Part shown: one piece after another, positions 1-64,000 of the stretch
How the letters are laid out: the number at the start of each line of letters is the position of its first letter
Position numbering within the stretch: the stretch's first letter is position 1
NCBI GenBank assembly: GCA_017938725.1
Contig: JAGBAW010000026.1
Span: 9,014 to 73,013, forward strand
Length of the DNA: 64,000 nt
DNA from: Bacilli bacterium
GTDB lineage: Bacteria > Bacillota_I > Bacilli_A > RF39 > UBA660
Reading direction: 5' to 3'
The notes under the pieces: generated by a model
Database searches by the model: none
What the model was told of the DNA's origin: nothing
What the model saw: the letters and a program-made list of their open reading frames with translations, nothing else
Made by a program: the position numbers and the translations under genes

Positions 1-216
1 ATATGTGATGAACCTACTGGTAATCTAGATCCAGATACATCACTTGAAATAATGAAAGTATTAGAAGTAATTAATAATTTAGGAACAACTGTTATAGTTG
101 TAACACATGATAGGGATATAGTTAATAAAATGAAGAAGAGGGTAATATTACTTGATAAAGGTAGACTAAAAAAAGATTTTGAGAAAGGAACTTATGATAA
201 AAATGAAAAACATTAG
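1..216 (+). CDS. ftsE: Cell-division ABC transporter ATPase FtsE, C-terminal part (5' end lies outside the window)
   Basis: Frame-1 translation ICDEPTGNLDPD...VTHDRD shows the Walker-B DEPT motif and H-loop of an ABC ATPase. The ftsX gene follows and overlaps it. Confidence 0.8.
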   Translation: MCDEPTGNLDPDTSLEIMKVLEVINNLGTTVIVVTHDRDIVNKMKKRVILLDKGRLKKDFEKGTYDKNEKH

Positions 217-1102
217 AATTTTATTAAAAAATATTAGAGATGGTCTTAAAAATATAGTAAGAAATTTTAGTTTATCACTAGCATCCATATCATGTATAAC
301 CGTAACTCTTCTTATAGTGGCAGTTTCTATGATAGGTTCATATAACGTAGAAAATTTTACTAAAGTTATTAGAGATGACTTTACTATAGTGGTTTATATG
401 AATAATGATTTAGACGAGGATAAGGAATCAAAAATAAAGGATGAAATAGAAAAATTATCAAATATAGAATCAATAGAGTATAATTCTAAAAAAGAAATTG
501 CAGAAAATATGAAAAAAGAATCTGAGATATTTAATACAATAATATCATCATGGTCAGAGTCTGAAAATCCATTATATGATACATATTTGGTGAAGGTTAA
601 GGATTCTGAAAAAATATCAAATGCTGCGAAAAGAATAAAAAAAATAGATGGTGTTGTTATGGTTAAATATGGAGAGGGTATGATAGAGTCATTATTATCA
701 ATATTTAATATAATTGAGAAAATATTGATTATTACTGTTCTTTCACTTATAATAGTAACAGCCTTTCTAATAATAAATACCATAAAGATAACAATATTTT
801 CAAGACAAGAAGAAATAGAAATAAAAAGATTAGTAGGTGCATCTAATTTCTCAATTAAACAACCATTTGTAATAGAGGGATTATTTATAGGATTGATTGG
901 TTCAATTATTCCAGTAATATCAACAATATATGGATATTCAACATTATATGAGAAAACAGGCGGTGTATTATTTTCAAAATTCATAACATTAGTTAAACCA
1001 TTCCCATTTGTATTTATAGTATCATTTGTTTTAATTGTTATAGGTATTGTTGTTGGTATGATTGGTAGTAGTAGAGCAGTAAGGAAGTATTTAAAAATAT
1101 GA
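194..1102 (+). CDS. ftsX: Cell-division permease FtsX
   Basis: 4-TM permease with a large extracytoplasmic loop, encoded directly after ftsE. The ATG at 194 sits after a GAGAAAGGAA ribosome-binding site; the ORF track starts at TTG 179. Confidence 0.75.
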   Translation: MIKMKNIRILLKNIRDGLKNIVRNFSLSLASISCITVTLLIVAVSMIGSYNVENFTKVIRDDFTIVVYMNNDLDEDKESKIKDEIEKLSNIESIEYNSKKEIAENMKKESEIFNTIISSWSESENPLYDTYLVKVKDSEKISNAAKRIKKIDGVVMVKYGEGMIESLLSIFNIIEKILIITVLSLIIVTAFLIINTIKITIFSRQEEIEIKRLVGASNFSIKQPFVIEGLFIGLIGSIIPVISTIYGYSTLYEKTGGVLFSKFITLVKPFPFVFIVSFVLIVIGIVVGMIGSSRAVRKYLKI

Positions 1103-2283
1103 TTAGATATTTAAGATTATTATTTATTGTAATGTTTATATTTGTTTTATTTCCTATTAGTGCAAATGCTAAAACACTCGGCCAGTTAAAACAAGAATAT
1201 GATGCTCTAGAAAAAAAATATAGTTCTACTGGCAGTAGTATAAAGGCAACTGAATCAGAAATAGCATCTGCAAAGGCGAGGATTGAAAGCATATATACTG
1301 AGCTTGATCAAGCCCAGAAAGAAATACAATCAATAACAAATGAAATATCAAAGTTAAATGAATCAATTTTTGAAAAAGATAAACAGACGAAAGAGTTAAT
1401 GAAATTTTTTCAAGTTTCTCAAGGTGAATCTACATATTTGGAATATATATTTTCGGCAGATAGTATAACAGATTTTATATATAGAATAACTATTACGGAG
1501 CAATTATCAAAATATAATGATAAACTTATTGATGAGATGAATTCGATGATTGAGAAAAATAATAAGAATATTGAAAATTTACATGTTAAAGAAGAATCAT
1601 TAAAAAAGTTACAGGAGGAATTAGGAAACAAATTAGTAGTATTATCATCAGAGAGAGAAAGTTTATATGACGAATATTCTTCATTAGAAGAGGATATAAA
1701 GAACTCTAAAACAATAATAGATTATTATATAAAGGCTGGTTGTACCGAAAATCAAGATATTTCAAGTTGTGCAAAAGAACAACTTCCACCAGGAACTAAA
1801 TTTTGGAGACCAGTTACCGCAGGATGTATAACCAGTAATTTCGGTCTTAGAGTAGATCCATTTCAAGGTGTTTATAGAACTCATTCAGGTATGGATATTG
1901 CATGTCGTAGCCTAAGTGGTGGCAAAATATATTCAATTTCAGACGGACAAGTAGTAACTATAAACAATGTAGATCGTGGTGGTTACGGTAAATACATAAT
2001 TATACATCATAGAGTAAATGGACAAAATTATTCATCATTATATGGACATTTAGAGGCTATATATGTATCTAAAGGGGATATAGTTAATAAAGATACAGTC
2101 ATTGGATATATGGGTAGTACTGGTAGAAGCACTGGACCGCATTTACATTTAAATGTATGCCATGGATTAAATAGTTGTATGTCAACATCTGTCCTTACAA
2201 ATCCAAGGAATTATATTAATTTTCCATTCTATGATGGAATACACTATTCATATTTCTATGATAGAACATCCTACTATAAATAA
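1099..2283 (+). CDS. M23 family metallopeptidase with an N-terminal coiled-coil, an FtsEX-associated EnvC/PcsB-like hydrolase
   Basis: Signal peptide and a long coiled-coil, then M23 motifs HSGMDIA, GGYGKYIIIHH and GSTGRSTGPHLHL. Its start overlaps the ftsX stop. Confidence 0.8.
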   Translation: MIRYLRLLFIVMFIFVLFPISANAKTLGQLKQEYDALEKKYSSTGSSIKATESEIASAKARIESIYTELDQAQKEIQSITNEISKLNESIFEKDKQTKELMKFFQVSQGESTYLEYIFSADSITDFIYRITITEQLSKYNDKLIDEMNSMIEKNNKNIENLHVKEESLKKLQEELGNKLVVLSSERESLYDEYSSLEEDIKNSKTIIDYYIKAGCTENQDISSCAKEQLPPGTKFWRPVTAGCITSNFGLRVDPFQGVYRTHSGMDIACRSLSGGKIYSISDGQVVTINNVDRGGYGKYIIIHHRVNGQNYSSLYGHLEAIYVSKGDIVNKDTVIGYMGSTGRSTGPHLHLNVCHGLNSCMSTSVLTNPRNYINFPFYDGIHYSYFYDRTSYYK

Positions 2284-2316
2284 AACAGTTAGAATTTAAT
2301 ATCTAACTGTTTTTTT
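2284..2316. terminator. Bidirectional rho-independent terminator between convergent genes
   Basis: Hairpin aacagttag-N10-ctaactgtt followed by a T-run. Confidence 0.5.
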
Positions 2317-2677
2317 ACTTATTATATATATTATAAAATTCACTAATAATTAGTAATACTATTATGAGTTTGCGATGTTTAGCAAGTATCGTATTAATTT
2401 TTTTAAAAGTATTATTTGATTTATTTATTATATCATTAATAAGTAGGGTAAACATATATAATAAAAAAATAAAAAGAGGAATACTAAGTATATTATAATA
2501 AAACGCTTTGGTGATGTTTAACTTAAATATTTCTAAGAATGCCCTTGTAAGCCCACATCCAGGGCAAGGTAGTTTAAATAACAATTTAAAAAAGCATGGT
2601 ATATGGCAATATATTAATACTAAAAATATTATTATAATAAAAAAAATAAATATATATAATTTATTTTTCTTAATCAA
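2315..2677 (-). CDS. DUF2752-like small membrane protein with a CPGCG motif
   Basis: Multi-TM protein of 120 aa carrying CPGCGLTRAF. Confidence 0.45.
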   Translation of the reverse strand: MIKKNKLYIFIFFIIIIFLVLIYCHIPCFFKLLFKLPCPGCGLTRAFLEIFKLNITKAFYYNILSIPLFIFLLYMFTLLINDIINKSNNTFKKINTILAKHRKLIIVLLIISEFYNIYNK

Positions 2678-3020
2678 CTAGCCTATTTCCTTGAGCATCA
2701 GTATTAATACTACCTGTTAATATTAATATACCTTCTATTAATCCCCAAATAGCAGATACAAACGACAAAAGACCACAAGTTAGAACAGTAATTAATAATT
2801 GCCCAACAGCCTTACCAGTATATCCTAAATAAAAGTTATGTACCCCAAAAGCTCCTAGAAATATACCTAAAAGTCCAGCTGCAATTTTTGATTTAGGATT
2901 ATTAATATTATTTGTATTATTAACTACTTCGGTATTTTGACTAGTACCATTTCCACAATTACTGCAGAAAGTATCATCGTCTTTTAATTCAGTACCACAT
3001 TTTTGACAAAATTTAGCCAT
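2670..3020 (-). CDS. Zinc-ribbon plus TM2-domain membrane protein
   Basis: N-terminal CQKCG...CSNCG zinc ribbon and a C-terminal GVHNFYLGYTGKA TM2-type motif. Confidence 0.55.
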   Translation of the reverse strand: MAKFCQKCGTELKDDDTFCSNCGNGTSQNTEVVNNTNNINNPKSKIAAGLLGIFLGAFGVHNFYLGYTGKAVGQLLITVLTCGLLSFVSAIWGLIEGILILTGSINTDAQGNRLVD

Positions 3021-3242
3021 TTAAAACACCTCCATTAAAATAATAATAACATAAATTAAATATAAAATAAAGTATATTTTTTAAAAAATTATATGTTTGA
3101 ATATCATACAAAATTATTATAAATATAATAGGCCCAAAACCATAAAAATATAAAAAAGAGTTATTTTAACGCTAAATATATAAGTATAATTTACTTATTT
3201 TTTAAATTTTATGCTATAATATCTACTCAAAGAGGTAGTATA

Positions 3243-4049
3243 ATGATAAATTTGCAACATATTAAGGATATAATTCGTACCCTTTTTGAATTAGAAATCA
3301 TATTAGGTAAGTATAAAATAGGTGATGGTTCGGATATACTTAATTTTAAGGATTTGAAACTACTAAGTATTGAGGGACATGAATATATAGTATTTTTATA
3401 TAATAATAGAGTTATTAAAATTCATAGAAATCACCTACAAAGTATTTATGCATTAAATGAAGAAAATGTTTTATCACTAATAGGTATTCCCACAAAGAGA
3501 ATTCTAATGCCAACTGATCCATTATATAATTTAAATAAAAACATTGTTGGATATGTTATGGTGCCAGTATTTCAAACAGGGAAGAATATATATGAAGAAT
3601 CAATGGATAGCTTTTTAAATGAAATTAATATTATTTATTGTGATATGAATATATTGAATGAAGAATTGGTGTTATTAAAAGATATACATCCCGGTAATGC
3701 AATATTTAATGGTAAAATATATATAGTTGATTCTGGAAGATATGTAAATGCTAATGTATTACTTTCTCCATATATTGATTTAGATAATAAAAATATAAAA
3801 ATGGTCGTTAAAGATAATAATATTGATGAAATAAACAGCTTTCTATATAGGTATATTATGAATTGTATTTTAAGTAATTTAGGTAAATCAACCAAAATAT
3901 CATGCTTAATGAAAGTCAAAAAGTATTTTGAAACTAAGTCATCTGAAATGGGTACAACACGTTATATTGATATTGTAGAACATGAATGTAATAGAAATAT
4001 GACAGTAATAGAATATGCTAAGACTTTAAAAAATATCATTGATATATGA
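3243..4049 (+). CDS. Short protein-kinase-like fold protein, APH/CotS-like phosphotransferase family
   Basis: Catalytic-loop-like LKDIHPGNAI followed by IVDSG (a DFG-equivalent), and an upstream VIKIH lysine strand. Only 268 aa. Confidence 0.4.
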   Translation: MINLQHIKDIIRTLFELEIILGKYKIGDGSDILNFKDLKLLSIEGHEYIVFLYNNRVIKIHRNHLQSIYALNEENVLSLIGIPTKRILMPTDPLYNLNKNIVGYVMVPVFQTGKNIYEESMDSFLNEINIIYCDMNILNEELVLLKDIHPGNAIFNGKIYIVDSGRYVNANVLLSPYIDLDNKNIKMVVKDNNIDEINSFLYRYIMNCILSNLGKSTKISCLMKVKKYFETKSSEMGTTRYIDIVEHECNRNMTVIEYAKTLKNIIDI

Positions 4050-4169
4050 TAGTATGTTAGATAAAAAAAGGTAATTTTAATTGCCTTTTTAATGTAGCAA
4101 ATATATTTTATAAAAAGGTTATATTTCACTATGATATAGCATTGAATAACATAGGAGGAATATACCTAT

Positions 4170-4895
4170 ATGAACAAATATCAAAAAAAATATTACGAAA
4201 TTCAAAATGAAAGTATTAATAATTTAAAAAATATATCAAAGTTTGTTATGAAAGATTTAGAATTAATTACATCAACAAAATTTGTGATTGATAAACTAGA
4301 TGATATCAATAAAATTTTCTATTTATTAGGAACTAAATATGCTAGATATCTTTATCCCATTTTAGAAAAATATAATTATAATTATCATGCTGAATTACAA
4401 TATATAATTGCCAATTTATGTTATTATCCAGAAAATGAATTTGATAATTTTAAATCATTTAAATCATTGATATCAATAAATAGAATAGAAAATGGTTATC
4501 AACTTGAAACTCAATTTGGGGATGCAAGGGTATACATAGCAAATAGACTTATACCTGATTTATCGTATTATACAGTATATGGGGAAAGTCATCAGTGCTG
4601 TGAAAGCTTTATGTGTGATTACAAAAATGTAAGTGCAAGCACATGTCTAATCGATGATCCATTTTCAAAAAAACATTATCATTCTTTAATCAATAGCGAA
4701 GATAATATTATTGATTTATCGCATAATGCTTTTATGCACTTTGGTGATTATAATAAAATATTTGCTCCACAAATATTAAATACAGTATCAACGGAAGAAA
4801 TAATGGCTGAAGCTAAGAAAATTTATAGCAAAGAAAATCTAGGTAAAGATAAGGGATTATTACTTTGTTTAGCATTAGAAAAACAGATAAAGTAA
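4170..4895 (+). CDS. Hypothetical protein with an HQCCESFMCDY Cys/His cluster
   Basis: ORF of 241 aa with a GGAGGA ribosome-binding site. No family recognised. Confidence 0.45.
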   Translation: MNKYQKKYYEIQNESINNLKNISKFVMKDLELITSTKFVIDKLDDINKIFYLLGTKYARYLYPILEKYNYNYHAELQYIIANLCYYPENEFDNFKSFKSLISINRIENGYQLETQFGDARVYIANRLIPDLSYYTVYGESHQCCESFMCDYKNVSASTCLIDDPFSKKHYHSLINSEDNIIDLSHNAFMHFGDYNKIFAPQILNTVSTEEIMAEAKKIYSKENLGKDKGLLLCLALEKQIK

Positions 4896-4936
4896 ATATA
4901 AATGAAAAAATAATAGCAATAGAAGTAAATTTGTTC

Positions 4937-4965
4937 TTGACATATAATGTAGCACGTGCTAAAAT
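4937..4965 (+). promoter_or_regulatory. Sigma-A-type promoter TTGACA-N17-TAAAAT with an embedded palindromic operator TAGCACGTGCTA
   Basis: Exact TTGACA at 4937-4942 and TAAAAT at 4960-4965, with a 17-nt spacer. The perfect 12-bp palindrome at 4950-4961 overlaps the -10. The ribosome-binding site and ATG of ORF 4987 follow. Confidence 0.5.
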
Positions 4966-4986
4966 TAATGTTAAGGAGGTAATATT

Positions 4987-5478
4987 ATGAATATAATAAA
5001 TGATATCCGTGAGAAACAAAGTCAATTAATATTAATGATTAATTCAACATTTGATGATATTATAAGAAATATTGAGTCTATACAAGATGATGAAAGAAGA
5101 AATGTAAGGGAATATGCTAGTATATATCCAATAACAAACACATCAGGATTTAAGGGAAAAAAGCCTATTTCAGTAACATTTGGTAATGTAACTAAGACTA
5201 CACCAACATGGAAGTCAGTAGTTGAATTCATATTAAAAGAGGTATTAAATGATCCAGTAATGAAGGAGAGAATATCATCTTTATGTGATATAGTTCTAGG
5301 TCGCACACGTAAAAGATTATCTTCAAGTGATGAAAATATGCGTAGTCCATTAAAGCTAGATGAAAATTTATTTATTGAGACCCATTATGATACAGAAACT
5401 CTTATGAATCTATTACTTCAAATTTTAAATGGCATCTCATATGATTATAGCCAAATTAAAATTTCTATAAAAAATTAA
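4987..5478 (+). CDS. Hypothetical protein, 163 aa
   Basis: AAGGAGG ribosome-binding site and an ATG. No recognisable motifs. Confidence 0.5.
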   Translation: MNIINDIREKQSQLILMINSTFDDIIRNIESIQDDERRNVREYASIYPITNTSGFKGKKPISVTFGNVTKTTPTWKSVVEFILKEVLNDPVMKERISSLCDIVLGRTRKRLSSSDENMRSPLKLDENLFIETHYDTETLMNLLLQILNGISYDYSQIKISIKN

Positions 5479-5855
5479 CTTTTTTAAAAACAAATTATAG
5501 GATTTAATTCCGTTAAATAGAGCAGAATTAAAATTAACGAAGTAGAATATAATTGTTTTACCACGACATCCAATAATTGAAGGAATTATTTCAATGTGAT
5601 TGGAATGATTATATAAGATAAAGATAGTGTATCATATCGCTTTATAAAAGATGTTGACGTTTTAATTATCGTTATCTATTTTGGTGGAACAGGTCATAAA
5701 AAAAGTAATTATTCATAGGTAAGTATAAAAAATGTACTTACCTTGTTTTAATATTGTAAAAGGGTTATAATAATATATAAGTTTTGTGTTATTTAGTATT
5801 ATATAATATTGTTTATTTTTAAAGCATATAAAAGGTCACAAGAAAGGGGAAAATT

Positions 5856-7808
5856 ATGTTCAAATTAGTATCAAAATATAAACCATCTGGTGATCAGCCA
5901 GAAGCAATAGATGAGTTAGTTCAGGGCCTTAATAATGGAAAAAGAGATCAAGTTTTATTAGGTGCAACAGGAACTGGAAAAACTTTTACTATTGCAAATG
6001 TAATAGAGAGGGTTAATAAACCAACTTTAGTTTTAGCACACAATAAAACTCTAGCAGGACAACTCTATGCAGAGTTTAAAGAATTATTTCCAGAAAATAG
6101 AGTAGAATACTTTGTCTCATATTATGATTATTATCAACCTGAAGCCTATGTTCCATCTAGTGATACATTCATAGAAAAAGATGCATCGATTAATGACGAA
6201 ATAGACGAATTAAGACATAGTGCAACCTCTGCCCTTATCTCTAGAGATGATGTTATAGTAGTAGCATCTGTATCATGCATATATGGTCTTGGTGAGAAGG
6301 AAGAATATGAAAACAAAACACTATCTTTAAAGGTAGGAGATGTAATTGATAGAGATGAAATACTAAAAAAACTAGTTGATATGTTGTATGAAAGAAATAA
6401 TATGGATTTAGTTCGTGGTACATTTAGAACAAAGGGTGATACTATTGAAATAGTACCTGCATATTCTAGAACTAATGCATATAGAATTGATTTATTTGGT
6501 GATGAAGTAGAAAAATTAATTGAGTTTGATACTACTACAGGTGCAGTTATAAATCAAAAGCAAACAATAACTATATTTGCCGCCTCTCACTTTGTAACAA
6601 GTGACGATAAATTAAAACTTGCTGTTAAAAATATTAGGGAAGAATTAAATGATAGACTTAAATATTTTAAAGATAATAACAAATTATTAGAGCTACAGAG
6701 ATTAGAGCAAAGGACAAATTATGATTTAGAAATGCTTTCTGAAACAGGATTTTGTAAAGGAATAGAAAATTATAGTAGACATCTTGCATTTAAAAAATCA
6801 GGTGAAGCTCCTACTACACTTATTGACTTTTTTCCTAAAGACTTTCTACTTGTTATAGATGAATCTCATGTAACTCTTCCACAAGTTCGTGCGATGTATA
6901 ATGGTGATAGAATGAGAAAAACAACCCTTGTTGAGTATGGTTTTCGTCTTCCAAGTGCACTTGATAATAGACCATTAAAATTTGATGAATTTGAAAGAAA
7001 GATAAATCAGGTAATATATGTTTCAGCAACACCAGGAGATTATGAACTTGATAAAACTCATGGTGAAATAGTAGAGCAAATAATAAGACCAACAGGTCTT
7101 CTTGATCCAACAATTGAGGTTAAACCATCATTAAATCAAATAGATGATTTAATAGAGCAAATTCAAAATAGGATTTCTAAAAATGAAAGAACACTTGTTA
7201 CAACCCTTACAATAAGAATGAGTGAGGAGCTAACAAATTATTTAAAAAATGTAGATATAAAAGTGGCGTATCTTCATAATGAAATTAAAACTTTAGAAAG
7301 AATGGAAATAGTAAGAGATTTAAGATTAGGCAAATATGATGTTGTTGTTGGTGTTAATTTGCTTAGAGAAGGTATAGATATTCCAGAAGTATCTTTAATT
7401 GCAATATTGGATGCTGATAAGCAAGGCTTCCTTCGAAGTGAGCGAAGTTTAATTCAGACAATCGGAAGAGCGGCAAGAAACTCAAATGGGCATGTAATTA
7501 TGTATGCAGATTCTATTAGTGATGCCATGGATAAAGCTATTAAAGAAACACAAAGAAGAAGATGTATTCAAAGTAAATATAATGAAGAAAATAATATTAT
7601 TCCAAAAACAATTATAAAGGATATAAGAGATGTAATCAAAAATACAGACTCTAATAAGGATGAAAAAATAACAAAAACGTATAGCAAGAAAGAAAAACAA
7701 AAGATAATGGATAAAATAGAAAAAGAAATGATGGAAGCTGCTAAAGGATTAGATTTTGAAAGGGCAACCGAACTTAGAGACATCTTATTTGAAATGAAAA
7801 TGGAATAA
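5856..7808 (+). CDS. uvrB: Excinuclease ABC subunit B
   Basis: GATGTGKT P-loop, helicase motifs, and the C-terminal UVR domain [12 protein letters not shown]. Confidence 0.95.
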
Positions 7809-7818
7809 TATAAAAAAA

Positions 7819-8343
7819 TTAATTCTCATAAATTAATTTTTTTCTTTTGCTAATATTATAAAGTGAGTTTAAAATACCTTTTCCATTTTCTTTTTCATCT
7901 ATAATAGTATATTCAACATCATTGCCAAAGTCCTTAAATATCTCATTTAATAAATTATTATTAATATTACCATCTACATAATATAAATTTATAAAATTAC
8001 CTTGATTTTTTAGACTATCTACGTATTTAAATACTTCACTTTCCTTACAAAAATCACCTTCATATAATAAAGCTCCACCATTATTAATGTCTTTGTAATA
8101 AACATTACCTAAAAATTGGTTTCCTAGATATATATTTTTTTCCCTTATATAATCTAATATGTTTCTAAAAAAATATGTAAATATATTTTTATTTTCGGTT
8201 TCATCACAAAAACTAATTATTATTTTTTGATCACCTTCTATTTGTGCAATTTCATCTAATTTGTCTAATATTTTTTTAAATTCGTCCCCATCAATTTTCT
8301 CAAAAGTATTATAAATACTCGTAATGAAAAGTAATATTCTCAT
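7819..8343 (-). CDS. Hypothetical protein
   Basis: Starts MRILLFITS after an AGGGGA ribosome-binding site; the ORF track gives a longer form from 8361. No family recognised. Confidence 0.4.
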   Translation of the reverse strand: MRILLFITSIYNTFEKIDGDEFKKILDKLDEIAQIEGDQKIIISFCDETENKNIFTYFFRNILDYIREKNIYLGNQFLGNVYYKDINNGGALLYEGDFCKESEVFKYVDSLKNQGNFINLYYVDGNINNNLLNEIFKDFGNDVEYTIIDEKENGKGILNSLYNISKRKKLIYEN

Positions 8344-8513
8344 AAACATTCCCCTATTCATAATATAGTATTCAAAAACAAAAATAATGACAATTTATAA
8401 ATTAATATGCAAATTATATTAATGAATATAAAGTGTAAAATTTATAGTAATATTATTTATTAATTCAATTTATTTATGTATAATTTATATTAATAGGGTA
8501 GGTGAATTAATAT

Positions 8514-9005
8514 ATGAATAAAATAATCGTTATAATTAATGGAACGGGCGGAAGTGGTAAAGATACATTTGTAGAATTCGTTTCAAAATATAAAAAAATA
8601 TATAATTTTTCATCTGTAGAAAAGGTAAAGGAAATAGCAAATTTAGTAGGTTGGAGCGGTTCAAAAACAGAAAAAGATAGAAAGTTTCTAAGTGATTTAA
8701 AAAAATTAACAACAGATTATAATGATATGTCTTTTACTAGCATTAAAAATGCTGTGGACAAATTTAATAATTCTGATAAAGAGATTATGTTTATACATAT
8801 AAGAGAACCAGAAGAAATAACAAGAGCGGTAAATGAATTTAATGCCAAAACATTACTTATTAGAAAAGAAGGATTAGATTCAATTACTACTAATTATTCA
8901 GATGCTAGTGTTGAAAATTATAATTATGATTATATAATAATAAATACTACTTTAGAAAAATTAGATGAAGCTGCGGAAAAATTTACTAAAAAATTAGGAG
9001 AATAA
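8514..9005 (+). CDS. P-loop kinase of the phage T4 gp1 deoxynucleoside-monophosphate kinase type
   Basis: Atypical Walker A INGTGGSGKDT, matching the GxxxSGKDT pattern of T4 Dnmk. 163 aa. Confidence 0.45.
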   Translation: MNKIIVIINGTGGSGKDTFVEFVSKYKKIYNFSSVEKVKEIANLVGWSGSKTEKDRKFLSDLKKLTTDYNDMSFTSIKNAVDKFNNSDKEIMFIHIREPEEITRAVNEFNAKTLLIRKEGLDSITTNYSDASVENYNYDYIIINTTLEKLDEAAEKFTKKLGE

Positions 9006-9422
9006 AAATATTCTCTTTTTTATGCTTTGTGGAACAATATATTACAATTCTTTTTCAATGGTGCTTTTTTATCACAAGATATTTTAATAAAATTTATTAA
9101 AATATTAAAAGACGTATATTATACATTAAAGATAAACAAAAAATGAAAGTTATTTTCTTAATAGTTATAGTTTAATTGAGGATACATTTGAAATACTGGA
9201 TACATTTATTTTAACAATTAAGCCATCAAAAACGTTTAATCTAGATTATGAATAATATGAACGAAGATAAGGGTAAAGAGATTTTTAAATTATTTGAAAG
9301 CATTATTTCAGAATATTATTAGTCAATATGAGCAAGTTGATAATAAAAGTTATAAGTATATAAAGTAAGGTGAAGTTATAAATTAATTATAACTTTTTAT
9401 TTTTATTGCATAATAATAATGG

Positions 9423-10373
9423 GTGATATATGTGATAGTAAGACTTGGATATGTTGCGATTAGTAAAACTTTAGATAATGTTACTTCATCTAGTACTATA
9501 ACATATACAAATTTTATAAAAAATAATGATTTTAGGAAATTAGACAATATAATTAAATCTAACTTTGAAGATTTAACAAAAATATTAAATTATAATATAA
9601 AAAACAATATACATTTTTATAGGTTAACATCTAAATTAATTCCACTAGCAACTCATAAGGGTGTAGAGTTTGAATACATAAATAAATATAAAAATTATTA
9701 TGAAGAAATATCAAAATTAATAAAAGAAAGTAATATGAGAGTCGATGTACACCCGGATCAGTTTTGTGTACTTAATAGTACTAATAAGGATGTATTTGAA
9801 AATACTATTGAAATACTCAAGTATCATATTAGTGTTTTAAAGGCATTAAAAATAACCAATCCAATTATAGTATTACATGTTGGGAGTAGTGTTTTTGGAA
9901 AAGAAAAATCAATAACTAGATTTATAAATAATTTTAAAAGATTACCTAAGGAAATTCAAAATGCGATAGCACTTGAAAATGATGACAAAATTTATAATGC
10001 AGATGATGTTCTTGCAATTTGTAAAAAATTAAATATACCATTTGTTTTAGATTATCATCATGAAATATGTAATCCATGTATAAATATAGATAATATATTA
10101 AGTGATATATTAAATACATGGAAAGGTATTAATCCAAAAATGCATTTTTCATCTCCTAAGAACAGAACTAAAAAAGACTTTAGATCTCATAATGATTTTA
10201 TATTTAGTGATGATTTTATTTTATTTTTAGAAAAAATAAAAAAATATAATACAGATATTGATATAATGCTTGAGGCAAAAGAAAAGGATAACGCTTTATT
10301 TAAATTAGTTAGAGAACTTAAATATAAAACAAATTATAAGTTTATAGATGAAACAAGTTTTGAAGTTAAATAA
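9423..10373 (+). CDS. uvsE: UV DNA damage endonuclease UvdE/UvsE
   Basis: Family blocks LENDDK, HFSSPK, RSH and MLEAKEKDNAL. N-terminus aligns with UvsE. GTG start. Confidence 0.85.
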   Translation: MIYVIVRLGYVAISKTLDNVTSSSTITYTNFIKNNDFRKLDNIIKSNFEDLTKILNYNIKNNIHFYRLTSKLIPLATHKGVEFEYINKYKNYYEEISKLIKESNMRVDVHPDQFCVLNSTNKDVFENTIEILKYHISVLKALKITNPIIVLHVGSSVFGKEKSITRFINNFKRLPKEIQNAIALENDDKIYNADDVLAICKKLNIPFVLDYHHEICNPCINIDNILSDILNTWKGINPKMHFSSPKNRTKKDFRSHNDFIFSDDFILFLEKIKKYNTDIDIMLEAKEKDNALFKLVRELKYKTNYKFIDETSFEVK

Positions 10374-10435
10374 TTACAAGAAACGACAAAATTCCTCATC
10401 AATTATTATTATAATATTAATTGGGTGAATTATAA

Positions 10436-10699
10436 ATGAAAAAGTATAAGGATAATCTCTATTTGGGTTATAAAAAAATTGATGATATTAAATTTAAGGG
10501 AAAAATAGCAAGAATATATAATGGTTATTATTATAGTATGTTTCTTAAATTTAATGATAAAGCTTTTTTTGATTTAGAAGATAATAGTATTTATCTGAAA
10601 GAACAAATAAAAATTATTAGTAAACTTAAAACGAAAGACAAAGAAATTAGTGAAAGGGGCTTATCAAGAAGATTAGTTTACAAATTAAAAACTCTATGA
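10436..10699 (+). CDS. Hypothetical small protein
   Basis: ORF of 87 aa with a ribosome-binding site. Confidence 0.3.
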   Translation: MKKYKDNLYLGYKKIDDIKFKGKIARIYNGYYYSMFLKFNDKAFFDLEDNSIYLKEQIKIISKLKTKDKEISERGLSRRLVYKLKTL

Positions 10700-10881
10700 T
10701 GATACTTAAATTTATATAAGACAACTATATGTCTTTTTTATATATAAGGAAAGTTCGCCAAAAAAGCGAAAAAATAACACTAGAAATAATCTAGTGCCAT
10801 AGTGTTGAACTTTGTCAACATTCTAAACCCTAGTAATTTTACTAGGGTTTATTATAATATTAAAAACTATATAATAAATAA

Positions 10882-11199
10882 TTATTGTTGTAATTGATTT
10901 AGTGATGTCGATAGCTTGTTATATTCCTCACTAATTTTATTTTGTTCTGCTTTTTCTAAACAGTACCATCCATTTTTAAATGCAAGTTCAAATAAATTTC
11001 TTTGAGACTTTTTAATTTCTAAAAACATTTCGTATATTTTACCAAACAAAACCTCATTACTAGCCTCATTAAGAGCAATTGTCATATTTACACTCATATT
11101 TTTTTCTGTTTCAAGCATATCATTTAGATAATTTTCATCATTCATTTCTATTGTTGCAGGAACTTCAGTTTTAGGATTTTGAACTTTATTATTATTCAT
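10882..11199 (-). CDS. Spore coat protein F-like (Coat_F domain)
   Basis: LNDMLETEKNMSVNMTIALNEASNEVLF...AFKNGWY matches the CotF-family pattern. Confidence 0.65.
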   Translation of the reverse strand: MNNNKVQNPKTEVPATIEMNDENYLNDMLETEKNMSVNMTIALNEASNEVLFGKIYEMFLEIKKSQRNLFELAFKNGWYCLEKAEQNKISEEYNKLSTSLNQLQQ

Positions 11200-11201
11200 A
11201 A

Positions 11202-11411
11202 TTACTTTCCTCCCTCATTTAAAAGATTTAATAGATTTGAAGATATATTTTTATGCATTTCATATATGTTTTCGAGTTCGTTTTTAATCTCTTCACTAGT
11301 TACTTCATTACTATAATGTAGTGCTTTTTTAGCAGCAGTAAAATTCCATTCAAACATATCAGATATATAAGATAAATCTTTTGTTGATATAATGTTGGGA
11401 ACATTGTTCAT
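11202..11411 (-). CDS. Small protein co-transcribed upstream of the CotF-like gene
   Basis: 69 aa, separated from the next gene by 2 nt. Typical two-gene coat cassette. Confidence 0.4.
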   Translation of the reverse strand: MNNVPNIISTKDLSYISDMFEWNFTAAKKALHYSNEVTSEEIKNELENIYEMHKNISSNLLNLLNEGGK

Positions 11412-11496
11412 AATATCATATCCTTTCCAGTAATATTATGAACTTTTATTTTTAAATTATTCATCTATTTGATATAATATAAGTAGGAGATAAATT

Positions 11497-12693
11497 ATGA
11501 AGAAAATTTTAAGATATTTAATATTACTATGTATAAGTTTATTTTGTCTTATAAATGTTAGGGCAGAAGGGATTCAAGATGTTTCATCAAATAATATTAT
11601 TCTTTTAAATCTAAACGATAACAAGGTAATTTATGAAAAAAATGCAGATGAAAGAGTTAATATTGCAAGTTTAACTAAGTTGATGACTATGATTGTTTCA
11701 ATAGAGAATATAAGTGATTTTAATGAAAAAATTTTAATTACTAGTGATATGATAGATAATCTTGCTTATGATTTGTCAAAAGTTGGTTTTAAGAGTGGTG
11801 AAGTTGTAACATATTATGATTTATTATATGGGACGCTTCTAAAATCTGGTGCAGATGCTACTGATATACTAGCTATAAGTATAAGTGAATCTGTAGAAGA
11901 ATTTGTAAAACTAATGAATGAGAAAGCACATGAACTTGGCATGACTAATACAAGTTTTGCCAATACAATTGGAATAGAGCAAGATAATCATTATTCAAGT
12001 GCCAGAGACATTTCGATTCTATTAAAATATGCTTTAAATAATAATATATTTAAAAAAATATTTACCACTGAGCACTACATTTCTACTAATAATAATCATG
12101 ATATGTGTGGACCATTAAAGTACCTAAAGGAATTAGGTATGGATTATGTAAAGGGCGCAAAGACAGGTTATACTGATATAGCAGGACTTTGCTTAGCTAG
12201 CATATCTAATTATAATAATGTAGATTACTTATTAGTAACAATAGGCGCTGATTATAAAAATAGAAAACAACATTTTGAAGATACAAAAACCATATATCAA
12301 TATTATTTTAATAATTATGAATATAAAAAAATATTATCAAAAAATGATGTCTTAATTAAATTAAAAACAATATATGACGATGAATATGAAGTATTAAGTG
12401 ATAAAGATGTGTATGCATATTTAAATAAAAATATTTCATCAAATGATTTAACATATGGATTTGATGGGAAAACACTACTTAACAAAACTATTAAAAAAAA
12501 TAATTATATAGGTAAATATTATATTGAATACAATAACGAGATACTATATAGTAAAAATATAAAATCACCAGTTAGTGTATCAATGAGTTTATCATATTTT
12601 CTTAAACATAATATTTTAATTTTAGGGTTAATATTATTGACATTTATCCTATTTATAATACTTATGAATAAAAAAAGAAATAGCAAGAAATAA
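11497..12693 (+). CDS. D-alanyl-D-alanine carboxypeptidase (S11, PBP5-type) with a C-terminal membrane anchor
   Basis: Signal peptide, an ASLTKLMT SxxK motif and a C-terminal TM segment. Confidence 0.85.
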   Translation: MKKILRYLILLCISLFCLINVRAEGIQDVSSNNIILLNLNDNKVIYEKNADERVNIASLTKLMTMIVSIENISDFNEKILITSDMIDNLAYDLSKVGFKSGEVVTYYDLLYGTLLKSGADATDILAISISESVEEFVKLMNEKAHELGMTNTSFANTIGIEQDNHYSSARDISILLKYALNNNIFKKIFTTEHYISTNNNHDMCGPLKYLKELGMDYVKGAKTGYTDIAGLCLASISNYNNVDYLLVTIGADYKNRKQHFEDTKTIYQYYFNNYEYKKILSKNDVLIKLKTIYDDEYEVLSDKDVYAYLNKNISSNDLTYGFDGKTLLNKTIKKNNYIGKYYIEYNNEILYSKNIKSPVSVSMSLSYFLKHNILILGLILLTFILFIILMNKKRNSKK

Positions 12694-12702
12694 TAATAAT
12701 AG

Positions 12703-13221
12703 GTGAAGAGTATGTATTATTATTTAAACTATTTTTTTATTTTTTCAATACTTGGTCACTTATTAGAAACTATTATATTTACAATATTTGACTGGAATTT
12801 AGAAAGTGGATTTTTATATGGATATTGGACGCCAGTATATGGATTAGGTGCAGTCTTGATATTATTAATATCAAAATTCATATTTAAAAAACTTAATGTA
12901 AACAAATTTTTGGAAATCATTATTTTTTTAATTGTTATAACACTGGTATTAACCTTGATCGAATTTATAGGAGGAAATCTATTAGAGTCTCTATTTAAAA
13001 AGGATTTTTGGAATTATTCAAATCATAAATATCATTATGGTAAATATATTGCGCTTGATATATCCATTATATGGATGATATGTTCTTTAATATTTTTATA
13101 TTTAATAAGACCTTGGATGGATAAAATAATAAATAAAATACCTAAATTTTTTACTAACTTATTTATTGTATTTTTTATTTTAGATTTAATTTTTACAATA
13201 ATTAATAAAGTAAAAATTTAA
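12703..13221 (+). CDS. Integral membrane protein (CmpB/DUF-like)
   Basis: Four or five TM helices; overlaps and follows the carboxypeptidase gene. Confidence 0.4.
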   Translation: MKSMYYYLNYFFIFSILGHLLETIIFTIFDWNLESGFLYGYWTPVYGLGAVLILLISKFIFKKLNVNKFLEIIIFLIVITLVLTLIEFIGGNLLESLFKKDFWNYSNHKYHYGKYIALDISIIWMICSLIFLYLIRPWMDKIINKIPKFFTNLFIVFFILDLIFTIINKVKI

Positions 13222-13501
13222 ATTGTATAAATTCTACTACTTTTCTTTTAAATAAATAAAGCCCTTATGTAAAATAAGGGCTAGATATTTTACCAAAAAA
13301 ATATAATATATGTTGACTAAAAAATAACAAGGTAAAATATCTATAAATATTATACAAGATAAAAATGTTTTTTACTATATTAAAGTTTATAATTTAAAAA
13401 AATAAGTAAAGTAATACGTGTTATTATTGACTAAATTTGTCTAAAAATGTATACTTATATATATAATGGGAAAAATAAAAGAATAGTAGAGGAGTAAAAA
13501 C

Positions 13502-16500
13502 ATGGGTAATAAATTAAAAAAATTAAATAGTTTGCTTTTATTTATGTTCTTAATGTTTCTTTCTACTACAATAGCATATGCAGGATTATCCACGAAACTT
13601 GCGATAACAGCAGAAGCTAAGTTTAGACCAGTAGCAGATATAAGAGTGACAGGTATTAGTTTATCAAGTGTTACTGGTTCCGCAAGGTTACAATATGAAC
13701 CTGAGTATAATGTTAACTCCACAACTACGGGTTTTATACTTCCTGATACTAGTTCAACAATAACATATAAAGTAACTGTTGCTAATAATGGAACTATTGA
13801 TCAAACTATATATAATATGATAACAGCAAGTACAAATAATAATAATGTTTCATATACAATATCAGGTTATAATTTAAAAGATCCTATTCCTTTTAAAAGT
13901 AGTGTAACTTTTTATATAACATTTAAAACAACTTCAGGAAGTAATACTACAATAAATTATAAAATAAACTATGATTTTAGAAAATTATATAAAGTAGAAT
14001 ATGATTCAAATGGTGGAGAAAATGTTCCTGAAAATCAAATGAAATATGAAAATGTTGATTTAACTATTACGAGTGATATACCAACAAAAGAAGGATATAA
14101 ATTTAAAGGATGGAGTGATTCTAAAACAGATGGCACAATAAAATATACACCAGAGAGCAATTACACATTAGATAAGGATATTCTTTTATATGCAGTATGG
14201 GAAATAAATACGTATAAATTAGATTTAAGTTATAATGTAGATGGTACCTGGTATTATGAAGGTTATAATAACAGAATACTTACAGGAATAAAAGTAGATG
14301 GGATAGATAAAGGTTATCTAAATGATTTTGATTTAAATGTCGGATACGGAAAAGAATATGAAATATATGGATTCAAATTAGATGGCGTTAACATACCTTA
14401 TTCAAAAAAATACATAGTAGATGGCACAAATCATTTAAATATATCATTTTATACTATTAATTTTGTTGTTAATAATAACGAGTATGGTGAAGTTGATACT
14501 CAAAATTTAATAGTGTTACCTGGTACAACATTTGAGCCTTTAGCAAGTACATTAACATTATCTGATTCTAGAAAAGTAAAGGCATCATTAAAGAACTTAG
14601 AAGGATATACAACAGAATTTTCAAATTTTACATATAATCCTAATAGTACAACTATAAATTCAAAAACAACAATAACTGCAAATTTTACAAGGAAAATTAA
14701 TCAATATACATTGACTGTTAAACCAAATGGTGGTACATGGGATAATAGCACAAATGACAAGACATTTAAACAAAATTATAATACCACTAGAAAAATCTTA
14801 GTACCAAGCAGTAATGCCTATTATTCAATTAGTTATGATGCAAATGGTGGTACAATATTATCATCAGGTAATATAACGGCGAGTAGAGATTTTACAGGAT
14901 GGTCATTGACTGGTAAGGGAAGTATAACAAAAACTGAACCTCTTTCCTCATCTTTTCAAACATATACTTATGGTGCAAGTGACGATGTATTAACAGCAAA
15001 TTATAATAGTACTGCAAATACTATAACAACAGCAACAGTAAGAAGAAGTCATACAATAACATATAATGCAAATAATACAGGTGCATCGATAGGAAAACTA
15101 AGTGAAAAAATATCAGATGTAATGAATGGTTGGTATACAAAGGCTAGTGGTGGAGAAAAAAGAGCAGAAAATGGAGGAAAATATGCCCCAACAGCAAGTG
15201 AAAAATTATATGCACAGTGGACAAAGGGAACAGTAACACTTCCAACAATAAAAAAGACAGGTTATACATGTTCATTTAATACAAAGGCTGATGGAACAGG
15301 AACAAGTTATGAATCAGGTTCATCAGGTTATTCAATAGACTCTGATACAACTTTATATGGTATTTGTGAAGCAAGTAGTTATAAAATAACTTGGGATAGA
15401 AATTATTTAGATTCAAGTTTATGGACAGATACACATTTAACAAATAGATATAGTTCGTCAGGCACGGCTCCTACAGCTAAAACAACAATAACTGATAATA
15501 CTGTAAAATATGGACAATATATAGAATTTACAATGCCTACAGGAACAAGTAGAGGTCCATATTATCTTAATTCAACTTATTTAACAGCTGGAAGTACATA
15601 CACATGGAGTGTATACGTAAAGGCAAGCTCAGCAAAAACATTGATTATTGGACAAGAACAGGGAGGAACGCAAACTGTAAATGTAACTACGAGTTGGCAA
15701 AAATTAACATATACATTTACGGCAAAAGAATATCAATATAAAGGATTTATATTCTATCTTACATCTGGATCTACATGGAGTGAAGGCGATAAATTATATG
15801 TACATTCATTAGAAATAATGGAAGGAACACCAACCAATACAACATCTACAAAAACATATGGAGCAACATTAGGAACGCTTCCTACACCAGATTCAAGAAT
15901 TGGTTATACATTTAATGGGTGGTTTACATCTGCAACAGGTGGTACTAAAATAAACAGCTCAACAGTTGTAAAAAGTGACTCAACATATTATGCAAAATGG
16001 ACACCTAATACATATGCAATATCGTTAGATAATCAGGACGTAACGACAACAGGTACACAAACAATTTTTGAAAAATACGAAACAGGTATATATTTAGATG
16101 AAAATTTAACACAAGTAATGACTACAAGTACTAATTCAATAAGAAAACCAATAAAAAATGGATATACATTTAAAGGGTATTATACTGGTAAAGATGGTAC
16201 TGGCATTCAAATGATAGATGAAAATGGATATATTACTGGTAATTTAACAAATAATAAATACACATCTAATACAACTTTATATGCATATTGGAAAATTAAT
16301 AAAGTAAATATACAATATGATATGAACGGTGGAAGACTTGGAACTATAAATAATAATGATATATCTACTTCCGGTTCATTGATTACATATCAAGGTACAA
16401 CAATAATACATGCTCTAGATTATGGATCTAAGTTAGGAGAATATGGCCTTTATGATTATAATAATCCAGGATTTATCAACTTGGTTAGAACTGGATATTA

Positions 16501-19294
16501 TATAAATTCAAATTATGTATGGAATAAAAACCCAGATGGTACAGGTAGGTCGTATAATCAGGTTACTCAATATTCTGCAAGTGATTTTTGTGATGCAAGC
16601 TATGGTGATTGTACAATGACTTTATACGCTAATTGGTATCCAAATGCATTAATATTTGATAATCAAACAAAAGATATAACACGTAGTACAAATGCCCAAA
16701 CAATAGAAATAACAGGTGCAAGTAATGGGACAGGAAATTATATATATAGTGAGATATCAGAGAAGAATTCAAGTAATACTGCTACAAATTACATAAGTAT
16801 ATCAGGAACAACAATAACAGTCGCAGCAAATATACCAGCAGATACATATAAATATGTAATAAGAGCAACAGATAGTAATTCAAATGTTACAAAGGATGCA
16901 ACCATTACAATTAAAGTAAATAAGTTAGATAATCCAATTGTTGTAACAGCAACTGATTCAGAATATACTGGTTCTTCACAGCCTCTAGTATCAGTTAAAA
17001 ATGCTCAAGGGAATGTATATTATAGTACTAGTACACAGTTAACAAGTTCAAATTATACAAGTGGTAGTACAACTATTCCAAGTGCTACTAATGGTGGAAC
17101 ATATACAGTTTACTATTATGTTACAGGCAATGATAATTATAATTCTAAATCTGGAAGTGTTGAATCTACAATATCTTATTTAACATATGAAATTAGACTA
17201 GATAATAAGGATGCAACAACACCAGGAACTTCTGTTATATATGGTAGATATGGCGATGGAATATATTTGGATAGTAATTATACAAAACATATGACTTTAA
17301 ATTCAAATCCGATAACAATACCTAAAAGAGAATATAATTTAACCTTAAATTACAATGACGAGTATTCGACAACAAGTGATAACTTAAAAGTAGATTATAC
17401 CTTCCTTGGATATATTAATACTGAAGCATTAGTCACGTACATAGATGGTAATGGATACTTACAAACTATGAATGAGTTTAATGGATTAGATGTTCATAGT
17501 AATGAAGCATTACAAACAGCAACTGTTGAATGGGAATATAATGGAGTAACACTTCCAACAGAAGTAGCAAGATTAGATTATACTTTCCTTGGATGGTATA
17601 CTAATGCGATTGGAGGAACTAAGGTAACTAACTCTACAGAAATTACTGAGGATACTACAATTTATGCTCATTGGATACAAAATCCAGCAATAACTGGTGG
17701 TAGTGATGATTGGACTAATACTTCAAGAACAATATCTGTAGAAGAAAATGGTAGATATGTTACAGATGTCGAAATTACAAAATATCAATATTATAAGTCA
17801 ACAAGTTCTATGTCACTTGTAGGTGGTACTTGGACAGATTGTACTACATCATCTACATCTCAAACATTTACTGATGAGGGAGAATATTATATATTCTTTA
17901 GGTCTGTATCATCACAAGGGTATAGTAATCCATCAAACTCTCAAATTGTAAGAATTGACAAAACAGCGCCAGGAGCTACATCATCAAAAATTAGATACGA
18001 GTCATCAACAGGAAAAGAAGCGCAAAATGATACATGGACAAATAGAACATTATGGTGGGGTGATTTTACCGCAAACGATACATTATCCGGTATAAATCAT
18101 TATGAATATTCAGATGGTTGTACAGGAACTAAGAGCGGAAATTTAGAATCATATACATCTGAAGACGACAAGGTACGTGCATTTTGTATAAGAGCAGTTG
18201 ATAATGCAGGTAACGCTGGAGCTTGGTCAGAACCTTATGTCTTTAAGGTAGATAAAACACCACCAGAAATTGCTCAATCAAAAATTAGATATGATTCATC
18301 AACAGGAGCAGAAAGAACTAATGCCAATACATGGACAAACAAAACGTTATGGTGGGGTGATTTCTTCGCATGGGATAATTATCCTACAGCTGAGAATTAT
18401 GGTGCTGCATCCGGTATAAATCATTATGAATATTCAACTAATTGTACAGGTGAGAAAACCGGTAACCTATCATCAGAATATACATATGATACACAAATTA
18501 ACTGGACTTTCTGTATAAGGGCAGTTGATAATGCAGGTAACGCTGGAGCTTGGTCAGACCCTTATTACTTTAAGATAGATAAAACATCACCAAAAATTCT
18601 TGGTACAATCAAGTATACTACTAAATCATGCTCCTGGTCAGGAAGTTGTACTGTAGCAAATCAAAGTGAGTCTATACTAAATGCAAATACTACTATAAAT
18701 GGATGGAATTCTTTTGATTATGCCGTTGATTGGACAGAAACTATTGATGAAGGTGGTTCAGGTATAAAATCCGTTACATGGTCAATTAATGATGAAGGAG
18801 CTTCCTCATTAACATCGGATACTAAAAAACTTGTTACCGTGGTTAATAAGGGAACAACACCATCTAATTGGACGCAAAACATTTCAACCGCAGGTGCTAG
18901 ATATGCAGAAATCAAGGTTGAGGATAATGCTGGTAATATAAGAAAAGTGTATATTACTACTTATGTCGATAAAGTTAACCCAAAAATAACACTAAAAGCG
19001 TATAAAACTAATACAACGACCCAAGTTAGTTCTGGCACTACATCTGATAAATATCTTTCATTTATTGCTACTACAACTCAGATAGGATTAGGTGGCGGTA
19101 CAATTAAATACTGTGGTTCAAGAACAAGAGGATGCACTCCTAATCTTACTACAACAAGTGGAGCAAGGATTAATAGATGGTATAATGGTGATAATGCTCA
19201 TACTACAGGAACATGGTATGTAAATGCCTGCATAATGGGGAATAATGGAACTATATATTGTGTACCTGAGTTTACAGCAAAGGTAAGCCCTTAG
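13502..19294 (+). CDS. Giant secreted multidomain surface protein with Listeria-Bacteroides (Flg_new) repeats and an MBG-like domain
   Basis: Signal peptide. Repeated GY(T/K)FxGW...GGTK...TLYAxW modules. No LPXTG motif and no C-terminal TM. A TTGACT-N17-TATACT promoter lies at 13428-13456. Confidence 0.8.
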   Translation: MGNKLKKLNSLLLFMFLMFLSTTIAYAGLSTKLAITAEAKFRPVADIRVTGISLSSVTGSARLQYEPEYNVNSTTTGFILPDTSSTITYKVTVANNGTIDQTIYNMITASTNNNNVSYTISGYNLKDPIPFKSSVTFYITFKTTSGSNTTINYKINYDFRKLYKVEYDSNGGENVPENQMKYENVDLTITSDIPTKEGYKFKGWSDSKTDGTIKYTPESNYTLDKDILLYAVWEINTYKLDLSYNVDGTWYYEGYNNRILTGIKVDGIDKGYLNDFDLNVGYGKEYEIYGFKLDGVNIPYSKKYIVDGTNHLNISFYTINFVVNNNEYGEVDTQNLIVLPGTTFEPLASTLTLSDSRKVKASLKNLEGYTTEFSNFTYNPNSTTINSKTTITANFTRKINQYTLTVKPNGGTWDNSTNDKTFKQNYNTTRKILVPSSNAYYSISYDANGGTILSSGNITASRDFTGWSLTGKGSITKTEPLSSSFQTYTYGASDDVLTANYNSTANTITTATVRRSHTITYNANNTGASIGKLSEKISDVMNGWYTKASGGEKRAENGGKYAPTASEKLYAQWTKGTVTLPTIKKTGYTCSFNTKADGTGTSYESGSSGYSIDSDTTLYGICEASSYKITWDRNYLDSSLWTDTHLTNRYSSSGTAPTAKTTITDNTVKYGQYIEFTMPTGTSRGPYYLNSTYLTAGSTYTWSVYVKASSAKTLIIGQEQGGTQTVNVTTSWQKLTYTFTAKEYQYKGFIFYLTSGSTWSEGDKLYVHSLEIMEGTPTNTTSTKTYGATLGTLPTPDSRIGYTFNGWFTSATGGTKINSSTVVKSDSTYYAKWTPNTYAISLDNQDVTTTGTQTIFEKYETGIYLDENLTQVMTTSTNSIRKPIKNGYTFKGYYTGKDGTGIQMIDENGYITGNLTNNKYTSNTTLYAYWKINKVNIQYDMNGGRLGTINNNDISTSGSLITYQGTTIIHALDYGSKLGEYGLYDYNNPGFINLVRTGYYINSNYVWNKNPDGTGRSYNQVTQYSASDFCDASYGDCTMTLYANWYPNALIFDNQTKDITRSTNAQTIEITGASNGTGNYIYSEISEKNSSNTATNYISISGTTITVAANIPADTYKYVIRATDSNSNVTKDATITIKVNKLDNPIVVTATDSEYTGSSQPLVSVKNAQGNVYYSTSTQLTSSNYTSGSTTIPSATNGGTYTVYYYVTGNDNYNSKSGSVESTISYLTYEIRLDNKDATTPGTSVIYGRYGDGIYLDSNYTKHMTLNSNPITIPKREYNLTLNYNDEYSTTSDNLKVDYTFLGYINTEALVTYIDGNGYLQTMNEFNGLDVHSNEALQTATVEWEYNGVTLPTEVARLDYTFLGWYTNAIGGTKVTNSTEITEDTTIYAHWIQNPAITGGSDDWTNTSRTISVEENGRYVTDVEITKYQYYKSTSSMSLVGGTWTDCTTSSTSQTFTDEGEYYIFFRSVSSQGYSNPSNSQIVRIDKTAPGATSSKIRYESSTGKEAQNDTWTNRTLWWGDFTANDTLSGINHYEYSDGCTGTKSGNLESYTSEDDKVRAFCIRAVDNAGNAGAWSEPYVFKVDKTPPEIAQSKIRYDSSTGAERTNANTWTNKTLWWGDFFAWDNYPTAENYGAASGINHYEYSTNCTGEKTGNLSSEYTYDTQINWTFCIRAVDNAGNAGAWSDPYYFKIDKTSPKILGTIKYTTKSCSWSGSCTVANQSESILNANTTINGWNSFDYAVDWTETIDEGGSGIKSVTWSINDEGASSLTSDTKKLVTVVNKGTTPSNWTQNISTAGARYAEIKVEDNAGNIRKVYITTYVDKVNPKITLKAYKTNTTTQVSSGTTSDKYLSFIATTTQIGLGGGTIKYCGSRTRGCTPNLTTTSGARINRWYNGDNAHTTGTWYVNACIMGNNGTIYCVPEFTAKVSP
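17957..18577 (+). repeat. In-frame tandem duplication of about 300 and 330 nt inside the giant gene
   Basis: Two units start with gataaaaca/gacaaaaca. Identical stretches such as agggcagttgataatgcaggtaacgctggagcttggtcaga occur twice. A third unit starts at 18578. Confidence 0.6.
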
Positions 19295-19313
19295 TTTATA
19301 AATAAAAAAATTT

Positions 19314-19345
19314 AACTTATCTCTTTTGAGGTAAGTTATTTTTTG
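19314..19345 (+). terminator. Rho-independent terminator (copy 1 of a duplicated module)
   Basis: Stem aacttatctc / loop tttt / stem gaggtaagtt, followed by a T-run. Confidence 0.55.
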
Positions 19346-19469
19346 TGCAAAAGTTAAATAATTTTATGTTTTAAAAAATAAAATTAATTGTTATATAATA
19401 GGATATATGTTTTTTTACTATAAACAATTTTGAATTTAAGTCATATAAATATTATAGGGAGGAATTAAT

Positions 19470-20390
19470 ATGAGTAATAGTAAACTTGTAAATTATACCG
19501 ATTTAACAACACACTATGGATCAAGAAATGGAACTAAAATTGATAGAATCACGTTACATCATATGGCAGGCAACCTAGCTGTTGAAGCATGTGGTAATGT
19601 ATTTAAGACTAGAGAAGCATCGTCTAATTATGGAATAGATAATGATGAAAGAGTTGGACTATATGTGGACGAGTCAAACAGAGCCTGGTCAACAGCAAAT
19701 CCGTCAAATGATAGAAGGGCAGTTAATATTGAACTTGCAAATGATAGTGGCGCTCCAGATTGGCATGTGTCAGATAAAGTAATTAATAAATGTATTGAAT
19801 TATGTGCTGATATATGTAAGAGAAATGGAATATTAAAGTTAAGTTATGATGGAACAGAAAATGGTAATTTAACTGTGCATAATATGTTTATCTCAACAAC
19901 ATGTCCTGGTCCATACCTTCAAAGTAAACTTTCTTATATTGCTGATGAGGTAAATAAAAAATTAGAAAATTCTGATGATAGGACACCACCTGTGGAAGGG
20001 ATTACAGCAACCATTCAAAATACGCTAAATTCTAGATATGGTTATAATATAGTGGTAGACAATATATATGGCCCTGATACACATAAGCATATGGTAAAAG
20101 CATTACAACATGAATTTAATATTCAACTTGGATCAAAGATAGCGGAAGATGGAATATTTGGTCCAAGAACAAAAAGCTCGTGTCCTGTACTTAGAAGTGG
20201 AATGAAGGGTAATATAACATGGTTAGTACAATCAATGTTAGTAATTAAGGGATATAAATTAGATAAATATGGAATGGATAGTGTATATGGAAATGAGACA
20301 ATTAATGCAATAAAAAAATTTCAAAGTACAGCCAAATTAAGTGTTGATGGATTATGCGGTAAAAATACATTTGAAAAATTATTTAGTTAA
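19470..20390 (+). CDS. N-acetylmuramoyl-L-alanine amidase (PGRP/amidase_2) with two C-terminal peptidoglycan-binding repeats
   Basis: ITLHHMAG amidase_2 start; GIFGPRT and VDGLCGKNT PG_binding_1 repeats. No signal peptide, so endolysin-like. Confidence 0.75.
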   Translation: MSNSKLVNYTDLTTHYGSRNGTKIDRITLHHMAGNLAVEACGNVFKTREASSNYGIDNDERVGLYVDESNRAWSTANPSNDRRAVNIELANDSGAPDWHVSDKVINKCIELCADICKRNGILKLSYDGTENGNLTVHNMFISTTCPGPYLQSKLSYIADEVNKKLENSDDRTPPVEGITATIQNTLNSRYGYNIVVDNIYGPDTHKHMVKALQHEFNIQLGSKIAEDGIFGPRTKSSCPVLRSGMKGNITWLVQSMLVIKGYKLDKYGMDSVYGNETINAIKKFQSTAKLSVDGLCGKNTFEKLFS

Positions 20391-20396
20391 AATAAG

Positions 20397-20427
20397 ACTT
20401 ATCTCTTTTGGGGTAAGTTTTATTTTA
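20397..20427 (+). terminator. Rho-independent terminator (copy 2 of the duplicated module)
   Basis: acttatctc / ttttg / gggtaagtt, then a T-run. Near-identical to 19314-19345. Confidence 0.5.
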
Positions 20428-20591
20428 TCAAAAATATATTAAATTTATATATTCAGGTAAAGAGTTTTGTAAATAATAAAAAATTAATTGTAGAAAATAT
20501 ATAATTAGTATAAAATGAAATGCAAAAATAAAATATTATTGATTTGGCAATAAAAAAATAAAGTGATATCCTTAGAAAAAAGGAGGATATA

Positions 20592-21575
20592 ATGAATAAA
20601 GTCAGATATAAAAAATTAAAACCAGGAGAAATAATACCATTAACATGTGATTTCATGTTTACAGAAATATTTAATAATGAAAAAAATATGGATATAATAG
20701 AAAGTTTTATATCAAGTTACTTTGGAATAGGAATAAAAGATATCAAAGGAAATATAAAAATAATGTCAAGAAATTTAGGGATAGAAAATAAAAAAGAAAA
20801 AAATAAACAAATAGATTTATTATTAGATTATAAAGGAAATAAAATAAACATAGAATTAAATAATGATGGACCAAAAGGAAAAGGAGAAAGAAATATAGTA
20901 TATGCAAGTAAAGTACATTCAAAGAATCTAAAATATGGGGAAAGAAATTATGTAAATATATCAAAAACATTACAAATAAATTTAAACAACTATAGTTGTA
21001 ATGAGGATAGATTGATAGAAAACTATTATCTAAGAAATGAAAAAGGAAAAAAGTTAACAGAAAAGTTACAAATAGACATAGTAGATATGGAAAAAGCAAA
21101 AGATATATGTTATAATGCACATAATGAGAGAGAAAAAAGAATACAAAAATGGTGTTTAGCATTACAATCAAGAACTCTATTAGAATTAAAAAAGAATTTG
21201 GGAGAAGATATAATGAGTAAAGAAACTAAAGAGAAATTAGTAGAAAAAGTAGAAGAGTTAAGTGAAGATGAAGAGCTAATATGTCTATATACAGAATTAA
21301 GTGATAGGGAGTTAACATATAATACAATGTTATATGAAGAAACAGAAAAAGCAAGAGAAATAGCAACTAAGGAAGGTTTAGAGGAAGGAAGAAGGCAAGG
21401 AATCGAGCAGGGTATCGAACAAGGTATTGAGCAAGGTATCGAACAAGGTATTGAACAAGGTGAAAAGAGTAAATCCCTTGATATAGCTAAAAATATGTTA
21501 AAAGAAGATACCGATATTAACTTTATATCAAAAGTTACTGGTTTACCAATTGATCAAATTGAAGCTTTAAAATAA
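20592..21575 (+). CDS. Rpn/YhgA-family PD-(D/E)XK recombination-promoting nuclease / putative transposase
   Basis: N-terminal PD-(D/E)XK-like region IDLLLDYKGNKINIELN and a C-terminal (GIEQ)n tail typical of Rpn proteins. Confidence 0.6.
   Translation: MNKVRYKKLKPGEIIPLTCDFMFTEIFNNEKNMDIIESFISSYFGIGIKDIKGNIKIMSRNLGIENKKEKNKQIDLLLDYKGNKINIELNNDGPKGKGERNIVYASKVHSKNLKYGERNYVNISKTLQINLNNYSCNEDRLIENYYLRNEKGKKLTEKLQIDIVDMEKAKDICYNAHNEREKRIQKWCLALQSRTLLELKKNLGEDIMSKETKEKLVEKVEELSEDEELICLYTELSDRELTYNTMLYEETEKAREIATKEGLEEGRRQGIEQGIEQGIEQGIEQGIEQGEKSKSLDIAKNMLKEDTDINFISKVTGLPIDQIEALK
21399..21458 (+). repeat. Five tandem 12-nt repeats encoding (GIEQ)5
   Basis: ggaatcgagcag ggtatcgaacaa ggtattgagcaa ggtatcgaacaa ggtattgaacaa. 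Confidence 0.7.
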
Positions 21576-21610
21576 GGCTTTAATTATAAAGGTAAACTAT
21601 GTATATTGTT

Positions 21611-22243
21611 CTAATATAACAATTTTATCCTATTTAATTTTGTCTCAATAAAACCTTCTATTTTTAAATTTTTTATTTCTCTCATTAAAGCACTTCTATC
21701 AACTCCTAAATAGTCAGCAAGTTCTGTATAATTAAATTTAAGGTAAAATGATTTAGAAAGATTTTCTTTTTCTTGAATTTTAAAGTATTCAAGAAGTTTT
21801 TCCCTAATTGTTTTTTTTGTTAATATATCTATTCTATTATTCATATTTGATACCTTATGTGCTAGCATTTGGAGCATATTATTAATAACTTCATTGTGGT
21901 ATGGGCAAGATTTCTTGCATCTTTTTATTATGTGGTCATAATCAAATGTAATAACAGTACAATCTGATATAGCAATTACAGATAATTCATCACTATAAGA
22001 AGTAAATACTTCTCCAAATATTGAACCTTTTTCTAATTTTTCTAAGATAATTCTATTACCATTATAATCATTTTTAATTAGATTCGCATTCCCATCGATT
22101 ATTATTCCTATTATATTTGTATTTGCAAGATTTGATATTATAGTTGTATCTTTTTTATAAGCTATAGATTTTGCATTAAAACAATTAAGCATAGACTTTA
22201 CATTTTGTTCGTCAATACCTTTAAATATAGTAATTTCGTTCAT
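21611..22243 (-). CDS. Crp/Fnr family transcriptional regulator
   Basis: cNMP-binding beta-roll (GEVF) and a C-terminal HTH (LADYLGVDRSALMREIKNL). Divergent from nrdD. Confidence 0.75.
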   Translation of the reverse strand: MNEITIFKGIDEQNVKSMLNCFNAKSIAYKKDTTIISNLANTNIIGIIIDGNANLIKNDYNGNRIILEKLEKGSIFGEVFTSYSDELSVIAISDCTVITFDYDHIIKRCKKSCPYHNEVINNMLQMLAHKVSNMNNRIDILTKKTIREKLLEYFKIQEKENLSKSFYLKFNYTELADYLGVDRSALMREIKNLKIEGFIETKLNRIKLLY

Positions 22244-22379
22244 TTATAAGGCCTCCCAACATTTAATTTTTTTAATAAATAAACTAATTTAATTATATTT
22301 CAAAAAAGTTGCAAATGCAACACTATAATTAAAAAAACTTTGATATAATGATAATGTAAAAATAGGAGGAGAAAGTAGT

Positions 22380-24506
22380 ATGAAAGTTGTAAAAAGAGAT
22401 GGTAATACAGTTAATTATGATAGGAGTAAAATAAGAATTGCTATTGAAAAAGCAAATACAGAAGTTGATCCAAAGGAAAGGGCATCATCCAAGCAAATAG
22501 ATAATATTATTAAATATATTGAGGATATGAAAAAGAAAAGAATGCTAGTTGAAGACATTCAGGATGAAATTGAAAAAAAATTAATGGAGTATAAAAAATT
22601 TAATCTTGCAAAGGCTTATATTGTATATAGATATAATAGAGCCTTAATTAGAAAAGCAAATACAACAGATGAGTCAATACTTAGATTAATTAGGAATGAA
22701 AATAAAGAATTAGCGGAGGAAAACTCTAATAAAAATACAATGCTTGCTTCAACTCAAAGAGATTATATTGCGGGAGAAGTATCAAGAGATCTAACAAAAA
22801 GAATTATGCTTCCAGAAAAAATTTCAAAGGCACATGAAGAAGGTGTATTACATTTTCATGATGCAGATTATTTTGTTCAACCAATATTTAATTGTTGTTT
22901 AATTAATATATCAGATATGCTTGATAATGGGACTGTTATGAATGGTAAATTAATTGAAAGTCCAAAATCATTTCAAGTAGCATGTACTGTAACAACACAA
23001 ATAATTGCGGCAGTTGCCTCTAACCAATATGGTGGGCAGTCTGTTGATATGAAACATTTAGGTAAATATTTAAGAAAGAGTTATGAAAAATTCTATAGTA
23101 AAATTGAAAAAAAATACGGTAAAGAATTAAATAAAAAACAAATAGAGGAATTAGCAAAGGATAGACTAAAAGATGAATTATCTGCAGGCGTTCAGACAAT
23201 TCAATATCAAATTAATACATTAATGACCACAAATGGACAATCTCCTTTTGTAACTTTGTTCCTACATCTAGAAGAAGGGGATCCTTATATTGAAGAGAAT
23301 GCAATGATAATTGAAGAGATATTAAGACAAAGACTTCAAGGTATTAAAAACGAAAAAGGAGTATATGTAACACCTGCATTCCCTAAACTTGTATATGTTT
23401 TAGATGAACATAATGCGCTAAAGGGAGGTAAATATGATTATTTAACTAAACTTGCTTGTGAGTGTTCTGCTAAAAGGATGTATCCTGATTATATATCCGC
23501 AAAAAAAATGAGAGAAATTTATGAAGGTAATGTATTTAGTCCAATGGGATGTAGAAGTTTCTTATCTCCATGGAAAGATGAGAAAGGTAATTATAAATGG
23601 GAAGGTAGATTTAATCAAGGTGTAGTATCAATTAATTTACCTCAAATTGGTATATTATCTGAAGGAGATGAAGAAAAGTTCTTTAAAATTTTGGATGAGA
23701 GACTTGAGATTTGTAAAGAAGCTTTAATGTGTAGACATCATGCACTTCTTGGAACGCTGTCTGATACATCTCCAGTACACTGGCAATATGGTGCTATTTC
23801 AAGGCTTAAGAAAGGTGAAAAGATTGATAAGTTATTAAAGGGTGGATATTCAACATTATCATTAGGTTATATAGGCATATATGAGACTACAAAACTTGTA
23901 AAAGGTGTTTCACATACTACTGAAGAAGGAGAAAAATTTGCTCTTAAATTAATGAAATATTTAAGAAAAGCCTGTGATACATGGAAAAAGGAAACTGGAC
24001 TTGGTTTTGCGTTATATGGAACTCCAGCTGAAAGTTTATGCTACAGATTTGCTAGAATAGATAAAGAAAAATTTGGTAGTATAAAAGATATTACTGATAA
24101 AGACTATTATACAAATTCTTATCATGTTGATGTTAGGGAAAAAATTGATGCATTTAGTAAGTTAAAATTTGAAAGCCAATTTCAACCTATATCATCTGGT
24201 GGATGTATATCATATGTTGAAATACCTAACATGCAAAAAAATCTAGATGCATTAGAGGAACTAGTTAAATTTATATATGAAAATATTCAATATGCTGAAT
24301 TTAATACTAAGTCTGATTATTGTCATGTTTGTGGATTTGATGGTGAAATTATAATAAATGATAACAATGAATGGGAATGTCCAAATTGTGGGAATAAAGA
24401 TCATTCAAAGATGAATGTTGCAAGAAGAACCTGTGGATATCTTGGTGAAAACTTCTGGAACGTTGGTAAGACAAAAGAAATAAAGGCTAGGGTAACACAT
24501 TTATAA
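22380..24506 (+). CDS. nrdD: Anaerobic ribonucleoside-triphosphate reductase
   Basis: N-terminal ATP-cone, a C-terminal Zn ribbon (CHVCG...CPNCG) and the glycine-radical motif RRTCGYLG. Confidence 0.95.
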   Translation: MKVVKRDGNTVNYDRSKIRIAIEKANTEVDPKERASSKQIDNIIKYIEDMKKKRMLVEDIQDEIEKKLMEYKKFNLAKAYIVYRYNRALIRKANTTDESILRLIRNENKELAEENSNKNTMLASTQRDYIAGEVSRDLTKRIMLPEKISKAHEEGVLHFHDADYFVQPIFNCCLINISDMLDNGTVMNGKLIESPKSFQVACTVTTQIIAAVASNQYGGQSVDMKHLGKYLRKSYEKFYSKIEKKYGKELNKKQIEELAKDRLKDELSAGVQTIQYQINTLMTTNGQSPFVTLFLHLEEGDPYIEENAMIIEEILRQRLQGIKNEKGVYVTPAFPKLVYVLDEHNALKGGKYDYLTKLACECSAKRMYPDYISAKKMREIYEGNVFSPMGCRSFLSPWKDEKGNYKWEGRFNQGVVSINLPQIGILSEGDEEKFFKILDERLEICKEALMCRHHALLGTLSDTSPVHWQYGAISRLKKGEKIDKLLKGGYSTLSLGYIGIYETTKLVKGVSHTTEEGEKFALKLMKYLRKACDTWKKETGLGFALYGTPAESLCYRFARIDKEKFGSIKDITDKDYYTNSYHVDVREKIDAFSKLKFESQFQPISSGGCISYVEIPNMQKNLDALEELVKFIYENIQYAEFNTKSDYCHVCGFDGEIIINDNNEWECPNCGNKDHSKMNVARRTCGYLGENFWNVGKTKEIKARVTHL

Positions 24507-25036
24507 TGTACTATGCTGATATAAAAAAAGTTGATATAGCAAATGGACCAGGAGTTAGAGTTTCTTTGTTTGTAAGTGGATGTACACATCATTGTAAAGG
24601 GTGCTTTAATGAAGAAGCTTGGGATTTTAAATATGGCAAAGAATTTACTAAAAAAGAGGAAGATTATATAATTGATTTATTATCCAAAGATTATATAGAA
24701 GGTATTACATTTCTTGGAGGAGAGCCATTTGAATATGTTAATCAAAAGGGAATATTGCCATTAATCAGGAGGATAAAGCAAGAACTACCGAATAAAAGCA
24801 TATGGTGTTATTCAGGTTATACATTCGATAAGGATATATTAGGTAACATGTGTAAAAATAATGACGAAACTAAAGAACTTATTTCCTATATTGACGTTCT
24901 TGTAGATGGCAAATTTGTTTTAGAAAAGAAAAATATAAGGTTAAAGTTTAGAGGCTCTGAAAACCAGAGAATAATAGATGTTAAAGAGAGTTTAGCAAAG
25001 AATAAAGTTATACTTTTAGATAAATATATGAATTAA
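24506..25036 (+). CDS. nrdG: Anaerobic RNR activating protein (radical SAM)
   Basis: CTHHCKGCFN cluster. Overlaps the nrdD stop (ATAATG). Confidence 0.9.
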   Translation: MYYADIKKVDIANGPGVRVSLFVSGCTHHCKGCFNEEAWDFKYGKEFTKKEEDYIIDLLSKDYIEGITFLGGEPFEYVNQKGILPLIRRIKQELPNKSIWCYSGYTFDKDILGNMCKNNDETKELISYIDVLVDGKFVLEKKNIRLKFRGSENQRIIDVKESLAKNKVILLDKYMN

Positions 25037-25060
25037 AGAGGGTTTTAAAACTCTTTTTTT
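25035..25060 (+). terminator. Rho-independent terminator after nrdG
   Basis: aaagag-N10-ctcttt followed by T7. Confidence 0.5.
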
Positions 25061-25125
25061 AATTTATATTTACTTTTTTATTAAATAATGATAAAATGTA
25101 TTTAGAATAAAGAGGAGCGAATAAA

Positions 25126-25920
25126 ATGAACGATTTTTTACAAAAAGTAATGACTTTTATAAATGAAAATACATATATTTTAATTGGAATTTGCGTATTT
25201 TTAATCTTGGTTTTAATAGGATATTTAATTGATAATAGTGTTAAATCTAAAAGGGTAAGAAATGATATAAAAAATAAGGATCAAGTTCCAGAAAATATAA
25301 AGAATGAAATAATAGAAGAAGCAAATAAAGAAAAAGTAAATGTATCATCCATTACTAATGAAAAAGATGAGTTAGATTTAGAAACTAGCATATCAAAAAA
25401 GGAAGATCCAATAAGTTTAGAAATAGATGATGTTAATGTTGAAAATAGTGAAAGAGAGATACCCACAAATAATTATGGAATAAATTTAGATAGTAAACTA
25501 AATATACCTATTCAAAATTTGTCATCTAATGATATTACTTCAAATCCAAATATTGATGATATGAGTAATGATTTAATTAGCGAAAACTTAAAACTTGATA
25601 GTAATAAGTACACTAATTCTGTAAATGAGTCAGACCCTGATTTAAATATAATGCTAAAAGAAAATGATAGTAGTAAATTATATAAAAACGATAAAAAACT
25701 ATCAGAAATTTTATCAAAAGCAAATATAGAAGAAAAGAATAATAGTATAGATAGTAATATATTTGATACAGATATTTCAAATATCACGGTTAATAAAGAT
25801 GTAGAAAAAAACAAGGTTGATATAGAATCTAATAATAGTGATGATGAACTTGAAAAAATAATGAAAAAACTTTCTTCAATGAATAATAGCGAAGATGACA
25901 ATTATACTAATATTTTTTAA
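25126..25920 (+). CDS. Membrane-anchored acidic low-complexity protein
   Basis: One TM near the N-terminus, then an S/N/D/E-rich tail. Confidence 0.45.
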   Translation: MNDFLQKVMTFINENTYILIGICVFLILVLIGYLIDNSVKSKRVRNDIKNKDQVPENIKNEIIEEANKEKVNVSSITNEKDELDLETSISKKEDPISLEIDDVNVENSEREIPTNNYGINLDSKLNIPIQNLSSNDITSNPNIDDMSNDLISENLKLDSNKYTNSVNESDPDLNIMLKENDSSKLYKNDKKLSEILSKANIEEKNNSIDSNIFDTDISNITVNKDVEKNKVDIESNNSDDELEKIMKKLSSMNNSEDDNYTNIF

Positions 25921-26010
25921 ATAGAAAGGTTAATCCTTTTTATTTTTTTAAGGTAAATGTATAAAAAAAATATTATTTATGATATAATTTATATTACTGG
26001 GATGTGAGTT

Positions 26011-26709
26011 ATGAATAAACTAAAAATAATAATATTATTCTGTATAATAACACTTCTTTCTGGGTGTTCTGTGCAATATAATTTAAAAATTAATGAGGAT
26101 AATACAATTAATGAAAGTGTTGTAGCAACGGAAAAGACAAGGAGAATGGAATCATATACAAGATTAAAGGATAGACAAGCAGTTATGTATTTATATAATA
26201 TGTTTAAAAGAAAAAATGAAAATATTAATATAAATTATATAAACGAAGATACTAATACAATTGCCACTGCATTTACATCCCATAATGATATTAATGATTA
26301 TGCTAATAAGTTTAAAAGCGATGTGTTTGAAAGCATAAATATTGAGAAAAATGGTGGTGTAATTACTTTTACGGCAAATCAGAGTAAATTATTGGGCGAA
26401 AATTCAGGATATACGTTAGTATATGATGATATTACTATTAATATAGAAATCCCATACGAGGTAACTTATAATAATGCAGATAGTAATTCAGAAAGTGTTT
26501 ATACTTGGAATATAGGAAAAAATAATAACCTGAAGACAATAAAATTCTCGTATAAAGAGGGCTCTATAAAGGAAAAAATTAATGTTAAAATAAATGATAA
26601 AGTATATAATATAAATTATGGTTTAATAGCTATTGGTTCACTAATAACCATAATATTACTTATTGTAATATTTGTTTATATAAAGAATAAAAAGAATAAT
26701 ATTGTTTAG
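26011..26709 (+). CDS. Putative lipoprotein with a C-terminal TM
   Basis: Lipobox LLSGCS and a C-terminal hydrophobic helix. Confidence 0.5.
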   Translation: MNKLKIIILFCIITLLSGCSVQYNLKINEDNTINESVVATEKTRRMESYTRLKDRQAVMYLYNMFKRKNENININYINEDTNTIATAFTSHNDINDYANKFKSDVFESINIEKNGGVITFTANQSKLLGENSGYTLVYDDITINIEIPYEVTYNNADSNSESVYTWNIGKNNNLKTIKFSYKEGSIKEKINVKINDKVYNINYGLIAIGSLITIILLIVIFVYIKNKKNNIV

Positions 26710-26719
26710 GAGGATTAAT

Positions 26720-27541
26720 ATGAATTTAGAAAATTTTTTGACTATATTAAAGAAAATAATAGATATATGCTTAGTATGGATAGTATTTTATTATATTTTA
26801 AAAAACGTAAGAAAAAATGTTAAATTTTCACTTTTGTTTAAAGGAATTTTAGCCATAGCTATTATAAAGTTATTAAGTGATTATATTGGACTTACTACAG
26901 TCGGGTTATTATTTGAGTATATTATTTCTTGGGGTCCACTTGCAATTATAATAATATTTCAACCGGAAATTAGAAATGTATTAGAACAACTTGGTAAATC
27001 ACAACTTTTGGGTAGACATAAAGTATTATCAGTTACAGAAAGAGAAAAATTAGTTTCAGAACTTGGTATAGCAGTAGATTATTTAAGAAGAAATAGAATA
27101 GGTGCTTTAATAGTAATTGAAAGAGATACATCACTTTCTGAATATATTGAAAGAAGCAAAAAACTATATGCAGAAATATCAAATGAATTATTAGTAGCAA
27201 TATTCTTCCCAGATAATCCTCTTCATGATGGTGGGGTAATTATACAGGGGGATAAGATAACTTGCGCAGGTGCAGTATTCCCAACTACTGTAGATATGAA
27301 ATTTAGTAAAAGACTTGGAACAAGACATAGAGCAGCTATTGGTATATCAGAAGAATCAGACTGCCTAGCAATAGTCGTATCAGAAGAAACTGGTAGAGTA
27401 TCACTTGCAATAGGTGGTAAATTAAATTATAATTTATCAGTTGATGAACTAAAATTAATGATATTAGATGAATTGATGCCAAAATCAGATACTTTTGTTG
27501 TAGAAAGTGATGAGGAGGATGAAATAGATGAGATTAATTGA
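26720..27541 (+). CDS. cdaA: Diadenylate cyclase CdaA (DacA)
   Basis: Three N-terminal TMs and DisA_N motifs DGGVII, GAVFP and RLGTRHRAAIG. AGGAGG ribosome-binding site before ATG 26720; the track starts at TTG 26702. Confidence 0.85.
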   Translation: MNLENFLTILKKIIDICLVWIVFYYILKNVRKNVKFSLLFKGILAIAIIKLLSDYIGLTTVGLLFEYIISWGPLAIIIIFQPEIRNVLEQLGKSQLLGRHKVLSVTEREKLVSELGIAVDYLRRNRIGALIVIERDTSLSEYIERSKKLYAEISNELLVAIFFPDNPLHDGGVIIQGDKITCAGAVFPTTVDMKFSKRLGTRHRAAIGISEESDCLAIVVSEETGRVSLAIGGKLNYNLSVDELKLMILDELMPKSDTFVVESDEEDEIDEIN

Positions 27542-28859
27542 AAAAATATTTAAATTTATAGATAAAAAAATAATTGTTCCAATAACTAAATTTTTTGTAT
27601 TTGTTGGTGAAAAAATAAAAATAACTGATAAACCATTAGAAAAGGCATTATCTAAAAAAAGTAGTATGATAATATTGTCATTAGTTTTAGCAGTTATAGT
27701 ATTTTTCATAGTAGATAAACAAAATACAACACTTCTGGAGACTAATGCTGAAGTTATTTATAATGTTCCCCTAACTGCAACGTATAACAATGAAGAATAT
27801 GTTGTAGAAGGATTACCAGAAACCGTTGACATAACATTGATTGGTACAAAGGCTAATTTATATTTAGCAAAACAACTTCCAACCCAAGATGTAACAGTAG
27901 ATTTAAGTGATTTAAAGCCAGGAGTTCATAAAGTTAATTTAAGATATAAACAATCAATAACATCCGTAGAATATAAATTAGATCCATCTGCAGTAACCAT
28001 TGTTGTAAGCACAAAACAGTCAGAGACAAGGAATATTGAGTCAAATATAGTTAATTTAGATAAATTAGATTCAAAACTTGCCATTAATGATTTAAAGCTA
28101 GATTATGATGAAGTAATTATAAAGGGTACAAAGGAAAATTTATCTAAAGTATCTACAATAAAAGCATTAGTAAATGTAAATAACATGGTAGATCCAAAAG
28201 CAGGTACTAATACTTTAAGGGATGTTCCATTAGTAGCATATGATGAAAATGGTGAAAAAATGGATGTTGAAATGGTTCCATCAAAAGTAACTGCTACTAT
28301 AGAAGTTGAATCACCTAGTAAGAGTGTACCTATAGAAGTTGAAGTTAAGGGTAATGTAGTATTTGGTAAGGCTGTAAAAAACATAACTACTAACGTGCAA
28401 AAAGTTACAATTTATGGTAGCTCTGAAACATTAGATAATACAAATAAAATAAAGGTTAGTGTAGATGTCAATAATTTAAAATCTGATAAGGACTATACAA
28501 TAACTATTAAAAAACCATCTGGTATAAGAGAAATTTCAGAAAAGACAATTAATGTTAAAGTTGAACTAGATGATGAAGCAACTACTGAGTTATCTGGTGT
28601 TAAACTTGGATATATTAATTTGGGATCAAACTATACAGTCCAAGCAACAAGTGAAAGTTCTACAGAGGTATCTGTAATACTAAAAGGTGTTGAGTCAATA
28701 ATAAAGGATATTACATCTACTGAAGTAGAAGCCTATGTAGATCTTGAGGGACTTGGTGTTGGAGAACATGAGGTCGAAGTAAAAGTAAAAGGTAATGATT
28801 CAAGGGTTAACTATTCTTCAAAAGTAACAAAAACCAAAATAAAAATCGCTGAAAAATAG
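27528..28859 (+). CDS. cdaR: CdaA regulator CdaR (YbbR-like repeats)
   Basis: N-terminal TM and repeated YbbR-like beta domains. Translationally coupled to cdaA. Confidence 0.7.
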   Translation: MRLIEKIFKFIDKKIIVPITKFFVFVGEKIKITDKPLEKALSKKSSMIILSLVLAVIVFFIVDKQNTTLLETNAEVIYNVPLTATYNNEEYVVEGLPETVDITLIGTKANLYLAKQLPTQDVTVDLSDLKPGVHKVNLRYKQSITSVEYKLDPSAVTIVVSTKQSETRNIESNIVNLDKLDSKLAINDLKLDYDEVIIKGTKENLSKVSTIKALVNVNNMVDPKAGTNTLRDVPLVAYDENGEKMDVEMVPSKVTATIEVESPSKSVPIEVEVKGNVVFGKAVKNITTNVQKVTIYGSSETLDNTNKIKVSVDVNNLKSDKDYTITIKKPSGIREISEKTINVKVELDDEATTELSGVKLGYINLGSNYTVQATSESSTEVSVILKGVESIIKDITSTEVEAYVDLEGLGVGEHEVEVKVKGNDSRVNYSSKVTKTKIKIAEK

Positions 28860-28869
28860 CGATTTTTTG

Positions 28870-28898
28870 TTGACATTATATCGAAAGTTTAGTAAAAT
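28870..28898 (+). promoter_or_regulatory. Sigma-A promoter TTGACA-N17-TAAAAT for rplM-rpsI
   Basis: Exact -35 and a good -10 with a 17-nt spacer. Confidence 0.5.
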
Positions 28899-28919
28899 TT
28901 TAATTGGTACATTTATTAA

Positions 28920-28944
28920 CCCCACATATAGATTAACTGTGGGA
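28920..28944 (+). promoter_or_regulatory. Leader stem-loop upstream of rplM (candidate L13 autoregulatory leader)
   Basis: cccaca...tgtggg hairpin between the promoter and the ribosome-binding site. Confidence 0.3.
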
Positions 28945-28975
28945 AGGTTAATCTATCAAAGAAAGGGAAATATAT

Positions 28976-29407
28976 ATGAAAACATTTATGGCAAAACCAG
29001 CCGAAATTAAACGTAATTGGTATGTTATTGATGCAACAGGTATAAGTTTAGGTCGTGTTGCAACTAAGGCTGCATCTGTATTACGTGGAAAACACAAAGC
29101 AATTTATACACCTAATGTTGATTGTGGAGATTATGTAATAATAATCAATGCTGATAAAGTTAAACTTACAGGAAATAAGCTAGAACAAAAAATGTATTAT
29201 AATCATAGTGGTTATACTGGTGGATTAAGAGAAAGAACTGCTAAAGTAATGCTTGAAAAATATCCTGAAGAAATGATGGAAAGAGCTATTAAGGGAATGC
29301 TTCCTCATAATAGACTTGGTCGTAAAATGGGTAAAAAACTATTTGTATACAGAGATTCTAATCACAAACAGATTGCTCAACAACCAAAAGAAATGAAAGT
29401 AGACTAA
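28976..29407 (+). CDS. rplM: 50S ribosomal protein L13
   Basis: [20 protein letters not shown]. Confidence 0.95.
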
Positions 29408-29418
29408 GGAGGAAAATT

Positions 29419-29835
29419 ATGGCAAATAAAATTTATTATGGAACAGGTCATCGTAAAGCATCTATTGCAAAAGTAAGAATGACATCTGGTAAAGGTAATA
29501 TTACTATAAATGGAAGAGATGTTAATGAATATTTACCATTTCCAACATTAGTTATGGATTTAAAACAACCACTAGAAGCAACTAATACATTAGATAAATT
29601 TGATATTAATGTAGATGTTAAAGGTGGAGGATTCTCAGGACAAACTGGAGCTATTCGTTTAGGTATAACAAGAGCATTATTAGAATATGATAAGAATACT
29701 GACCCTGCATCAGAAACTTCTTTTAGGAGAATTCTAAAAATGAAAGGGTTTATTACCAGAGATTCTAGAGTTAAAGAACGTAAGAAACCGGGCCTTAAAA
29801 AGGCACGTAAAGCACCACAATTTTCAAAACGTTAA
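29419..29835 (+). CDS. rpsI: 30S ribosomal protein S9
   Basis: C-terminus [17 protein letters not shown]. Confidence 0.95.
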
Positions 29836-29844
29836 TATTGCGAG

Positions 29845-29873
29845 AAAAAATATCCTTTACGGATATTTTTTTG
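29845..29873 (+). terminator. Rho-independent terminator after rpsI
   Basis: atatcc-tttac-ggatat plus a T-run. Confidence 0.6.
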
Positions 29874-30137
29874 TTAGAAATTTAATTTATTTTTATCTAA
29901 GTACCCTATCACTATACCATTTGATACAAAATATATTCTATCGTTAAATGGTAGATTGTGAGTATTTAAATAATTTACACATTCCTCAATAATTTTATTT
30001 TGTTTCTTATTTTTTGTATTAATATCATCTGCAAATTCATAATTGTTATCAAGAAATAGGTAAATATATCTACTATTCAAAATTTTAAATCCATTAAACA
30101 TAGTTATCACCATTATTATAATGGTAAATAAATACAT
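29874..30137 (-). CDS. Hypothetical small protein
   Basis: ORF of 75-87 aa upstream of the PLC-like gene on the same strand. Confidence 0.3.
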   Translation of the reverse strand: MYLFTIIIMVITMFNGFKILNSRYIYLFLDNNYEFADDINTKNKKQNKIIEECVNYLNTHNLPFNDRIYFVSNGIVIGYLDKNKLNF

Positions 30138-30147
30138 ATATTATTCA

Positions 30148-31113
30148 TTAAAATTCAAAATATCTATTTTTTGCTTTATCATTACAATCTTTTCCACTTG
30201 AAAAAGAGGTATTTAAAAATATATTATCTAAATTATTTATATCATCATTTTTATATAAAATTTTATTTACATTATTTATAATTTTAAGTGCATTGAAGGT
30301 AGCGATATCATATAATTCTAAAAATGAATAATTATATGTTTCATCTTTATATCTTGGATGACACCATGTTTTTTTATTTAGATTAAGATAATATTCATCA
30401 TTATCTAAATCATATGCATAACTTATTGGAAAAAGTTTACTTGTTTTATCTGAAGTAATTTTATCAATAAGCTTATAGAATTTTAATTTTAATCTAAATG
30501 GATCATATCTAAGTAGTCTATAAGATATCCTCATATTAAATATTCCCTGTTTTAAATACAAAGACATATTATTAAATCCATATGTTTTCTTATATACATG
30601 ATTAACCATTTTACATAAAATTTTAGATACCTTGGTATTAAAACAAAATTTATGTATCTTAAATTTGTTTGGTAATATACCTTCTCTTTTATTTATCATA
30701 TATGCATCAATATAATTTTCCATATTGCTATGTTTAGTATTATACTTATATGTTTCTTTTCTTTTTTTATTAAAAATACCAGATTTATATGTAATATATG
30801 GATGAACTATAGAATCTAATGAATAATGGCATATATAGCCATACAAGAACGATATTATTTCATAATTGTTCTGTAAATCATTATCATATATATAAGTTAT
30901 CATATTTTTAAAAAAATCTCTTGTATTATGCTTATGCATATAATTACCAATTTTCCTTGTTTTGTTAAAATTAGTTATAAAAAAGAAAATATCATGACCC
31001 TGACTATATGTCTTTAAGTTTTCCTTATAATTTGATAGATTTTTTTTGATACTTTCATCCAGTTTGTTATAAACATCACTTGCAAAGTATGCATGAGTAA
31101 TTGTTCCAGCCAT
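30148..31113 (-). CDS. Zinc-dependent phospholipase C family-like protein with no signal peptide
   Basis: N-terminal MAGTITHAYFA (His near the N-terminus), HYSLDSIVHP (HY..D...HP, as in the alpha-toxin Zn site) and HSNMENY (H...E). Confidence 0.5.
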   Translation of the reverse strand: MAGTITHAYFASDVYNKLDESIKKNLSNYKENLKTYSQGHDIFFFITNFNKTRKIGNYMHKHNTRDFFKNMITYIYDNDLQNNYEIISFLYGYICHYSLDSIVHPYITYKSGIFNKKRKETYKYNTKHSNMENYIDAYMINKREGILPNKFKIHKFCFNTKVSKILCKMVNHVYKKTYGFNNMSLYLKQGIFNMRISYRLLRYDPFRLKLKFYKLIDKITSDKTSKLFPISYAYDLDNDEYYLNLNKKTWCHPRYKDETYNYSFLELYDIATFNALKIINNVNKILYKNDDINNLDNIFLNTSFSSGKDCNDKAKNRYFEF

Positions 31114-31287
31114 ATATTTATCACCCTACTAATTATAACAAAATTATATATAATTATAAATACATTAAATTTAGGTGTATAATCGGTATTCTCTTCTTTT
31201 TTTATTTTTATTTACTAAACTATTTAAAAAAAGTATAAATTCTGTTAAAATATAATATAGCAATTAAATATAAGGAAGTGTTAAAGG

Positions 31288-32070
31288 ATGGGTAAAATAA
31301 TATCATTAGTAAATCAAAAGGGGGGTGTAGGTAAAACTACAACTAGTATTAATTTAGCAGCGTCTTTAGGTTTGCTTGGGAAAAAAGTTTTACTAGTAGA
31401 TTTAGATCCCCAAGGTAATACAACCACAGGTGTAGGCATTGAAAAGGGAGATTTAAATGTAAGTATATATGATGCTCTAATAGGAACAATAAAGCCAGAA
31501 GAATCGGTAAAGAAGACTAAGTTTAAAAATCTAAGTATTATTCCATCTACAATTACTTTGGCGGGTATTGATATAGAATTTATGGAAAAGACAAGAGAGG
31601 ATTCAACGTTTTTTAAAGGTTCACAGTTAAAAAGAGTTCTATATGGACTAAGAGATAATTATGATTATGTTTTAATAGATTGTCCACCATCACTTGGAAT
31701 ACTTACAATAAATGCATTAACTGCAAGTGACTCAGTTCTTATACCAGTTCAATGTGAATATTTTGCACTTGAGGGTATAATGCAGCTTTTAAATACAATT
31801 ACTCAGGCTAGAAAAAACCTAAATCCAACACTTGAAATAGAAGGTGTAGTGCTTACTATGCTTGATTCTAGAACTAATTTAGGACTAGAGGTAGTTGAAA
31901 ATGTAAGAGGCTTTTTTAGAGAAAGAGTATATGATACTATAATCCCAAGATTAATAAGATTAACAGAAGCACCAAGCCATGGAAAACCAATAGCAAATTA
32001 TGACCCAACTAGTAGAGGAACTGAAGCATATATTAATTTAGCAAAGGAGGTTATTGCTAGAAATGAATGA
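31288..32070 (+). CDS. soj: Chromosome partitioning ATPase Soj/ParA
   Basis: Deviant Walker A KGGVGKTT. Confidence 0.9.
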   Translation: MGKIISLVNQKGGVGKTTTSINLAASLGLLGKKVLLVDLDPQGNTTTGVGIEKGDLNVSIYDALIGTIKPEESVKKTKFKNLSIIPSTITLAGIDIEFMEKTREDSTFFKGSQLKRVLYGLRDNYDYVLIDCPPSLGILTINALTASDSVLIPVQCEYFALEGIMQLLNTITQARKNLNPTLEIEGVVLTMLDSRTNLGLEVVENVRGFFRERVYDTIIPRLIRLTEAPSHGKPIANYDPTSRGTEAYINLAKEVIARNE

Positions 32071-32944
32071 TAAAAGAAAGGCACTTGGAAAAGGGCTAGA
32101 ACAATTATTTAGTGAGGAAGGTTTAAACTTTCAAGATTTAGAAACTTCTATAGTAGAAGAAGCAAAAAATAGTAATATGGTTGAAGAAATACCATTATCA
32201 GATTTAAGACCAAATCCATATCAACCTAGAAAAAATTTTGATGAAGAGGCATTAAATGAACTTGCAATCTCAATAAAAGAGCATGGTGTATTTCAACCAA
32301 TAATAGTTAAAAAAAGTATTAAAGGTTATGAAATTATTGCAGGTGAGCGAAGATTTAGAGCATCTAAACTAGCAGGGCTTACTACAATTCCCGCAATAGT
32401 TAAAGATTTTACGGATGAAGAAATGATGCAAATTGCACTTCTTGAAAATTTACAAAGGGAAAATTTAACAGCAATTGAGGAAGCAAAAGCATACAAGTCA
32501 ATAATAGAATCAATGAATATTACACAAGATGAACTTGCAAAAAAAGTAGGAAAAAGTAGAAGCCATATAACTAATATACTTGGGCTTTTAAAATTACCAG
32601 TATCAGTTCAAGATATGGTTTTATATAATAAAATTTCGATGGGACATGCTAGAGTTCTAAGTAAACTTGATGATGTAAAAAAACAAGAGGATTTAGCCCA
32701 AAGAGTTATAGATGAAGATCTAAGTGTTAGAAACTTAGAAAATTTAACATCTAATAGCACTCAAAAAATAGTTAATACGTCAAGAAAAAGAACAAATGAT
32801 GAATATAAATATATAGAAACATACCTAAAAGAGAAATTAGGAACAAGTGTTAAAGTAAGTAATGATAAAATATCAATTAAATTCTCAAGTATCCAAGATT
32901 TAAATAGAATATTGGAAATAATGAACATTGATATTGATGAATAA
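32063..32944 (+). CDS. spo0J: Chromosome partitioning protein Spo0J/ParB
   Basis: GERRFRA ParB box and HTH. Overlaps the soj stop. Confidence 0.85.
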   Translation: MNDKRKALGKGLEQLFSEEGLNFQDLETSIVEEAKNSNMVEEIPLSDLRPNPYQPRKNFDEEALNELAISIKEHGVFQPIIVKKSIKGYEIIAGERRFRASKLAGLTTIPAIVKDFTDEEMMQIALLENLQRENLTAIEEAKAYKSIIESMNITQDELAKKVGKSRSHITNILGLLKLPVSVQDMVLYNKISMGHARVLSKLDDVKKQEDLAQRVIDEDLSVRNLENLTSNSTQKIVNTSRKRTNDEYKYIETYLKEKLGTSVKVSNDKISIKFSSIQDLNRILEIMNIDIDE

Positions 32945-32958
32945 TATGGAGGATTATA

Positions 32959-33764
32959 TGAATATATTTGGTATAGAAATATCAGAAAAAATATATTTAC
33001 CAATTTTTATAATAATATGTGCTCTTATATTAGATTTAATTATAAATATAGTATTAAATAATAAAATAAAAATAAGTAAAAATCTAACTAAACATGAACA
33101 AAGAAGTAGAGAAACGGTATTAATATTAATAAAAAATATTATAAAATTCTTAATAATAGTTATAGTTATTTTAAGTATAATGCAGATATTAGGTGTTGAT
33201 ACAAGTGCATTAGTCGCAGGGGCAACTGCAATAAGTTTAGTAATAGGTCTTGCTTTCCAAGATATACTTAAGGACTTTTTAGTGGGTGTGGCAATAATAA
33301 TGGAAAGTCAATTTGCAATCGGAGAAATAGTAGAAATAAATGGATTTAAGGGAGAGGTAATTTCTTTAAATTTAAAAACTACGAGACTTAAATCATATAC
33401 AGGAGAAGTTAGAATAATATCTAATAGGGCAATTAGTGAAGTTACAAATTATAGTTTATGTGATGTTATTGTAAAAATAATTGTATCTGTTTCTTATGAG
33501 GATGATATCAAAAGGACAGAAAAAGTATTAGAAAAATTAGCATCTGAATTAAGTGAATCAATAACTGAATTAAAGGGTGGTATTAATATTAATGGGATAG
33601 ATTCATTATCATCTTCATCAGTTGATTTTCTAATTACTACAAAAACTAGTATTAAAAATGAGCAGATAGTAAAAAGAAAGATGCTCAGAGAAATTAAACT
33701 CGCCTTTGATAAAGAAAATATAAAAATACCATATCCACAAGTTGAGGTGCATTATGAAAAATAA
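32959..33764 (+). CDS. Small-conductance mechanosensitive channel (MscS family)
   Basis: TM helices followed by an MscS beta domain (IISNRAISEVTNYS). Confidence 0.75.
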
Positions 33765-33939
33765 TTATGAAGTAGGAAGTAAGGTAATAATGAAAAAAAG
33801 TCATCCCTGTGGTACAAACTTATGGCTTGTAGTAAGAACAGGCATAGATATAAAGCTACAATGTATAAATTGCGGTAGAACTATAATGATTCCAAGAATG
33901 GAATTTAACAAAAAATTAAAAAAAGTAGTGGAGGAATAA
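33754..33939 (+). CDS. DUF951 family small protein
   Basis: MKKSHPCGTNLW...CINCGR pattern. Typical position near spo0J in Firmicutes. Confidence 0.55.
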   Translation: MKNNYEVGSKVIMKKSHPCGTNLWLVVRTGIDIKLQCINCGRTIMIPRMEFNKKLKKVVEE

Positions 33940-33940
33940 T

Positions 33941-35452
33941 ATGGATAAAGAAAGCAAAAAATCTAGGTTGCATCCTGTTTGGTTTTTTATATTATTAATA
34001 ATTATCACAATAATATTAAGCGCAATTTTATCATTATTTAACTTTCAAGGAACCCAAACAGATATATCACTTGGATCATCTTCTACATCTGTTTTAACAG
34101 TAGAATCACTAATTAGCGAAGATGGTATTAAATTTATAATTTCGGAGTGTGTAAATAACTTTCTTAAATTTGCACCTCTTGGATCATTAATTGTAGGTCT
34201 TATTGGAGTAGGTCTTATGATAAAGGTAGGCTTACTTAAATCAATATTTAGTAAATGTACTAAATTTATTCCAAGAAAGACAATGTTCTTTATATTTTCT
34301 CTACTATGTATAGTGATGGGCTTTAGCTCAGATTTGGCATTTGTTATAATGATACCGATAGCAGCTATATTATTTACAGAGTATAAGCGAAGTCAAGTAA
34401 TTGGAATGACAATGGCCTTTGCATCAGTAGCAGCAGGTTCTAATATTAATCTATTTATAACATCAATAGATTATAGTTTGATAGAACTTGCTAAGCCGGC
34501 AGTTAATTTGATTGATCCTAACTATACATATGGGTATACTGGTAATTTATTCTTTATAGTTATTTCTAGCCTTCTTTTAGCACTATTAATAACAATAATT
34601 ACGGACATATTAAGTAAGACAAGACCTGTCCGAATTGGTAATGATGAATCTGAAATAAGTGAAAAATTAGATAAGAAGGGTCTAAAAAGGGTCTTTATAA
34701 CTCTTGGAATTTTAATAGTAATATTTGTATATTCCATAATTCCTAATTTACCATTATCAGGATTTTTACTTGACTCTAAACAAACACTATATGTTAATAA
34801 ATTGTTTAGCGCAAATGCCCCATTTGTTAATGGTATTTTGTACATAGTATCATTTGCATTTGTATTGTGTGCAATTGTATATGGCATAACAACTAAACAA
34901 ATAAAAAATGAAAAAGATGTAATTAAATATTTATCAAATAGTCTAAATGGATTAGGTGAAATGTTATTACTCTTATTTGTAGCATCACAATTTATATCAT
35001 TGTTTAAATATACAAATATTGGTAATGTTATTACTGTAAATATATTTAATTTAATTGAATCCTCAGGAGTTTCATTCGTAGTATTAATATTATTAGCATT
35101 TTTAGGTATAGCAATTTCAAACATATTTGTCACATCAATATCTACAAAATGGACGCTTTTTGTTCCGGGCCTTATTCCATTATTTATGAAATCTAATATT
35201 ACCCCAGAATTTACAGGCGCTATATTTAGGGTAGCATCTTCAGTAACAAATCTAATATCACCTGTACTTCCTTATTTTGTAATATTCATAGGATTTATCG
35301 GTCTATATAGTAAAAGTGATTTCAATATAAAGAAATGTTATAAATTAATAATGCCATATTTTATATCTATAGCAATATTATGGTTATTTATAATATTTAG
35401 CTTCTATGTATTAAAGGCCCCAATAGGACCAGGTGTATATCCAACTATCTAA
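33941..35452 (+). CDS. AbgT family transporter
   Basis: N-terminus HPVWFFILLII...LSAILS and C-terminus APIGPGVYP align with E. coli AbgT. Confidence 0.65.
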   Translation: MDKESKKSRLHPVWFFILLIIITIILSAILSLFNFQGTQTDISLGSSSTSVLTVESLISEDGIKFIISECVNNFLKFAPLGSLIVGLIGVGLMIKVGLLKSIFSKCTKFIPRKTMFFIFSLLCIVMGFSSDLAFVIMIPIAAILFTEYKRSQVIGMTMAFASVAAGSNINLFITSIDYSLIELAKPAVNLIDPNYTYGYTGNLFFIVISSLLLALLITIITDILSKTRPVRIGNDESEISEKLDKKGLKRVFITLGILIVIFVYSIIPNLPLSGFLLDSKQTLYVNKLFSANAPFVNGILYIVSFAFVLCAIVYGITTKQIKNEKDVIKYLSNSLNGLGEMLLLLFVASQFISLFKYTNIGNVITVNIFNLIESSGVSFVVLILLAFLGIAISNIFVTSISTKWTLFVPGLIPLFMKSNITPEFTGAIFRVASSVTNLISPVLPYFVIFIGFIGLYSKSDFNIKKCYKLIMPYFISIAILWLFIIFSFYVLKAPIGPGVYPTI

Positions 35453-35523
35453 AACAGTCAATTGATTTGATTGTTTTTTTCTTTTACTTAGGTTATAATA
35501 TAACAAGCTCTGGATGTGATTAC

Positions 35524-36000
35524 ATGGGAAATTTAGAATTTAAAATAATTAGCTATAATAGTGAGGAATACTATGATATAAAAATGAAGTTGCACAACTG
35601 GGATAATAAACACACCTATTTTCATACCGAATGTGAAGATGATTTTGAATTAGAAACTTTGCTTTCAAAGCATAAATATTCAGTTGCACTTTATGAATGT
35701 AATAATATAGTTGGATATGGGGAGATTGCTAATTATTATAGTAGTATTTCTGCAAAGAGTAATATATTAACTCCAAATTTGAAAATATCATGTATTATAA
35801 ATCCTCGATATAGAAAAAAGGGTTATGGCAAGATATTACTTGAATACTTAATAATTTTTTGTAAAAGAAAATATGATAACTGCATTCTTGAAGCCGAAAT
35901 ATTAAAGAAAAATAAAGCATGTCTTAAGTTAATAAATGATAATGAATTTAAATTAGTTCAATCTAAGAAAAAGAGTCTAGTTTTTAAAAAGAAATTATAA
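35524..36000 (+). CDS. GNAT family N-acetyltransferase
   Basis: CoA-binding motif RYRKKGYGKILL. Confidence 0.65.
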   Translation: MGNLEFKIISYNSEEYYDIKMKLHNWDNKHTYFHTECEDDFELETLLSKHKYSVALYECNNIVGYGEIANYYSSISAKSNILTPNLKISCIINPRYRKKGYGKILLEYLIIFCKRKYDNCILEAEILKKNKACLKLINDNEFKLVQSKKKSLVFKKKL

Positions 36001-36063
36001 AATATGATTTATTATAATTGTCAATTATGATATACTATAAAAAGAAATGTGTGAGGTGTAAAG

Positions 36064-37161
36064 ATGGGTTTAACAGCAGGAATAGTAGGGCTACCTAATG
36101 TGGGTAAATCTACGTTATTTAATGCAATTACAAAAAAAAATATATTAGCGGCAAATTATCCATTTGCGACAATTGATCCAAATGTAGGAGTTGTAGTAGT
36201 ACCTGATAAAAGACTTGCTAAATTAGAAGAGATGGTACTACCAGAAAACGTTGTACCAACTTCTTTTGAATTTATTGATATTGCGGGGCTCGTAAAGGGT
36301 GCATCAAAAGGGGAAGGTCTTGGTAATAAGTTTTTATCACATATTAGAGAAGTAGATGCTATATGTGAGGTAGTTAGATGTTTTGATGATGAAAATATTA
36401 CACATGTTGAGGGTAATACGGATCCTATTAGAGATATAGAAATAATAAATTTAGAATTAATATTTTCTGACTTAGAGGTTATAAATTCTAGGATAGGAAG
36501 AATAGAGAAAAAAGCAATATCTACTAAAGATAAAGAAGCTTTATTTGAAGTACAATTAATGAAGAAAGTAAAGGATGCTTTAGAAAAAAATATTCCTGCT
36601 AGAAGATTAGAATATACAGAAGATGAAGAAAAAATATTAAAATCATTTAATTTACTTACAAAGAAACCTTTAATATATGTTACAAACGTAAGTGAAGAGG
36701 ATATAAATACAGGTAATATTTACGTTGATAAGGTAAAAGAGTATGCTAGTAAAGAAAATTCTGAAGTAATTATAGTATCAGCTAAAATGGAAAGCGAGCT
36801 TAGTGAATTAAACGAAGAAGATAAAGAAATATTCCTAGAAGAATTAGGTATAAATGAAAGTGGACTTAATAAGTTAATAAATGCTACTTATTCTCTTTTA
36901 GGTCTTGCAACCTATTTTACCGCAGGGCCTAAAGAAGTAAAAGCTTGGACATTTAAAAAAGGTATGAAAGCACCTGCTTGTGCTGGAATAATTCATAGTG
37001 ATTTTGAAAAAGGATTTATAAAAGCAGAAGTAATATCTTTTTCTGATTATGTCTTATATAATGGTGAGAAGGGTGCTAAGGAAAATGGTAAAGTGCGTTT
37101 AGAGGGAAAAGAATATGAAATGCAAGATGGAGATATATGTCTATTTAGATTTAATGTATAA
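36064..37161 (+). CDS. ychF: Ribosome-binding ATPase YchF
   Basis: GLPNVGKST and NxxD motifs plus a TGS domain. Confidence 0.95.
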   Translation: MGLTAGIVGLPNVGKSTLFNAITKKNILAANYPFATIDPNVGVVVVPDKRLAKLEEMVLPENVVPTSFEFIDIAGLVKGASKGEGLGNKFLSHIREVDAICEVVRCFDDENITHVEGNTDPIRDIEIINLELIFSDLEVINSRIGRIEKKAISTKDKEALFEVQLMKKVKDALEKNIPARRLEYTEDEEKILKSFNLLTKKPLIYVTNVSEEDINTGNIYVDKVKEYASKENSEVIIVSAKMESELSELNEEDKEIFLEELGINESGLNKLINATYSLLGLATYFTAGPKEVKAWTFKKGMKAPACAGIIHSDFEKGFIKAEVISFSDYVLYNGEKGAKENGKVRLEGKEYEMQDGDICLFRFNV

Positions 37162-37172
37162 AAAAGAGGTAA

Positions 37173-37484
37173 TTAAAAACCTCTTTTATTTTTTATATAA
37201 AACCATACACCACATGTACCAATTACTAAAGTAAAAACGCTAAAATAAACAAATACATCATTATTTTTTACTTCTTGTTTAATTTTACTATTATTATATT
37301 CAGGTATATCCATTCCATTATAATTACCATTTATAGGTTCATTTTCAAATCCTTTGCTATCAGTAGCAATCGCAATTATTATACTAATAATTAATGGAAT
37401 AAATAATAAAATTATTGTATATTTTATAGCTTTCTTTTTCATATAATCCAATTCCTTTAACAAATAAAAGTATATCACTAACAT
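37173..37484 (-). CDS. Small membrane protein
   Basis: 103 aa with two TM helices. Confidence 0.35.
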   Translation of the reverse strand: MLVIYFYLLKELDYMKKKAIKYTIILLFIPLIISIIIAIATDSKGFENEPINGNYNGMDIPEYNNSKIKQEVKNNDVFVYFSVFTLVIGTCGVWFYIKNKRGF

Positions 37485-37625
37485 ACATAAAAATCAATAA
37501 AATAATTTTACTTTTATTTTATAATTTGTTTACATTTTAATTTGTTTTTGTTATAATACTTGTGCGAGTATTAATTTACTCTCTGCCTAAATATTTAGGC
37601 CATTAGTCCAAAGGGAGGTGTAAAA

Positions 37626-37910
37626 ATGAAATATGAAATTTTATTCATTGTTAGACCAGATTTAGAAGAAAGTGCAATTAAGGATGTTTTCAAAAATTTT
37701 GAGGCAATTTTAGTTGATAATGGAGCTAAAGTTTTAAGCTCTAAAGAACTTGGTCAAAAAGAATTAGCTTATGAAATAAAAAAACATAAAAGTGGATATT
37801 ATTTCTTAATTAATGTTGAATCGGATTCAGATGCAATAAATGAATTTGATAGAAAAGCTACATTAAGTGAAGATGTAATACGTCATATAGTAATAAAATT
37901 AGATAAATAA
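37626..37910 (+). CDS. rpsF: 30S ribosomal protein S6
   Basis: MKYEILFIVRPDLEE. Confidence 0.9.
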   Translation: MKYEILFIVRPDLEESAIKDVFKNFEAILVDNGAKVLSSKELGQKELAYEIKKHKSGYYFLINVESDSDAINEFDRKATLSEDVIRHIVIKLDK

Positions 37911-37933
37911 AAGAAAAGTAGGTGCATTATATT

Positions 37934-38395
37934 ATGAATAAAGTAATGTTAATTGGAAGAATAACAAGAGACCCAGAACTAAGATATACTAGTTCTAATA
38001 TCCCAACTGTTAGATTTACTTTAGCAGTAAATAGACCATTTGGAAACCAAAATGGGGAAAGAGAAACAGATTTTATAAATATTGTTGTTTGGAGAAAGCA
38101 AGCAGAAAACGTAAAAAAATATGTTACAAAAGGAAGTTTGGTTGCTGTTGAAGGTAGAATTCAAACAGGTAGTTACGAAAAGGATGGACAAAGAATTTAT
38201 ACTACAGATGTAGTCGCTGATAATGTTCAATTCTTAGAATCTAAATCACAATCTCAAAATAGAATGCAAGAAGAAGTAACACCAGCTGACTTTGCTTTTA
38301 ATAATGATAGTGCGCAAACAACTGATATGAGTGAAGAAGTATTTGCTGATTTTGGTGATTCAATTGAAATTAGTGATGATGATATAGCATTTTAA
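37934..38395 (+). CDS. ssb: Single-stranded DNA-binding protein
   Basis: [19 protein letters not shown] and an acidic C-terminus DDDIAF. Confidence 0.9.
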
Positions 38396-38417
38396 TATAG
38401 AATAGGAGGTATGAGCT

Positions 38418-38633
38418 TTGGCTGAATACAGAAAGAAAAGAAAAAAAGTATGCCAATTATGTGCTGGTAAAGAATTAGATTATAAAAACGCAGAAGACTT
38501 ACGTAAATATATAAATGAAAAAGGTAAAATATTACCTAGAAGAGTTACTGGTACATGTGCAAAACATCAAAGAATAGTAGCAACTCAAGTAAAAAGGGCA
38601 CGTATGATGGCAATTTTACCATTTACTAAATAG
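38418..38633 (+). CDS. rpsR: 30S ribosomal protein S18
   Basis: TTG start after a GGAGGT ribosome-binding site. C-terminus [20 protein letters not shown]. Confidence 0.85.
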
Positions 38634-38658
38634 AACTTTTATGAAGTGATATAAAAAA

Positions 38659-38689
38659 AGTAAACAGAAAAAAACTGTTTACTTTTTTA
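38659..38689 (+). terminator. Rho-independent terminator after the rpsF-ssb-rpsR operon
   Basis: agtaaacag-a7-ctgtttact plus T6. Confidence 0.65.
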
Positions 38690-38879
38690 TAATGAACATC
38701 AAGATTTTCATAAAGGTCTTTCCTTAAATTTTTAAGACTACTACGCAAATTAAAAATTTCAATAATATTATCAATTATAGTATTTGATAATATATATTCA
38801 TTATTATTTGAATATGATGTATTAAATTTGATATTCGTTTATTATTTAAATTTTTCTTATTTTTTCGTATCCAAGGATT

Positions 38880-39040
38880 ATATAAATCCAGCCTAATTTT
38901 TCATACATTTTATTGATTGACCATATTTCAGCAATATTATATTTTTCACGATATTTACCATTGAGCACTTTACCTTAAAAAAATTCTTGAGAATAACTAT
39001 CTTCTAAATCTTACAAGTATCTTTTTTCATATAAAAATCT
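38880..39040 (-). pseudogene. Possible decayed small ORF in the rpsR-rplI gap
   Basis: The minus strand reads MKKDTCKI*KIVILKNFF, then after a frameshift GKVLNGKYREKYNIAEIWSINKMYEKLGWIY. It is coding-like but interrupted. Confidence 0.2.
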
Positions 39041-39188
39041 CCAAAATATTTTAGTATTTATTATAATACAAAATATGAAAAGGCAAATGATTTTTATTAA
39101 TTATTTTTCTTTGGGCTAATTACTGACATATATCAAAATTTGTTGTATAATATAACTAGCATAATTATTTTGAAAAGAGGTGCCTATT

Positions 39189-39632
39189 ATGAAAGTTATA
39201 TTTTTAAAAGATGTAAGAGGTCAAGGGAAAAAAGACGAAATAAAAGAAGTTAAAGATGGTTATGCAGAAAACTATTTAATAAAAAATGGCTATGCAATAA
39301 AATATACAAATAGAAGTGGAGAAATTTTAAATAATCAAATTTTTACAAGAAAAAAGGAAGAAGAAGAGCTAATAAAAGAATGTGAAAAAATAAAAAAGGA
39401 ACTAGAAAGAATTGAAGTAGTATTTAAAGTAAAAACAGGTAAGGAAGATAAAGTATTTGGTACTATTTCAAGTAAACAAATATCAGAGGAATTAAATAAA
39501 AAAGGTTATAGTATAGATAAGAAAAAGATTATTATAAATAATCAAATTAATACTTTAGGCATAACAATAGTAGATGTAGTTTTACATTCTAAGGTAATTT
39601 GTAAATTAAAAATAAAGTTAATTAAGGAGTAG
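39189..39632 (+). CDS. rplI: 50S ribosomal protein L9
   Basis: [18 protein letters not shown]. Confidence 0.9.
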
Positions 39633-39635
39633 TAT

Positions 39636-40976
39636 ATGGATAAAAGAAATATGCCATACAGTTTAGAAGCTGAACAATCGGTATTAGGATCAGCTTTTTT
39701 ATCTAAGTATGCGCTTCAAAAATTATGTGATGAACTATCTAGAGACGATTTTTATTTAGAATCGCATATGAAAATATATGATGTTTTATCTGAACTTAAT
39801 GAAGAGGGAAAACCTATAGATATAACTATAGTTACTGATAAATTAGAGAAAAATAAAACATTGTCTAGCATAGGGAATATAGAATATTTATTAGAGGTTA
39901 TTAATTCAGTACCAAGTGCATCAAATATTGATTATTATATAAATATAGTACATGAAAAAGCATTACTTAGAAGATTAATTAGTGTTACTAACGATATAGC
40001 AGGAGAGGCTTATTTAGAAAATGGTAATGTTAATGATATATTAGATGGCGCAGAGGCAAAAATATTAAATGTTGTTAAAACAAGAAAATCATCAGAGTTT
40101 CATAAAATTCAAGATGTTGTTTTTAAAGCGCAAGAAAACCTAGAAAAATTATGTAATCAAAAAGGTGAAATTACAGGACTTGCGACTGGTTTTTATGAAA
40201 TAGATAAATTAACTAGTGGACTACACGAAAATGAATTTATAATAATTGCAGCAAGACCTGCGATGGGTAAAACAGCATTTGCACTTAATATTGCGACTAA
40301 TATTGCTAAGACAACAAATAAAGCAGTTGCCTTATTTAACCTTGAAATGAACGCTGAACAATTAGTTACTCGTATGTTTTCATCTCTAGCACAAGTGGAA
40401 GGTACTAAACTTAGAACAGGAAAACTCGATAATAATGATTGGGCCAAATTAAGTGAAGGGATAAGTCAGCTTGCTGATACTAATATATATATTGATGATA
40501 CACCTGGTATTACAATTGGAGATATAAGAAGTAAATGTAGAAGACTTGAAGCATCAAAAGAAGGACTTGGAATAGTTATAATAGATTACTTACAACTTAT
40601 TTCAGGTAGTAACAAATATGCTGGAAATAGGCAACAAGAAGTATCAGAAATATCAAGAGGTCTTAAAATGATGGCTTTGGAACTAGGCGTTCCTGTAATT
40701 GCACTTGCACAGTTATCTCGTGCTGTTGAGGGAAGAGATGATAAAAGACCACTTATGAGTGATTTAAGGGAATCAGGATCTATTGAACAAGATGCAGATA
40801 TAGTAGCATTCCTTTACAGAGATGATTATTATAATAAAGAGGCAAGAATGGAAGGTAATATAAGCATTAGTGAATTTATAGTAGCTAAACATCGTAATGG
40901 CCCAACTGCTACTATAGAACTTTTATTTAAGAAAAATACTAGTACTTTTGCAAATTATAGTAAAGAAGAAGTATAG
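39636..40976 (+). CDS. dnaB: Replicative DNA helicase (DnaB type)
   Basis: Walker A ARPAMGKTAF, and the arginine-finger region SQLSRAVE. Confidence 0.95.
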   Translation: MDKRNMPYSLEAEQSVLGSAFLSKYALQKLCDELSRDDFYLESHMKIYDVLSELNEEGKPIDITIVTDKLEKNKTLSSIGNIEYLLEVINSVPSASNIDYYINIVHEKALLRRLISVTNDIAGEAYLENGNVNDILDGAEAKILNVVKTRKSSEFHKIQDVVFKAQENLEKLCNQKGEITGLATGFYEIDKLTSGLHENEFIIIAARPAMGKTAFALNIATNIAKTTNKAVALFNLEMNAEQLVTRMFSSLAQVEGTKLRTGKLDNNDWAKLSEGISQLADTNIYIDDTPGITIGDIRSKCRRLEASKEGLGIVIIDYLQLISGSNKYAGNRQQEVSEISRGLKMMALELGVPVIALAQLSRAVEGRDDKRPLMSDLRESGSIEQDADIVAFLYRDDYYNKEARMEGNISISEFIVAKHRNGPTATIELLFKKNTSTFANYSKEEV

Positions 40977-40987
40977 GAGGTAACTTT

Positions 40988-42484
40988 GTGGATAATTTTA
41001 AAAAATATATTCCAATTATAATTTCTTTGATAATGTCTTTTATTATAATTGCTATTATAGGATTTACCAGTACTCAAGATAGTAAGATAAAAGAAGTTTA
41101 TAATGTATATTTAGATGGTAAATTACTTGGTTCTATCAATTCAAAAAAATCACTTGAAAAATATATAGACAAAGAACAAAAAGAGTTAAAAGAGGAATTT
41201 AAAGTAGATAAAGTATATATACCTAATGGAATAGATATTGAAAAATGTTTAACACATGATACAAAAATATTATCTGAAAAACAAATATATGAAAAAATAA
41301 AAGAAGAAAAAAGTTTTACCATAAAGGGATATGTAATTAGTATAAAAGACTCTGATAATAATGAAATAAAAGTGAATGTTTTAGATAAAAACATATTTGA
41401 TCAGGCAGTTAATAAAGTACTTACAGTATTTGTAGATTCTAAGGATGTTGATAATTATAAAAATGAAACTCAAAAAGAAATAGAAACAACTGGTAGTATA
41501 ATAGAAAATATTTATATAAACGAAAAAATAACTATAACTGAAAGTTATATATCTACAGATGAGATAATATTTACAGATGTAACTACTTTAACTAAATATC
41601 TATTATTTGGTTCCTTAGATAAAGATGAGGAATATGTTGTTAAGCCAGGTGACACTATTGAAACAGTAGCATTTAATAATAAACTTGGCATTGAAGAATT
41701 TTTAATAGTTAATCCGGAATTTACTAGTAGTAATAATTTACTTAGTGTTGGTCAGAAAGTAAGCATAGCACTTATTGATCCCGTATTTAGTATTGTTGTT
41801 GAAAAACATATTGTTGAAGATTTAGATAAACCTTTTGAAACTGTTGAAAAAGAGGATTCAAGTATGTATGTCGGTACTACGAAAGTTGAGACAGAAGGAA
41901 CAAACGGCGTTCAAAGAGTAACTGAAAAGGTTAAATATATTAATGGAGATCCTCAGCCCGCTATTATTACTAATGTAAGTACCATAACTGAGCCAATAAA
42001 TAAAGTCGTATTAAAGGGTACAAAAACGTATTCAAGTGGTTATAATGGTGGTGGAACTCCTGCGGTAGTATCTGGTAATTATGGATGGCCCACTATATAT
42101 CCTTACATTGTAACTAGTGAGTTTAAATATCGTTGGGGTAGGTTACATGCTGGACTTGATATTTCTGGATGTGGATTTGGTTCTCCAATATACTCAATTG
42201 CCAGTGGGACAGTGACTGACGTTGTAAATAATTGTCCAGGGCAAGGATATTATGGAAGCAGCTGTGGTGGAGGATATGGTAATGTTGTTTATATCAATCA
42301 TGGTAATGGTATGATTGTAAAATATGCACACTTGAATTCGGTAACAGTAAGAGTCGGACAAACAATTTCAAAAGGGCAAGTGGTTGGTACTATGGGGAAT
42401 AGTGGATCATCAACTGGTACGCATTTACACTTTGAAGTAAGAATAAATGGTACAGCAATTAATCCAAGGACGTTATATCGATGA
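40988..42484 (+). CDS. Membrane-anchored LysM plus M23 metallopeptidase
   Basis: N-terminal TM, a LysM domain (VVKPGDTIETVAFNN) and M23 motifs HAGLDIS and GSSTGTHLHFEV. Confidence 0.8.
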   Translation: MDNFKKYIPIIISLIMSFIIIAIIGFTSTQDSKIKEVYNVYLDGKLLGSINSKKSLEKYIDKEQKELKEEFKVDKVYIPNGIDIEKCLTHDTKILSEKQIYEKIKEEKSFTIKGYVISIKDSDNNEIKVNVLDKNIFDQAVNKVLTVFVDSKDVDNYKNETQKEIETTGSIIENIYINEKITITESYISTDEIIFTDVTTLTKYLLFGSLDKDEEYVVKPGDTIETVAFNNKLGIEEFLIVNPEFTSSNNLLSVGQKVSIALIDPVFSIVVEKHIVEDLDKPFETVEKEDSSMYVGTTKVETEGTNGVQRVTEKVKYINGDPQPAIITNVSTITEPINKVVLKGTKTYSSGYNGGGTPAVVSGNYGWPTIYPYIVTSEFKYRWGRLHAGLDISGCGFGSPIYSIASGTVTDVVNNCPGQGYYGSSCGGGYGNVVYINHGNGMIVKYAHLNSVTVRVGQTISKGQVVGTMGNSGSSTGTHLHFEVRINGTAINPRTLYR

Positions 42485-43248
42485 GGGTATGTGTATTATC
42501 AAGTGGTAGTAAAGGAAATTCATGTTTAATTACTACGGAGAAAATAAAATTATTAATTGATATAGGAACAACTTGTGCTTATGTTGAAAAAACATTAAAC
42601 GGATTAAATATCAATCCTACTGAAATAACTCATATATTAATAACACACAACCACGCGGATCATATAAAAGGATTAAAGATATTTATAAAAAAATATAATC
42701 CTATAGTTCATGTTACTGATAAACTGTTAAATGTTCTTAAGGAAGAAGTAGGAAACTTTAAATATGAATTATATGAAGATAGAAAGACGATTATTGAAGA
42801 TTTAGAAATAAATATTATAAAAACATCACATGATGCTGAAGACTCAGTTGGATTCATAATAAAACAAAGTTCTTCATCGATGGTGTATATAACAGATACA
42901 GGATATATAAATAGTAAATATTTTGAAGTACTATCTAATAATAATTTATATATAATGGAAAGCAATCATGATATAAAAATGCTTATGGAGGGACCATATC
43001 CATATTATCTGCAGCAAAGGGTAAGAGGGGATAAAGGACACCTATCAAATAAGCAAGCGAGTGATTATTTATGTAAATTCATAGGCAAAGACACAAAGAA
43101 AATTATATTCGCACATATCAGTGAACATAATAATACAGAAGAAAAAGTACTTGAGACATTCAATGAAACTTTGGAAAAAAATAATATGAATTTTGATAAT
43201 GTAACAATTGCAAGGCAAAATGAATGTACGGAGTTAATAGAAGTATGA
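42481..43248 (+). CDS. MBL-fold metallo-hydrolase (YycJ/WalJ-like)
   Basis: HNHADH motif. Confidence 0.75.
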   Translation: MRVCVLSSGSKGNSCLITTEKIKLLIDIGTTCAYVEKTLNGLNINPTEITHILITHNHADHIKGLKIFIKKYNPIVHVTDKLLNVLKEEVGNFKYELYEDRKTIIEDLEINIIKTSHDAEDSVGFIIKQSSSSMVYITDTGYINSKYFEVLSNNNLYIMESNHDIKMLMEGPYPYYLQQRVRGDKGHLSNKQASDYLCKFIGKDTKKIIFAHISEHNNTEEKVLETFNETLEKNNMNFDNVTIARQNECTELIEV

Positions 43249-43697
43249 TAAAGATAATATGTGTTGGGAAGATAAAAGAAAAATATTTGGTAGATGCTAT
43301 TAAGGAATATTTAAAAAGACTTAGTAAATACACTAAAGTAAATATTATTGAGGTTCCAGATGAAAATTTTGATATTAAAAAAACCTTAATAAAAGAAAAA
43401 GATAGTATTTTAAAATATATCGATGAAAAAGATTATATTATTACACTTGATATAGAAGGAAAAAACATATCAAGCATAGAACTAGCTGAAAAAATAAAAA
43501 ATATTCAAATAAATTATAGCGATATTTGCTTTATAATTGGAGGTTCTTATGGACTTCATAAAGATATAAAGGAAAAAAGTAACTATAGTTTGTCATTTTC
43601 CAAAATGACTTTTCCACATCAATTATTTAGAGTAATGCTTTTAGAACAAATATATAGAACATATAAAATAAACAATAATGAATCATATCATAAGTAA
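43245..43697 (+). CDS. rlmH: 23S rRNA (pseudouridine1915-N3)-methyltransferase RlmH
   Basis: MIKIICVGKIKEKYL, a SPOUT fold, and a GGSYG-like knot. Confidence 0.85.
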   Translation: MIKIICVGKIKEKYLVDAIKEYLKRLSKYTKVNIIEVPDENFDIKKTLIKEKDSILKYIDEKDYIITLDIEGKNISSIELAEKIKNIQINYSDICFIIGGSYGLHKDIKEKSNYSLSFSKMTFPHQLFRVMLLEQIYRTYKINNNESYHK

Positions 43698-43824
43698 CTA
43701 GCATGCGCTAGTTTCTTTTTGATTTAATAGTATTAAAAATAGTATAATGTAATTATATTGTAATAAATTTATTGAATATTTAAAATCTAATAAATAATAT
43801 GGTATAATTAGATAGGTGAAGTAT

Positions 43825-44478
43825 ATGAAATTATTTAATAATGATTGGGATGAAATTTTAAATGATGAAATACATAAAGAGTACTTTTTAAAAATATTAT
43901 ATCAACTTAGGGAACTTTATAAAGTAAAGACTATTTATCCTGAGCAAAAAGATATTTTTAATGCATTCAAACTTCCTTATAAGGATGTAAAGGTAGTAAT
44001 TTTAGGTCAAGATCCATATCATGGCGAGGGAGAAGCTCATGGTTATGCCTTTTCAACACACGCTAAAAAGTTACCACCATCACTTAAAAATATTTATAAA
44101 GAATTATATGATGATTTAAAAATAGAAAAAGATTATAGTAATGGTGATTTAACAGGTTGGCAAAAACAAGGTGTAATGCTTTTAAATACTGGATTAACTG
44201 TAGAAAAAGATAAACCTAATTCACATAAAAATATAGGATGGCATACTTTTACTGATATTGTAATACAAAAGTTAAATGAAAAAGATACCCCTGTTGTATT
44301 TATATTATGGGGAAATAATGCAAGAGAGAAGAAGAAGTATATAACTAATCCAAAACATTTAATTATTGAATCAGCTCATCCATCTCCATTTTCATGTGAT
44401 AAATTTTTTGGTTCAAGACCTTTTTCTAGGACTAATGATTTTTTAGAAAAAAATAATATAAACAAAATAAACTGGTAA
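43825..44478 (+). CDS. ung: Uracil-DNA glycosylase, family 1
   Basis: GQDPYHG and HPSPFS motifs. Confidence 0.9.
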   Translation: MKLFNNDWDEILNDEIHKEYFLKILYQLRELYKVKTIYPEQKDIFNAFKLPYKDVKVVILGQDPYHGEGEAHGYAFSTHAKKLPPSLKNIYKELYDDLKIEKDYSNGDLTGWQKQGVMLLNTGLTVEKDKPNSHKNIGWHTFTDIVIQKLNEKDTPVVFILWGNNAREKKKYITNPKHLIIESAHPSPFSCDKFFGSRPFSRTNDFLEKNNINKINW

Positions 44479-44529
44479 AACTATCTATTCAGTTTTATCT
44501 TTTTTTCATATTATATAGTGGTGAAATAT

Positions 44530-44805
44530 ATGCGAAGTATTAAAGCAAAAGATTTGAAACCACAATATAATATTATAGATATTAGAGGTAGAATTAATTA
44601 TAATAAAGCTCATATATATAATGCTAGAAATATTGATGAAAATAATTTAATAGATATGCCTCATATGTATTTGAAAAAAGACCAAATATATTATATATAT
44701 TGTTCATCTGGCATAAAGAGTAAAAGATGTTGTAAAATGCTAGAGGCACAAGGTTACAATGTTGTAAATGTCGAAGATGGTTTTGAAAATTATAAAACAC
44801 TATAG
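44530..44805 (+). CDS. Rhodanese-like domain protein
   Basis: Active-site CSSGIKS. Confidence 0.65.
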   Translation: MRSIKAKDLKPQYNIIDIRGRINYNKAHIYNARNIDENNLIDMPHMYLKKDQIYYIYCSSGIKSKRCCKMLEAQGYNVVNVEDGFENYKTL

Positions 44806-44819
44806 AAATTTATAGTGTT

Positions 44820-45359
44820 TTATAATTTAAAATCTTTAATATTGTCATCATTCATATCTTTTCCATCAAAAAATGTTTTTTCTTTATATTTTAGTATGTA
44901 CCCAACAATATTATATGGGAAAATTCTTATTAGTCTATTATAATCTGTTATTGTTTCATTATAGAACTTTTTAAACGCTCTTAATGATTCATCAATATCT
45001 TCAATATCATATGTTAATTTAATAACCTCTTCATCTGTTTCAATTTTATCATATTTGCTTTTTACGAAATTTACTTTATTCATTGCATCAATTAGTTTTC
45101 TATCCATTTCGAAACTACTTACATTTTTAATTTTAGTCAAATCATCCACAAGAGTCTTATTAGTTTTAATCTTCTCCTTAATTATATTATTAAGTTTTAA
45201 TATGATATCAAATTTCTCCCTAATTGCATCGTCAATTTTACCTTCAACTTCATTAATTTTTATTATATAGTCTTGAAATTTATTATATATTGTACTATAT
45301 ATAATAAATAACGTAAATATTATTATAATTAATATTATGATTATAATATGTATACTCAT
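44820..45359 (-). CDS. lemA: LemA family protein
   Basis: N-terminal TM, then a LemA helical domain. Confidence 0.7.
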   Translation of the reverse strand: MSIHIIIIILIIIIFTLFIIYSTIYNKFQDYIIKINEVEGKIDDAIREKFDIILKLNNIIKEKIKTNKTLVDDLTKIKNVSSFEMDRKLIDAMNKVNFVKSKYDKIETDEEVIKLTYDIEDIDESLRAFKKFYNETITDYNRLIRIFPYNIVGYILKYKEKTFFDGKDMNDDNIKDFKL

Positions 45360-45404
45360 CTATTCACCTTCTATAATAAAAATTATAGCAAAATAAAAAG
45401 AATA

Positions 45405-45767
45405 TTACAATCCTTTTAAACTGAAATCAGGACTATAATTTATATTCTCTTCAAATTCTACATAGTTTAAATAAATCATCAAAATCATATACCATTTACC
45501 TGTTGATGGGTCACTTATTATTAAATGATCCCTTCCAGCTTGCTCTACGATACCTGTAAATATTTTATCTTTCCATTCTATAGAATCTGGAAATGATACA
45601 TAGAATTTACCATATTTTCCTTTATTTAGTCTTAAAATATTTTCCACATAAGACTGTTCTAAAGGAAATTCAGTAGTACTTACTGTAGGTGCATATTGTT
45701 GATTAGGGTATCCTGCATTAGTTTGATAATTTACATTTGGATAATAGCCATTATTCATATTATTCAT
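45405..45767 (-). CDS. Spore coat protein GerQ-like
   Basis: Q/N/Y-rich N-terminus and NILRLNKGK...WKDKIFTGIVEQAGRDHLIISDPSTGKWYMI, the GerQ pattern. Confidence 0.5.
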   Translation of the reverse strand: MNNMNNGYYPNVNYQTNAGYPNQQYAPTVSTTEFPLEQSYVENILRLNKGKYGKFYVSFPDSIEWKDKIFTGIVEQAGRDHLIISDPSTGKWYMILMIYLNYVEFEENINYSPDFSLKGL

Positions 45768-45840
45768 CCTTTCTTTATAGCATATTCTTTAAAAATATAA
45801 AATATTCATGTATAATTAATAAAAAGGAGAAGTAAGTAGT

Positions 45841-46401
45841 ATGGAAGTAAAAATAGGTGTTTCAAACAGACACATACATTTATCAAGAGAAGATTTGAGT
45901 TTATTATTTGGTGATGATTATAAACTAAATATTATGAAACCATTATCACAAAGAGAAAATTTTTCTTGTGTGGAAGTTGTAAGTATAGAAAATAACGGAA
46001 AGGTAATTAATGATGTTAGAATAGTTGCTCCTTGTAGGGAGAAAACACAATTAGAAATATCGAAAACAGATGCGTACTTTTTAGGAATAAACCCACCATA
46101 TAAAAATTCTGGTGATTTAGATGGCGCACAGGATATTACAATTAGGGGCCCACAAGGTGTAATAAGGAGAAAATGCGCTATTATTGCAAATAGACATATT
46201 CATATGAATAGTAAAGATGCAAGAAAATTAGGATATAAAAATGGTGATATAGTTAAAGTTCAATTATTTGGAATAAAAGGCGGAGTACTTGATAATGTTT
46301 ATATTAGGGTTAGTGATAATTTTAATTTAGAATTACACCTGGATTTAGATGATACAAATGCACATTTATTAAGTAATGGTGATATTGCAAAAATAATATA
46401 A
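45841..46401 (+). CDS. pduL: Phosphate propanoyltransferase PduL-like (phosphotransacylase)
   Basis: Duplicated NRHIH metal-binding motifs (SNRHIHLS and ANRHIHMN). Confidence 0.8.
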   Translation: MEVKIGVSNRHIHLSREDLSLLFGDDYKLNIMKPLSQRENFSCVEVVSIENNGKVINDVRIVAPCREKTQLEISKTDAYFLGINPPYKNSGDLDGAQDITIRGPQGVIRRKCAIIANRHIHMNSKDARKLGYKNGDIVKVQLFGIKGGVLDNVYIRVSDNFNLELHLDLDDTNAHLLSNGDIAKII

Positions 46402-46488
46402 AAATATATTTTAAAATAATGAATTAATCTTTTATTTGTTGTATAATATTATTGTTTAAATTATTTAAACAATATAAGGAGGTATTTT

Positions 46489-47028
46489 ATGAAATTACAA
46501 GGAAGTAAAACAGAAGCAAATTTATTAGCAGCATTTGCTGGAGAAAGTCAAGCTAGAAATAAGTATACTTACTATGCTTCTGTAGCAAAAAAAGAGGGAT
46601 ATGAGCAAATTTCTGCGATTTTTGAGGAAACTGCAGGTAATGAAAAAGAACATGCAAAAATGTGGTTTAAAGAGTTGCATGATGGTAAAATTCCATCAAC
46701 ACTTGAAAATTTAAAAGATGCAGCAGCTGGTGAAAATTATGAGTGGACAGATATGTATGCTACTTTTGCTAAAGAGGCAAGGGAAGAGGGTTTTGACCAT
46801 ATAGCATATTTATTTGAAGAGGTAGGAAAAATTGAAAAACATCATGAAGAGAGATTTATGAAACTAGTTGGTAATATAGAAGATGATATGGTGTTTAAAA
46901 AAGGAGAAGAGACTGTATGGATTTGTCGCAATTGCGGATTTGTATATGTTGGTAAAGAAGCTCCTAAAGTTTGCCCAGTATGCGCACATCCTCAAAGCTT
47001 TTTTGAAGAAAAATCAGAAAACTATTAG
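46489..47028 (+). CDS. Rubrerythrin
   Basis: Ferritin-like diiron ExxH motifs and a C-terminal rubredoxin CxxC...CxxC (CRNCG...CPVC). Confidence 0.85.
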
Positions 47029-47036
47029 GATTTAAT

Positions 47037-47543
47037 TTGAATAATATAGTGTTATTTGAACCTGAAATACCAGGCAATACTGGTAACATTATGAGAACGT
47101 GTGTAGCAACCAATACAAAATTACATTTAATTAAGCCGCTTGGTTTTTCTTTAGATGAAAAATATCTTAAAAGAAGTGCAGTTAATTATATTGAACACCT
47201 TAATTATCAGGTTTATGACAATTATGAGGATTTTGAGTCCAAAAATAAAGGTAAATATTATTTCTTTACTAGATATGGTAAAAAGCCACATACTTCGTTT
47301 GATTATTCGAATAAAAAAGAAGATATTTATTTGATTTTTGGAAAAGAAAGCACGGGTTTGCCAAAAGAAATATTAAAACATAACCTAGAACATTGTATGA
47401 GGATTCCCATGACTGATAAGGTAAGGGCACTAAATTTATCAAATTGTGCGGCAATTGTAATATATGAAGTTTTAAGGCAGCAAGGATATCCAAATTTATT
47501 ATTTAAAGAACCACATAAGAGTGAAGATTTTATTATAGAATAG
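47037..47543 (+). CDS. trmL: tRNA (cytidine/uridine-2'-O-)-methyltransferase TrmL (SpoU class)
   Basis: NIVLFEPEIPGNTGNIMRTC. Confidence 0.8.
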   Translation: MNNIVLFEPEIPGNTGNIMRTCVATNTKLHLIKPLGFSLDEKYLKRSAVNYIEHLNYQVYDNYEDFESKNKGKYYFFTRYGKKPHTSFDYSNKKEDIYLIFGKESTGLPKEILKHNLEHCMRIPMTDKVRALNLSNCAAIVIYEVLRQQGYPNLLFKEPHKSEDFIIE

Positions 47544-47551
47544 GTGATAAC

Positions 47552-47974
47552 ATGAATAAAAAGAAAAACAGAATAATTATTATTATGTTAATTTTAGTCC
47601 TACTTATATTAGGTTTTGTAATAGCATCTTTTATAAAAAGTACACTGGGTTATGGTGAGGAAAGAATTGTTAAAGAATTAACTTCAATGGGCGAAGAAAT
47701 CTATAATGATTATTATTATCCATCAATATCTAGTGAAAAAAGTGAAGAAGATATATCTAATTTTTTAAAAGCATATGAGCGTATAGGACTTAAATTTAAT
47801 CTTAATGAGCTTGAAAAGTATAATAGTAATTTTAAAGAAAAAATATCGAAATTTAAGAATAATAATAAACAATGTAACAAAGATGATACAATGGTAGTAA
47901 TTTATCCTAAATCACCTTATGGTAAAACAGATTACACATTAGAGATTAAACTAGAATGTGGTTTTAAAAATTAG
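47552..47974 (+). CDS. Membrane-anchored hypothetical protein
   Basis: N-terminal TM. 140 aa. Confidence 0.4.
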   Translation: MNKKKNRIIIIMLILVLLILGFVIASFIKSTLGYGEERIVKELTSMGEEIYNDYYYPSISSEKSEEDISNFLKAYERIGLKFNLNELEKYNSNFKEKISKFKNNNKQCNKDDTMVVIYPKSPYGKTDYTLEIKLECGFKN

Positions 47975-48014
47975 GCAATAAAATTAAATATTACAACTTA
48001 GTAACAAAATTAAA

Positions 48015-48043
48015 ATGGAGTAAAAAAATAACTCCATTTTTTT
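48015..48043. terminator. Bidirectional rho-independent terminator
   Basis: atggagt-a9-actccat plus T6, lying between convergent genes. Confidence 0.6.
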
Positions 48044-48077
48044 AATGGGGTTTATTTTAATTTGTCCTAAGTTAAGA

Positions 48078-48887
48078 TTAAAAGATAATAAAAGTTATTA
48101 TTCCTACTATTAAACAATATATTGAAAAATATATTAGTTTACCCTTTTTCATTATATCAATAAATAATTTAGCAGCATAGTATGTTACTATTCCAGCTGC
48201 AATCATACTTACTATATATGGAATTAATAACTCATTTAAATTTCCAGAACTAAATAAATCACTAACACCTAATATCATACTAGCTAGGCTAATAGGAATA
48301 TATAGCATAAATGAATAATTAAGTGCTGTTTCTCTTGTTAAATTTGACTTCATACCACCAACAACAGTAGCGCCACTTCTACTAATACCAGGGAGTAATG
48401 CAACTACTTGAAATAATCCAATTTTTATTGCGTCTTTTATAGTCATATCTTTTTTTTCTTTTTTACCTTTAATGTCTTTTATGATGAATAATAAAATTGA
48501 AGTTATTATAAGCATTAATCCAACTAGTTTTGTAGTAAAATATTCCTCTATAAAGTCCTTTACAAATAAACCAAGTAATGCTGCGGGTATAGTGCCAATA
48601 GCAATTAACCATGCATATTTAAAATTTACCTCATATCTCTTTTCTTTAGTTTTTATATAGCAGAAAAAATCTTTTATAATATTTATTATTTCCTTTCTAT
48701 ATAATACTAATATAGCAACTAATGAACCAAAATTAACAATTATTTCAAAATTCATATCACTTAATACTTCACTATTAAATATAGATTTAAAAATTCTTAG
48801 ATGACCGCTTGAAGATATTGGCAGTGGCTCAGTAAATCCTTGAATAATTCCTAAAATTAAATATTTAAGTAATAACATTTTTTTCAC
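48078..48887 (-). CDS. uppP: Undecaprenyl-diphosphatase
   Basis: PISSSGH and GISRSG motifs. Confidence 0.9.
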   Translation of the reverse strand: MKKMLLLKYLILGIIQGFTEPLPISSSGHLRIFKSIFNSEVLSDMNFEIIVNFGSLVAILVLYRKEIINIIKDFFCYIKTKEKRYEVNFKYAWLIAIGTIPAALLGLFVKDFIEEYFTTKLVGLMLIITSILLFIIKDIKGKKEKKDMTIKDAIKIGLFQVVALLPGISRSGATVVGGMKSNLTRETALNYSFMLYIPISLASMILGVSDLFSSGNLNELLIPYIVSMIAAGIVTYYAAKLFIDIMKKGKLIYFSIYCLIVGIITFIIF

Positions 48888-48940
48888 CTCTTACAATAAT
48901 TATATAATAATTGATTGAAAAAATAAATAAAATTATGTAG

Positions 48941-49171
48941 GTGATAATTTTGTCTTTACGTTTTTTTATCTTTTTATTTGGATTTGGTCTTACTATAATC
49001 GGACTAAGTTATATTATTATTTATTTAAATTTACTTTCAATTGGGTATAATTTTTTTGAATATGTAAATTTTATTATTAGACGTATAGAATGTCTAAATG
49101 TATTTTTTGGTATTACATTAATGATTGCAAGTGGTTTTGTAAAAGGAGGAAAAAATGAATTATATTTATGA
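48941..49171 (+). CDS. Small membrane protein
   Basis: 76 aa with two TM helices. Confidence 0.3.
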   Translation: MIILSLRFFIFLFGFGLTIIGLSYIIIYLNLLSIGYNFFEYVNFIIRRIECLNVFFGITLMIASGFVKGGKNELYL

Positions 49172-49820
49172 TATAACATTAAATTTTAATAAGAATAATC
49201 TATATGAGTTTTATGAATGGAAAGAGGAAGACGATCCCGAATTTGTTTTAAAAATACCTATGTATAAGGTTGATTTAAAAACATTTCTCGATTTAAAAGG
49301 TAATGATATAATTATTGATAAAAAAATACTAGAATCACTTGAAGATAAAACAGAAGTATATACACCTAGTACTATAAGTATAATAAGGTATGCATGTGTA
49401 TTCGCATGCGATGAAAGTACTATTGCAATTGAGTTTGATTCAGATGGGAATAGTTATATGAAAAGTGCATTAAGTATAGAGGAGGAAATTGAGGTCATTG
49501 AATCTTCAAAACTAATTAAATATTCAATATTAGATTATAAGATAAAAAATAAAAATAAAATTAAAAATAAATTTATAACTAGGAATGAAGAGGAAACAGA
49601 AAAATATTTAATTAAAAAATTAGAAAGTATGAAAAAAAATGGTGAGGAATCAAAATTAAAATACATTTTTTATGAGATATATAATGAGAAATTAACAGAT
49701 ATAGATAAAATATATAGTAAATTAATTAATATTGCTAAGAATGATGATAACAAATTTTGCAGGCTAAAAGGGATTTTATATTTAATGGAAAACAAAAAAA
49801 TTATGAGTAATAATTCATAA
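49155..49820 (+). CDS. Hypothetical protein
   Basis: ORF of 221 aa with a GGAGGA ribosome-binding site; overlaps the upstream small ORF. Confidence 0.45.
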   Translation: MNYIYDITLNFNKNNLYEFYEWKEEDDPEFVLKIPMYKVDLKTFLDLKGNDIIIDKKILESLEDKTEVYTPSTISIIRYACVFACDESTIAIEFDSDGNSYMKSALSIEEEIEVIESSKLIKYSILDYKIKNKNKIKNKFITRNEEETEKYLIKKLESMKKNGEESKLKYIFYEIYNEKLTDIDKIYSKLINIAKNDDNKFCRLKGILYLMENKKIMSNNS

Positions 49821-49898
49821 TTTTTTTATTATTTATTGCTTTTCTTATAAAAAAATGGTTTAATTATATTATAGATAATCATAGTATGGAGGATTAAT

Positions 49899-52800
49899 AT
49901 GAATAAGATAAAAGAATTTATTTTAAAATATAAAATTATTTTATTAATAGTTTTATTAGTAATAGCCTCTTTTGGTATATACTTCTTTGCTTCTGCGGAA
50001 GAGGATATATATGCGAATCAAATAGAGGTTACTAATGCTATTAGTAAAATAGTAGATGGCACGCCAAATGAAGATGGTAGTTTTGACCCTAATGATGATG
50101 CAGGTAATGATTCATCAAATAGTAATAAGATAGTTAGAAATTTTGATTCAATTACCTATGATGTATCATATAATCTCAGGTATAAAGAAAGTACTAACTT
50201 GAGCGCAGAAGATCAAAAATTGGATAACATTAGAAATGCTATAATTGATGTACTACTTCCTACATCTATAAGTGCAAATGTTTCTTATGGTGGGAATTCT
50301 GATATAAATCAGGGCCCAAGTAGTGCTAAAGAGGTTACTATAAATGGTATTAATTATAATTATTATATGTTTGAAATTAATGGTATAGATATCTCCTCAC
50401 CAAGGACAAGTAGTATTGTAGTATCAAATATTAATTCAAAAAATAATACTAAAATAGAACCTATTATAAGAGTAAGGGAAAGTACAGATCAATCAGCTGT
50501 TGCAATAGATAATAATACGGATATAAATAATATATCAAAATTAAATGTTGAACCTGTTATTGTATCTGCCAAAGAAAATTATGGCATTAAATTATATCCA
50601 GGGGTTCTAAAAAAGGATTATGATAACGCTACTATTCCTGTTGGTGTTGTTATTTATTTACCAAAGGATCCAAACAAGGGAATTAGAGGAATCGAGGTTC
50701 CAAGTAGTGTAGAATTTAATATGACTATAAATGATACAACAAATAGTTCTTCTATTATCGGTACTCCTACAATTAGTAATTACGATAGTAGCTTATATAC
50801 AATAGATGGACTTCCATCAGCTGATGCTACTAATAATGGTAATGCTGGAATTATAGTAAATGGCAATACATTCACATTAAACTTTACGGAATTAAAGTTC
50901 AGCAATAATGCTGTTTCAATAAATGATGTTGATGTTAACTATTTATCATCAAAGATGGTGCTATTTAATGTTCAAAGGACAACACCAAAAGCAAATATAA
51001 CCTATTCAATAGGTGCAACAAATGGTGTAATAACAAGTAATAATATAGAAATGAATTATAATTATGATCCTTATATTGGTGATTATAAAACAAAAGTTGA
51101 GTTTGTTAATAAAAATGGCTCAATACCAAATCCAGGGGAGGCAACATATTACTTTAATGAAGAATTTGATATAAAAAATACAATTCAATATGGATTTAAT
51201 GGAACTTACTCAGGTGATAATCTTAATGGCTTTGTAAATTATTTAAAAATAGATGAAGATGCAATTGAACTATTAGAGTCTGATAATATTAGTGATGAAA
51301 CAAAGGATTATATAGTTAAGTTCTCTGGTACAGATAGTCCAACTAAGGATAACTATTCAGTTAAGTATGGTGTTGGAAAGTGGGATTCATCATATTTTGA
51401 AATTAGTGGTACATGCCATATATCAAGTAAAGAGGATTTAATGAATTATTATGGTAGTTCATGCGTAAATGATAAAAATATTGTATGGTATGATACTATC
51501 GAAGAAGCAAAGAAAAATGGAAGTATAATACTTATACAATTTGATTATTCTGGTGATTTTTCCGCAGGAACTAGTGCTACATTAACTTTTAAAGCAAGGG
51601 CAAAAAATAATAGTTCAAACGTGGGGAGCACATTTGCTGTAATATCAAAAGGTATTACTACTTGGAATGATAATACATATTATTTATCTGAAACGCCAAT
51701 GCCTTTACTTGATTCTAGTACAGGGGACACAAGTATGTACTACAAAAAGACAGAATATGATGCTAATCACAATATTATAGCGAACACTAATAATCCATCG
51801 GGTAGTTATGGTAATACATTACTAGTTTCTGCATTTAAAGTTGGTTTTGATAGTATTATTACTAAAAATAGTTATGATAGTGAAAAAAGTACAATATATT
51901 CTGGACTAGATGATCCAGTTGAAATAATTTTAACGCCTACACTTTCAACTTATGTGGGGAATAAGATCGAGTCTGTTTCTATAAATGTTGTTTTACCACA
52001 AGGATTAGAATTATATATTAAAAAGGGAGATAAGATTCCTACTATTGATAATGCTGCTCCATCATATAAGACTCTTATGTATAGTTTCACAAGTGATGAA
52101 ATTGCAAAAAATAATGGTAAAATACCAAATCTCATACTTCATGCATATATATCGGTAGGGACTCCTGATAATACAATAGCGGATATAACGGCCGCAATAG
52201 ATGCAGTGGTTAGTAATGGTGATAAAAAATATTCTTCAATTACGTCAATAGATAAAAGAACAATAGGTGCAAGATTAACTTTAAGAAATACAAATAAGAT
52301 TAATGCACTTGGCACAATTAATCAAACTTATATTGATAAAAATGGAGAATTTACATATAAAATGAGGGCATCAAATTTATCAAGTGATGCAGCAACATTA
52401 GAATTATTAAATATACTACCATATTCAGGTGATAGTATTGGGGATGGTTCCAAATTTTCTGGTACATTGTCAGTAGCAATACAAGATGTTTTACCTGAAG
52501 GATATAAGATATATTATACTAGTGATGCGGCAAAGACAATACTTAAAAATGAAATTGATTCATCAGAGATAAAATGGATTGAATGGTCTGATTATAATAC
52601 ATATCGTAAAGATATAACAGCAATAAAAATAGTGTCAACATCACAGATCGCCTCTGGAGGATATTTTGTAAATGATACTGGTTTAACATTAAAAATAAAA
52701 ACTGATGGGAACAAAGAAACTGATATTTATTATAATAATTTCTATATATTAGAAAGAAATGCAAAATTATGTGAAGATGGTTCATCAGATTTACAAACAC

Positions 52801-53861
52801 AGGGCGTAGAATGCGATCCAAATTTAAAAGGAACACTTATATACCCATCTAATACTTCAAATGTATCTGTTTATAATAGAACTATTTCAGGAAAAGTATT
52901 TGAAGATGAAGATTACAATGGATTATATGAAGATGAAAAAAAGCTAAGTAATCAAATAGTTGAACTATATAGGTTAAACAAAGAGGGAGAATTTGACCCT
53001 AATAATCCATTAGATGTAATTAGTGATGCAGATGAAAAAGTATCCAAATCAGATGTAACAACAGATAATAATGGGACATATTTATTTAATTCATTATCAT
53101 CGGGTAGTTATTATGTAAAAGTAACATTTGATTGTGACAAATATTCCGTTACAGATAAAAATAAAACAACAATAGATACCTTAGTTGATACTTCTTCAAT
53201 AGATTCAGACTTTATTGCTATACCTACTGAAAATTCTAATACATGTAGCGCAGTATCAAATATTATTACTTTAAATAATGATAATATAAATGCAAGAAAT
53301 ATTGATTTAGGCTTGAGAATAAAACAAAACTTCGATATAAAAATAAGTAAATATATTACAAACGTTACAATAAACTCTAATAGAGGGACACAATCAATTG
53401 ACTATGATAAGCAAACTAAGGTAAAAATTGACGTAAAAAATCTAAAAAATACGTCATTTAGGGTAACATATAATTTTGAAATAGAAAATACTAAGTATTT
53501 TCCTGGAACTATTGGTACTATAATGGAATCTATACCTGAGGGTATGACATTTGATCCTTCACTTTCAGAAAATGACGGATGGTATGAAACATCAAATGGT
53601 ACATTATATTATGAATATTTATCAAATACATTAATAATGCCTGGAGAAAAATATCATATAAAGATAGTATTAGATCTAGTAACAGATGAAGGTGGAGATT
53701 TTGTAAATATTGTATTGGCTGATGATTTAAGAGTAATGGGATCAGCATCAGATATTATTACTGATACAGAAATTGAAATACTTCCAGATGGAGAAACTGA
53801 AAACCCGGGTGAAGATTCAAATGGAGATACAAATGAAGATGAAGAAGGTGATTTTGAATGA
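49899..53861 (+). CDS. Giant membrane-anchored/secreted surface protein with an SdrD-B/CnaB-type domain
   Basis: N-terminal TM/signal. SGKVFEDEDYNG...NNGTYLFNSLSSGSYYVKV CnaB-like fold. Acidic C-terminus and no sorting signal. Its stop overlaps the next start (ATGA). Confidence 0.7.
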   Translation: MNKIKEFILKYKIILLIVLLVIASFGIYFFASAEEDIYANQIEVTNAISKIVDGTPNEDGSFDPNDDAGNDSSNSNKIVRNFDSITYDVSYNLRYKESTNLSAEDQKLDNIRNAIIDVLLPTSISANVSYGGNSDINQGPSSAKEVTINGINYNYYMFEINGIDISSPRTSSIVVSNINSKNNTKIEPIIRVRESTDQSAVAIDNNTDINNISKLNVEPVIVSAKENYGIKLYPGVLKKDYDNATIPVGVVIYLPKDPNKGIRGIEVPSSVEFNMTINDTTNSSSIIGTPTISNYDSSLYTIDGLPSADATNNGNAGIIVNGNTFTLNFTELKFSNNAVSINDVDVNYLSSKMVLFNVQRTTPKANITYSIGATNGVITSNNIEMNYNYDPYIGDYKTKVEFVNKNGSIPNPGEATYYFNEEFDIKNTIQYGFNGTYSGDNLNGFVNYLKIDEDAIELLESDNISDETKDYIVKFSGTDSPTKDNYSVKYGVGKWDSSYFEISGTCHISSKEDLMNYYGSSCVNDKNIVWYDTIEEAKKNGSIILIQFDYSGDFSAGTSATLTFKARAKNNSSNVGSTFAVISKGITTWNDNTYYLSETPMPLLDSSTGDTSMYYKKTEYDANHNIIANTNNPSGSYGNTLLVSAFKVGFDSIITKNSYDSEKSTIYSGLDDPVEIILTPTLSTYVGNKIESVSINVVLPQGLELYIKKGDKIPTIDNAAPSYKTLMYSFTSDEIAKNNGKIPNLILHAYISVGTPDNTIADITAAIDAVVSNGDKKYSSITSIDKRTIGARLTLRNTNKINALGTINQTYIDKNGEFTYKMRASNLSSDAATLELLNILPYSGDSIGDGSKFSGTLSVAIQDVLPEGYKIYYTSDAAKTILKNEIDSSEIKWIEWSDYNTYRKDITAIKIVSTSQIASGGYFVNDTGLTLKIKTDGNKETDIYYNNFYILERNAKLCEDGSSDLQTQGVECDPNLKGTLIYPSNTSNVSVYNRTISGKVFEDEDYNGLYEDEKKLSNQIVELYRLNKEGEFDPNNPLDVISDADEKVSKSDVTTDNNGTYLFNSLSSGSYYVKVTFDCDKYSVTDKNKTTIDTLVDTSSIDSDFIAIPTENSNTCSAVSNIITLNNDNINARNIDLGLRIKQNFDIKISKYITNVTINSNRGTQSIDYDKQTKVKIDVKNLKNTSFRVTYNFEIENTKYFPGTIGTIMESIPEGMTFDPSLSENDGWYETSNGTLYYEYLSNTLIMPGEKYHIKIVLDLVTDEGGDFVNIVLADDLRVMGSASDIITDTEIEILPDGETENPGEDSNGDTNEDEEGDFE

Positions 53862-56530
53862 AAATAAAAAAATTAAGTAAAATATTTATTATAATAACTT
53901 TCATTTTCCTTCTTCTACCTTTTAAAAATGTAGAAGCTGCAGATGCCACATATCATTATTATTGGCTTAAAACTGCAAATTATATAGACGAGAGCTATAT
54001 AGGAAAAAGTTATACCATTAATGGGGGAACCATTCATATAGAAAAAAATTTTTTGCTTCATGAAGTTAATCAAGGAAATAGTTGGTATCATGGATATTGT
54101 TTACATGCAGGGAAAGTTGTCTTGGGTAATCAACCATTAAAATTATATGAAGGTTTTACGCAATTAAAAAATTCTTCTAACAAGTTATTATCAAAGAGCC
54201 AGCAGATATTACTTAAAAATATAGTTGCTAGTGGATATCAAAATGGGAATAGAAAAGTAAATGGTAGTATACTTGATTCCAGTGCAAGGCATGATGTAGG
54301 TAGACAACAATATAGTTGTAAATCTAAAACCGTATGTGAAAAAATTATAGCCACACAACTATTAGTATGGGAAGCAATGGAAGGGGTAAGAACAAATTAT
54401 AACCCTGATAGTTTAAAAGAAAGTCATAAATCATATTATAACTTTGTAATAAATAATTCTGGAATATATAAACAATATAAGGCTATACTAGATGACGCTA
54501 AAAATTTAACTACCGATGGGAAAATACCTGCGGCATTTGGCAAAACATATACTTTACACTGGATTGATTCTTTAGGAAAATATTCATATTCCTCTTGGAA
54601 TAAAAGTAGTAATAAATATACTAGAGATAGTTTGCCTATAGGTAGTTATAGATATAAAACAGATACAAAGGGTAAAATTTCTCTTAGTATGAATGGAAAT
54701 AATCTTTATATTGATTCATCTGGAGCATTTACTAAAGCAGATAGTTACGATTTGAACTTTTATTTAACAAAGGGTAGTACATTGGATGTTAATAATGAAT
54801 TTAGGTGGTATAAATTTACCAGTGGGTCAGGCTATCAAGATATTTTAATGGGGGATCATAAAGTTGAATTTATGCAATCATTAAAAGTAAAAACAGAAAA
54901 AGGTAAATTTTACATAGCTAAATATTCAAATGATTCTGGCACTATAAAGAAATTAACAGGTGCAGAATTTGAAGTTTATAAATGTAAAAAGAAAGGTAGT
55001 TGTGATAAAAAATCTACTGGAAAAATAGATTTGGGAAGTAATTATTATGGATATTTAGAGATAAATAAGTCAGGTCTATATAGAGTAGTTGAGTCAAAAG
55101 CACCATCTGGATATAATAAAATAAGTGAAGTATATGTAAATTTAAAAATTACAGATGGTGGAAAGGTAGAAATTATATCTGTTGATAGGGGATTGAACTC
55201 TAATGAGAGTATTAAAATTACAAAGGGTGAATCAACAGGCCGTATATATTTATCTATATATAATACTAAGAAATCTTTAGAAATTAAAAAAATTGATGGT
55301 GTAACTGGAAATGCAATAAAAGGTGCAACATTCCAAATAAAAGATTCTAAAGGTAATATATTGAAATTTAATAGAACAAAAGAGGGATACTATGATTACT
55401 CAGCATCTGGCAAAATAGATAAAATAGTAGATAGTAATATGAGTTCATATCATATATCTTTATTACCTGTTGGTTCATATACATTAATAGAAACTGCAGT
55501 GCCTTCTCCATATGTATTGCCAGCTAAACAAACAGATAGAGAAACTTATTTTAAAGTTACTTCTACAAATAGTAATCCATATAGTTATTGTACTTTAAGC
55601 AGTCTTACTAGCAAAAGTTGTATAGGAAATACTAATAATGTTGCAATTAAAGTAAAAAATTATACAACAAAGGTAGTCGTAAATAAAACAGGTAACGAGG
55701 GTGCCAAGTTATCTGGTGTAAAATTTAAACTTTATGATAAATCAAAATCAAAAGAAATAATTTTAAGTTTAAATAATACTGGTTCATATAATTATGTTCA
55801 AAATCAAACAGGAACTACAATTGATTTAGTAACAAACGAAAATGGACAAATAATAATCAATAATTTACCTGAAGGGACATATTACTTAAAAGAAATAGAG
55901 GCAGCATTAGGATATGAAATAGATGAGTCAGTACAGTGGACAGAGATTAAAGTATCTATAAATACTAAATTAAGTAATATATCTCAAATAGGAAAAACAG
56001 AAGTACAAATATCAAATGCTAAAGGTACATTTAATTTCTATAAAATAGATGAAGATGGAAACTATTTAAATTCTGGTAAATTTAAATTACAAGTTTATAA
56101 TGATAATAATGGAAAATATGAAGATGCAGCAGTTAACTACGATAACGAAAAAAATGTATATTCAATTGATAAAACGGGCAAAAGTGATATTTACACATTT
56201 ACTCCAACAAATGGGGTTGTAACATTTGTTAATGTTGATAAAGCTGGTAAGTATAGAATTGTTGAAATTGAAGCACCTGAAGGATTTGTGTTACCATCAT
56301 CTAATGATGCATTTGTTGAATTTTCTGTAAATGGTAATGGCTATATAAATGGTGATTTAACAATGATTAATAAAAAAGTTACTAAAGGTGATGGGAAACA
56401 AGCACAAGCAGAACTTATTATAAATATTCAAACAGGTCAGCAAAGAATTCGATATTTTGTTATTATTGCAGTATTACTTGTAATAATTACAGCACTATTC
56501 ATACTAAAAAATAAATTTAATAAAAAATAG
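53858..56530 (+). CDS. Thioester-domain (TQXA-like) adhesin with four Cna-B/SpaA-type domains and a sortase-B-like sorting signal
   Basis: Signal peptide. Candidate thioester Cys in YHGYCLHAG, with ATQLLVWEA. Four GxxFxVY...G.Y.L.E...P.GY modules. C-terminal NIQTG, then a hydrophobic helix and a KNKFNKK tail. Confidence 0.75.
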   Translation: MKIKKLSKIFIIITFIFLLLPFKNVEAADATYHYYWLKTANYIDESYIGKSYTINGGTIHIEKNFLLHEVNQGNSWYHGYCLHAGKVVLGNQPLKLYEGFTQLKNSSNKLLSKSQQILLKNIVASGYQNGNRKVNGSILDSSARHDVGRQQYSCKSKTVCEKIIATQLLVWEAMEGVRTNYNPDSLKESHKSYYNFVINNSGIYKQYKAILDDAKNLTTDGKIPAAFGKTYTLHWIDSLGKYSYSSWNKSSNKYTRDSLPIGSYRYKTDTKGKISLSMNGNNLYIDSSGAFTKADSYDLNFYLTKGSTLDVNNEFRWYKFTSGSGYQDILMGDHKVEFMQSLKVKTEKGKFYIAKYSNDSGTIKKLTGAEFEVYKCKKKGSCDKKSTGKIDLGSNYYGYLEINKSGLYRVVESKAPSGYNKISEVYVNLKITDGGKVEIISVDRGLNSNESIKITKGESTGRIYLSIYNTKKSLEIKKIDGVTGNAIKGATFQIKDSKGNILKFNRTKEGYYDYSASGKIDKIVDSNMSSYHISLLPVGSYTLIETAVPSPYVLPAKQTDRETYFKVTSTNSNPYSYCTLSSLTSKSCIGNTNNVAIKVKNYTTKVVVNKTGNEGAKLSGVKFKLYDKSKSKEIILSLNNTGSYNYVQNQTGTTIDLVTNENGQIIINNLPEGTYYLKEIEAALGYEIDESVQWTEIKVSINTKLSNISQIGKTEVQISNAKGTFNFYKIDEDGNYLNSGKFKLQVYNDNNGKYEDAAVNYDNEKNVYSIDKTGKSDIYTFTPTNGVVTFVNVDKAGKYRIVEIEAPEGFVLPSSNDAFVEFSVNGNGYINGDLTMINKKVTKGDGKQAQAELIINIQTGQQRIRYFVIIAVLLVIITALFILKNKFNKK

Positions 56531-56615
56531 GAATTATTAATATAATTTCTTTTTTTTATATTTATATGTATAAAAAAAATGATTTTTACCAAATTATTTA
56601 TTGAAGGAGGAAATT

Positions 56616-57281
56616 ATGAAAAAATTTATTGTAGCATTAATGGTTATTTTCTTATCAGCATGTACTTTAGGTGCAGCAGTTACACCAAAACAAAAGGTAT
56701 CTGAATTTTTAGATAAATATAAAAATCAAGATTCAAATATTATTTCTCAATTAGAAGAAACAATCAAAAATGATATTACTAACACTGATTATAGAGATAG
56801 ATATAAAACTTTAATGACTAATCAGTATAAGAATATGGAATATGATATTAAAGAAGAAATAATTGAAGAAGATAATGCTGTAGTAGAGGTAGAAATAACA
56901 GTATATGATTATGCATCTGCTATTAGAAATTCAAATGAATATTTAAATGAACACTCAGATGAATTTTCTAAGGATAAAACAACTGCTAATATTGCTGAAG
57001 ATATAAAAGATACAGCCGAAGATATAAAAGATAATGTAGAAGAAAAAGCAAATGAAGCAAAAGATAACTTAGAATCTGATAATAATACTAATAAAACTGA
57101 TACTACTGGTAATTATGATGAAGATAAGTTTATGGATTATAAATTAAAACAAATGGAAAATGTAACTGATAAAGTAAAATATACTATTGAATTTACTTTA
57201 ACTAAAGTTAATGGAGAATGGCAACTTGATGCATTAAGTAATAGTGATATAGAAAAATTACATGGTATATACACAGGATAA
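56616..57281 (+). CDS. Putative lipoprotein
   Basis: Lipobox LSACT and an acidic repeat (AEDIKD). Confidence 0.5.
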   Translation: MKKFIVALMVIFLSACTLGAAVTPKQKVSEFLDKYKNQDSNIISQLEETIKNDITNTDYRDRYKTLMTNQYKNMEYDIKEEIIEEDNAVVEVEITVYDYASAIRNSNEYLNEHSDEFSKDKTTANIAEDIKDTAEDIKDNVEEKANEAKDNLESDNNTNKTDTTGNYDEDKFMDYKLKQMENVTDKVKYTIEFTLTKVNGEWQLDALSNSDIEKLHGIYTG

Positions 57282-57338
57282 GGACTATTTATAGTCTTTT
57301 TTTTAATTTAACTAATATATTTATATTGAGGTATGCTT

Positions 57339-58352
57339 ATGAAGAAAATTTTAATTTCATTTATATTATTATTTTGTTTTTGCATAAATGCTAATGCTTT
57401 ATCTGTTCCTAGTAACAATGCAATATTAATTGATCAAGATTCAGGAAGAGTATTATATTCAAAGAGTTCTAACAATCCACATTTAATTGCAAGTACTACA
57501 AAAATAATGACTGCAGTTCTTGCAATAGAATCTGGTAAATTAGATGAAATAGTTACTATAAATGAAAGTGTTTTAGAATCTCATGGATCAGGTATTTATG
57601 TATCTGTAGGTGAAAAAATTACTCTTAGAAACTTAGTATATGGCCTACTTTTAAGAAGTGGTAATGATGCCGCTCTTGCAATTGAAGATTATTTAGGGGG
57701 ACATGAGAAATTTGTTAAAGCAATGAATGATAAGGCTATAGAAATTGGCATGAAAAATACTACATTTAATAATGCTAGTGGACTTGATGATGATGAAAAG
57801 GGTAATTATTCAACTTGTTATGACATGGCGATATTAATGAAGTACGCAAATAATTTATATGATTTTAGAGAAATAGATAGTACTAAAAAAATTATTGTTC
57901 AAACAGATATGAAAACATATTCATGGACAAATAAAAATAAATTATTATTTTCATATAAATATGCAACAGGTGGTAAAACCGGCTATACTATAAAAGCCAA
58001 AAGGACACTTGTAACAAGTGCTACGAAAGATAATGTTAATCTAATTGCGGTAACATTTAATGATCCGGATGATTTTGATACACATAAAAAATTATATGAA
58101 TATGGTTTTACTAATTATAGTAATTATCTAATAATAAATAAAGATAGGATAAAAATAAAAAGTGATAAATATAAAAATAGATTATATGTTAAAAATAATT
58201 ACTATTATTTAATGACAAATAATGAGAGGGAAAATATAAATACAAATGTTGTTATGTACGATAAGATGGATAAAGGCACCAGAGAAGTAGGATATATAGA
58301 AGTATTTTATAAAAATAAAAGTGTTCATAAAGAATATGTCTATGCAAAATAA
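57339..58352 (+). CDS. D-alanyl-D-alanine carboxypeptidase (S11)
   Basis: Signal peptide and an ASTTKIMT SxxK motif. Confidence 0.85.
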   Translation: MKKILISFILLFCFCINANALSVPSNNAILIDQDSGRVLYSKSSNNPHLIASTTKIMTAVLAIESGKLDEIVTINESVLESHGSGIYVSVGEKITLRNLVYGLLLRSGNDAALAIEDYLGGHEKFVKAMNDKAIEIGMKNTTFNNASGLDDDEKGNYSTCYDMAILMKYANNLYDFREIDSTKKIIVQTDMKTYSWTNKNKLLFSYKYATGGKTGYTIKAKRTLVTSATKDNVNLIAVTFNDPDDFDTHKKLYEYGFTNYSNYLIINKDRIKIKSDKYKNRLYVKNNYYYLMTNNERENINTNVVMYDKMDKGTREVGYIEVFYKNKSVHKEYVYAK

Positions 58353-58412
58353 TCAATTTGATTATTTTTTCTATTTATGTTATACTTTCTCTCGTAGTTT
58401 GGAGGAATAATT

Positions 58413-59141
58413 ATGTTAAGGTTACAAAAAGCAATTGCGGATTCAGGATTTTGTTCAAGAAGAAAAGCTGAGGAATATATAGTAAAAGGTAAAGTATCAG
58501 TTAATGGTAAAAAAGTTACGGAACTTGGTACAAAAGTATCTGAGAAAGACGAAATAATGGTAGATGGGAATGCCTTATTAAAACAAGATAAAGAATATTA
58601 TGTTTTTTATAAACCAAGAGGTGTAATTTGTTCTACAAATGATGATAAAGGAAGGAAGACAGTATTAGATTTCTTTAATTCAAATAAAAGATTATATCCA
58701 GTAGGTAGACTAGATTATGATACAACAGGTATTATATTTCTTACAAATGATGGTGAGTTTGCAAATATGATGCTTCATCCAAAAAATAATATACCTAAAG
58801 TTTATATAGCTAAATTAAGTGGAGTTATAGATGGTGCAGATATAAAAAAAATAAAAAGTGGTGTAGTTATTGATGAAGTTAAATGTACTCCAGACAGGGT
58901 AAAATTAAAAAGTGTTGATAGAAAAAATAATACATGTATTGTACAAATAACTATTCATGATGGAAGAAATCATGAAATAAAAAAAATATTTGGAAGTGTT
59001 GGACATGAAGTTTTAAAATTAAAAAGGGAATCGATAGGTTTTATTACACTTGACGGTTTAACATCTGGTAAATCAAGAAAATTAACAACTAAAGAGGTTA
59101 AACAATTATATGCTTATGCAAATGATACAAAAAGAGAATAA
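58413..59141 (+). CDS. rluB: Pseudouridine synthase (RsuA/RluB family)
   Basis: S4 domain (RLQKAIADSGFCSRR) and the catalytic GRLDYDTTG. Confidence 0.85.
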   Translation: MLRLQKAIADSGFCSRRKAEEYIVKGKVSVNGKKVTELGTKVSEKDEIMVDGNALLKQDKEYYVFYKPRGVICSTNDDKGRKTVLDFFNSNKRLYPVGRLDYDTTGIIFLTNDGEFANMMLHPKNNIPKVYIAKLSGVIDGADIKKIKSGVVIDEVKCTPDRVKLKSVDRKNNTCIVQITIHDGRNHEIKKIFGSVGHEVLKLKRESIGFITLDGLTSGKSRKLTTKEVKQLYAYANDTKRE

Positions 59142-59162
59142 GGAATATTATTTAATATAATA

Positions 59163-59198
59163 TAAAACTATTTTACAATATATAAAATAGTTTTTATT
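59163..59198. terminator. Bidirectional terminator
   Basis: 11-bp stem aaaactatttt / aaaatagtttt. Confidence 0.55.
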
Positions 59199-59269
59199 TG
59201 TAATAATCATTTTATATAATAGGTGCAAGAATATTAATACTAAAGAATGGGTAAATGGTAAATTCATAC

Positions 59270-60610
59270 TTACTTTGAAAGTGTGGTGCCTGGATAATAA
59301 TGAGATAATATACTTTGGTAGTTATATCCAGCATTTGCCATGCCATTCGCACCATATTGACTCATACCAACACCATGACCATATCCTCTTGTTGTAATAC
59401 TTGCAGTACTATCATTAATTGAAATATCAAAATCTGCACTTCTTAAACCTAATGTTTCTCTTACTTGTTTCCCAGTAAAAGTATAACCAGCAATTGTTAT
59501 TTCTTTAATATTATTTCCGTCTGTATAATTAATAACCTCAATAATTGAATCAGATGATAAATTAATGCCAAGTTTAGATGAGATTGTATTTAAATCCATT
59601 GTTGTTGTCCTTAAATAACTTGATGCAAATTTATCATAATCGGATGTAACACTAACTAAATAAGGATAATAATTACCAAATACATCAAGTGATGATTCCG
59701 TCTTACCATTATTGGTAGAATGATATAAAGCTTCAATATAATTTCCATTATATGCTAGATATTGTCCTTTTGTATATTCCACAGCATTTTTTATTTTATT
59801 ATAATAAGTATTATAAGATGATCCCCACTTACTTTGCATCTGCCCAGCATCAATATAAGCTTGCGTACTAACTGTGTCGGTTAGGGTCTTACCAGTACTT
59901 TTTGCTTTTAACGCATAAGTTCTTGCTAGAATACTTTGAGCTTTCAAGGCCTCCGAATTAAAGGAAGCAGGCATTTCAGCAGCAACTACACCTATTACGT
60001 ATTCTTCTAAATCAATTGTAATAACAGAACCATTACTTCTATGAATAGTAACAGTAGTTCCTGAAATTATTTGATTTGATTGCATACTTGAACTACCTGA
60101 CGTAATTGTACTGTTATTACTTGTAGAAACTTGAGTATTATTGGTTTTAGTTGAACTATTATTTGGTTGTGATTGATTTGAAATAGTAATTTTTTGCGAA
60201 CTTTGATTATTAATTTTAGTTTTTACATTATTAGTACTAGTTGTACTATTAGATTCTTGGCTTTTATTTTCACTTACATTTTCGTTTGAGTTTCCAATTT
60301 GTATTTTATTTTCTTCAGTTTTATTATCTTCCTTAGCAATATACGTTATAGTATTTTTAAAATTTGGAACATATGTAATATTTTCTTTTGTTATACCACT
60401 ATTTATATTAGTAAGTATTATACTTCCAATAATAACTCCACTACAAGTAAGAACTATTTTTCCTTTTTTTAAATCAATTTTCATTTTATTTATATAATCT
60501 TTTATTTCATCAACAATTTTTTTACCTTTTTTAAAAGAACCTCCAAATTCATAATTAACATCTATTTCTAAATATAATATATCATCTTTAATAATATGGC
60601 ATCTAAACAT
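59270..60610 (-). CDS. SpoIID/LytB domain protein
   Basis: N-terminal TM, an S/T/N-rich linker, and a C-terminal SpoIID domain (YHSTNNGKTE, GHGVGMSQYGA). Confidence 0.75.
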   Translation of the reverse strand: MFRCHIIKDDILYLEIDVNYEFGGSFKKGKKIVDEIKDYINKMKIDLKKGKIVLTCSGVIIGSIILTNINSGITKENITYVPNFKNTITYIAKEDNKTEENKIQIGNSNENVSENKSQESNSTTSTNNVKTKINNQSSQKITISNQSQPNNSSTKTNNTQVSTSNNSTITSGSSSMQSNQIISGTTVTIHRSNGSVITIDLEEYVIGVVAAEMPASFNSEALKAQSILARTYALKAKSTGKTLTDTVSTQAYIDAGQMQSKWGSSYNTYYNKIKNAVEYTKGQYLAYNGNYIEALYHSTNNGKTESSLDVFGNYYPYLVSVTSDYDKFASSYLRTTTMDLNTISSKLGINLSSDSIIEVINYTDGNNIKEITIAGYTFTGKQVRETLGLRSADFDISINDSTASITTRGYGHGVGMSQYGANGMANAGYNYQSILSHYYPGTTLSK

Positions 60611-60710
60611 ATAATCACCATTATTAATGTGAACAATTTTTTGTAAAATAAACTTTAAATACTTGTTATTTAAATTATAATATGGTATATTATTAGAGTA
60701 AAAATTTTAT

Positions 60711-60787
60711 GGCGGAATTGGTGAAGTGGTTAACACGGCAGATTGTGGCTCTGTTATGCAAGGGTTCGACTCCCTTATTTCGCCCCA
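60711..60787 (+). tRNA. tRNA-His (anticodon GUG)
   Basis: Hand-folded. G-1 and 7-bp acceptor GCGGAAT/ATTTCGC, discriminator C. D-arm GGTG..CAC. Anticodon stem GCAGA/TCTGT with loop TTGTGGC (GTG). T-arm AAGGG-TTCGACT-CCCTT. Encoded CCA. Confidence 0.85.
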
Positions 60788-60886
60788 TCGATTGAATTTT
60801 ACGCACACCTTTGTGCTAAGATAAAGTAAAAGTTCGTAATACTTGATATTATGGACTTTTTTCTTTGCAAAGGTGGTGAGTTTATA

Positions 60887-61183
60887 ATGAGAATCGTGTC
60901 CATAGAAATTTTAGAATTTCCTTTGTGTATAAAAAGTAAGATATTAAGAATTAAAAATATTACCAAACTAAATATAGAATATATTGCAGGTAAGAATATT
61001 GTATTTAATAACTCTAATTTAGGATTAAAGGAACCACATAAGATTATCATTAGTAATAATACTCAAGGTATCGTTTTACTTTGTTATGATGATGACACTA
61101 ATTTATATGATGAAAATTTATCTAGGACTATTACGATAACTGAATTAACCAACATAGTTGAATACTTATTAAAAGAAAATTAA
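60887..61183 (+). CDS. Hypothetical protein, first ORF of the tRNA-His island
   Basis: About 99 aa from ATG 60887; the track gives 60851. No family recognised. Confidence 0.3.
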   Translation: MRIVSIEILEFPLCIKSKILRIKNITKLNIEYIAGKNIVFNNSNLGLKEPHKIIISNNTQGIVLLCYDDDTNLYDENLSRTITITELTNIVEYLLKEN

Positions 61184-61382
61184 AAAAATTTTAAAATTTA
61201 TTTTTTCCTTTATTTATAAGGGATAAATAGCCGTTTTAAGGGGTGCCTTTCAAACTATTACAAATAATTCCTAACAAAAAAGAATCAAGATTAGATAAAG
61301 AAAGTTTAACATTACTATCAATAAATGCCTAAAATATGATAAAATATATATGTATATATCGGTAACTTTGGAGGTTATAAAT

Positions 61383-62204
61383 ATGAATGAATTATATTCA
61401 ATATGTTGGAATATTACCAATAAATGTAATGAAAATTGTAAATTCTGTTATAGAAAAATATGTGATGATAACTCGTTAGAGGAAAATAAAAAAATATTTG
61501 ATAATATATCTAAGATAAAGATTGATAAAATAACTTTTTCTGGTGGAGAACCATTATTATATGAAGATTTATTTAAATTAGGTGATTATATAAAAAGTAA
61601 GAATCCTGAAATTAAATTATCTTTAACTACTAATGGTCAAATGATAAATGATGACCTATTTAATAAGATAATAAACACATTTGATTGGATTTCGTTTTCT
61701 ATTGATAGTTCAAATACTAATGTTAATGATGAAATTGGTAGAGGTAAAAATCATCTTGAAAAGATAGTAAGTTTATTAGATAAATTTAATAATAAAATAA
61801 AACTAAAGATTAATACAGTTGCTAATAAATACAATATTGATGATTTAGAAAATATTTATAATATAATTTCAAAATATCATATTAGCAGATGGAAGATTTT
61901 TAGGTTCTATCCATTAAGAAAAGGAAAAGAAAATGAAAAGTTATTTTATTTAAATGATTCAGAGTCGCAATTAGTCGAAGACTATGTAACAAGTAAACAA
62001 AAGCATGATTCAAAAATAAAAATTCATTATAATAATTTAAATGAATTTACTACATCATACTTTAACATTTATCCAGATGGTAGTATTGAAAATAGTAAGG
62101 ATGAAGATATCGGAAATTTATTATATGATGATATTTTAAACATTTTAAAAATAAAGAAAAATGACTTAATTAATCATAATTTAAGAAAAAACAATGAATT
62201 ATAA
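61383..62204 (+). CDS. Prokaryotic viperin-like radical SAM enzyme (pVip candidate)
   Basis: TNKCNENCKFCY vs viperin TRQCNYKCGFCF. KITFSGGEPLL vs KINFSGGEPFL. ISFSIDSSNTNVNDEIGRGKNH vs [30 protein letters not shown] vs KINSVIN. RWKIF vs RWKVF. No SPASM cysteines. GGAGGT ribosome-binding site. Confidence 0.65.
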   Translation: MNELYSICWNITNKCNENCKFCYRKICDDNSLEENKKIFDNISKIKIDKITFSGGEPLLYEDLFKLGDYIKSKNPEIKLSLTTNGQMINDDLFNKIINTFDWISFSIDSSNTNVNDEIGRGKNHLEKIVSLLDKFNNKIKLKINTVANKYNIDDLENIYNIISKYHISRWKIFRFYPLRKGKENEKLFYLNDSESQLVEDYVTSKQKHDSKIKIHYNNLNEFTTSYFNIYPDGSIENSKDEDIGNLLYDDILNILKIKKNDLINHNLRKNNEL

Positions 62205-62226
62205 AAAATTCTGTTGTATTAATTTT

Positions 62227-62249
62227 GAGCAAGAGATTGCTCTTTTTTT
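62227..62249 (+). terminator. Rho-independent terminator immediately after the pVip gene
   Basis: gagcaa-gaga-ttgctc plus T7. Confidence 0.6.
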
Positions 62250-62265
62250 GTTGTTTAAATTTAGA

Positions 62266-62463
62266 AAGGAGATGAGTTTTATTAATTATTTCTTTGAAAT
62301 AGTCGTACCACAATTATTAGAGTATTTTAAAGAAAATGCAAAGGATGTTCCTTATTCTTTATTATCAGAAGTATTAATCAATAATAAGAACTATGAAAAA
62401 GAAGTAAAAGAAATGATTGAAAAATCTAATGAAATTAGTAAAAAATATATTAAAAAAAATTAA
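62266..62463 (+). CDS. Doubtful small ORF
   Basis: 65 aa if started at ATG 62266; the track's 89-aa form spans the terminator hairpin. Possibly not a real gene. Confidence 0.2.
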   Translation, partial: KEMSFINYFFEIVVPQLLEYFKENAKDVPYSLLSEVLINNKNYEKEVKEMIEKSNEISKKYIKKN

Positions 62464-62489
62464 ACTGTCAGCGACTACATTAGTGGGTC

Positions 62490-62529
62490 TTAGGGATATT
62501 CCCTAACAAGTAGATGGGTGTGTATACAC
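62490..62529 (+). promoter_or_regulatory. Two perfect palindromes (TTAGGGA-TAT-TCCCTAA and GTGTATACAC) upstream of ORF 62597
   Basis: Read directly at 62490-62506 and 62520-62529. Operator-like. Confidence 0.3.
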
Positions 62530-62596
62530 CATGCTTGATAGATTGAATTTTTATATTACGTAAGTCGTTCTCTAATTTATGAAAGGATAAATTTTT

Positions 62597-63151
62597 ATGA
62601 ATGATGAGTGGATAGAAAGAAAGCAAGTTCAAGATATGTTTTCATTAACAACCAAACAATTTGGAAGAGTTATGAGAAATATAAAGCGAAGACACGAACA
62701 TGATTATTATTTATGGATAAAAAGAGATAAGAATAGTAAATCAAAAATGTATATAAGTCAAGAATGTGTTGATTGGTTAAAAGAAGTTTATTTTAACAAA
62801 GAAGAACATTACTTAACTTCTGAAATCAGGTTTTATAAAAAGAAGATTTTTGATTTAGAAAATGAATTAGGAATAAGTCATAAAAGAAATAAATATGAAT
62901 CTTTTTCATTAAGATTTTTACCTTACTTATATGGTAAAAGTGTAAGTGCTATTCATGTAGCACTTCATAGGATGAAAAAGGTATTTCCTTATTCAATAAC
63001 TTTTGAAGATGATGGTGTTATATGTGTTAAAGAAGAGGGAATTAGATGGTTGTATGAAAATTATTTTAAAAGAGATTATTTAAAAGAATTAGAAGAATAT
63101 AAATGGGAATTAGAAATTAGAAAAAATAATGTGAAGGTCAAGACACACTAA
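62597..63151 (+). CDS. Phage-like putative DNA-binding protein with an internal duplication
   Basis: Basic HTH-like N-terminus (SLTTKQFGRVMRNIKRRH). Duplicated CV.E...WL.E.YF segments. Confidence 0.4.
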   Translation: MNDEWIERKQVQDMFSLTTKQFGRVMRNIKRRHEHDYYLWIKRDKNSKSKMYISQECVDWLKEVYFNKEEHYLTSEIRFYKKKIFDLENELGISHKRNKYESFSLRFLPYLYGKSVSAIHVALHRMKKVFPYSITFEDDGVICVKEEGIRWLYENYFKRDYLKELEEYKWELEIRKNNVKVKTH

Positions 63152-63205
63152 AGTTTATTTGGTATAATATTTATAGTTAAAACTTAATGAAATGAGGTGT
63201 TATTG

Positions 63206-64000
63206 TGAATATTGAGATTATACAAAAAGCATTGTTAGACTGTTACTCAAAAGATTTATGTTATCCTAAAGTTCAAGATGATTGGAATGACAATAATAAA
63301 TGCTTTGGTATGTGTGCAATAACATCTCTAATCATTAATGATTATTTTGGTGGAGAGATTTGTAAAATTCATGTGGATGAAATTAGTCATTATTTTAATT
63401 TAGTAGAAGATAAAATTATAGATTTAACTTCAAGTCAGTTTAATCATGATATAGATTATAAAGATTATCAAATTATAGATAGACAAAAAATATTAACTGA
63501 TGATACTAGGAATAGATATAACATATTAAAGGCAAGATTAATAAAAGCATTATTAAAACAGGTTGATGAAAAAGTATATTCTTGTAAATCATGCAATAAA
63601 TTAGTTGATAAGTTTCCTAATGATGCTACAGTATATCTAGGTAAAGATCAGACAATCATTTTTGTTGGAGAAGCCCCTGCTAATAATGGTTGGAGAAAAA
63701 GTCATAAATTATGGTGTGATATAAATGGTAAAGTTTTACCTAGTGGAGTTGTATTACAAAAATTATTTGATATTATAGATAGAAATATTTTTGAAACTAC
63801 ATTTTTAGAGTCAGTTAAGTGCTATCCATTAGAAAGAAAAAATTTAAAAACTTGTTCTAGTAATTGTAAGAATATAATGTTAGAACAACTAAAAATATTA
63901 AATCCTAAATTAATTATTACTTTAGGAGAATTTCCAACTAGAAATTTACTTAATTTTAAATTCAATAAATTTGCTGATGTAGTTGGCAACATATATGAAG
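63206..64000 (+). CDS. Fusion of a YunG-like Cys-rich domain with a UDG-superfamily (family-4-like) domain; 3' end outside the window
   Basis: N-terminus CFGMCAITSLIINDYFGGEI (YunG-like). C-terminus IIFVGEAPANNGWRKS, SGVVLQKLFD, VKCYPLE, then LIITLGE. This parallels UDG family 4's GEAPG, GRAGQLL, VKCRPP and ALG motifs. GTG start after a GAGGTG ribosome-binding site. Confidence 0.45.

Follow-up and report, generated by a model that had tools for sequence, protein, structure and literature searches.

Classical autorepressors, among them LexA, TetR-type repressors and antitoxins, act from an operator that lies over the -10 element or the +1 of their own promoter. Two further palindromic systems share sequence with the site described here: parS of the ParB system, with the 16-bp consensus TGTTNCACGTGNAACA and the flanks TGTTN...NAACA, and the CIRCE element of the HrcA system, whose arms TTAGCACTC and GAGTGCTAA stand 9 bp apart upstream of chaperone genes. 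In structural terms, the closest described protein is SeqA, in which R116, T117, R118, N150 and N152 contact GATC (PMC6225831), with N150 and N152 forming the DNA-binding loop (PMC2691817). A remote sequence likeness leads to SepA of Brucella abortus (BAB1_1492), a protein of 130 aa without a known domain whose gene lies in a horizontally acquired region (PMC4602199).

We analyzed a gene for a 163-aa protein in a 64-kb stretch of DNA from a Bacilli bacterium, the whole of which we call the window. We propose, at a probability of roughly 0.7, that this protein would be a sequence-specific DNA binder and the repressor of the very strong sigma-A promoter of its own gene, acting as a dimer with SeqA-like domains. 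As in the classical autorepressors, a palindrome lies over the strong core promoter of the candidate repressor's own gene, and its twofold symmetry implies a dimer. Unlike them, the protein is predicted to carry a SeqA-like alpha/beta module rather than a helix-turn-helix, ribbon-helix-helix or AbrB-type domain, and the DNA examined gives no sign of a ligand, a partner gene or a regulon. The locus is laid out as follows:

179 to 1102: ftsX, on one side of the target gene
1099 to 2283: M23 peptidase gene, on the same side as ftsX
4900 to 4936, plus strand: A/T-rich stretch read from the sequence, which we infer to be a possible UP element
4937 to 4942, plus strand: -35 hexamer TTGACA, from the sequence and a consensus scan
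4943 to 4959: promoter spacer of 17 nt
4949 to 4962, strandless: putative operator, the family 14-mer GTAGCACGTGCTAA, recognized from the sequence and its conservation in homologous promoters
4950 to 4961: perfect 12-bp palindrome TAGCACGTGCTA, overlapping the first two bases of the -10
4952 to 4959: operator core, GCAC-GTGC
4957 to 4965, plus strand: extended -10 (TG at 4957-4958, C, TAAAAT at 4960-4965), from the consensus scan
4972 (+/- 1-2 nt), plus strand: predicted transcription start, placed by the usual 7-nt distance past the -10
4973 to 4979, plus strand: Shine-Dalgarno sequence AAGGAGG, 7 nt before the ATG and conserved in homologues
4987 to 5478 (stop included), plus strand: coding sequence for the proposed autorepressor of 163 aa, which belongs to an unannotated family
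5856 to 7808: uvrB, on the other side of the target gene

Read in order, the region runs tttgttc-TTGACA-tataatgtagcacgtgc-TAAAAT-taatgtt-AAGGAGG-taatatt-ATG, so that ~17 nt separate the center of the putative operator from the predicted start site downstream of it, and the predicted leader is ~15 nt long. With -35 and -10 hexamers near consensus at a 17-bp spacing, elements that are also conserved in the homologues, this is a sigma-A promoter; in a consensus scan of positions 3000-8000 it was the top sigma-70-type site (11/12 matches) and the sole such match with a TG on the plus strand. The near-consensus TTGACA-17-TAAAAT promoter reported by the first-pass annotation was thus confirmed at 11/12 plus TG, as was its perfect 12-bp palindrome across spacer and -10 at 4950-4961. 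MerR-type activation was rejected because the promoter spacing is 17 bp, and Rfam gave no match in 4500-6000. The annotation had also stressed that this is the only CACGTG in the window; the count is correct and carries no weight, as shuffled sequences contain a mean of 1.0 copy. Perfect 12-bp palindromes number 60 in the window against ~49 expected, and those with at least 6 G/C number 4 against ~1 expected. As these counts are near chance, the palindrome is not significant within the window alone, and its significance comes from its conservation in homologous promoters.

The gene appears to be monocistronic, and its exact product is on record from a 'Bacilli bacterium' MAG. DUF2752 and TM2 genes encoded on the minus strand separate the M23 peptidase gene from the target gene, as do two open reading frames (ORFs) directly upstream of the target, at 3243-4049 (268 aa) and 4170-4895 (241 aa). 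Neither of these ORFs matched a Pfam or NCBIfam model, and PHROGs and PADLOC gave nothing of weight for them; with the target gene, they occupy the interval from the cell-division genes (ftsX, M23 peptidase) to uvrB. On the downstream side, a 380-bp non-coding gap (5479-5855, no Rfam match) precedes uvrB; within it, at 5717-5743 and 240 nt past the stop of the 163-aa gene, lies a terminator-like hairpin. After uvrB comes a 180-aa ORF on the opposite strand (7819-8361) with no function assigned, and no uvrA is found there. The window has 26% G+C and a strong strand bias, the plus strand carrying almost every ORF of 150 aa or more; this strand is composed of 40.7% A versus 32.9% T, and bias and skew are consistent with a single replichore arm. 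It holds one tRNA (60712-60784), and its large ORFs include those for 1930 aa (13502-19294) and 1320 aa (49899-53861).

The promoter palindrome is conserved in homologous promoters. A word-indexed search yielded 160 homologues of 163-167 aa without a Pfam domain, and the loci came from species-representative genomes (36) and metagenomes (54). Their upstream regions comprise 57 distinct promoters, every one of which carries the palindrome in one of two geometries, covering either the -10 or +1 to +14. A symmetric site overlapping the RNA polymerase footprint is therefore a conserved property of the orthologous promoters, whose lack of it the first-pass annotation had named as grounds for abandoning its proposal. 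In the class-A promoters (n=24, including that of the window), an A-tract (aaaaaggta) directly before TTGACA is followed by ~7 variable nt and (T/G)TAGCACGTGCTAA; the distance from TTGACA to the palindrome is constant, and a -10-like hexamer occurs at the same position, starting within the right arm. That annotation's combined promoter-and-operator reading holds in so far as these elements are conserved while the bases between them drift; its idea of a separate repressor fared less well, as discussed below.

Class-B promoters belong to homologues from Oscillospiraceae (including the cultured Hominicoprocola fusiformis CLA-AA-H269, locus L031) and from Family XIII, Defluviitaleaceae and termite-gut clades at 34-44% identity. 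Here, TTGACA-17-TAnAnT lies ~23 bp further upstream, and the same core covers ~+1 to +14; at two loci (L069 and L079), it centers perfect palindromes of 40 and 42 bp. In both classes, the distance from palindrome center to ATG is 29-32 nt, and the arms vary symmetrically, with TTAG...CTAA in some promoters and TGCG...CGCA in others. Since the palindrome keeps its sequence in class B despite the moved promoter, it is a functional unit of its own. Judged by sequence comparison, the conserved unit is the palindrome and not the -10, and a protein bound at the site of either class would block RNA polymerase.

Site and gene are tightly linked. The operator core GCACGTGC occurs 62 times in 540 kb of loci, with 61 copies lying within 60 nt upstream of a family gene and the lone exception inside a coding region. 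In the window, no second convincing operator site was found, and GCAYRTGC occurs twice, which is the chance level. Across 37 loci, we found no conserved partner gene and no fixed gene order or operon. Because the site follows the gene through unrelated neighborhoods and is near-absent elsewhere in these loci, gene and operator form a self-contained module. A near-copy of the operator with one mismatch, TTAGCACCTGCTAA, was seen at two loci (L015, 5737-5750; L014, 3824-3837), 264 nt upstream of the ATG and within the upstream ORF; either an auxiliary looping site or chance could explain it.

The most frequent neighbor is a spoIIID-like gene, which in ~10 of 37 loci adjoins the family gene on one side or the other; sporadic neighbors are yabG, veg, htpG and IS transposases. 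The spoIIID/yabG/veg adjacency is too inconsistent for a sporulation role. The spoIIID-like helix-turn-helix genes (L002, 2993-3232; L003, 5565-5825; L004, 1986-2270; L009, 6596-6868; also in L005, L006, L008, L012, L013 and L016) encode 79-94 aa. Four of them lack the canonical SpoIIID C-terminus and have in its place a tail conserved among the four, ...TLKNGKxNGQVIPESIEIKKVFLAEKNPxVxLGLxIK, so that they may represent a variant SpoIIID or an interrupted gene. Decayed copies of the family gene were also encountered, namely 5'-truncated remnants without promoter or palindrome (L035, ~6001-6282; L080 and L081, 3001-3279) and a copy with in-frame stops (L028, 324-830), and since such copies exist, the gene is evidently dispensable in some genomes.

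A phage origin was considered and rejected, as IMG/VR viral contigs contain no relative of the 163-aa protein and only 3 of 120 viral contigs with the 14-mer have TTGAC upstream of it. The 14-mer itself is present in more than 120 viral contigs, which is about the chance level by a rough, non-computed estimate. Before unrelated small ORFs, CTTGACA-N6-TTTAGCACGTGCTAAAGT is present on a pair of related, GC-rich IMG/VR contigs (L188, and L174 with its palindrome at 273-286 of the minus strand), which puts the same promoter-palindrome geometry in a wholly different genomic background.

The protein, which the first-pass annotation had described as devoid of recognizable motifs, gave no match in Pfam, PHROGs or PADLOC, and a sequence search of the PDB returned noise only (e.g., SAMHD1 at E 0.02). 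[quoted passage not shown] An AF2 model built on a 30-sequence alignment (pLDDT 86.5, pTM 0.69) and that alignment, in which G105, R108, R110, E131, H133, Y134, D135 and T136 are invariant, delimit the following parts:

4993 to 5115, plus strand: long N-terminal alpha-helix, residues 3-43, with heptad-like hydrophobic spacing in the AF2 model
5116 to 5475, plus strand: C-terminal alpha/beta domain, residues 44-163, with a predicted SeqA-C-like fold
5299 to 5310, plus strand: GRTR motif, G105-R106-T107-R108, in which G105 and R108 are invariant and R106 is nearly so
5377 to 5400, plus strand: E131-T-H133-Y-D135-T-E-T138, the invariant ETHYD with the putative specificity residue T138 (codon 5398-5400)

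[quoted passage not shown] The SLED domain of Scml2 (2mem), by contrast, is a eukaryotic Polycomb-group domain whose score was much weaker and which has no sequence relationship to the family. A GR(T)R segment followed by a T-x-x-x-T loop and a helix occurs in the same order as R116/T117/R118 and N150/N152 of SeqA: in a greedy, non-significant hhalign alignment, GRTR 105-108 fell opposite G115-R116-T117-R118 of SeqA, I-E-T-H-Y-D-T was placed on V-I-T-N150-T-N152-T, and E131 to T138 as a whole stood opposite I148-T-N150-T-N152-T-G-R155. Sequence similarity itself is non-significant, with an hhalign probability of 0.3% whether the family was compared with E. coli SeqA or with a SeqA alignment, and the Pfam SeqA models (PF03925, PF17206) matched none of 30 members at E<=10; a search for SeqA homologues retrieved only sequences of at least 82% identity, which are of little use as a profile. 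Because the alignment is non-significant and the Pfam SeqA models are silent, we speak of a shared fold with a suggestive motif correspondence, not of demonstrated homology. The two proteins differ further in that a single long N-terminal helix takes the place of the dimerization and filament domain SeqA_N (PF17206), in that N150/N152, which read the methylated adenine of hemimethylated GATC, correspond to the invariant H133/D135, and in their hosts, which are Firmicutes here and Gammaproteobacteria (E. coli, Vibrio) for SeqA. As the operator has twofold symmetry, we propose that the N-terminal helix of the model may serve as the dimerization element.

A full HMM search of 1.84 billion representatives placed the protein in a family that comprises, at 50% identity, no fewer than 453 clusters. 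Most members are stand-alone proteins of 160-200 aa, and the family is common in Firmicutes of human, animal and termite guts. Four proteins (P0243, P0245, P0255 and P0270) contain the C-terminal domain twice in tandem within one polypeptide, which would make a built-in 'dimer' fitting a target of two half-sites. In a 555-aa protein (P0312; L093, 5001-6668), an N6 DNA methyltransferase domain precedes a C-terminal copy of the family domain, and the gene adjoins GIY-YIG and DUF3800 genes in what looks like a defense or mobile island. One member is fused to DUF3846, and distant members lie within operons with DUF4314/DUF6809 or Amidoligase_2, settings that suggest mobile elements. The NCBIfam model NF047386, 'T4SS effector SepA family', matched 29 of 30 members weakly (best E 7e-6, residues 16-104). 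Both the family and SepA consist of small proteins without a known domain; the 163-aa protein scored 18.2 bits against a cut-off of 110 bits, the match covers the N-terminal half only, there is no T4SS context here, and the reported function of SepA is secretion into host cells rather than DNA binding. These matches hint that SepA-type proteins may share the family's DNA-binding fold. The weak SepA link, together with the methyltransferase and DUF3846 fusions, suggests that relatives on mobile elements also act on DNA.

We found the central base pairs of the operator to change together with residue 138 of the protein. The three loci with a CATATG core (L013, L017 and L027) encode Met138 (DTEML, DTKML and DTSML), whereas the other 48 distinct proteins have T, S or A at this position, with a CACGTG (46) or CATGTG (2) core. 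Further Met138 proteins were then chosen from protein lists and their contigs fetched; among these, P0050, P0062, P0083 and P0109 each had TGCGCATATG(C/T)TAA at the expected position. The L028 copy with in-frame stops pairs DTVML with CATATG; P0098, also Met138, has CATATG, but only 44 nt of its upstream sequence are known and the distance to the ATG differs. In a distant Met protein (P0290, DVTML), the core stays CACGTG. Variants with N or K at position 133 (P0242, P0305 and P0314) have their upstream sequence missing or are operon-internal without a promoter of their own.

In neighbor-joining (NJ) trees, the Met/CATATG sequences formed two robust groups plus L027, and they were monophyletic in only 3 of 500 bootstraps (0 of 500 when columns 136-139 were omitted). 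The number of independent T-to-M events would be two or three, a count that is uncertain as the deep NJ branches are weak. A change in the two central operator base pairs has thus repeatedly accompanied a change of residue 138. This residue lies three positions past the one aligned with N152 of SeqA, and a Met side chain against a thymine methyl group would be chemically sensible. Since the covariation fits self-binding and is hard to explain by a foreign factor or by structure, we conclude that the product most likely reads its own operator. The separate repressor with its regulon that the first-pass annotation had envisaged is accordingly disfavored by both the site-gene linkage and the residue covariation.

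In the mechanism that we propose, the N-terminal helices probably form a coiled-coil dimer, and the two C-terminal domains would bind the twofold-symmetric operator with its abutting half-sites (T/G)TAGCAC and GTGCTAA, with the GRxR segment and the ETHYDTET loop facing the DNA and residue 138 reading the central base pairs. As the operator of class A overlies the spacer and the extended -10, bound protein would exclude RNA polymerase there, while in class B it would occlude the start site. When the protein is scarce, the near-consensus promoter would fire, which would hold the protein level constant in a tight homeostasis. The geometry poses an issue, as half-site centers ~7 bp apart must accommodate two domains of ~120 aa, versus one site per monomer in SeqA.

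Other explanations were weighed against autorepression. The palindrome might be the operator of another trans-acting repressor, with the 163-aa protein as regulated cargo of a wider regulon, which we consider unlikely. The geometry of promoter and palindrome would fit any repressor, and further sites could exist beyond the 540 kb of loci and the window that were scanned. In favor of such a factor as well, the arms of CIRCE (TTAGCACTC-N9-GAGTGCTAA) are similar to the half-site TTAGCAC, with TTAGCAC/GTGCTAA arms in both, and the CACGTG core matches that of parS (TGTTNCACGTGNAACA). Both candidates were rejected: the arms abut without the 9-bp spacer of CIRCE, and the downstream gene does not encode a chaperone; for parS, the core alone is common, every homologue has TAG/CTA or GCG/CGC as flanks, the flanks differ from parS at 3 of 8 half-site positions, and the site occurs at one promoter, that of a gene unrelated to partitioning. 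Literature searches brought up only eukaryotic E-box papers for TAGCACGTGCTA and nothing relevant on GCACGTGC as an operator or repressor site. A foreign repressor would have to account for a site that follows its gene across Firmicutes orders in unrelated neighborhoods without a conserved neighboring regulator, that is near-absent from the rest of the 540 kb and the window, and whose core bases, in separate lineages, change together with residue 138 of the protein encoded downstream. Far less credible still is an action of the palindrome through nucleic-acid structure, as a 5' stem-loop or cruciform, or simply as promoter or extended -10 sequence. Its right arm does contribute the TGn to the extended -10 of the window's promoter, and in class B, transcription of the core would yield a GC-rich 5' hairpin, with palindromes that reach 40-42 bp and the Shine-Dalgarno sequence. 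Yet the class-A palindrome, including that of the window, lies upstream of the predicted start and would remain untranscribed, the left arm is conserved although it has no promoter role, and class B keeps the core sequence unchanged with its -10 elsewhere; moreover, no Rfam family matched, and the CG-to-TA change of the core alongside T138 to Met would stay unexplained.

The protein could also bind the palindrome for activation or for another DNA transaction, such as segregation, replication control or recombination, with autorepression as a side effect. The protein of closest fold, SeqA, is itself no classical transcription factor (PMC2691817). Distant relatives occur in mobile-element-like operons, one relative is fused to a DNA methyltransferase, and some have tandem domains. 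We nevertheless regard this as improbable, as a near-consensus promoter whose spacer and -10, or whose +1 to +14, are covered by the site leaves no room for activation, and the sole conserved site seen is that in the family gene's own promoter, at a fixed distance from the ATG. We give an equally small chance to a functional Firmicute counterpart of SeqA, whose binding to this site and to others in the chromosome would depend on the methylation or replication state; if true, the site at the gene's own promoter would be a replication-coupled or epigenetic switch, and by extension the weakly related Brucella 'T4SS effector' SepA family would consist of DNA-binding proteins of mobile elements. 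The target differs from that of SeqA in being a 14-bp palindrome without GATC in the gene's own promoter, and a motif regex detected no DNA methyltransferase in the 64-kb window, where a DPPY-type motif occurs only in an RsmD-like ORF. Searches for 'SeqA-like' or 'SeqA fold' in the literature returned nothing for Firmicutes.

Autoregulation through a self-encoded operator would provide a testable function and a defined DNA target for a widespread, unannotated family without a Pfam model. The natural pairs of T138 with CACGTG and M138 with CATATG offer a ready system for the study of a recognition code, and the compact cassette of promoter, 14-bp operator and repressor could become a genetic tool for low-GC anaerobes. 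If the proposed autorepressor is correct, the SeqA-type fold would extend past the Gammaproteobacteria, and from the reading of hemimethylated GATC to the sequence-specific recognition of a palindrome.

What the first reader, a model, noticed from the sequence alone, without database searches (positions are those of the whole stretch)
19296..20530. Amidase gene bracketed by near-identical terminator-plus-spacer modules and followed by an Rpn transposase-like gene
The two intergenic segments share the 22-nt hairpin acttatctcttttgNggtaagtt and a downstream aaaattaattgt...tatataat block. One follows the giant surface gene at 19314-19345. The other follows the PGRP-type amidase at 20397-20427.

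The amidase therefore looks like a cassette inserted by duplication of the flank. An Rpn/YhgA PD-(D/E)XK recombination-promoting nuclease gene is the next gene. The amidase has no signal peptide, so it is endolysin-like.
Basis: seen in the sequence. Interest (0 to 1): 0.5.

Follow-up and report, generated by a model that had tools for sequence, protein, structure and literature searches.

The report
Duplicated phage terminator around orphan endolysin
Two almost identical 23-base terminator hairpins do bracket a cell-wall amidase gene, but they are copies of a phage lysin's own terminator inside an ordinary 8.4-kb species-specific gene islet, so this is not a new kind of mobile cassette.

Summary
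The core observation holds. ACTTATCTCTTTTG[A/G]GGTAAGTT occurs exactly twice in the window, at 19315-19337 and 20397-20419. Both copies fold as A-tract/hairpin/U-tract terminators. The claimed shared "spacer" block is not beyond chance.

Context changes the reading. In the five closest species, CmpB and crp converge with overlapping stop codons. The whole 8.4-kb block of giant adhesin, amidase and rpn (about 13222-21610) is therefore a species-specific islet.

The amidase's closest relatives (60-71% identity) are all phage endolysins at the end of lysis cassettes, six of seven with a recognised holin just upstream. Five of the seven contigs carry a homologous terminator (ACCTATCT...AGATAGGT) after the gene. 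T2 is therefore the endolysin's native phage terminator.

T1 shares private derived states with T2: a compensatory U-A pair and the TTTT loop. It is a sister copy. It sits 20 nt past what looks like a rearrangement junction ending the adhesin ORF.

The rpn gene fits the published toxin/intragenic-antitoxin defence family, not a transposase. How the hairpin was copied is unresolved. Overall this is ordinary mosaic genome evolution, of low interest.

The parts
13222..21610 (.). Species-specific 8.4-kb islet between the stop codons of CmpB (+) and crp (-). It holds the giant adhesin, the amidase and rpn.
   Evidence: In the five closest species (L005-L009; crp 73-88% and nrdD 88-93% aa identity), CmpB and crp abut with overlapping stops. 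No giant, amidase or rpn homologue occurs in any of the 65 related loci. The islet is present and identical in all same-species contigs.
13260..13282 (.). Bidirectional terminator-like hairpin AGCCCTTAT-GTAAA-ATAAGGGCT at the left edge of the islet.
   Evidence: Flagged on both strands by the terminator scan. Its 5' arm shares the 9-mer AAGCCCTTA with the end of the giant ORF.
13502..19294 (+). Giant secreted repeat protein (1930 aa), an InlB B-repeat / Flg_new adhesin-like protein. Probably 3'-truncated.
   Evidence: Pfam Flg_new and TIGR02543. N-terminal signal-like segment. Homologues of 1.3-3.3 kaa share only the N-terminal 400-950 aa. The ORF ends ...FTAKV|SP*, where its own repeats read FKVDKTPP and homologues read AKVDKTAP and continue for at least 450 aa.
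19285..19293 (+). AAGCCCTTA, the second of only two exact copies in the window. It supplies the last codons of the giant ORF. Putative rearrangement junction 20 nt upstream of T1.
   Evidence: (0.40 expected in the window; 2 found, both on the + strand at module edges).
19315..19337 (+). T1 terminator hairpin ACTTATCTC-TTTT-GAGGTAAGT. A-tract at 19305-19314, T-tract at 19338-19345.
19370..19399 (+). Promoter-like site (TTTAAA-18-TATAAT) upstream of the amidase.
   Evidence: Consensus scan only. Such sites are not enriched over shuffles, so this is weak. 12-mer statistics are.
19470..20390 (+). Orphan phage-type endolysin: N-acetylmuramoyl-L-alanine amidase (Amidase_2) plus PG_binding_1, full length, with no holin upstream.
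   Evidence: (phrog_7698 endolysin, E=2e-48). The closest homologues all lie in lysis cassettes. The H30/H137/C145 columns are invariant across 25 homologues. No phage homology upstream of the ATG. No holin or amidase remnants in the flanks.
20397..20419 (+). T2 terminator hairpin ACTTATCTC-TTTT-GGGGTAAGT, T-tract to about 20427. It is the endolysin's native phage terminator.
   Evidence: Its position and linker match the phage relatives: taaAATAAG+hairpin here versus taaAATAAA+CCTATCT... in L070, L237 and L259.
20470..20521 (.). Segment inferred, not observed, to be an exact repeat found elsewhere in the genome or metagenome.
   Evidence: k=31 Logan contigs from independent samples stop at 20499 (one contig seen in 6 samples) and start at 20492 (contigs from at least 4 samples). 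That is the signature of a 52-nt repeat or a structural variant. ENA assemblies read through.
20521..20591 (+). Upstream region that travels with rpn, including the conserved ATAAAGTGATAT at 20558-20569 (extended -10-like).
   Evidence: Alignable with the upstream regions of the two closest rpn homologues, which sit in unrelated housekeeping contexts.
20592..21575 (+). rpn gene (PDDEXK_2 / TIGR01784). It has a conserved internal Met208 (21213) with an SD-like GGGAGAAG, and a (GIEQ)x5 four-residue repeat at 21399-21458.
   Evidence: Interpreted with PMC10400941.

Best explanation
The region is a mosaic 8.4-kb islet lodged between two convergent housekeeping genes. It holds three independently acquired, separately transcribed genes.

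The amidase is a phage endolysin captured without its holin but together with its own Rho-independent terminator, T2. T1 is a sister copy of that terminator: about 23-35 nt, possibly up to 60 nt. It arose by local copying or homogenisation, either in the donor phage or in the islet. It now lies 20 nt beyond a junction that cuts the giant adhesin ORF short.

Functionally, both hairpins act as intrinsic terminators. T1 ends adhesin transcription and keeps read-through out of the amidase. T2 ends the amidase transcript and insulates rpn, which has its own conserved upstream region. The rpn gene is a solitary toxin/intragenic-antitoxin defence-type gene that landed next door. Nothing shows that it moved the amidase.

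Shown: the duplication, the hairpin folds, the absence of the islet in sister species, the phage origin of the amidase and of the T2 family, and the private shared states of T1 and T2.

Inferred: terminator activity, the truncation junction, and the order and mechanism of the events.
For: The hairpin is unique to two sites, with 0 expected, and both sites give strong folds. The islet is absent in the five nearest species, where the CmpB and crp stops overlap.

Seven close amidase homologues (60-71%) all lie at the end of phage or prophage late operons. Six of the seven have a Pfam holin just upstream. PHROG assigns endolysin.

The terminator family AC[C/T]TATCT(C)-loop-(G)AG[A/G]TA[G/A]GT plus a T-run follows the endolysin in L070, L071, L233, L235/6 and L237. 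In L070 and L237 (and L259) the stop-to-hairpin linker matches that of T2. In an 8-sequence alignment, 93% of cells are paired, against 29-47% when the partners are slid. The single compensatory pair (C-G to U-A) is found only in T1 and T2, as is the TTTT loop. The phage loops all differ from one another.

L237 shows that relatives can carry two direct copies 637 nt apart. No phage homology lies upstream of the amidase ATG.

The giant ORF ends at a domain linker where homologues continue. That point coincides with a 9-mer shared with the islet's left terminator.

The closest rpn homologues are single-gene insertions between ftsZ and rlmN and between rnj and ftsK, and they share upstream sequence with the window's rpn. 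The published function of Rpn is from PMC10400941.
Against: - Only five distinct phage relatives carry the terminator family. Similar ACCTATCT/AGATAGGT hairpins also occur in 8 other AT-rich IMG/VR contigs in other contexts. The stem type is therefore not exclusive to endolysins.
- The hairpin is far better conserved between T1 and T2 (1/23 mismatches) than the adjoining ~35 in-register bases (13/35 mismatches). A simple recent segmental duplication does not predict this. It requires either a very short copy tract or gene conversion, and neither is demonstrated.
- No intermediate strain or species was found, so the order of events is inference.
- The rest of this genome was not available. The reproducible Logan contig break in IG2 hints at repeated sequence I could not see.
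- The giant ORF ending at a domain boundary could be native. The 9-mer pair alone has p~0.06 window-wide.
- Terminator function is predicted, not measured.
Confidence: 0.6

Rival explanations
1. The amidase, with its upstream spacer, entered as a cassette between the giant gene and rpn. A recombination event (Campbell-type crossover at the hairpin, or a long target duplication) left one copy of the resident terminator-plus-spacer on each side.
For: Direct repeats 1082 nt apart flank exactly one gene plus its promoter region. The homology may extend to about 60 nt. A single crossover between a circle carrying T and a resident T would give exactly this layout.
Against: The repeated hairpin belongs to the endolysin lineage, not to the recipient locus. 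A resident T would itself need an earlier phage origin. The spacers are not significantly alike. Sister species lack the whole block rather than the amidase alone. All 15 same-species contigs carry the same arrangement. Twenty-three to about 35 nt of identity is very short for homologous recombination (established knowledge on minimal processing segments, not tested here).
Confidence: 0.15
2. En bloc capture. T1, IG1, the amidase and T2 came together from a phage or prophage right arm in which two copies of the terminator already bracketed a module. The adhesin gene was later joined upstream of T1.
For: L237 carries two direct family members 637 nt apart, bracketing a small moron-like ORF just after its endolysin. 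TTGTGCAAAAGTTAAA follows T1, and TTGTGCAAAATTAAA precedes the distal terminator in L233, L235, L237 and L251. The junction at 19285-19293 suggests T1 is not native to the adhesin gene.
Against: In all seven close relatives the endolysin start abuts or overlaps upstream phage genes, with no terminator in front. IG1 shows no significant similarity to any phage flank. The GTGCAAAA motif is on the opposite side of the hairpin and is only a 10-mer plus a 5-mer.
Confidence: 0.15
3. Generic element. The hairpin is a dispersed multi-copy terminator or REP/MITE-like repeat of this genome, and the two copies flank the amidase by coincidence.
For: Only 64 kb of the genome could be examined. Logan contigs break reproducibly in IG2, as at a repeat. 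Similar stems occur in unrelated AT-rich phage contigs.
Against: No third copy occurs in the window with up to 5 mismatches. None occurs in about 2.2 Mb of related and phage loci. Exact-pattern scans of GTDB species genomes, IMG/VR and JGI metagenomes found nothing. The inferred repeat (20470-20521) does not include the hairpin.
Confidence: 0.06

Closest known systems
Endolysin gene plus Rho-independent terminator closing the lysis cassette of temperate Firmicutes siphophages (Amidase_2 + PG_binding_1 endolysins)
   Same: Same two-domain architecture. Identity to endolysins of phage contigs is 60-71%. A homologous terminator sits at the same distance after the stop codon.
   Different: No holin, no other phage gene, no integrase and no att-type tRNA nearby. 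The gene stands alone behind its own 175-nt intergenic region, with a second copy of the terminator in front.
Phage 'morons' and prophage-remnant genes: a promoter-gene-terminator unit placed between other transcription units (concept from the phage genomics literature, recalled from memory and not checked here)
   Same: The layout is terminator, then promoter-like region, one gene, then terminator. L237 shows the same terminator pair bracketing a small extra ORF after its endolysin.
   Different: Here the bracketed gene is the endolysin itself, and the unit lies in a bacterial chromosome islet, not in a phage.
Rpn (YhgA-like) toxin with intragenic antitoxin RpnS, an antiphage defence system (PMC10400941; PMC5350276)
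   Same: PDDEXK_2 / TIGR01784 membership. Single-gene, IS-like patchy distribution without inverted repeats. Four-residue repeats, (GIEQ)x5. A conserved internal Met with an SD.
   Different: The repeats start about 62 residues after Met208, whereas the paper reports 8-20 residues after the RpnS start. Met246 is the alternative start but has a poor SD. No functional test was done. There is no evidence linking it to the hairpin duplication.
Integron gene cassettes (attC) and MITE/REP dispersed hairpin repeats
   Same: A short imperfect palindrome recurs on both sides of a promoter-proximal single gene.
   Different: No integrase in the 10 kb on either side of the islet. Only two copies. The hairpin has a T-tract and an A-tract typical of terminators. 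It is linked to one gene lineage.

Membership tests
Intrinsic (Rho-independent) terminator | Stable stem-loop immediately followed by a U-tract, placed just after a stop codon | tested here: met
   T1 starts 20 nt after the giant stop: 11-bp stem, TTTT loop, tail ATTTTTTG. T2 starts 6 nt after the amidase stop, tail TTTATTTT. Folding z-scores are -6.2 and -7.8. The scan flags T1 only.
Intrinsic (Rho-independent) terminator | Transcripts actually end there | not testable with these tools
   Needs Term-seq or RNA-seq of the organism, which is uncultured and known only from metagenomes.
Phage endolysin (amidase type) | Amidase_2 catalytic domain with Zn ligands, plus a cell-wall-binding domain and no signal peptide | tested here: met
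   Pfam Amidase_2 at 66 bits and PG_binding_1 at 59 bits. The H30, H137 and C145 columns are invariant in 25 homologues. Their assignment as Zn ligands, and the match of their spacing to T7 lysozyme, rest on recalled knowledge. N-terminus without a hydrophobic stretch. PHROG endolysin, E=2e-48.
Phage endolysin (amidase type) | Encoded in a lysis cassette next to a holin within a phage or prophage | tested here: not met
   No holin or other phage gene lies within 10 kb, and there are no remnants in the flanks. Six of the 7 closest homologues do have a Pfam holin upstream. The gene is therefore phage-derived and orphaned.
Rpn family (TIGR01784 / PF12784) | Score above the curated cut-offs across the PD-(D/E)XK N-domain and the C-terminal region | tested here: met
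   PF12784 scores 73.9 bits against a cut-off of 27.4. TIGR01784 scores 65.4 bits against 52.1. Homologues carry PF27070 HTH_Rpn_C.
Rpn toxin / intragenic antitoxin system | Internal in-frame start producing the C-terminal RpnS, and a variable four-residue repeat | tested here: inconclusive
   Met208 is conserved in 57/60 homologues and is preceded by GGGAGAAG. (GIEQ)x5 lies at residues 270-289. The start-to-repeat spacing differs from the 8-20 residues reported. Translation was not tested.
Insertion sequence / transposon carrying the amidase | Transposase with terminal inverted repeats and a target-site duplication bounding the unit | tested here: not met
   T1 and T2 are direct, not inverted, repeats. 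No terminal inverted repeats were found around rpn or the amidase. Rpn proteins are judged not to be transposases in PMC10400941.
Integron cassette | attC site plus a neighbouring tyrosine-recombinase integrase and attI | tested here: not met
   The precomputed Pfam labels of the genes within about 10 kb on either side of the islet show no integrase. The rest of the window was not annotated. The hairpin is 23 nt with a U-tract, unlike attC sites of 57-141 nt (the size range is from memory).
Dispersed REP/MITE-type repeat | Many copies at unrelated intergenic sites of the same genome | tested here: inconclusive
   Two copies in the 64-kb window and none in sister-species loci or three public collections.
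Genomic islet (strain- or species-specific insertion) | Present in one lineage, with precise absence and conserved flanks in close relatives | tested here: met
   L005-L009 keep coatF, S11 peptidase, CmpB | crp, nrdD and nrdG, with the CmpB and crp stops overlapping.

The most novel reading that the evidence does not exclude
The endolysin-associated terminator hairpin is more than a terminator. It would be a portable module junction: a preferred site for illegitimate or structure-directed recombination. Phages of this group and their hosts would use it to bracket and shuffle single-gene units. Examples are the moron in L237 and the endolysin here. The neighbouring Rpn nuclease might act on such hairpins.
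Probability: 0.05. Interest if true: 0.55.

Novelty: new member of a known kind. Interest (0 to 1): 0.2.

Why it matters
It matters mainly as a corrected annotation. The hairpin pair marks a phage-derived endolysin that kept its own terminator after being stranded in a bacterial chromosome, inside a small islet that sister species lack. This is a tidy example of a regulatory element hitch-hiking with a captured gene and then being reused for a neighbouring, apparently truncated, adhesin gene. It also warns against reading 'Rpn transposase' annotations as evidence of mobility. It does not open a new mechanism or resolve an open question.

Tried and rejected
- Exact-pattern scans for the hairpin (ACTTAYCTCTTTTGRGGTAAGT) found nothing in GTDB species genomes, IMG/VR or JGI metagenomes. 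The species is not represented there, so genome-wide copy number could not be obtained.
- Alignment-seeded searches for amidase relatives in IMG/VR and JGI metagenomes returned only distant ones: at most 46% identity over the full length, and higher identity only over the catalytic domain. None had the hairpin. The informative relatives came from exact-protein look-ups, and all 12 look-ups are now used.
- A tblastn search for decayed amidase copies and a six-frame reading of the intergenic regions for holin remnants found nothing in the giant gene's 3' end, IG1, IG2 or the islet's left intergenic region. This weighs against a recent tandem duplication of the whole amidase unit.
- IG1, IG2 and the islet borders were compared with the phage flanks. 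Only short AT-rich words matched.
- Rfam found no known RNA family in 13000-22500. No tRNA lies near the islet.
- PADLOC gave no meaningful hit for rpn or the amidase. PDB sequence search matched only the PG-binding domain.
- Strain comparison found no polymorphism anywhere in the islet among same-species contigs, so there is no population signal of gain or loss.
- Chance convergence of two terminators was considered and rejected: 22/23 identity including the loop, with 0 expected.
Full report
**1. The observation**

The pattern ACTTATCTCTTTTGNGGTAAGTT matches at 19315-19337 and 20397-20419 and nowhere else in the 64-kb window, even with three mismatches allowed. None of the shuffles gave any match. 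A search allowing five mismatches found no third copy. The two copies differ at one base, A versus G, and that change keeps pairing (U-A becomes U-G).

Each 51-nt context folds into an A-tract, an 11-bp stem, a TTTT loop and a U-tract. The energies are -15.9 and -19.4 kcal/mol, with z-scores of -6.2 and -7.8 against dinucleotide shuffles. The consensus scan lists T1 as terminator-like. It did not list T2.

- 13502-19294: a 1930-aa Flg_new / InlB-B-repeat protein with an N-terminal signal-like segment.
- 19470-20390: a 306-aa Amidase_2 + PG_binding_1 protein without a signal peptide.
- 20592-21575: a PDDEXK_2 / TIGR01784 Rpn-family protein.

The "spacer" half of the observation does not hold up.
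- AAAATTAATTGT is present at 19380 and 20480. Two AT-rich spacers of these lengths share a 12-mer in 9% of shuffles, and 6% of comparisons with other low-GC windows do the same.
- Local alignment of the sequences downstream of the hairpins reaches only p~0.03-0.04, and it does not align the two blocks with each other. The 45 nt upstream give p=0.32.
- In register, identity is 44/58, and 22 of those matches are the hairpin.
- A gapped blastn hit of 61 nt at 79% exists, but an unrelated AT-rich pair in the window gets the same E-value.

The secure repeat is therefore the hairpin with its A- and T-tracts, about 23-35 nt and perhaps up to 60.

**2. Context: the whole three-gene block is an islet**

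The window has 26% G+C. It belongs to an uncultured gut "Bacilli bacterium" lineage known only from MAGs.

A scan of one genome per GTDB species with the neighbouring Crp-type regulator returned 65 loci. In the five closest (crp 73-88% and nrdD 88-93% identity) the gene order is coatF, S11 peptidase, CmpB | crp, nrdD, nrdG. CmpB and crp converge there, and their stop codons abut or overlap. None of the 65 loci contains a homologue of the giant protein, the amidase or rpn, apart from a 51-residue C-terminal rpn-like match in L026.

Window 13222-21610 (8.4 kb) is therefore an insertion relative to sister species.

Fifteen metagenomic contigs carry the identical crp protein, and all have rpn next to it. 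Those long enough also have the amidase and the giant gene. The islet is base-for-base identical among them. No strain lacking only the amidase, or only rpn, was seen.

No tRNA, integrase or other phage gene lies nearby. No Rfam family matches in 13000-22500.

**3. The amidase is a stranded phage endolysin, and T2 is its own terminator**

The amidase has thousands of homologues. The closest are 71%, 65%, 64%, 63%, 63%, 62% and 60% identical over the full length. I fetched the contigs of these seven.
- All seven lie at the end of a run of phage late genes: tail, collar and tape-measure genes, with an integrase and repressor beyond.
- Six have a Pfam-recognised holin one or two genes upstream. 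The seventh has small unannotated ORFs in that position.
- PHROGs calls the protein an endolysin (E=2e-48).
- The candidate Zn-ligand columns (H30, H137, C145) are invariant across 25 homologues, so the window's copy looks intact.

In the window there is no holin, and there is no homology to the phage sequence upstream of the start codon. No coding remnants lie in the flanks.

Five of the seven phage contigs have a hairpin plus T-run downstream of the endolysin, with the arms ACCTATCT(C) / (G)AG[A/G]TAGGT.
- In L070 and L237 it starts 5 nt after the stop, in the context taaAATAA-ACCTATCT. The window has taaAATAAG-ACTTATCTC.
- L071 even shares the same U-G wobble: ACCTATCTC / GAGGTAGGT against the window's ACTTATCTC / GAGGTAAGT.
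- An IMG/VR contig, L259, with a 43%-identical amidase has the same arrangement.

In an alignment of eight family members, 93% of cells in the nine-pair stem are paired. When the 3' partners are slid, only 29-47% are paired. Five pairs are invariant.

T2 is thus the orthologue of the phage endolysin's terminator. The gene and its terminator were captured together.

**4. T1 is the sister of T2**

T1 and T2 share two states seen in no phage relative.
- At the third stem position they have a U-A pair where all the phages have C-G. This is the only compensatory pair in the alignment.
- They share a TTTT loop, whereas the phage loops all differ from one another: GTAA, GTAAT, GAAAT, TGATT, TCG.

T1 and T2 are therefore each other's closest relatives. 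This is a copying event, not generic resemblance. At the one differing site, T1 keeps the state seen in L071 (A), so T2 changed after the copy was made.

What I could not establish is how a piece this short was copied 1082 nt upstream. The adjoining in-register bases are far less alike (13/35 mismatches) than the hairpin (1/23). No decayed second amidase copy exists. A recent tandem duplication of the whole gene unit is therefore unlikely.

Three routes remain possible:
- short-patch conversion between two pre-existing family members;
- a short illegitimate copy;
- duplication in the donor phage.

L237 shows that relatives can carry two direct family members 637 nt apart. One sits right after the endolysin. 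The other is preceded by TTGTGCAAAATTAAA. Between them lies a small reverse-strand hydrophobic ORF. A similar TTGTGCAAAAGTTAAA follows T1, but this is too short to weigh.

**5. T1 is probably not native to the giant gene**

The exact 9-mer AAGCCCTTA occurs twice in the window, against 0.40 expected.
- At 13259 it forms the 5' arm of the hairpin AGCCCTTAT-GTAAA-ATAAGGGCT at the islet's left edge.
- At 19285 it supplies the last codons of the giant ORF (...FTAKV|SP*).

The protein's own internal repeats read ...FKVDKTPP... and ...FKIDKTSP... at the equivalent point. Homologues align there as ...YVAKVDKTAP... and continue for 450 or more residues. Relatives share only the N-terminal 400-950 residues and are mostly 2000-3300 aa long.

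The simplest reading is that the ORF was cut at a domain linker by a rearrangement, and that T1, 20 nt further on, lies on the other side of that junction. This is inference. A protein may legitimately end at a domain boundary, and the 9-mer pair alone has p~0.06 window-wide.

**6. The rpn gene**

The two closest homologues with usable contigs (58% and 54%) are single genes. One lies between ftsZ and rlmN, the other between RNase J and ftsK. Neither has an amidase or adhesin nearby. About 70 nt upstream of the start codon, including ATAAAGTGATAT, is alignable among the three loci, so rpn travels with its own promoter region.

PMC10400941 reports the following:
- Rpn proteins are toxic endonucleases blocked by a C-terminal protein translated from an internal start.
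- They defend against phage.
- They vary in four-residue repeats.
- They show single-gene gain and loss without inverted repeats.
- They are "highly unlikely" to be transposases.

The window's gene has (GIEQ)x5 at residues 270-289. It also has an internal Met208, conserved in 57 of 60 homologues and preceded by GGGAGAAG. The spacing between that Met and the repeats is larger than the paper describes. Nothing links rpn mechanistically to the hairpin pair.

**7. An unexplained detail**

Logan (k=31) contigs of this strain break at the same place in IG2 in several independent samples. One contig, seen in six samples, ends at 20499. Contigs from at least four samples start at 20492. In a de Bruijn graph this is what an exact 52-nt repeat (20470-20521) elsewhere in the genome or community would produce, or a structural variant with 8-nt microhomology.

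I could not retrieve the other copy.

**8. Verdict**

The hairpin duplication is real and specific, and the amidase is a bona fide orphan endolysin. The best-supported account is ordinary: a mosaic islet assembled from an adhesin gene fragment, a phage lysin with its own terminator, and a solitary rpn defence-type gene, with the phage terminator present twice and insulating the three transcription units.

It runs against the finding that the repeat belongs to the amidase lineage. It also has no supporting intermediate.

Novelty: a new member of a known kind. Interest: low (0.2). The most novel reading still open is that this hairpin acts as a reusable recombination junction for single-gene modules. 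I give that about 5%.

Noticed in passing
window 13259-13267 and 19285-19293: The exact 9-mer AAGCCCTTA occurs only twice in the window. One copy is the 5' arm of the terminator hairpin at the islet's left edge. The other supplies the final codons of the giant ORF, which stops (..AKV|SP*) exactly where its own repeats and its homologues continue ..KVDKTxP plus at least 450 aa. This suggests the adhesin module was joined there by a rearrangement. If the segment were circularised through the 9-mer, the ORF would end ..SPYVK* inside a perfect terminator.
   Followed up: partly
window 20470-20521 (IG2): Logan k=31 contigs from several samples reproducibly end at 20499 and start at 20492. This is the signature of a 52-nt exact repeat elsewhere, or of a structural variant. 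No second copy lies in the window, and ENA assemblies read through.
   Followed up: partly
window 20592-21575 (rpn); 21213; 21399-21458: rpn carries five tandem GIEQ four-residue repeats. It also has an in-frame internal Met208, conserved in 57/60 homologues and preceded by GGGAGAAG. The internal start context even resembles the main start (GAGGATATAATGAATAAAG versus GAAGATATAATGAGTAAAG). This fits the published RpnL/RpnS gene-within-gene system.
   Followed up: partly
window 20521-20591; L239 1580-1648; L242 6930-7000: About 70 nt upstream of rpn, including ATAAAGTGATAT (window 20558-20569), is conserved among rpn genes inserted at unrelated housekeeping sites. rpn therefore appears to move with its own promoter region.
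   Followed up: partly
L005-L009 (e.g. L006 around 9030): In sister species the convergent CmpB and crp genes have stop codons that abut or overlap by about 2 nt, with no intergenic terminator. The islet in the window sits exactly between those stops.
   Followed up: yes
L237 8921-9590: A prophage right arm with two direct copies of the endolysin-type terminator, 637 nt apart. They bracket a small reverse-strand ORF with a strong SD. From my own reading of the sequence it encodes about 45 aa and is hydrophobic (type-I-toxin- or moron-like). Two GCACAAT...ATTGTGC hairpins sit before the distal copy.
   Followed up: partly
window 17957-18598: The giant gene contains tandem domain repeats of about 100 aa (period about 294-327 nt, 72-91% DNA identity) with the motif RAVDNAGN...KVDKTPP. 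One Logan contig starts inside this repeat region.
   Followed up: no
window 29339-29514 (rplM/rpsI) versus L001: All 23 differences between the window and a same-species contig over 20.9 kb are clustered in 175 nt spanning the L13/S9 genes. This looks like a short recombination patch in otherwise identical strains.
   Followed up: no
L002 about 15107-15130 (window about 24598): One same-species metagenome contig has a 1-nt insertion that splits nrdG (activase of the anaerobic ribonucleotide reductase). It could be an assembly error or a pseudogene.
   Followed up: no
window 13502-19294, 19470-20390 versus neighbours: The giant gene and the amidase have 31-32% G+C. The flanking CmpB, crp and S11 peptidase genes have 20-24%, and rpn has 25%. 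This is mildly consistent with foreign origin of the first two.
   Followed up: no

What the first reader, a model, noticed from the sequence alone, without database searches (positions are those of the whole stretch)
53858..56530. Thioester-domain/Cna-B adhesin with an NIQTG sortase-B-type signal but no sortase nearby
The N-terminal domain has a Cys (YHGYCLHAG) and a TQ motif (ATQLLVWEA), like the internal thioester domains of Gram-positive adhesins. Four isopeptide-type Cna-B modules follow.

The C-terminus has the tripartite sorting architecture, but the motif is NIQTG (NPQTN-like, class-B sortase type) rather than LPXTG. No sortase gene lies within 10 kb on either side.
Basis: partly seen in the sequence, partly recalled or inferred. 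Interest (0 to 1): 0.55.

Follow-up and report, generated by a model that had tools for sequence, protein, structure and literature searches.

The report
Thioester adhesin with unusual anchor signal
This gene encodes a surface adhesin of a known kind from an uncultured gut bacterium. Its tail carries a conserved, proline-free anchoring signal that many giant surface proteins of the same lineages share and that has not been described.

Summary

- **Architecture.** It has a signal peptide, an N-terminal thioester domain (TED), four CnaB/SpaA isopeptide modules, an NIQTG motif, a membrane helix and a KNKFNKK tail.
- **Bond partner.** The partner of Cys81 is probably the invariant Gln327 (YQDIL). 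It is not the Gln of the ATQLLVWE motif.
- **The signal.** "NIQTG" is one instance of a longer proline-free signal, A-E-Φ-Φ-Φ-x-I-x-T-G…Y + helix + basic tail.
  - The signal is predicted to be unstructured.
  - It ends at least 185 protein clusters (700-4800 aa, TED-bearing or not) from uncultured low-GC Bacilli, probably order RF39.
  - N and Q are not conserved, so the resemblance to NPQTN (sortase B) is coincidental.
- **Sortase.** No sortase lies in the 64-kb window or in 26 related loci. That is normal for a housekeeping sortase, and I could not check the rest of the genome.
- **Partner gene.** The gene is always translationally coupled to an upstream gene for a 1300-1500-aa secreted protein.

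Verdict: an ordinary TIE-type adhesin with an undescribed variant anchoring signal whose processing enzyme is unknown.

The parts
49899..53861 (+). Upstream partner gene: a 1320-aa secreted protein with a signal peptide, one SdrD_B-like domain, an acidic C-terminus and no anchor. Its stop overlaps the adhesin's start by 4 nt (ATGA).
   Evidence: The same pairing is seen in L001, L003, L018, L019, L021 and L024, and with a 171-aa gene between the two in L025. The partners of L001, L003, L018 and L019 match it at 26-44% identity over 600-1400 aa.
53858..53938 (+). Sec signal peptide (residues 1-27; ...FKNVEA|AD).
   Evidence: Sequence. The family has a conserved hydrophobic core and an NVSA-type end. 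The segment is a predicted helix with low pLDDT.
53939..54895 (+). Class II thioester domain (residues about 28-346): a beta-barrel/three-helix upper lobe plus a seven-strand beta-sandwich insert (about 230-320).
54098..54100 (+). Codon of Cys81 (Y-C-L-H), the predicted thioester cysteine.
   Evidence: Invariant in 24 homologues. It sits at the end of strand 75-81. It fits the [YFL]CΦζ motif (PMC4450167).
54353..54373 (+). T166-E172, the TQxxΦW helix motif (TQLLVWE). It lies next to the bond but does not form it.
   Evidence: helix 157-174; PMC4450167 and PMC6194298.
54836..54838 (+). Codon of Gln327 (Y-Q-D-I-L), the predicted thioester glutamine.
   Evidence: It is the only invariant Gln after the beta-sandwich. 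It fits Φ-Q-ζ-Φ-Φ and lies in a beta context. This is an inference: no atomic distance could be read from the model.
54902..56377 (+). Four CnaB/SpaA isopeptide modules (residues 349-470, 473-602, 605-721, 725-840). The invariant Lys/Asn/Glu triads are K355-N469-E412, K478-N601-E545, K610-N720-E679 and K729-N838-E803.
   Evidence: Pfam SpaA in four stretches. Invariant columns. In the model each Lys lies in the first strand and each Asn in or next to the last strand of its module. PDB pilin matches include 4oq1 and 3phs.
56408..56455 (+). Conserved linear signal A851-Y866: AELIINIQTGQQRIRY. Family logo: A-E-[LF]-[IV]-[VI]-x-I-x-T-G-[QRK]-x-Φ-Φ-x-Y.
   Evidence: The segment is predicted coil with pLDDT below 50.
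56456..56530 (+). Hydrophobic membrane segment F867-L883, basic tail K884-K890 and the stop codon.
   Evidence: predicted helix 867-887.

Best explanation
**What it is.** A TIE-type (thioester, isopeptide) fibrillar adhesin of an uncultured low-GC gut bacterium, probably of the order RF39.

**How it most likely works**
1. *Export (inferred).* Sec exports the protein and the signal peptide is removed.
2. *Warhead (inferred).* The class II TED closes a Cys81-Gln327 thioester on its own. The bond then reacts with an amine on a host, mucus or bacterial ligand and binds it covalently.
3. *Stalk (inferred).* Four CnaB modules lock themselves with Lys-Asn isopeptide bonds into a rigid stalk.
4. *Anchoring (inferred).* The tail carries a lineage-wide, proline-free sorting signal, A-E-Φ-Φ-Φ-x-I-x-T-G…Y + membrane helix + basic tail.
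   - The helix and basic tail hold the protein in the membrane.
   - Most likely (about 50-55%), an unlinked housekeeping sortase-type transpeptidase then cuts between T859 and G860 and links the protein to peptidoglycan.

**Partner gene.** The gene is co-expressed with an upstream gene for a large secreted partner, which probably forms part of the same surface structure.

**What is shown and what is not.** Shown here: domain identity, fold class, the invariant residues, the breadth of the signal, the conserved gene pairing and the absence of a linked sortase. Bond formation, cleavage, the enzyme and the ligand are all inferred.
For: **TED and stalk**
- TED: Pfam; AF2 model pLDDT 89.2.
- C81 and Q327 are invariant, as are four K/N/E triads.

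**The signal**
- A profile of the last 55 residues finds 185 clusters (at 50% identity) with E <= 1e-3. In all but one of the 150 listed the best match ends within about ten residues of the C-terminus. The proteins are 700-4800 aa, with or without a TED.
- The logo shows 16 conserved positions with T-G fixed.
- Several signal-bearing proteins occur on one contig (L025, L026), as expected of a general sorting signal.
- The motif sits in a predicted unstructured linker (pLDDT below 50). Its conservation therefore points to recognition by another protein.

**Resemblance to sortase signals**
- The tails score 15.3-19.8 bits on TIGR01167 LPXTG_anchor (cutoff 15.9), aligned from X-T-G onward.
- One related tail (P0083, L016) has a canonical SPQTG at the same place before the same VIKYGLII helix.
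- RF39 is not among the related orders reported to lack srtA/B (PMC10868615). L011, a relative, is from 'Clostridium sp. CAG:433', and the GTDB family CAG-433 is placed in RF39 (PMC8035907).

**Walled host.** The window encodes DacA/DacB-type carboxypeptidases, UppP, M23 hydrolases and an amidase.
Against: - No sortase was found anywhere in the 64-kb window or in 26 related loci of 9-28 kb each. None could be shown to exist in the genome.
- The motif lacks the Pro found in most sortase signals.
- Conservation extends 8 residues upstream of T-G, longer than the five-residue motif that defines known sortase signals.
- The nearest described motif, NVQTG (C. difficile CbpA), is not cleaved by C. 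difficile SrtB in two independent studies (PMC4155245, PMC4371152).
- The window tail scores just below the LPXTG_anchor cutoff (15.3 against 15.9).
- All signal-bearing proteins also share the last CnaB module, so part of the shared tail could reflect common descent rather than selection by a sorting enzyme.
- Plain C-terminal helix + KK anchors without any motif occur elsewhere in the window, at 11497..12693 and 26011..26709.
Confidence: 0.6

Rival explanations
1. **Plain membrane anchor.** The C-terminal helix stays in the membrane as a type I anchor and nothing cuts at T-G. The conserved juxtamembrane motif is instead a binding site for peptidoglycan, for a membrane partner or for an assembly factor.
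For: - No sortase in the window or in any related locus.
- The motif lacks Pro and is much longer than a sortase pentapeptide.
- NVQTG is not a SrtB substrate in C. difficile (PMC4155245, PMC4371152).
- Motif-less C-terminal helix + KK anchors are common in this window.
- Related orders of these reduced Bacilli have lost srtA/B (PMC10868615).
Against: - T-G is present in all but one of the tails examined (P0146, whose match is internal), always at a short, near-constant distance before a conserved Tyr, the helix and a basic tail. That is the layout of sortase signals.
- The tails match the LPXTG_anchor model near threshold.
- A related tail has SPQTG in the same position.
Confidence: 0.27
2. 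**Two-component fibre.** The adhesin and the co-translated upstream partner are joined into one surface fibre. Either the amphipathic AELIINI strand docks into the partner (donor-strand style), or the partner is captured covalently by the thioester or by a transpeptidase.
For: - The partner and the signal-bearing protein are adjacent in seven independent contexts, with a small gene between them in one (L025), and their coding sequences overlap in several.
- The partners are homologous across distant cassettes.
- The partner has a signal peptide but no anchor of its own.
- The motif has a strand-like alternating pattern and is unstructured in the monomer model.
Against: - Giant proteins with the same signal are not next to a partner, and on L025 and L026 two signal-bearing proteins were seen for each partner within the stretches read. 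That fits a general signal better than one-to-one docking.
- No complex model could be computed.
- No pilin motif or linked pilin sortase was found.
Confidence: 0.1
3. **Sortase B substrate.** This is the first reader's reading: an NPQTN-type signal handled by a class B sortase encoded elsewhere in the genome.
For: - The window copy reads N-I-Q-T-G, which shares N, Q and T with NPQTN.
- C. difficile's single sortase is class B and anchors TED/CnaB proteins through (S/P)PxTG (PMC5569036).
Against: - N and Q are not conserved in the family, Pro is absent, and the last residue is G rather than N.
- No NCBIfam sortase-B signal model appears among the matches.
- Class B sortases of the Isd type and the pilin type are usually encoded next to their substrates (my own knowledge), and none is here.
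Confidence: 0.05

Closest known systems
Class II TIE proteins: S. aureus SaTIE, B. anthracis BaTIE (BA5258), E. faecium EfmTIE86 (PDB 6fx6, 6fwv, 6fwy; PMC6194298)
   Same: - An N-terminal class II TED with a beta-sandwich insert, followed by three to five CnaB isopeptide domains and a C-terminal anchor.
- The same Cys, TQxxΦW and Φ-Q-ζ-Φ-Φ motifs.
   Different: - Sequence identity is only 15-17%, and no PDB match is found by sequence.
- The Cys-Gln spacing is 246 residues, against 171-204.
- BaTIE ends in a canonical LPATG motif. Here the signal is the proline-free AEΦΦΦxIxTG.
C. difficile CbpA (CD3145), a collagen-binding adhesin with an NVQTG motif
   Same: A surface adhesin of a low-GC Firmicute whose C-terminal motif is N-(V/I)-Q-T-G, without Pro.
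   Different: - NVQTG was tested and is not cleaved by the organism's only sortase (PMC4155245, PMC4371152, PMC5569036).
C. difficile SrtB substrates with (S/P)PxTG, e.g. CD3246 (predicted thioester) and CD0386/CD3392
   Same: - TED or CnaB adhesins anchored by a non-LPXTG x-x-x-T-G signal through an unlinked sortase.
- A related tail here (P0083) carries SPQTG before the same type of helix.
   Different: Those motifs keep the Pro, and their cleavage has been shown experimentally. This one has Ile and is untested.
S. pyogenes pilus tip adhesin Cpa (PDB 2xi9)
   Different: - Cpa has class I TEDs.
- It is encoded in an operon with pilin subunits, a pilin sortase and SipA.
- It ends in a VPPTG-type motif (my own knowledge).
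- None of these operon partners is present here.

Membership tests
Thioester domain (TED) of TIE proteins | Bond-forming Cys in a [YFL]-C-Φ-ζ motif on a beta strand | tested here: met
   Y80-C81-L82-H83. Y, C and L are invariant in 24 sequences. The motif is at the end of strand 75-81 in the model.
Thioester domain (TED) of TIE proteins | Bond-forming Gln in a Φ-Q-ζ-Φ-Φ motif on a beta strand at the end of the domain | tested here: met
   Y326-Q327-D-I-L. Q327 is invariant and lies in a beta context after the sandwich. Its side-chain distance to Cys81 could not be read from the model.
Thioester domain (TED) of TIE proteins | TED fold | tested here: met
Thioester domain (TED) of TIE proteins | Class II: a roughly 75-residue seven-strand beta-sandwich inserted before the Gln strand | tested here: met
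   Seven strands between residues 230 and 320. 216 residues align to the class II SaTIE-TED, against 143-157 for class I TEDs.
Thioester domain (TED) of TIE proteins | The thioester bond actually forms (-17 Da, reactive with amines) | not testable with these tools
   Needs mass spectrometry of recombinant protein.
CnaB/SpaA isopeptide domain | Prealbumin-like fold with Lys on the first strand, Asn on the last strand and a catalytic Glu/Asp | tested here: met
   Pfam SpaA in four stretches, E 3.8e-39. Four invariant K/N/E triads sit on or next to the first and last strands of each module. Bond formation itself was not tested.
Sortase substrate (LPXTG-type cell wall sorting signal) | N-terminal signal peptide; C-terminal hydrophobic segment and basic tail | tested here: met
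Sortase substrate (LPXTG-type cell wall sorting signal) | Pentapeptide with Pro at position 2 and a T-G (or T-A/N) scissile pair | tested here: not met
   T-G is present, but position 2 is Ile in 131 of 145 tails and Pro in only 4.
Sortase substrate (LPXTG-type cell wall sorting signal) | Passes the curated anchor models | tested here: inconclusive
   TIGR01167: 15.3 bits against a cutoff of 15.9 for the window tail, and 14.4-19.8 for five relatives and the SPQTG tail, of which four pass; two other tails gave no match. Pfam Gram_pos_anchor: 14.3 bits against 20.
Sortase substrate (LPXTG-type cell wall sorting signal) | A sortase encoded in the same genome | not testable with these tools
   None in the 64-kb window or in 26 related loci. 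RF39 is not listed among the orders lacking srtA/B (PMC10868615), which is indirect evidence only.
Sortase B signal (NPQTN / NPKTG type) | N-P-(Q/K)-(T/S)-(N/G/S) with conserved Asn and Pro; sortase B usually adjacent | tested here: not met
   Asn in only 64 of 145 tails; Pro in only 4 of 145. No sortase-B signal model of NCBIfam appears among the matches at E <= 10. No adjacent sortase.

The most novel reading that the evidence does not exclude
The A-E-Φ-Φ-Φ-x-I-x-T-G…Y + helix + KK tail is the recognition tag of a sorting or anchoring system that is not a conventional sortase pathway. It could be a new enzyme family, or strand-docking onto the co-encoded partner. Uncultured RF39-like gut Bacilli would use it to display their giant adhesins.
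Probability: 0.2. Interest if true: 0.75.

Novelty: new variant of a known kind. Interest (0 to 1): 0.42.

Why it matters
RF39-like Bacilli are common, uncultured, small-genome members of human and animal gut communities. How they attach to hosts or to other cells is unknown.

This locus shows that they encode covalent-binding (thioester) adhesins and much larger SpaA-repeat proteins. All of these end in one conserved, undescribed, proline-free signal.

- If a sortase processes the signal, it widens the known range of sortase specificity and gives a simple rule for listing the surface proteome of these lineages.
- If no sortase processes it, the signal marks a new anchoring pathway.

The adhesin itself is an ordinary member of a well-studied family.

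Tried and rejected
2. **PDB sequence-profile search** with the TED alignment gave no match at E <= 10.
3. **Word-indexed protein search** with the 55-residue tail profile returned only short fragments and missed the full-length family. It was uninformative on breadth, and the exhaustive HMMER search replaced it.
4. **A linked processing enzyme.**
   - The flanking 221-aa and 226-aa genes have no family match.
   - They are conserved only in the close lineage.
   - Other lineages carry small N-anchored proteins flanking their signal-bearing genes. The downstream type (L017/L018) shows no similarity to the window's lipoprotein (hhalign probability 0.4%), and none of these proteins looks enzymatic.
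   - One Rce1-like/CPBP protease lies near one locus (L025). It does not recur elsewhere and I treated it as coincidence.
   - A weak phmmer match of SrtB to an Mbeg1-like protein in L024 (12 bits) was dismissed.
5. **Promoter and terminator scan.** Promoter-like sites were no more frequent than in shuffled sequence, and none of the five terminator-like sites lies on the strand of the genes; the scan says nothing about the operon.
6. **Literature.** No paper mentions NISTG or NIQTG as a sorting motif. The supplement of PMC10868615 held no per-family sortase table.
7. **Sporulation link.** The cassette sits among sporulation and housekeeping genes (gerQ, spoIID, yabG, veg, spoVG). I considered a spore-surface role but have no evidence beyond position.


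Full report
**1.

The window has an ATG-started ORF at 53858..56530 (+) of 890 aa. Its start overlaps by 4 nt the stop of a 1320-aa ORF at 49899..53861. G+C is about 27% throughout the window.

Pfam finds a thioester domain and four SpaA/CnaB-type stretches:
- TED PF08341 covers residues 80-215, at 29.9 bits against a cutoff of 22.
- SpaA PF17802 matches four times, E 3.8e-39.

NCBI already names a protein of the same 90%-identity cluster, from a 'Bacilli bacterium' MAG, 'Cys-Gln thioester bond-forming surface protein'.

A search of 5.8 billion proteins gave about 25 full-length relatives of 842-920 aa at 36-44% identity. In their alignment the following are invariant:
- Y80-C81-L82;
- T166-Q167 with W171-E172;
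- Q327;
- four Lys/Asn/Glu triads;
- most of the C-terminal motif.

**2.

An AF2 model of residues 28-351, built with 14 homologues, is confident: pLDDT 89.2 and pTM 0.83.

| Search with this domain | Result |
|---|---|
| Foldseek against the PDB (model) | nothing useful |
| PDB sequence-profile search (alignment) | nothing |

The model shows three core helices followed by seven strands between residues 230 and 320. This is the beta-sandwich insert that defines class II (PMC6194298).

The literature is explicit on the bond partner. The thioester Gln lies in a weak Φ-Q-ζ-Φ-Φ strand motif at the end of the domain. The Gln and Trp of the TQxxΦW helix sit beside the bond but are not needed for it (PMC4450167, PMC6194298).

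Here the only invariant Gln after the sandwich is Q327, in Y-Q-D-I-L. I therefore predict a Cys81-Gln327 bond. This is an inference from motif, invariance and fold. The tools gave no coordinates, so I could not measure the distance.

**3. The stalk**

The full-length model (pLDDT 78.9) shows four beta-sandwich modules. In each, an invariant Lys lies on the first strand, an invariant Asn on or next to the last strand, and an invariant Glu in a Y-x-Φ-x-E-x-x-A-P-type box:

| Module | Lys | Asn | Glu |
|---|---|---|---|
| 1 | K355 | N469 | E412 |
| 2 | K478 | N601 | E545 |
| 3 | K610 | N720 | E679 |
| 4 | K729 | N838 | E803 |

The modules match solved Gram-positive pilins by sequence, for example 4oq1, 3phs and 3kpt.

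**4. The C-terminal signal is much more than NIQTG**

*Within the family.* The conserved stretch is AQAELIINI(S/Q)TGQxRI(R/H)Y, then about 17 hydrophobic residues and a KK tail. Most orthologues read NISTG.

*Breadth.* I searched a profile of the last 55 residues exhaustively against 1.84 billion cluster representatives.
- 185 clusters matched with E <= 1e-3. In all but one of the 150 listed the best match ends within about ten residues of the C-terminus.
- The proteins are 700-4800 aa.
- Many of the 700-1300-aa ones have TED motifs. The proteins of about 1400 aa and more that I inspected have many SpaA repeats and a different N-terminus, although L025 carries 1379- and 2589-aa proteins with a Pfam TED_2 hit.

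*Logo.* Aligning 145 distinct tails on T-G gives the logo below.

| Position | Residues (count of 145) |
|---|---|
| -8 | A (133) |
| -7 | E (128) |
| -6 | L or F |
| -5 | I or V |
| -4 | V or I |
| -3 | variable: N 64, T 35, S 18, G 15 |
| -2 | I (131); P in 4 |
| -1 | variable |
| 0, +1 | T, G |
| +2 | Q, R or K |
| +7 | Y (140) |

*Structure.* In the full-length model, residues 843-866 are coil with pLDDT below 50, lying between the last CnaB module and a helix at 867-887. The motif is a linear element in an unstructured juxtamembrane linker. Its strong conservation therefore implies recognition by another protein.

*One signal, many proteins.* Several signal-bearing proteins lie on single contigs (L025, L026). 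This is what a general sorting signal looks like.

*Curated models.* The tails match the generic LPXTG_anchor model near threshold. The window tail scores 15.3 bits and five other tails 14.4-19.8, against a cutoff of 15.9, aligned from X-T-G onward. No sortase-B signal model appears, and the Rumino_NPXTG and Firmicu-CTERM models score far below their cutoffs.

*A canonical motif in the same place.* One related tail (P0083) is the frameshifted end of an LRR/Flg_new surface protein in L016. It has a canonical SPQTG at the same place before the same VIKYGLII helix.

*Literature.* No paper in the library mentions NISTG or NIQTG as a sorting motif. The nearest described motif is NVQTG of C. difficile CbpA. 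Two groups found that C. difficile SrtB does not cleave it (PMC4155245, PMC4371152; summarised in PMC5569036).

**5. Sortase: none linked, and the genome could not be checked**

- Within the window, nearly all gene-sized ORFs were scanned against Pfam. There is no sortase, CPBP protease, rhomboid or exosortase.
- The neighbours are housekeeping and sporulation genes: uppP, trmL, rubrerythrin, dacB-like, a pseudouridine synthase, spoIID, gerQ, dnaB and L9.
- An unlinked sortase is the normal arrangement for housekeeping sortases (my own knowledge).

*Lineage.* Relatives come from 'Clostridium sp. CAG:433', 'Tenericutes UMGS855' and many 'Bacilli bacterium' MAGs from rabbit, human, roe deer and rumen samples. 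The GTDB family CAG-433 belongs to the order RF39 (PMC8035907). A survey of these orders reports that srtA/B is missing from RFN20 and ML615J-28 but does not list RF39 as lacking it (PMC10868615). A sortase elsewhere in the genome is therefore plausible but not shown.

**6. A conserved two-gene module**

Six independent genomic contexts show the same arrangement. A gene for a 1300-1530-aa secreted protein with a signal peptide, an SdrD_B-like domain where Pfam hits are on record, and no anchor lies immediately upstream. The two coding sequences often overlap. In a seventh (L025) a 171-aa gene lies between the two.

| Locus | Flanking context |
|---|---|
| L001, L003 | window-like |
| L018 | next to murG |
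| L019, L021 | between yabG-veg and spoVG |
| L024 | after rmuC |
| L025 | after a 171-aa gene that follows the partner; two signal-bearing TED_2 proteins and a sigma-70 gene follow |

The partners of L001, L003, L018 and L019 match the window's at 26-44% identity over 600-1400 aa; L017's matches only weakly. The partner has no PDB or NCBIfam match. Small flanking genes differ between lineages and show no homology to the window's.

I take the partner to be part of the same surface structure. I could not test how.

**7. Verdict**

The adhesin is a new member of a known kind, a class II TIE protein. The anchor signal is an undescribed variant: a 16-position, proline-free x-I-x-T-G signal, so far seen only in uncultured low-GC Bacilli.

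| Reading of the anchor | My estimate |
|---|---|
| An unlinked sortase-type enzyme cuts at T-G | about 50-55% |
| Plain membrane anchoring with a binding motif | about 27% |
| Partner-docking fibre | about 10% |

Interest is moderate. It rests on the signal, not on the thioester domain.

Noticed in passing
window 49899-53861 (+): A 1320-aa secreted protein with one SdrD_B-like domain, about 1000 residues with no family match, and an acidic tail. It is translationally coupled to the adhesin (ATGA overlap). It is paired with a signal-bearing protein in every related lineage examined.
   Followed up: partly
window 13502-19294 (+): A 1930-aa protein with a signal peptide and Listeria-Bacteroides repeats (Flg_new). 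It has no C-terminal anchor of any kind. No ORF of at least 100 codons in the 64-kb window carries an LPXTG motif.
   Followed up: partly
L016 7284-10261 (+): An LRR/Flg_new surface protein whose last 86 residues are called as a separate overlapping ORF, probably a frameshift. It ends in SPQTG plus the same VIKYGLII-type helix as the AELI...TG family. The contig has 22.9% G+C.
   Followed up: partly
L017, L018, L025, L026 (genes flanking the signal-bearing proteins): In other lineages most signal-bearing giant proteins are flanked by two small N-anchored proteins. One of 170-190 aa lies upstream and has a weak ChW-like match. One of 207-240 aa lies downstream and has a marginal BamE-like match. 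They are conserved among those lineages but absent from the window.
   Followed up: partly
L025 19107-20087 (+): An Rce1-like/CPBP intramembrane protease lies 1.3 kb downstream of a 2589-aa signal-bearing protein. It was seen at one locus only.
   Followed up: no
window 49155-49820 (+) and 56601-57281 (+): A 221-aa protein with no signal peptide and a 226-aa lipoprotein (LSAC lipobox) flank the two-gene module. Neither has a family match. Both are 60-76% identical across the close lineage, in the same positions.
   Followed up: partly
window 31288-32944, 37922-43697: A ParA-like gene (ATPase motif read from the sequence), then further on L9, DnaB and an RlmH-type SPOUT methyltransferase, suggest that the window lies near the replication origin. 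Cumulative GC skew rises across nearly the whole window.
   Followed up: no
window 45405-45767 (-), 59270-60610 (-); L003, L019, L021: The cassette repeatedly sits among sporulation genes: gerQ, spoIID, yunB and SASP in one set of loci, and yabG, veg, spoVG and yabP in another. This may only reflect a conserved core gene order.
   Followed up: no

What the first reader, a model, noticed from the sequence alone, without database searches (positions are those of the whole stretch)
60711..64000. tRNA-His-adjacent island carrying a viperin-like gene and unusual partners
A tRNA-His sits downstream of a SpoIID-like housekeeping gene. After it come genes with no housekeeping logic:
- an unknown 99-aa ORF;
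- a stand-alone viperin-like radical SAM gene with its own promoter and terminator;
- a phage-like DNA-binding protein behind two perfect palindromes;
- a YunG-like/UDG-like fusion that runs off the window.

tRNA 3' ends are classic integration sites, and pVips are anti-phage effectors that make ddh-nucleotide chain terminators. pVip loci are usually described with nucleotide kinases, but here the neighbours are a UDG-superfamily fusion and a regulator. This gene combination is not one I recognise as described.
Basis: partly seen in the sequence, partly recalled or inferred. Interest (0 to 1): 0.8.

Follow-up and report, generated by a model that had tools for sequence, protein, structure and literature searches.

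The report
Viperin-like gene in tRNA-His defence island
Next to a tRNA-His gene in an uncultured gut bacterium lies a small mobile island that has lost its recombinase and carries a divergent viperin-like enzyme as one of several swappable anti-phage cargoes. The two neighbours taken for its partners are the island's own DNA-binding protein and an ordinary chromosomal repair-type gene.

Summary

It is an island. Relatives carry a 578-aa large serine recombinase between the 98-aa ORF and the cargo. The window keeps only that gene's last 23 codons. Other genomes have tRNA-His directly beside YunG-UDG, an empty site.

The radical SAM gene fills a cargo slot bounded by a conserved promoter and terminator. 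In other genomes that slot holds unrelated modules, including a PADLOC candidate defence gene.

So the 184-aa protein (two excisionase/MerR-like winged helices) is island backbone. YunG-UDG is a conserved chromosomal gene. Neither is a viperin partner.

The enzyme has the viperin fold and viperin's triphosphate-binding residues. It fails the curated prokaryotic-viperin cut-off (158 vs 180 bits), reads C-W-N where viperins read N-x-H, and lacks the C-terminal RGG tail. It belongs to a large sister clade for which I found no characterisation.

Verdict: a defence island of a known kind, carrying a variant viperin whose product is untested.

The parts
60712..60787 (+). tRNA-His (GTG), the anchor of the island. 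Its 3' end CTTATTTCGCCCCAT (60774-60788) is the inferred attachment core.
   Evidence: ARAGORN and Rfam tRNA, 60 bits, on the identical contig L105. Homology to all related elements starts at 60708-60710. In L103, which lacks the tRNA, it starts at 60780.
60789..60886 (+). Island left arm. Includes the conserved hairpin GCACACCTTTGTGC (60803-60816) that follows the tRNA in every element.
   Evidence: Conserved in the window, L100 and L103. In L103 it is joined directly to an R-like block.
60887..61183 (+). 98-aa ORF of unknown function. It always lies between the tRNA and the serine recombinase. Inferred to be a recombinase accessory factor.
   Evidence: No family hit. 74% identical copies in L003/L015. 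Homologous to the 91-aa ORF that precedes the recombinase in tRNA-Leu elements, E 2e-6.
61261..61329 (+). Remnant of the large serine recombinase gene (last 23 codons). The rest has been deleted.
   Evidence: tblastn with the L003 recombinase matches residues 556-578 at 83% identity, E 1.9e-6, and gives no other hit in the window or in L105. L003 has 1.84 kb here where the window has 27 bp.
61256..61351 (+). Conserved block upstream of cargo slot 1. Contains the promoter-like TTAACA-18-TAAAAT (61306-61335).
   Evidence: Present upstream of different cargo in L099 and L104. Promoter scan.
61383..62204 (+). Viperin-like radical SAM enzyme, 273 aa, of the 'C-W-N' sister clade. This is the cargo of slot 1.
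   Evidence: NF038283 158.4 bits (cut-off 180). PADLOC pVip 1.6e-48. PDB viperins 5e-22 against 2e-7 for the next family. AF2 pLDDT 93.9, with the top 18 Foldseek hits all viperins at TM 0.75-0.85.
62227..62250 (+). Intrinsic terminator of the radical SAM gene. It marks the right edge of cargo slot 1.
   Evidence: The only terminator-like site in 60500-64000. Homology to elements with other cargo resumes at 62220-62225.
62272..62463 (+). Conserved 63-aa ORF of unknown function. Island backbone.
   Evidence: Present with or without the radical SAM gene in L003, L011, L099-L105. No family hit.
62490..62530 (.). Two dyad repeats upstream of the 184-aa gene: TTAGGGA-TAT-TCCCTAA and GTGTATACAC. Inferred operator.
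   Evidence: The intergenic block is 83% conserved across six elements. In L099 the second repeat is GTGTTAACAC, still palindromic.
62597..63151 (+). 184-aa protein with two winged-helix modules of the MerR/excisionase (Xis, AlpA) type. Island backbone.
63158..63204 (+). Right edge of the inserted segment, followed by the native YunG-UDG promoter (-10 box TGGTATAAT at 63160-63168).
   Evidence: Homology to the empty-site loci L110-L113 resumes here.
63205..64000 (+). YunG + family-4-like UDG fusion, 298 aa. It ends 101 nt past the window. It is a conserved neighbour of tRNA-His, not a viperin partner.
   Evidence: Pfam and NCBIfam. More than 1200 homologues at 84-98% identity. Sits in the chromosomal context DinB - tRNA-His - YunG-UDG - G5 - YlmH in L110-L113.

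Best explanation
The segment 60788-~63158 is a decayed integrative element inserted at the 3' end of tRNA-His, between that tRNA and its usual neighbour YunG-UDG.

Intact relatives read: tRNA-His, 98-aa ORF, large serine recombinase (578 aa), [cargo slot 1], 63-aa ORF, 184-aa tandem winged-helix protein. YunG-UDG, a second variable slot and a conserved 75-nt block (R) follow. R ends in a near-copy of the tRNA 3' end.

In the window strain the recombinase gene has been deleted, so the island is fixed in place.

Slot 1 is a cassette position between a conserved promoter and a conserved terminator. Here it holds one gene, a viperin-like radical SAM enzyme.

Inferred mechanism: the enzyme binds a nucleoside triphosphate and SAM. 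Its 5'-deoxyadenosyl radical abstracts a ribose hydrogen. It releases a modified, probably 3'-deoxy-3',4'-didehydro, nucleotide that poisons phage nucleic-acid synthesis. It acts alone, as single-gene pVips do.

Shown: anatomy, mobility signatures, cargo interchange, fold and residue conservation. Inferred: the product, the anti-phage role, the excisionase/regulator role of the 184-aa protein, and the exact crossover site.
For: Island:
- Contig L105 is 99.994% identical to window 48413-64000 and extends 5.1 kb further.
- Related loci share the tRNA and the island but have five different left flanks.
- The recombinase is present in L003, L015 and L099-L102 and is CcrB/XisF-like. Its 3' remnant is in the window.
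- Empty sites exist in L110-L113.
- R occurs in the 11 island-bearing loci long enough to show it and in none of the empty sites.
- L099 and L100 are 99% identical up to exactly the GCCCCA of R, then diverge.
- L103 shows an R-like block fused to the island's left arm, an attP-like or tandem junction.
- The same layout (tRNA, ~95-aa ORF, serine recombinase, cargo including this radical SAM gene) occurs at tRNA-Leu and tRNA-Arg in L007 and L020-L022.

Cargo interchange:
- Slot 1 holds rSAM+SDR+MBL (L003/L015), rSAM+GNAT+PNPOx (L011), NTP_transf_6+SET+SDR (L099), a 386-aa unknown (L100-103), or a DUF1016 nuclease (PADLOC PDC-S02, 2e-133)+LigT/LCM (L104).
- Slot 2 holds PifA-like KAP NTPase, PDC-M68, PDC-M30, or, in the window strain, TcmP+rSAM (PDC-M41A, 5e-83).

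Enzyme:
- Viperins are the best hits by HMM, PDB sequence search and fold search.
- The CxxxCxxC and GGE motifs are kept, as are the equivalents of mouse K120, K220, R245 and K247: K49, K142, R169 and K171, invariant or nearly so across the family.
- The pVip 'DSY...P.G' segment is kept as 'TSYFNIYPDG'.
- More distant clade members sit beside nucleotide enzymes: CYTH, PfkB kinase and nucleotide pyrophosphatase.
Against: - The enzyme scores below the curated viperin cut-off (158.4 < 180).
- The N-x-H motif of every solved viperin but one and of PGAP-annotated pVips is C-W-N here. The C-terminal RGG-aromatic tail is missing.
- The C-terminal 70 residues do not align to viperin by sequence.
- Many distant clade members lie beside, or are fused to, LysR regulators, which is unusual for defence genes.
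- Island boundaries are not clean. R lies downstream of YunG-UDG, not between the 184-aa gene and YunG-UDG. The 99%-identical block shared by L099 and L100 includes YunG-UDG. The mobile unit may therefore sometimes include YunG-UDG, or the locus may have grown by serial accretion.
- The att similarity is only 13 of 15 nt with a 2-nt gap. GCCCCAT twice in 20.7 kb is not rare by itself: 15 of 100 shuffles reach it.
- No empty site was found in the window's own species. All 13 contigs sharing its RluB carry the island.
- No experiment of any kind supports the model.
Confidence: 0.65

Rival explanations
1. The viperin-like enzyme, the 184-aa DNA-binding protein and the YunG-UDG fusion form one new multi-gene anti-phage system. 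For example, a regulator plus a glycosylase that acts on DNA carrying the modified nucleotide.
For: The three genes are adjacent and co-oriented in the window, in L003 and in L105. UDG-superfamily enzymes on mobile elements can be anti-phage effectors: Brig1 (PMC11078745) and Brig2 (bioRxiv 10.1101/2025.10.29.685425).
Against: - The 184-aa gene and YunG-UDG occur together without the radical SAM gene in L099-L104.
- The radical SAM gene occurs without them in L007 and L020-L025.
- L011 has the radical SAM gene and the 184-aa gene but no YunG-UDG.
- YunG-UDG stands alone next to DinB and tRNA-His in L110-L113.
- The radical SAM gene has its own promoter and terminator.
Confidence: 0.04
2. The enzyme is a viperin relative by descent but not a ddhNTP synthase. 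The C-W-x clade would perform different radical chemistry on a nucleotide or nucleoside, or serve a regulated metabolic or signalling role, and was picked up by mobile elements for another reason.
For: - It fails the curated family cut-off. Proteins with N-W-H or S-F-H and the RGG tail pass at 213-258 bits, while C-W-x proteins score 113-171.
- Two hallmark motifs are replaced or lost.
- The clade is large and coherent: 557 clusters at E <= 1e-30, with C-W-x in most of the top 150.
- Distant members are linked or fused to LysR, PfkB kinase, CYTH, U32 peptidase and methyltransferases.
- Close members are followed by SDR and MBL-fold hydrolase genes that could process a different product.
Against: - The triphosphate-binding lysines and arginine and the Tyr of the SY motif are conserved.
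- A natural viperin-like enzyme from T. virens also lacks the His (Phe instead) yet was crystallised with CTP and SAM.
- CYTH and kinase partners also accompany bona fide viperins (bioRxiv 10.1101/2023.09.13.557418).
- In this lineage the gene sits in slots that otherwise hold candidate defence systems.
Confidence: 0.22
3. There is no site-specific element. tRNA-His, YunG-UDG and R are conserved chromosomal anchors of a hypervariable defence locus whose contents are exchanged by homologous recombination. The serine recombinase is just another passenger.
For: - The mosaic pattern of conserved anchors and variable slots. L003 and L011 are 98.7% identical in the flank, then diverge inside the 98-aa ORF.
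- YunG-UDG is chromosomal elsewhere.
- The att-like similarity is short.
Against: - The recombinase always occupies the same position beside the tRNA, with its ~95-aa companion, at three different tRNA genes.
- Sharp junctions fall exactly at the GCCCCA of the tRNA and of R.
- L103 has an attP-like junction.
- One identical YunG-UDG protein (P0146) is found with three different left flanks.
Confidence: 0.09

Closest known systems
Prokaryotic viperins (pVips; Bernheim et al. 2021, cited from memory; NCBIfam NF038283; PADLOC pVip 'not associated with kinases')
   Same: Same fold (TM 0.75-0.85 to mouse, fungal and cnidarian viperins). Same CxxxCxxC and GGE motifs, the four basic triphosphate-binding residues, and the SY...P.G segment. 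Single-gene module, no kinase, embedded among defence genes on a mobile element.
   Different: 31% identity to a PGAP-annotated pVip. 158 bits against a cut-off of 180. C-W-N in place of N-W-H. No C-terminal RGG-aromatic tail. The C-terminal third is not alignable by sequence. It belongs to a separate clade of hundreds of clusters. The product is unknown.
Genomic islands moved by large serine recombinases into the 3' end of a conserved gene (the SCCmec/CcrAB type), and tRNA-integrated islands in general
   Same: A CcrB/XisF-like 578-aa recombinase in relatives. Insertion at the 3' end of a conserved gene. Short imperfect direct repeats. Evidence of tandem accretion (R and R' in L105; the L103 junction). 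Cargo-rich, and here immobilised by loss of the recombinase.
   Different: The target is a tRNA gene, which is usual for tyrosine integrases and, to my knowledge, uncommon for serine recombinases. One recombinase rather than a CcrA/CcrB pair. Scores are far below the Ccr cut-offs (148 against 900 bits). No recombination has been shown.
Defence hotspots in mobile elements (P2/P4 hotspots, from memory) and defence cassettes in integrons (cited within bioRxiv 10.1101/2025.10.29.685425)
   Same: Fixed positions between conserved backbone genes where unrelated defence modules replace one another. Here the slot is bounded by a conserved promoter block and a conserved terminator.
   Different: The backbone differs: serine recombinase, 98-aa ORF, 63-aa ORF and a tandem winged-helix protein. 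No attC-type sites were recognised. The hosts are uncultured low-G+C gut Bacilli.
Brig1/Brig2 anti-phage DNA glycosylases of the UDG superfamily (PMC11078745; bioRxiv 10.1101/2025.10.29.685425)
   Same: YunG-UDG has a UDG-superfamily domain and lies inside a defence-rich locus.
   Different: No PADLOC hit. It is family-4-like, with GEAP and HPSP motifs read directly from the sequence. It has more than 1200 near-identical homologues and a stable chromosomal context next to DinB. A repair role is therefore more likely than defence.
TcmP plus radical SAM partner pair (TIGR04474; PADLOC candidate system PDC-M41)
   Same: The two genes just past the window end, in slot 2 of the same strain. TcmP scores 193 bits against a cut-off of 53, and PDC-M41A gives 5e-83.
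   Different: The radical SAM partner matches PDC-M41B only weakly (5e-5) and DUF5131 weakly. It is unrelated to the viperin-like enzyme.

Membership tests
Viperin family, curated (NCBIfam NF038283 viperin_w_prok) | Whole-protein HMM score at or above the curated cut-off of 180 bits | tested here: not met
   158.4 bits. Ten further C-W-N-type relatives score 129-177. N-W-H and S-F-H proteins score 213-258.
Viperin family | Partial TIM-barrel radical SAM fold with the viperin C-terminal extension | tested here: met
   AF2 pLDDT 93.9. The top 18 Foldseek PDB hits are all viperins or viperin-like enzymes, E 3e-18 to 2e-15, TM 0.75-0.85, with 257-294 aligned columns.
Viperin family | CxxxCxxC cluster motif and GGE SAM-binding motif | tested here: met
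   C15/C19/C22 and G54-G55-E56 are invariant or nearly invariant in 41 sequences.
Viperin family | Basic residues that hold the NTP triphosphate (mouse K120, K220, R245, K247). Their roles are from my memory of the CTP complex; the numbering was checked against PDB alignments. | tested here: met
   K49, K142, R169 and K171 align to them and are invariant or >=90% conserved.
Viperin family | N-(aromatic)-H motif seven residues before the first cluster cysteine (mouse N77/H79) | tested here: not met
   C8-W9-N10, invariant in the family. Solved viperins have NYH, with one natural NYF. The PGAP-annotated M. hollandica pVip has NWH.
Viperin family | C-terminal RGG-x-aromatic tail | tested here: not met
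   The protein ends ...LINHNLRKNNEL. The tail is present in P0427, P0437, P0443 and the M. hollandica pVip.
Viperin family | Conversion of an NTP to a 3'-deoxy-3',4'-didehydro-NTP, and protection from phage | not testable with these tools
   Needs enzyme assay, LC-MS and plaque assays.
PADLOC pVip (viperins not associated with kinases) | Match to model PDLC02903 | tested here: met
   E 1.6e-48, 163.4 bits, profile positions 1-228 of 257. PADLOC's own reporting threshold was not available.
   Next-best NCBIfam hits are 88 bits or less, with MoaA at 68-70. PDB MoaA gives 8e-4 against 5e-22 for viperin. No cysteine lies beyond residue 27, so no second cluster and no SPASM domain.
tRNA-integrated genomic island | Variable content at a fixed tRNA site, with an empty site in some genomes | tested here: met
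   Variable content. The empty site tRNA-His/YunG-UDG in L110-L113, though in a different species (about 85% DNA identity).
tRNA-integrated genomic island | Recombinase gene at the island edge | tested here: inconclusive
   Absent from the window and from L105 except for a 23-codon remnant. Present and intact at that position in relatives.
tRNA-integrated genomic island | Direct repeat of the tRNA 3' end at the far boundary | tested here: inconclusive
   CTTATT--GCCCCAT in block R, 5.2 kb downstream and outside the window (L105 17526-17540), matches 13 of 15 nt. It is conserved in all elements and coincides with a sharp identity break. It lies beyond YunG-UDG and is short.
Excisionase / MerR-type winged-helix DNA-binding proteins (184-aa protein) | Fold match to Xis/AlpA/MerR N-terminal domains | tested here: inconclusive

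The most novel reading that the evidence does not exclude
The C-W-x clade is a functionally distinct branch of the viperin family. It comprises hundreds of 50%-identity clusters, mostly in gut Firmicutes. Curated viperin models exclude it, and I found no characterisation of it. Having lost the N-x-H motif and the RGG tail, it would make a nucleotide product other than the known ddhNTPs, or use a different substrate such as a diphosphate, a nucleoside or a sugar nucleotide. In close relatives the adjacent SDR and MBL-fold hydrolase would process that product further. Separately, the tRNA-targeting serine-recombinase elements, with a promoter-to-terminator cassette slot, would be a new vehicle for exchanging defence genes in uncultured gut Bacilli.
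Probability: 0.22. Interest if true: 0.65.

Novelty: new variant of a known kind. Interest (0 to 1): 0.42.

Why it matters
Viperins are one of the few immune enzymes shared by bacteria and humans, and their products are natural chain-terminating antivirals. A large sister clade keeps the nucleotide-binding core but has changed two hallmark active-site and lid features. It could widen the known chemistry of antiviral nucleotides, or show which features are dispensable.

The locus also gives a clean natural experiment. The same cassette slot, promoter and terminator hold different cargo in different gut bacteria. That makes it a compact source of candidate defence genes from organisms that cannot be cultured.

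The island itself, and the idea that the neighbours form a system, are ordinary or wrong. The value lies in the enzyme clade and the slot.

Tried and rejected
- **Exact look-up of the radical SAM protein.** It found only contigs under 2 kb. The contig was extended instead through the window's RluB protein.
- **Source genome.** It is not among the GTDB species representatives; the best hit was 87%.
- **Phage origin.** Rejected. IMG/VR holds no relative of the enzyme. GenBank phages hold only hits at 34% identity or less. PHROGs gave only generic radical SAM families.
- **RiPP/sactipeptide maturase with the 63-aa ORF as precursor.** Rejected. There is no SPASM domain or extra cysteines, and the 63-aa ORF persists in elements that lack the enzyme.
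- **MoaA, QueE or NrdG assignment.** Rejected on scores.
- **Block R.** No Rfam family. RNAalifold gave a weak structure with almost no covariation, so I do not claim an RNA.
- **Profile alignment to human viperin.** It aligned only residues 1-207, so equivalences in the nucleobase (beta-8) loop could not be set.
- **Literature.** Bernheim et al. 2021 is not in the held library. Searches for the roles of N77 and H79 found nothing usable.
- **Synteny test in the window.** Searching the window for homologues of the genes flanking the empty site (DinB, G5, YlmH) found none. I could not test whether the tRNA-His/YunG-UDG pair has moved in this genome.

Full report
**1. What is in the sequence**

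ARAGORN finds one tRNA in the 64-kb window, tRNA-His(GTG) at 60712-60787 on the + strand. SpoIID (PF08486, 5e-24) lies at 59270-60610 on the minus strand, so it is divergent from the tRNA.

Five co-oriented genes follow the tRNA.
- **98-aa ORF, 60887-61183.** The start is set by the RBS and by homologues. No family matches it in Pfam, NCBIfam, PADLOC or PHROGs.
- **Radical SAM gene.** Its true start is ATG 61383, giving 273 aa. More than 100 homologues of 270-274 aa begin there.
- **63-aa ORF, 62272-62463.**
- **184-aa ORF, 62597-63151.**
- **YunG (PF24585, 4.6e-32) + UDG (PF03167, 5.7e-07; family-4-like) fusion.** It starts at GTG 63205 and runs off the window.

The radical SAM gene has a promoter-like TTAACA-18-TAAAAT at 61306-61335. 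The only terminator-like hairpin in the region lies at 62227-62250, against 0.2 expected by chance.

Two dyad repeats lie upstream of the 184-aa gene.
- TTAGGGA-TAT-TCCCTAA (62490-62506) is the only G+C-containing 7-3-7 repeat in the window.
- GTGTATACAC (62520-62529) is a perfect 10-mer.
- The whole intergenic block is 83% conserved across six related elements. In L099 the second repeat reads GTGTTAACAC, which is still palindromic.

**2. Extending the contig**

The window's RluB protein occurs on 13 public contigs. One of them, L105, is 99.994% identical to window 48413-64000 and continues 5.1 kb further.

Beyond the window end come the following. Window-equivalent coordinates are L105 + 48412.
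- The end of YunG-UDG (298 aa).
- TcmP (TIGR04474, 193 bits; PADLOC PDC-M41A, 5e-83).
- A second, unrelated 263-aa radical SAM gene.
- A conserved 75-nt block, here called R.
- A 145-aa minus-strand gene.
- A decayed second copy of the block, R'.
- A small RelA/SpoT synthetase.
- Phosphoketolase.

Neither the window nor L105 holds a recombinase gene.

**3. It is an island, and it was mobile**

Homology between the window and related loci begins at the tRNA. This holds for L003/L011 (Hadza gut MAG, 'uncultured Bacilli'), L015, L099, L100-102 and L104. These loci have five different left flanks: SpoIID, GtrA, an unrelated set of genes in L015, CotJB/Mn-catalase, and GlmS.

In L003, L015 and L099-L102 a 578-aa large serine recombinase sits between the 98-aa ORF and the cargo. 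It carries Resolvase and Recombinase domains and is CcrB/XisF-like, though far below those families' cut-offs. The window has 27 bp where L003 has 1.84 kb. Window 61261-61329 still encodes the recombinase's last 23 residues at 83% identity, E 1.9e-6. The recombinase was therefore deleted in this lineage.

The same layout occurs at tRNA-Leu (L007) and tRNA-Arg (L020): tRNA, a ~95-aa ORF, a serine recombinase, then cargo that includes this radical SAM gene. The small ORFs are homologous (E 2e-6) and the recombinases are 37% identical.

The loci L110-L113 come from contigs of 258-420 kb. They show DinB, tRNA-His, 125 bp, YunG-UDG, G5, YlmH. The 98-aa ORF, the 184-aa ORF and R are all absent. Homology to the window resumes at about 63158, just before the YunG-UDG -10 box.

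**4. The att question**

Block R follows the second variable slot in every island-bearing locus long enough to show it, and in none of the empty sites. It ends in TTATTGCCCCAT. The tRNA 3' end reads CTTATTTCGCCCCAT.

Three observations make R a real junction.
- L099 and L100 are 99% identical from the slot-1 terminator to exactly the GCCCCA of R. They are unrelated beyond it, and their left parts are only 86% identical.
- After R each genome has a different terminator hairpin. In L003 and L011 the sequence after GCCCCA (TTGTGT...) resembles what follows the native tRNA in L110.
- L103 lacks the tRNA. There an R-like block ending TTATCGCCCCAT is fused directly to the island's left arm, as expected for an attP-like or tandem junction.

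Against this, the similarity is short. GCCCCAT occurring twice in 20.7 kb is reached by 15 of 100 shuffles. R also lies beyond YunG-UDG, not between the 184-aa gene and YunG-UDG.

I read the locus as serial accretion at tRNA-His, with YunG-UDG sometimes carried along. This step is inference. R has no Rfam match and only a weak predicted structure.

**5. The 'partners' are not partners**

Slot 1 lies between a conserved promoter block (61256-61351) and the conserved terminator. Its contents differ between genomes.

| Locus | Slot 1 contents |
|---|---|
| Window / L105 | radical SAM gene alone |
| L003, L015 | radical SAM + SDR + MBL-fold hydrolase |
| L011 | radical SAM + 114-aa ORF + GNAT + PNPOx |
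| L099 | NTP_transf_6 + SET + SDR |
| L100-103 | 386-aa unknown protein |
| L104 | DUF1016 nuclease (PADLOC PDC-S02, 2e-133) + LigT/LCM |

The 63-aa ORF and the 184-aa gene stay in place throughout, and so does YunG-UDG in every locus except L011.

Slot 2, after YunG-UDG, is also variable.

| Locus | Slot 2 contents |
|---|---|
| L003 | PifA-like KAP NTPase |
| L011 | HNH + DUF2326 (PDC-M68) |
| L099, L100 | 630-aa ABC-like ATPase |
| L104 | PDC-M30A-like + radical SAM |
| Window strain (L105) | TcmP + radical SAM (PDC-M41) |

YunG-UDG has more than 1200 homologues at 84-98% identity, many on very long contigs. In L110-L113 it is a stable chromosomal gene beside DinB. A repair role is the economical reading. 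A Brig1/Brig2-like defence role is possible but unsupported, since PADLOC gives no hit.

It is absent from the empty site. It is best read as the island's excisionase-like or regulatory DNA-binding protein, with the conserved dyad repeats as its likely operator. That reading is inferred.

**6. The enzyme**

*Evidence that it is viperin-like*
- The best NCBIfam hit is NF038283 'viperin family antiviral radical SAM protein' at 158.4 bits. The next family scores 88.
- PADLOC pVip 'not associated with kinases' gives 1.6e-48.
- Against PDB sequences, nine viperin or viperin-like entries score 5e-22 to 6e-19. The next family scores 2e-7. With the family profile the gap is 1e-33 against 2e-14.
- The AF2 model has pLDDT 93.9. 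Its top 18 Foldseek hits are all viperins, at TM 0.75-0.85 over the full length.

*Conserved features*
- CxxxCxxC and GGE.
- K49, K142, R169 and K171, which align to mouse K120, K220, R245 and K247. I checked the numbering against the printed PDB alignments. Their triphosphate-binding role is from my memory of the CTP complex.
- IGRG.
- 'TSYFNIYPDG', matching pVip 'DSYLMIGPNG'.

*Features not met*
- The curated cut-off of 180 bits.
- The N-x-H motif, which here is C8-W9-N10 and is invariant in the family.
- The C-terminal RGG-aromatic tail.

A control shows that these three go together. Proteins with N-W-H or S-F-H and the tail score 213-258 bits and pass. C-W-x and S-W-x proteins score 113-171 and fail. 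The PGAP-annotated pVip of the Methanomethylovorans hollandica plasmid reads SINWHIT...QRGGDHW and is 31% identical to the window protein.

*Size and context of the clade*

An exhaustive profile search finds 557 clusters (50% identity) at E <= 1e-30. In the top 150 the motif is CWN in 60, CWD in 15, CWL in 7, and NWH in only 2.

More distant members sit beside, or are fused to, LysR regulators, CYTH triphosphatase-like proteins, PfkB kinases, nucleotide pyrophosphatases, U32 peptidases and methyltransferases. This context is nucleotide-centred, like the kinase and triphosphatase partners described for viperins (bioRxiv 10.1101/2023.09.13.557418). It is not typical of defence genes.

One natural fungal viperin-like enzyme also lacks the His (Phe instead) and still binds CTP and SAM in the crystal. 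Loss of the His alone is therefore not disqualifying.

*Conclusion on the enzyme*

It very probably works on a nucleoside triphosphate by viperin-like radical chemistry. It is not a member of the curated viperin family, and its product is unknown.

**7. Verdict**

The claim that made the finding exciting, a new gene combination of a pVip with a UDG fusion and a regulator, does not survive comparison with related loci.

What remains is a defence island of a familiar kind: a recombinase-borne element with cargo hotspots, here immobilised. It carries a variant viperin-like enzyme from a large sister clade for which I found no characterisation.

That clade and the promoter-to-terminator cassette slot are the parts worth following up. 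Interest is moderate.

Noticed in passing
L105 17463-17577 and 18272-18402 (window-equivalent about 65875-65989 and 66684-66814, outside the window); also L003 16707-16793, L011 15817-15893, L099/L100 10898-10972, L104 about 13630-13725: A conserved 75-nt block 'R'. It has a TATAAT-like box, a hairpin (AAGTATT...AATACTT) and a helix TGGGTGCAA/TTGCCCCA, and it ends in a near-copy of the tRNA-His 3' end. Each copy is followed by a different terminator hairpin. I read it as attR. A small RNA or a recombinase binding site is not excluded. No Rfam match.
   Followed up: partly
L105 15792-17439 (window-equivalent 64204-65851): Just past the window end the same strain carries TcmP (three-Cys-motif partner protein, TIGR04474) plus a second, unrelated 263-aa radical SAM protein. 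Together they match PADLOC candidate system PDC-M41. The island therefore holds two different radical SAM-based candidate defences.
   Followed up: partly
L072, L074, L078 (563-aa proteins); L081, L097 (550-557 aa); L050-L065 (396 aa): Distant C-W-N viperin-like domains are fused to a full LysR regulator (HTH plus substrate-binding domain). Two other size classes were only partly examined: 550-557-aa proteins whose C-terminal tails look like the neighbouring PfkB kinase by eye (no HMM scan run), and 396-aa proteins with an unassigned C-terminal extension. Separate LysR genes neighbour 33 of 87 loci. An enzyme-regulator fusion of a viperin relative is not something I know to be described.
   Followed up: partly
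L003 10826-12182; L015 10860-12231; L007 9180-9992: In close relatives the viperin-like gene is followed by an SDR oxidoreductase and an MBL-fold hydrolase. In L007 it is preceded by an RNase Z / cyclic-nucleotide-phosphodiesterase-like MBL protein with a faint Apyc1 match. These could process the nucleotide product. The window strain lacks them.
   Followed up: no
L103 4205-4330: A diverged R-like block is fused directly to the island's left arm, downstream of Mob_Pre, PemK and DUF8370/8371 genes and with no tRNA present. This looks like two elements in tandem, or an attP-type junction caught in an assembly.
   Followed up: partly
L110-L113 6800-7897: In other gut Bacilli, tRNA-His and YunG-UDG lie immediately downstream of a DinB-type Y-family polymerase gene. 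This suggests a repair role for the uncharacterised YunG+UDG fusion, which has more than 1200 near-identical homologues.
   Followed up: no
window 48413-57300 (= L105 1-8900): Upstream of the PBP5/RluB/SpoIID genes lie two very large surface proteins (1320 aa, SdrD_B-like; 890 aa, SpaA pilin-like). This is consistent with a Gram-positive, spore-forming gut organism, not a wall-less Bacilli lineage.
   Followed up: no
L099 5150-7011; L100 5854-7014: Alternative slot-1 cargoes have no PADLOC match: an NTP_transf_6 + SET-domain + SDR trio, and a 386-aa protein with no family at all. Their position in a defence cassette slot makes them candidate new defence genes.
   Followed up: no
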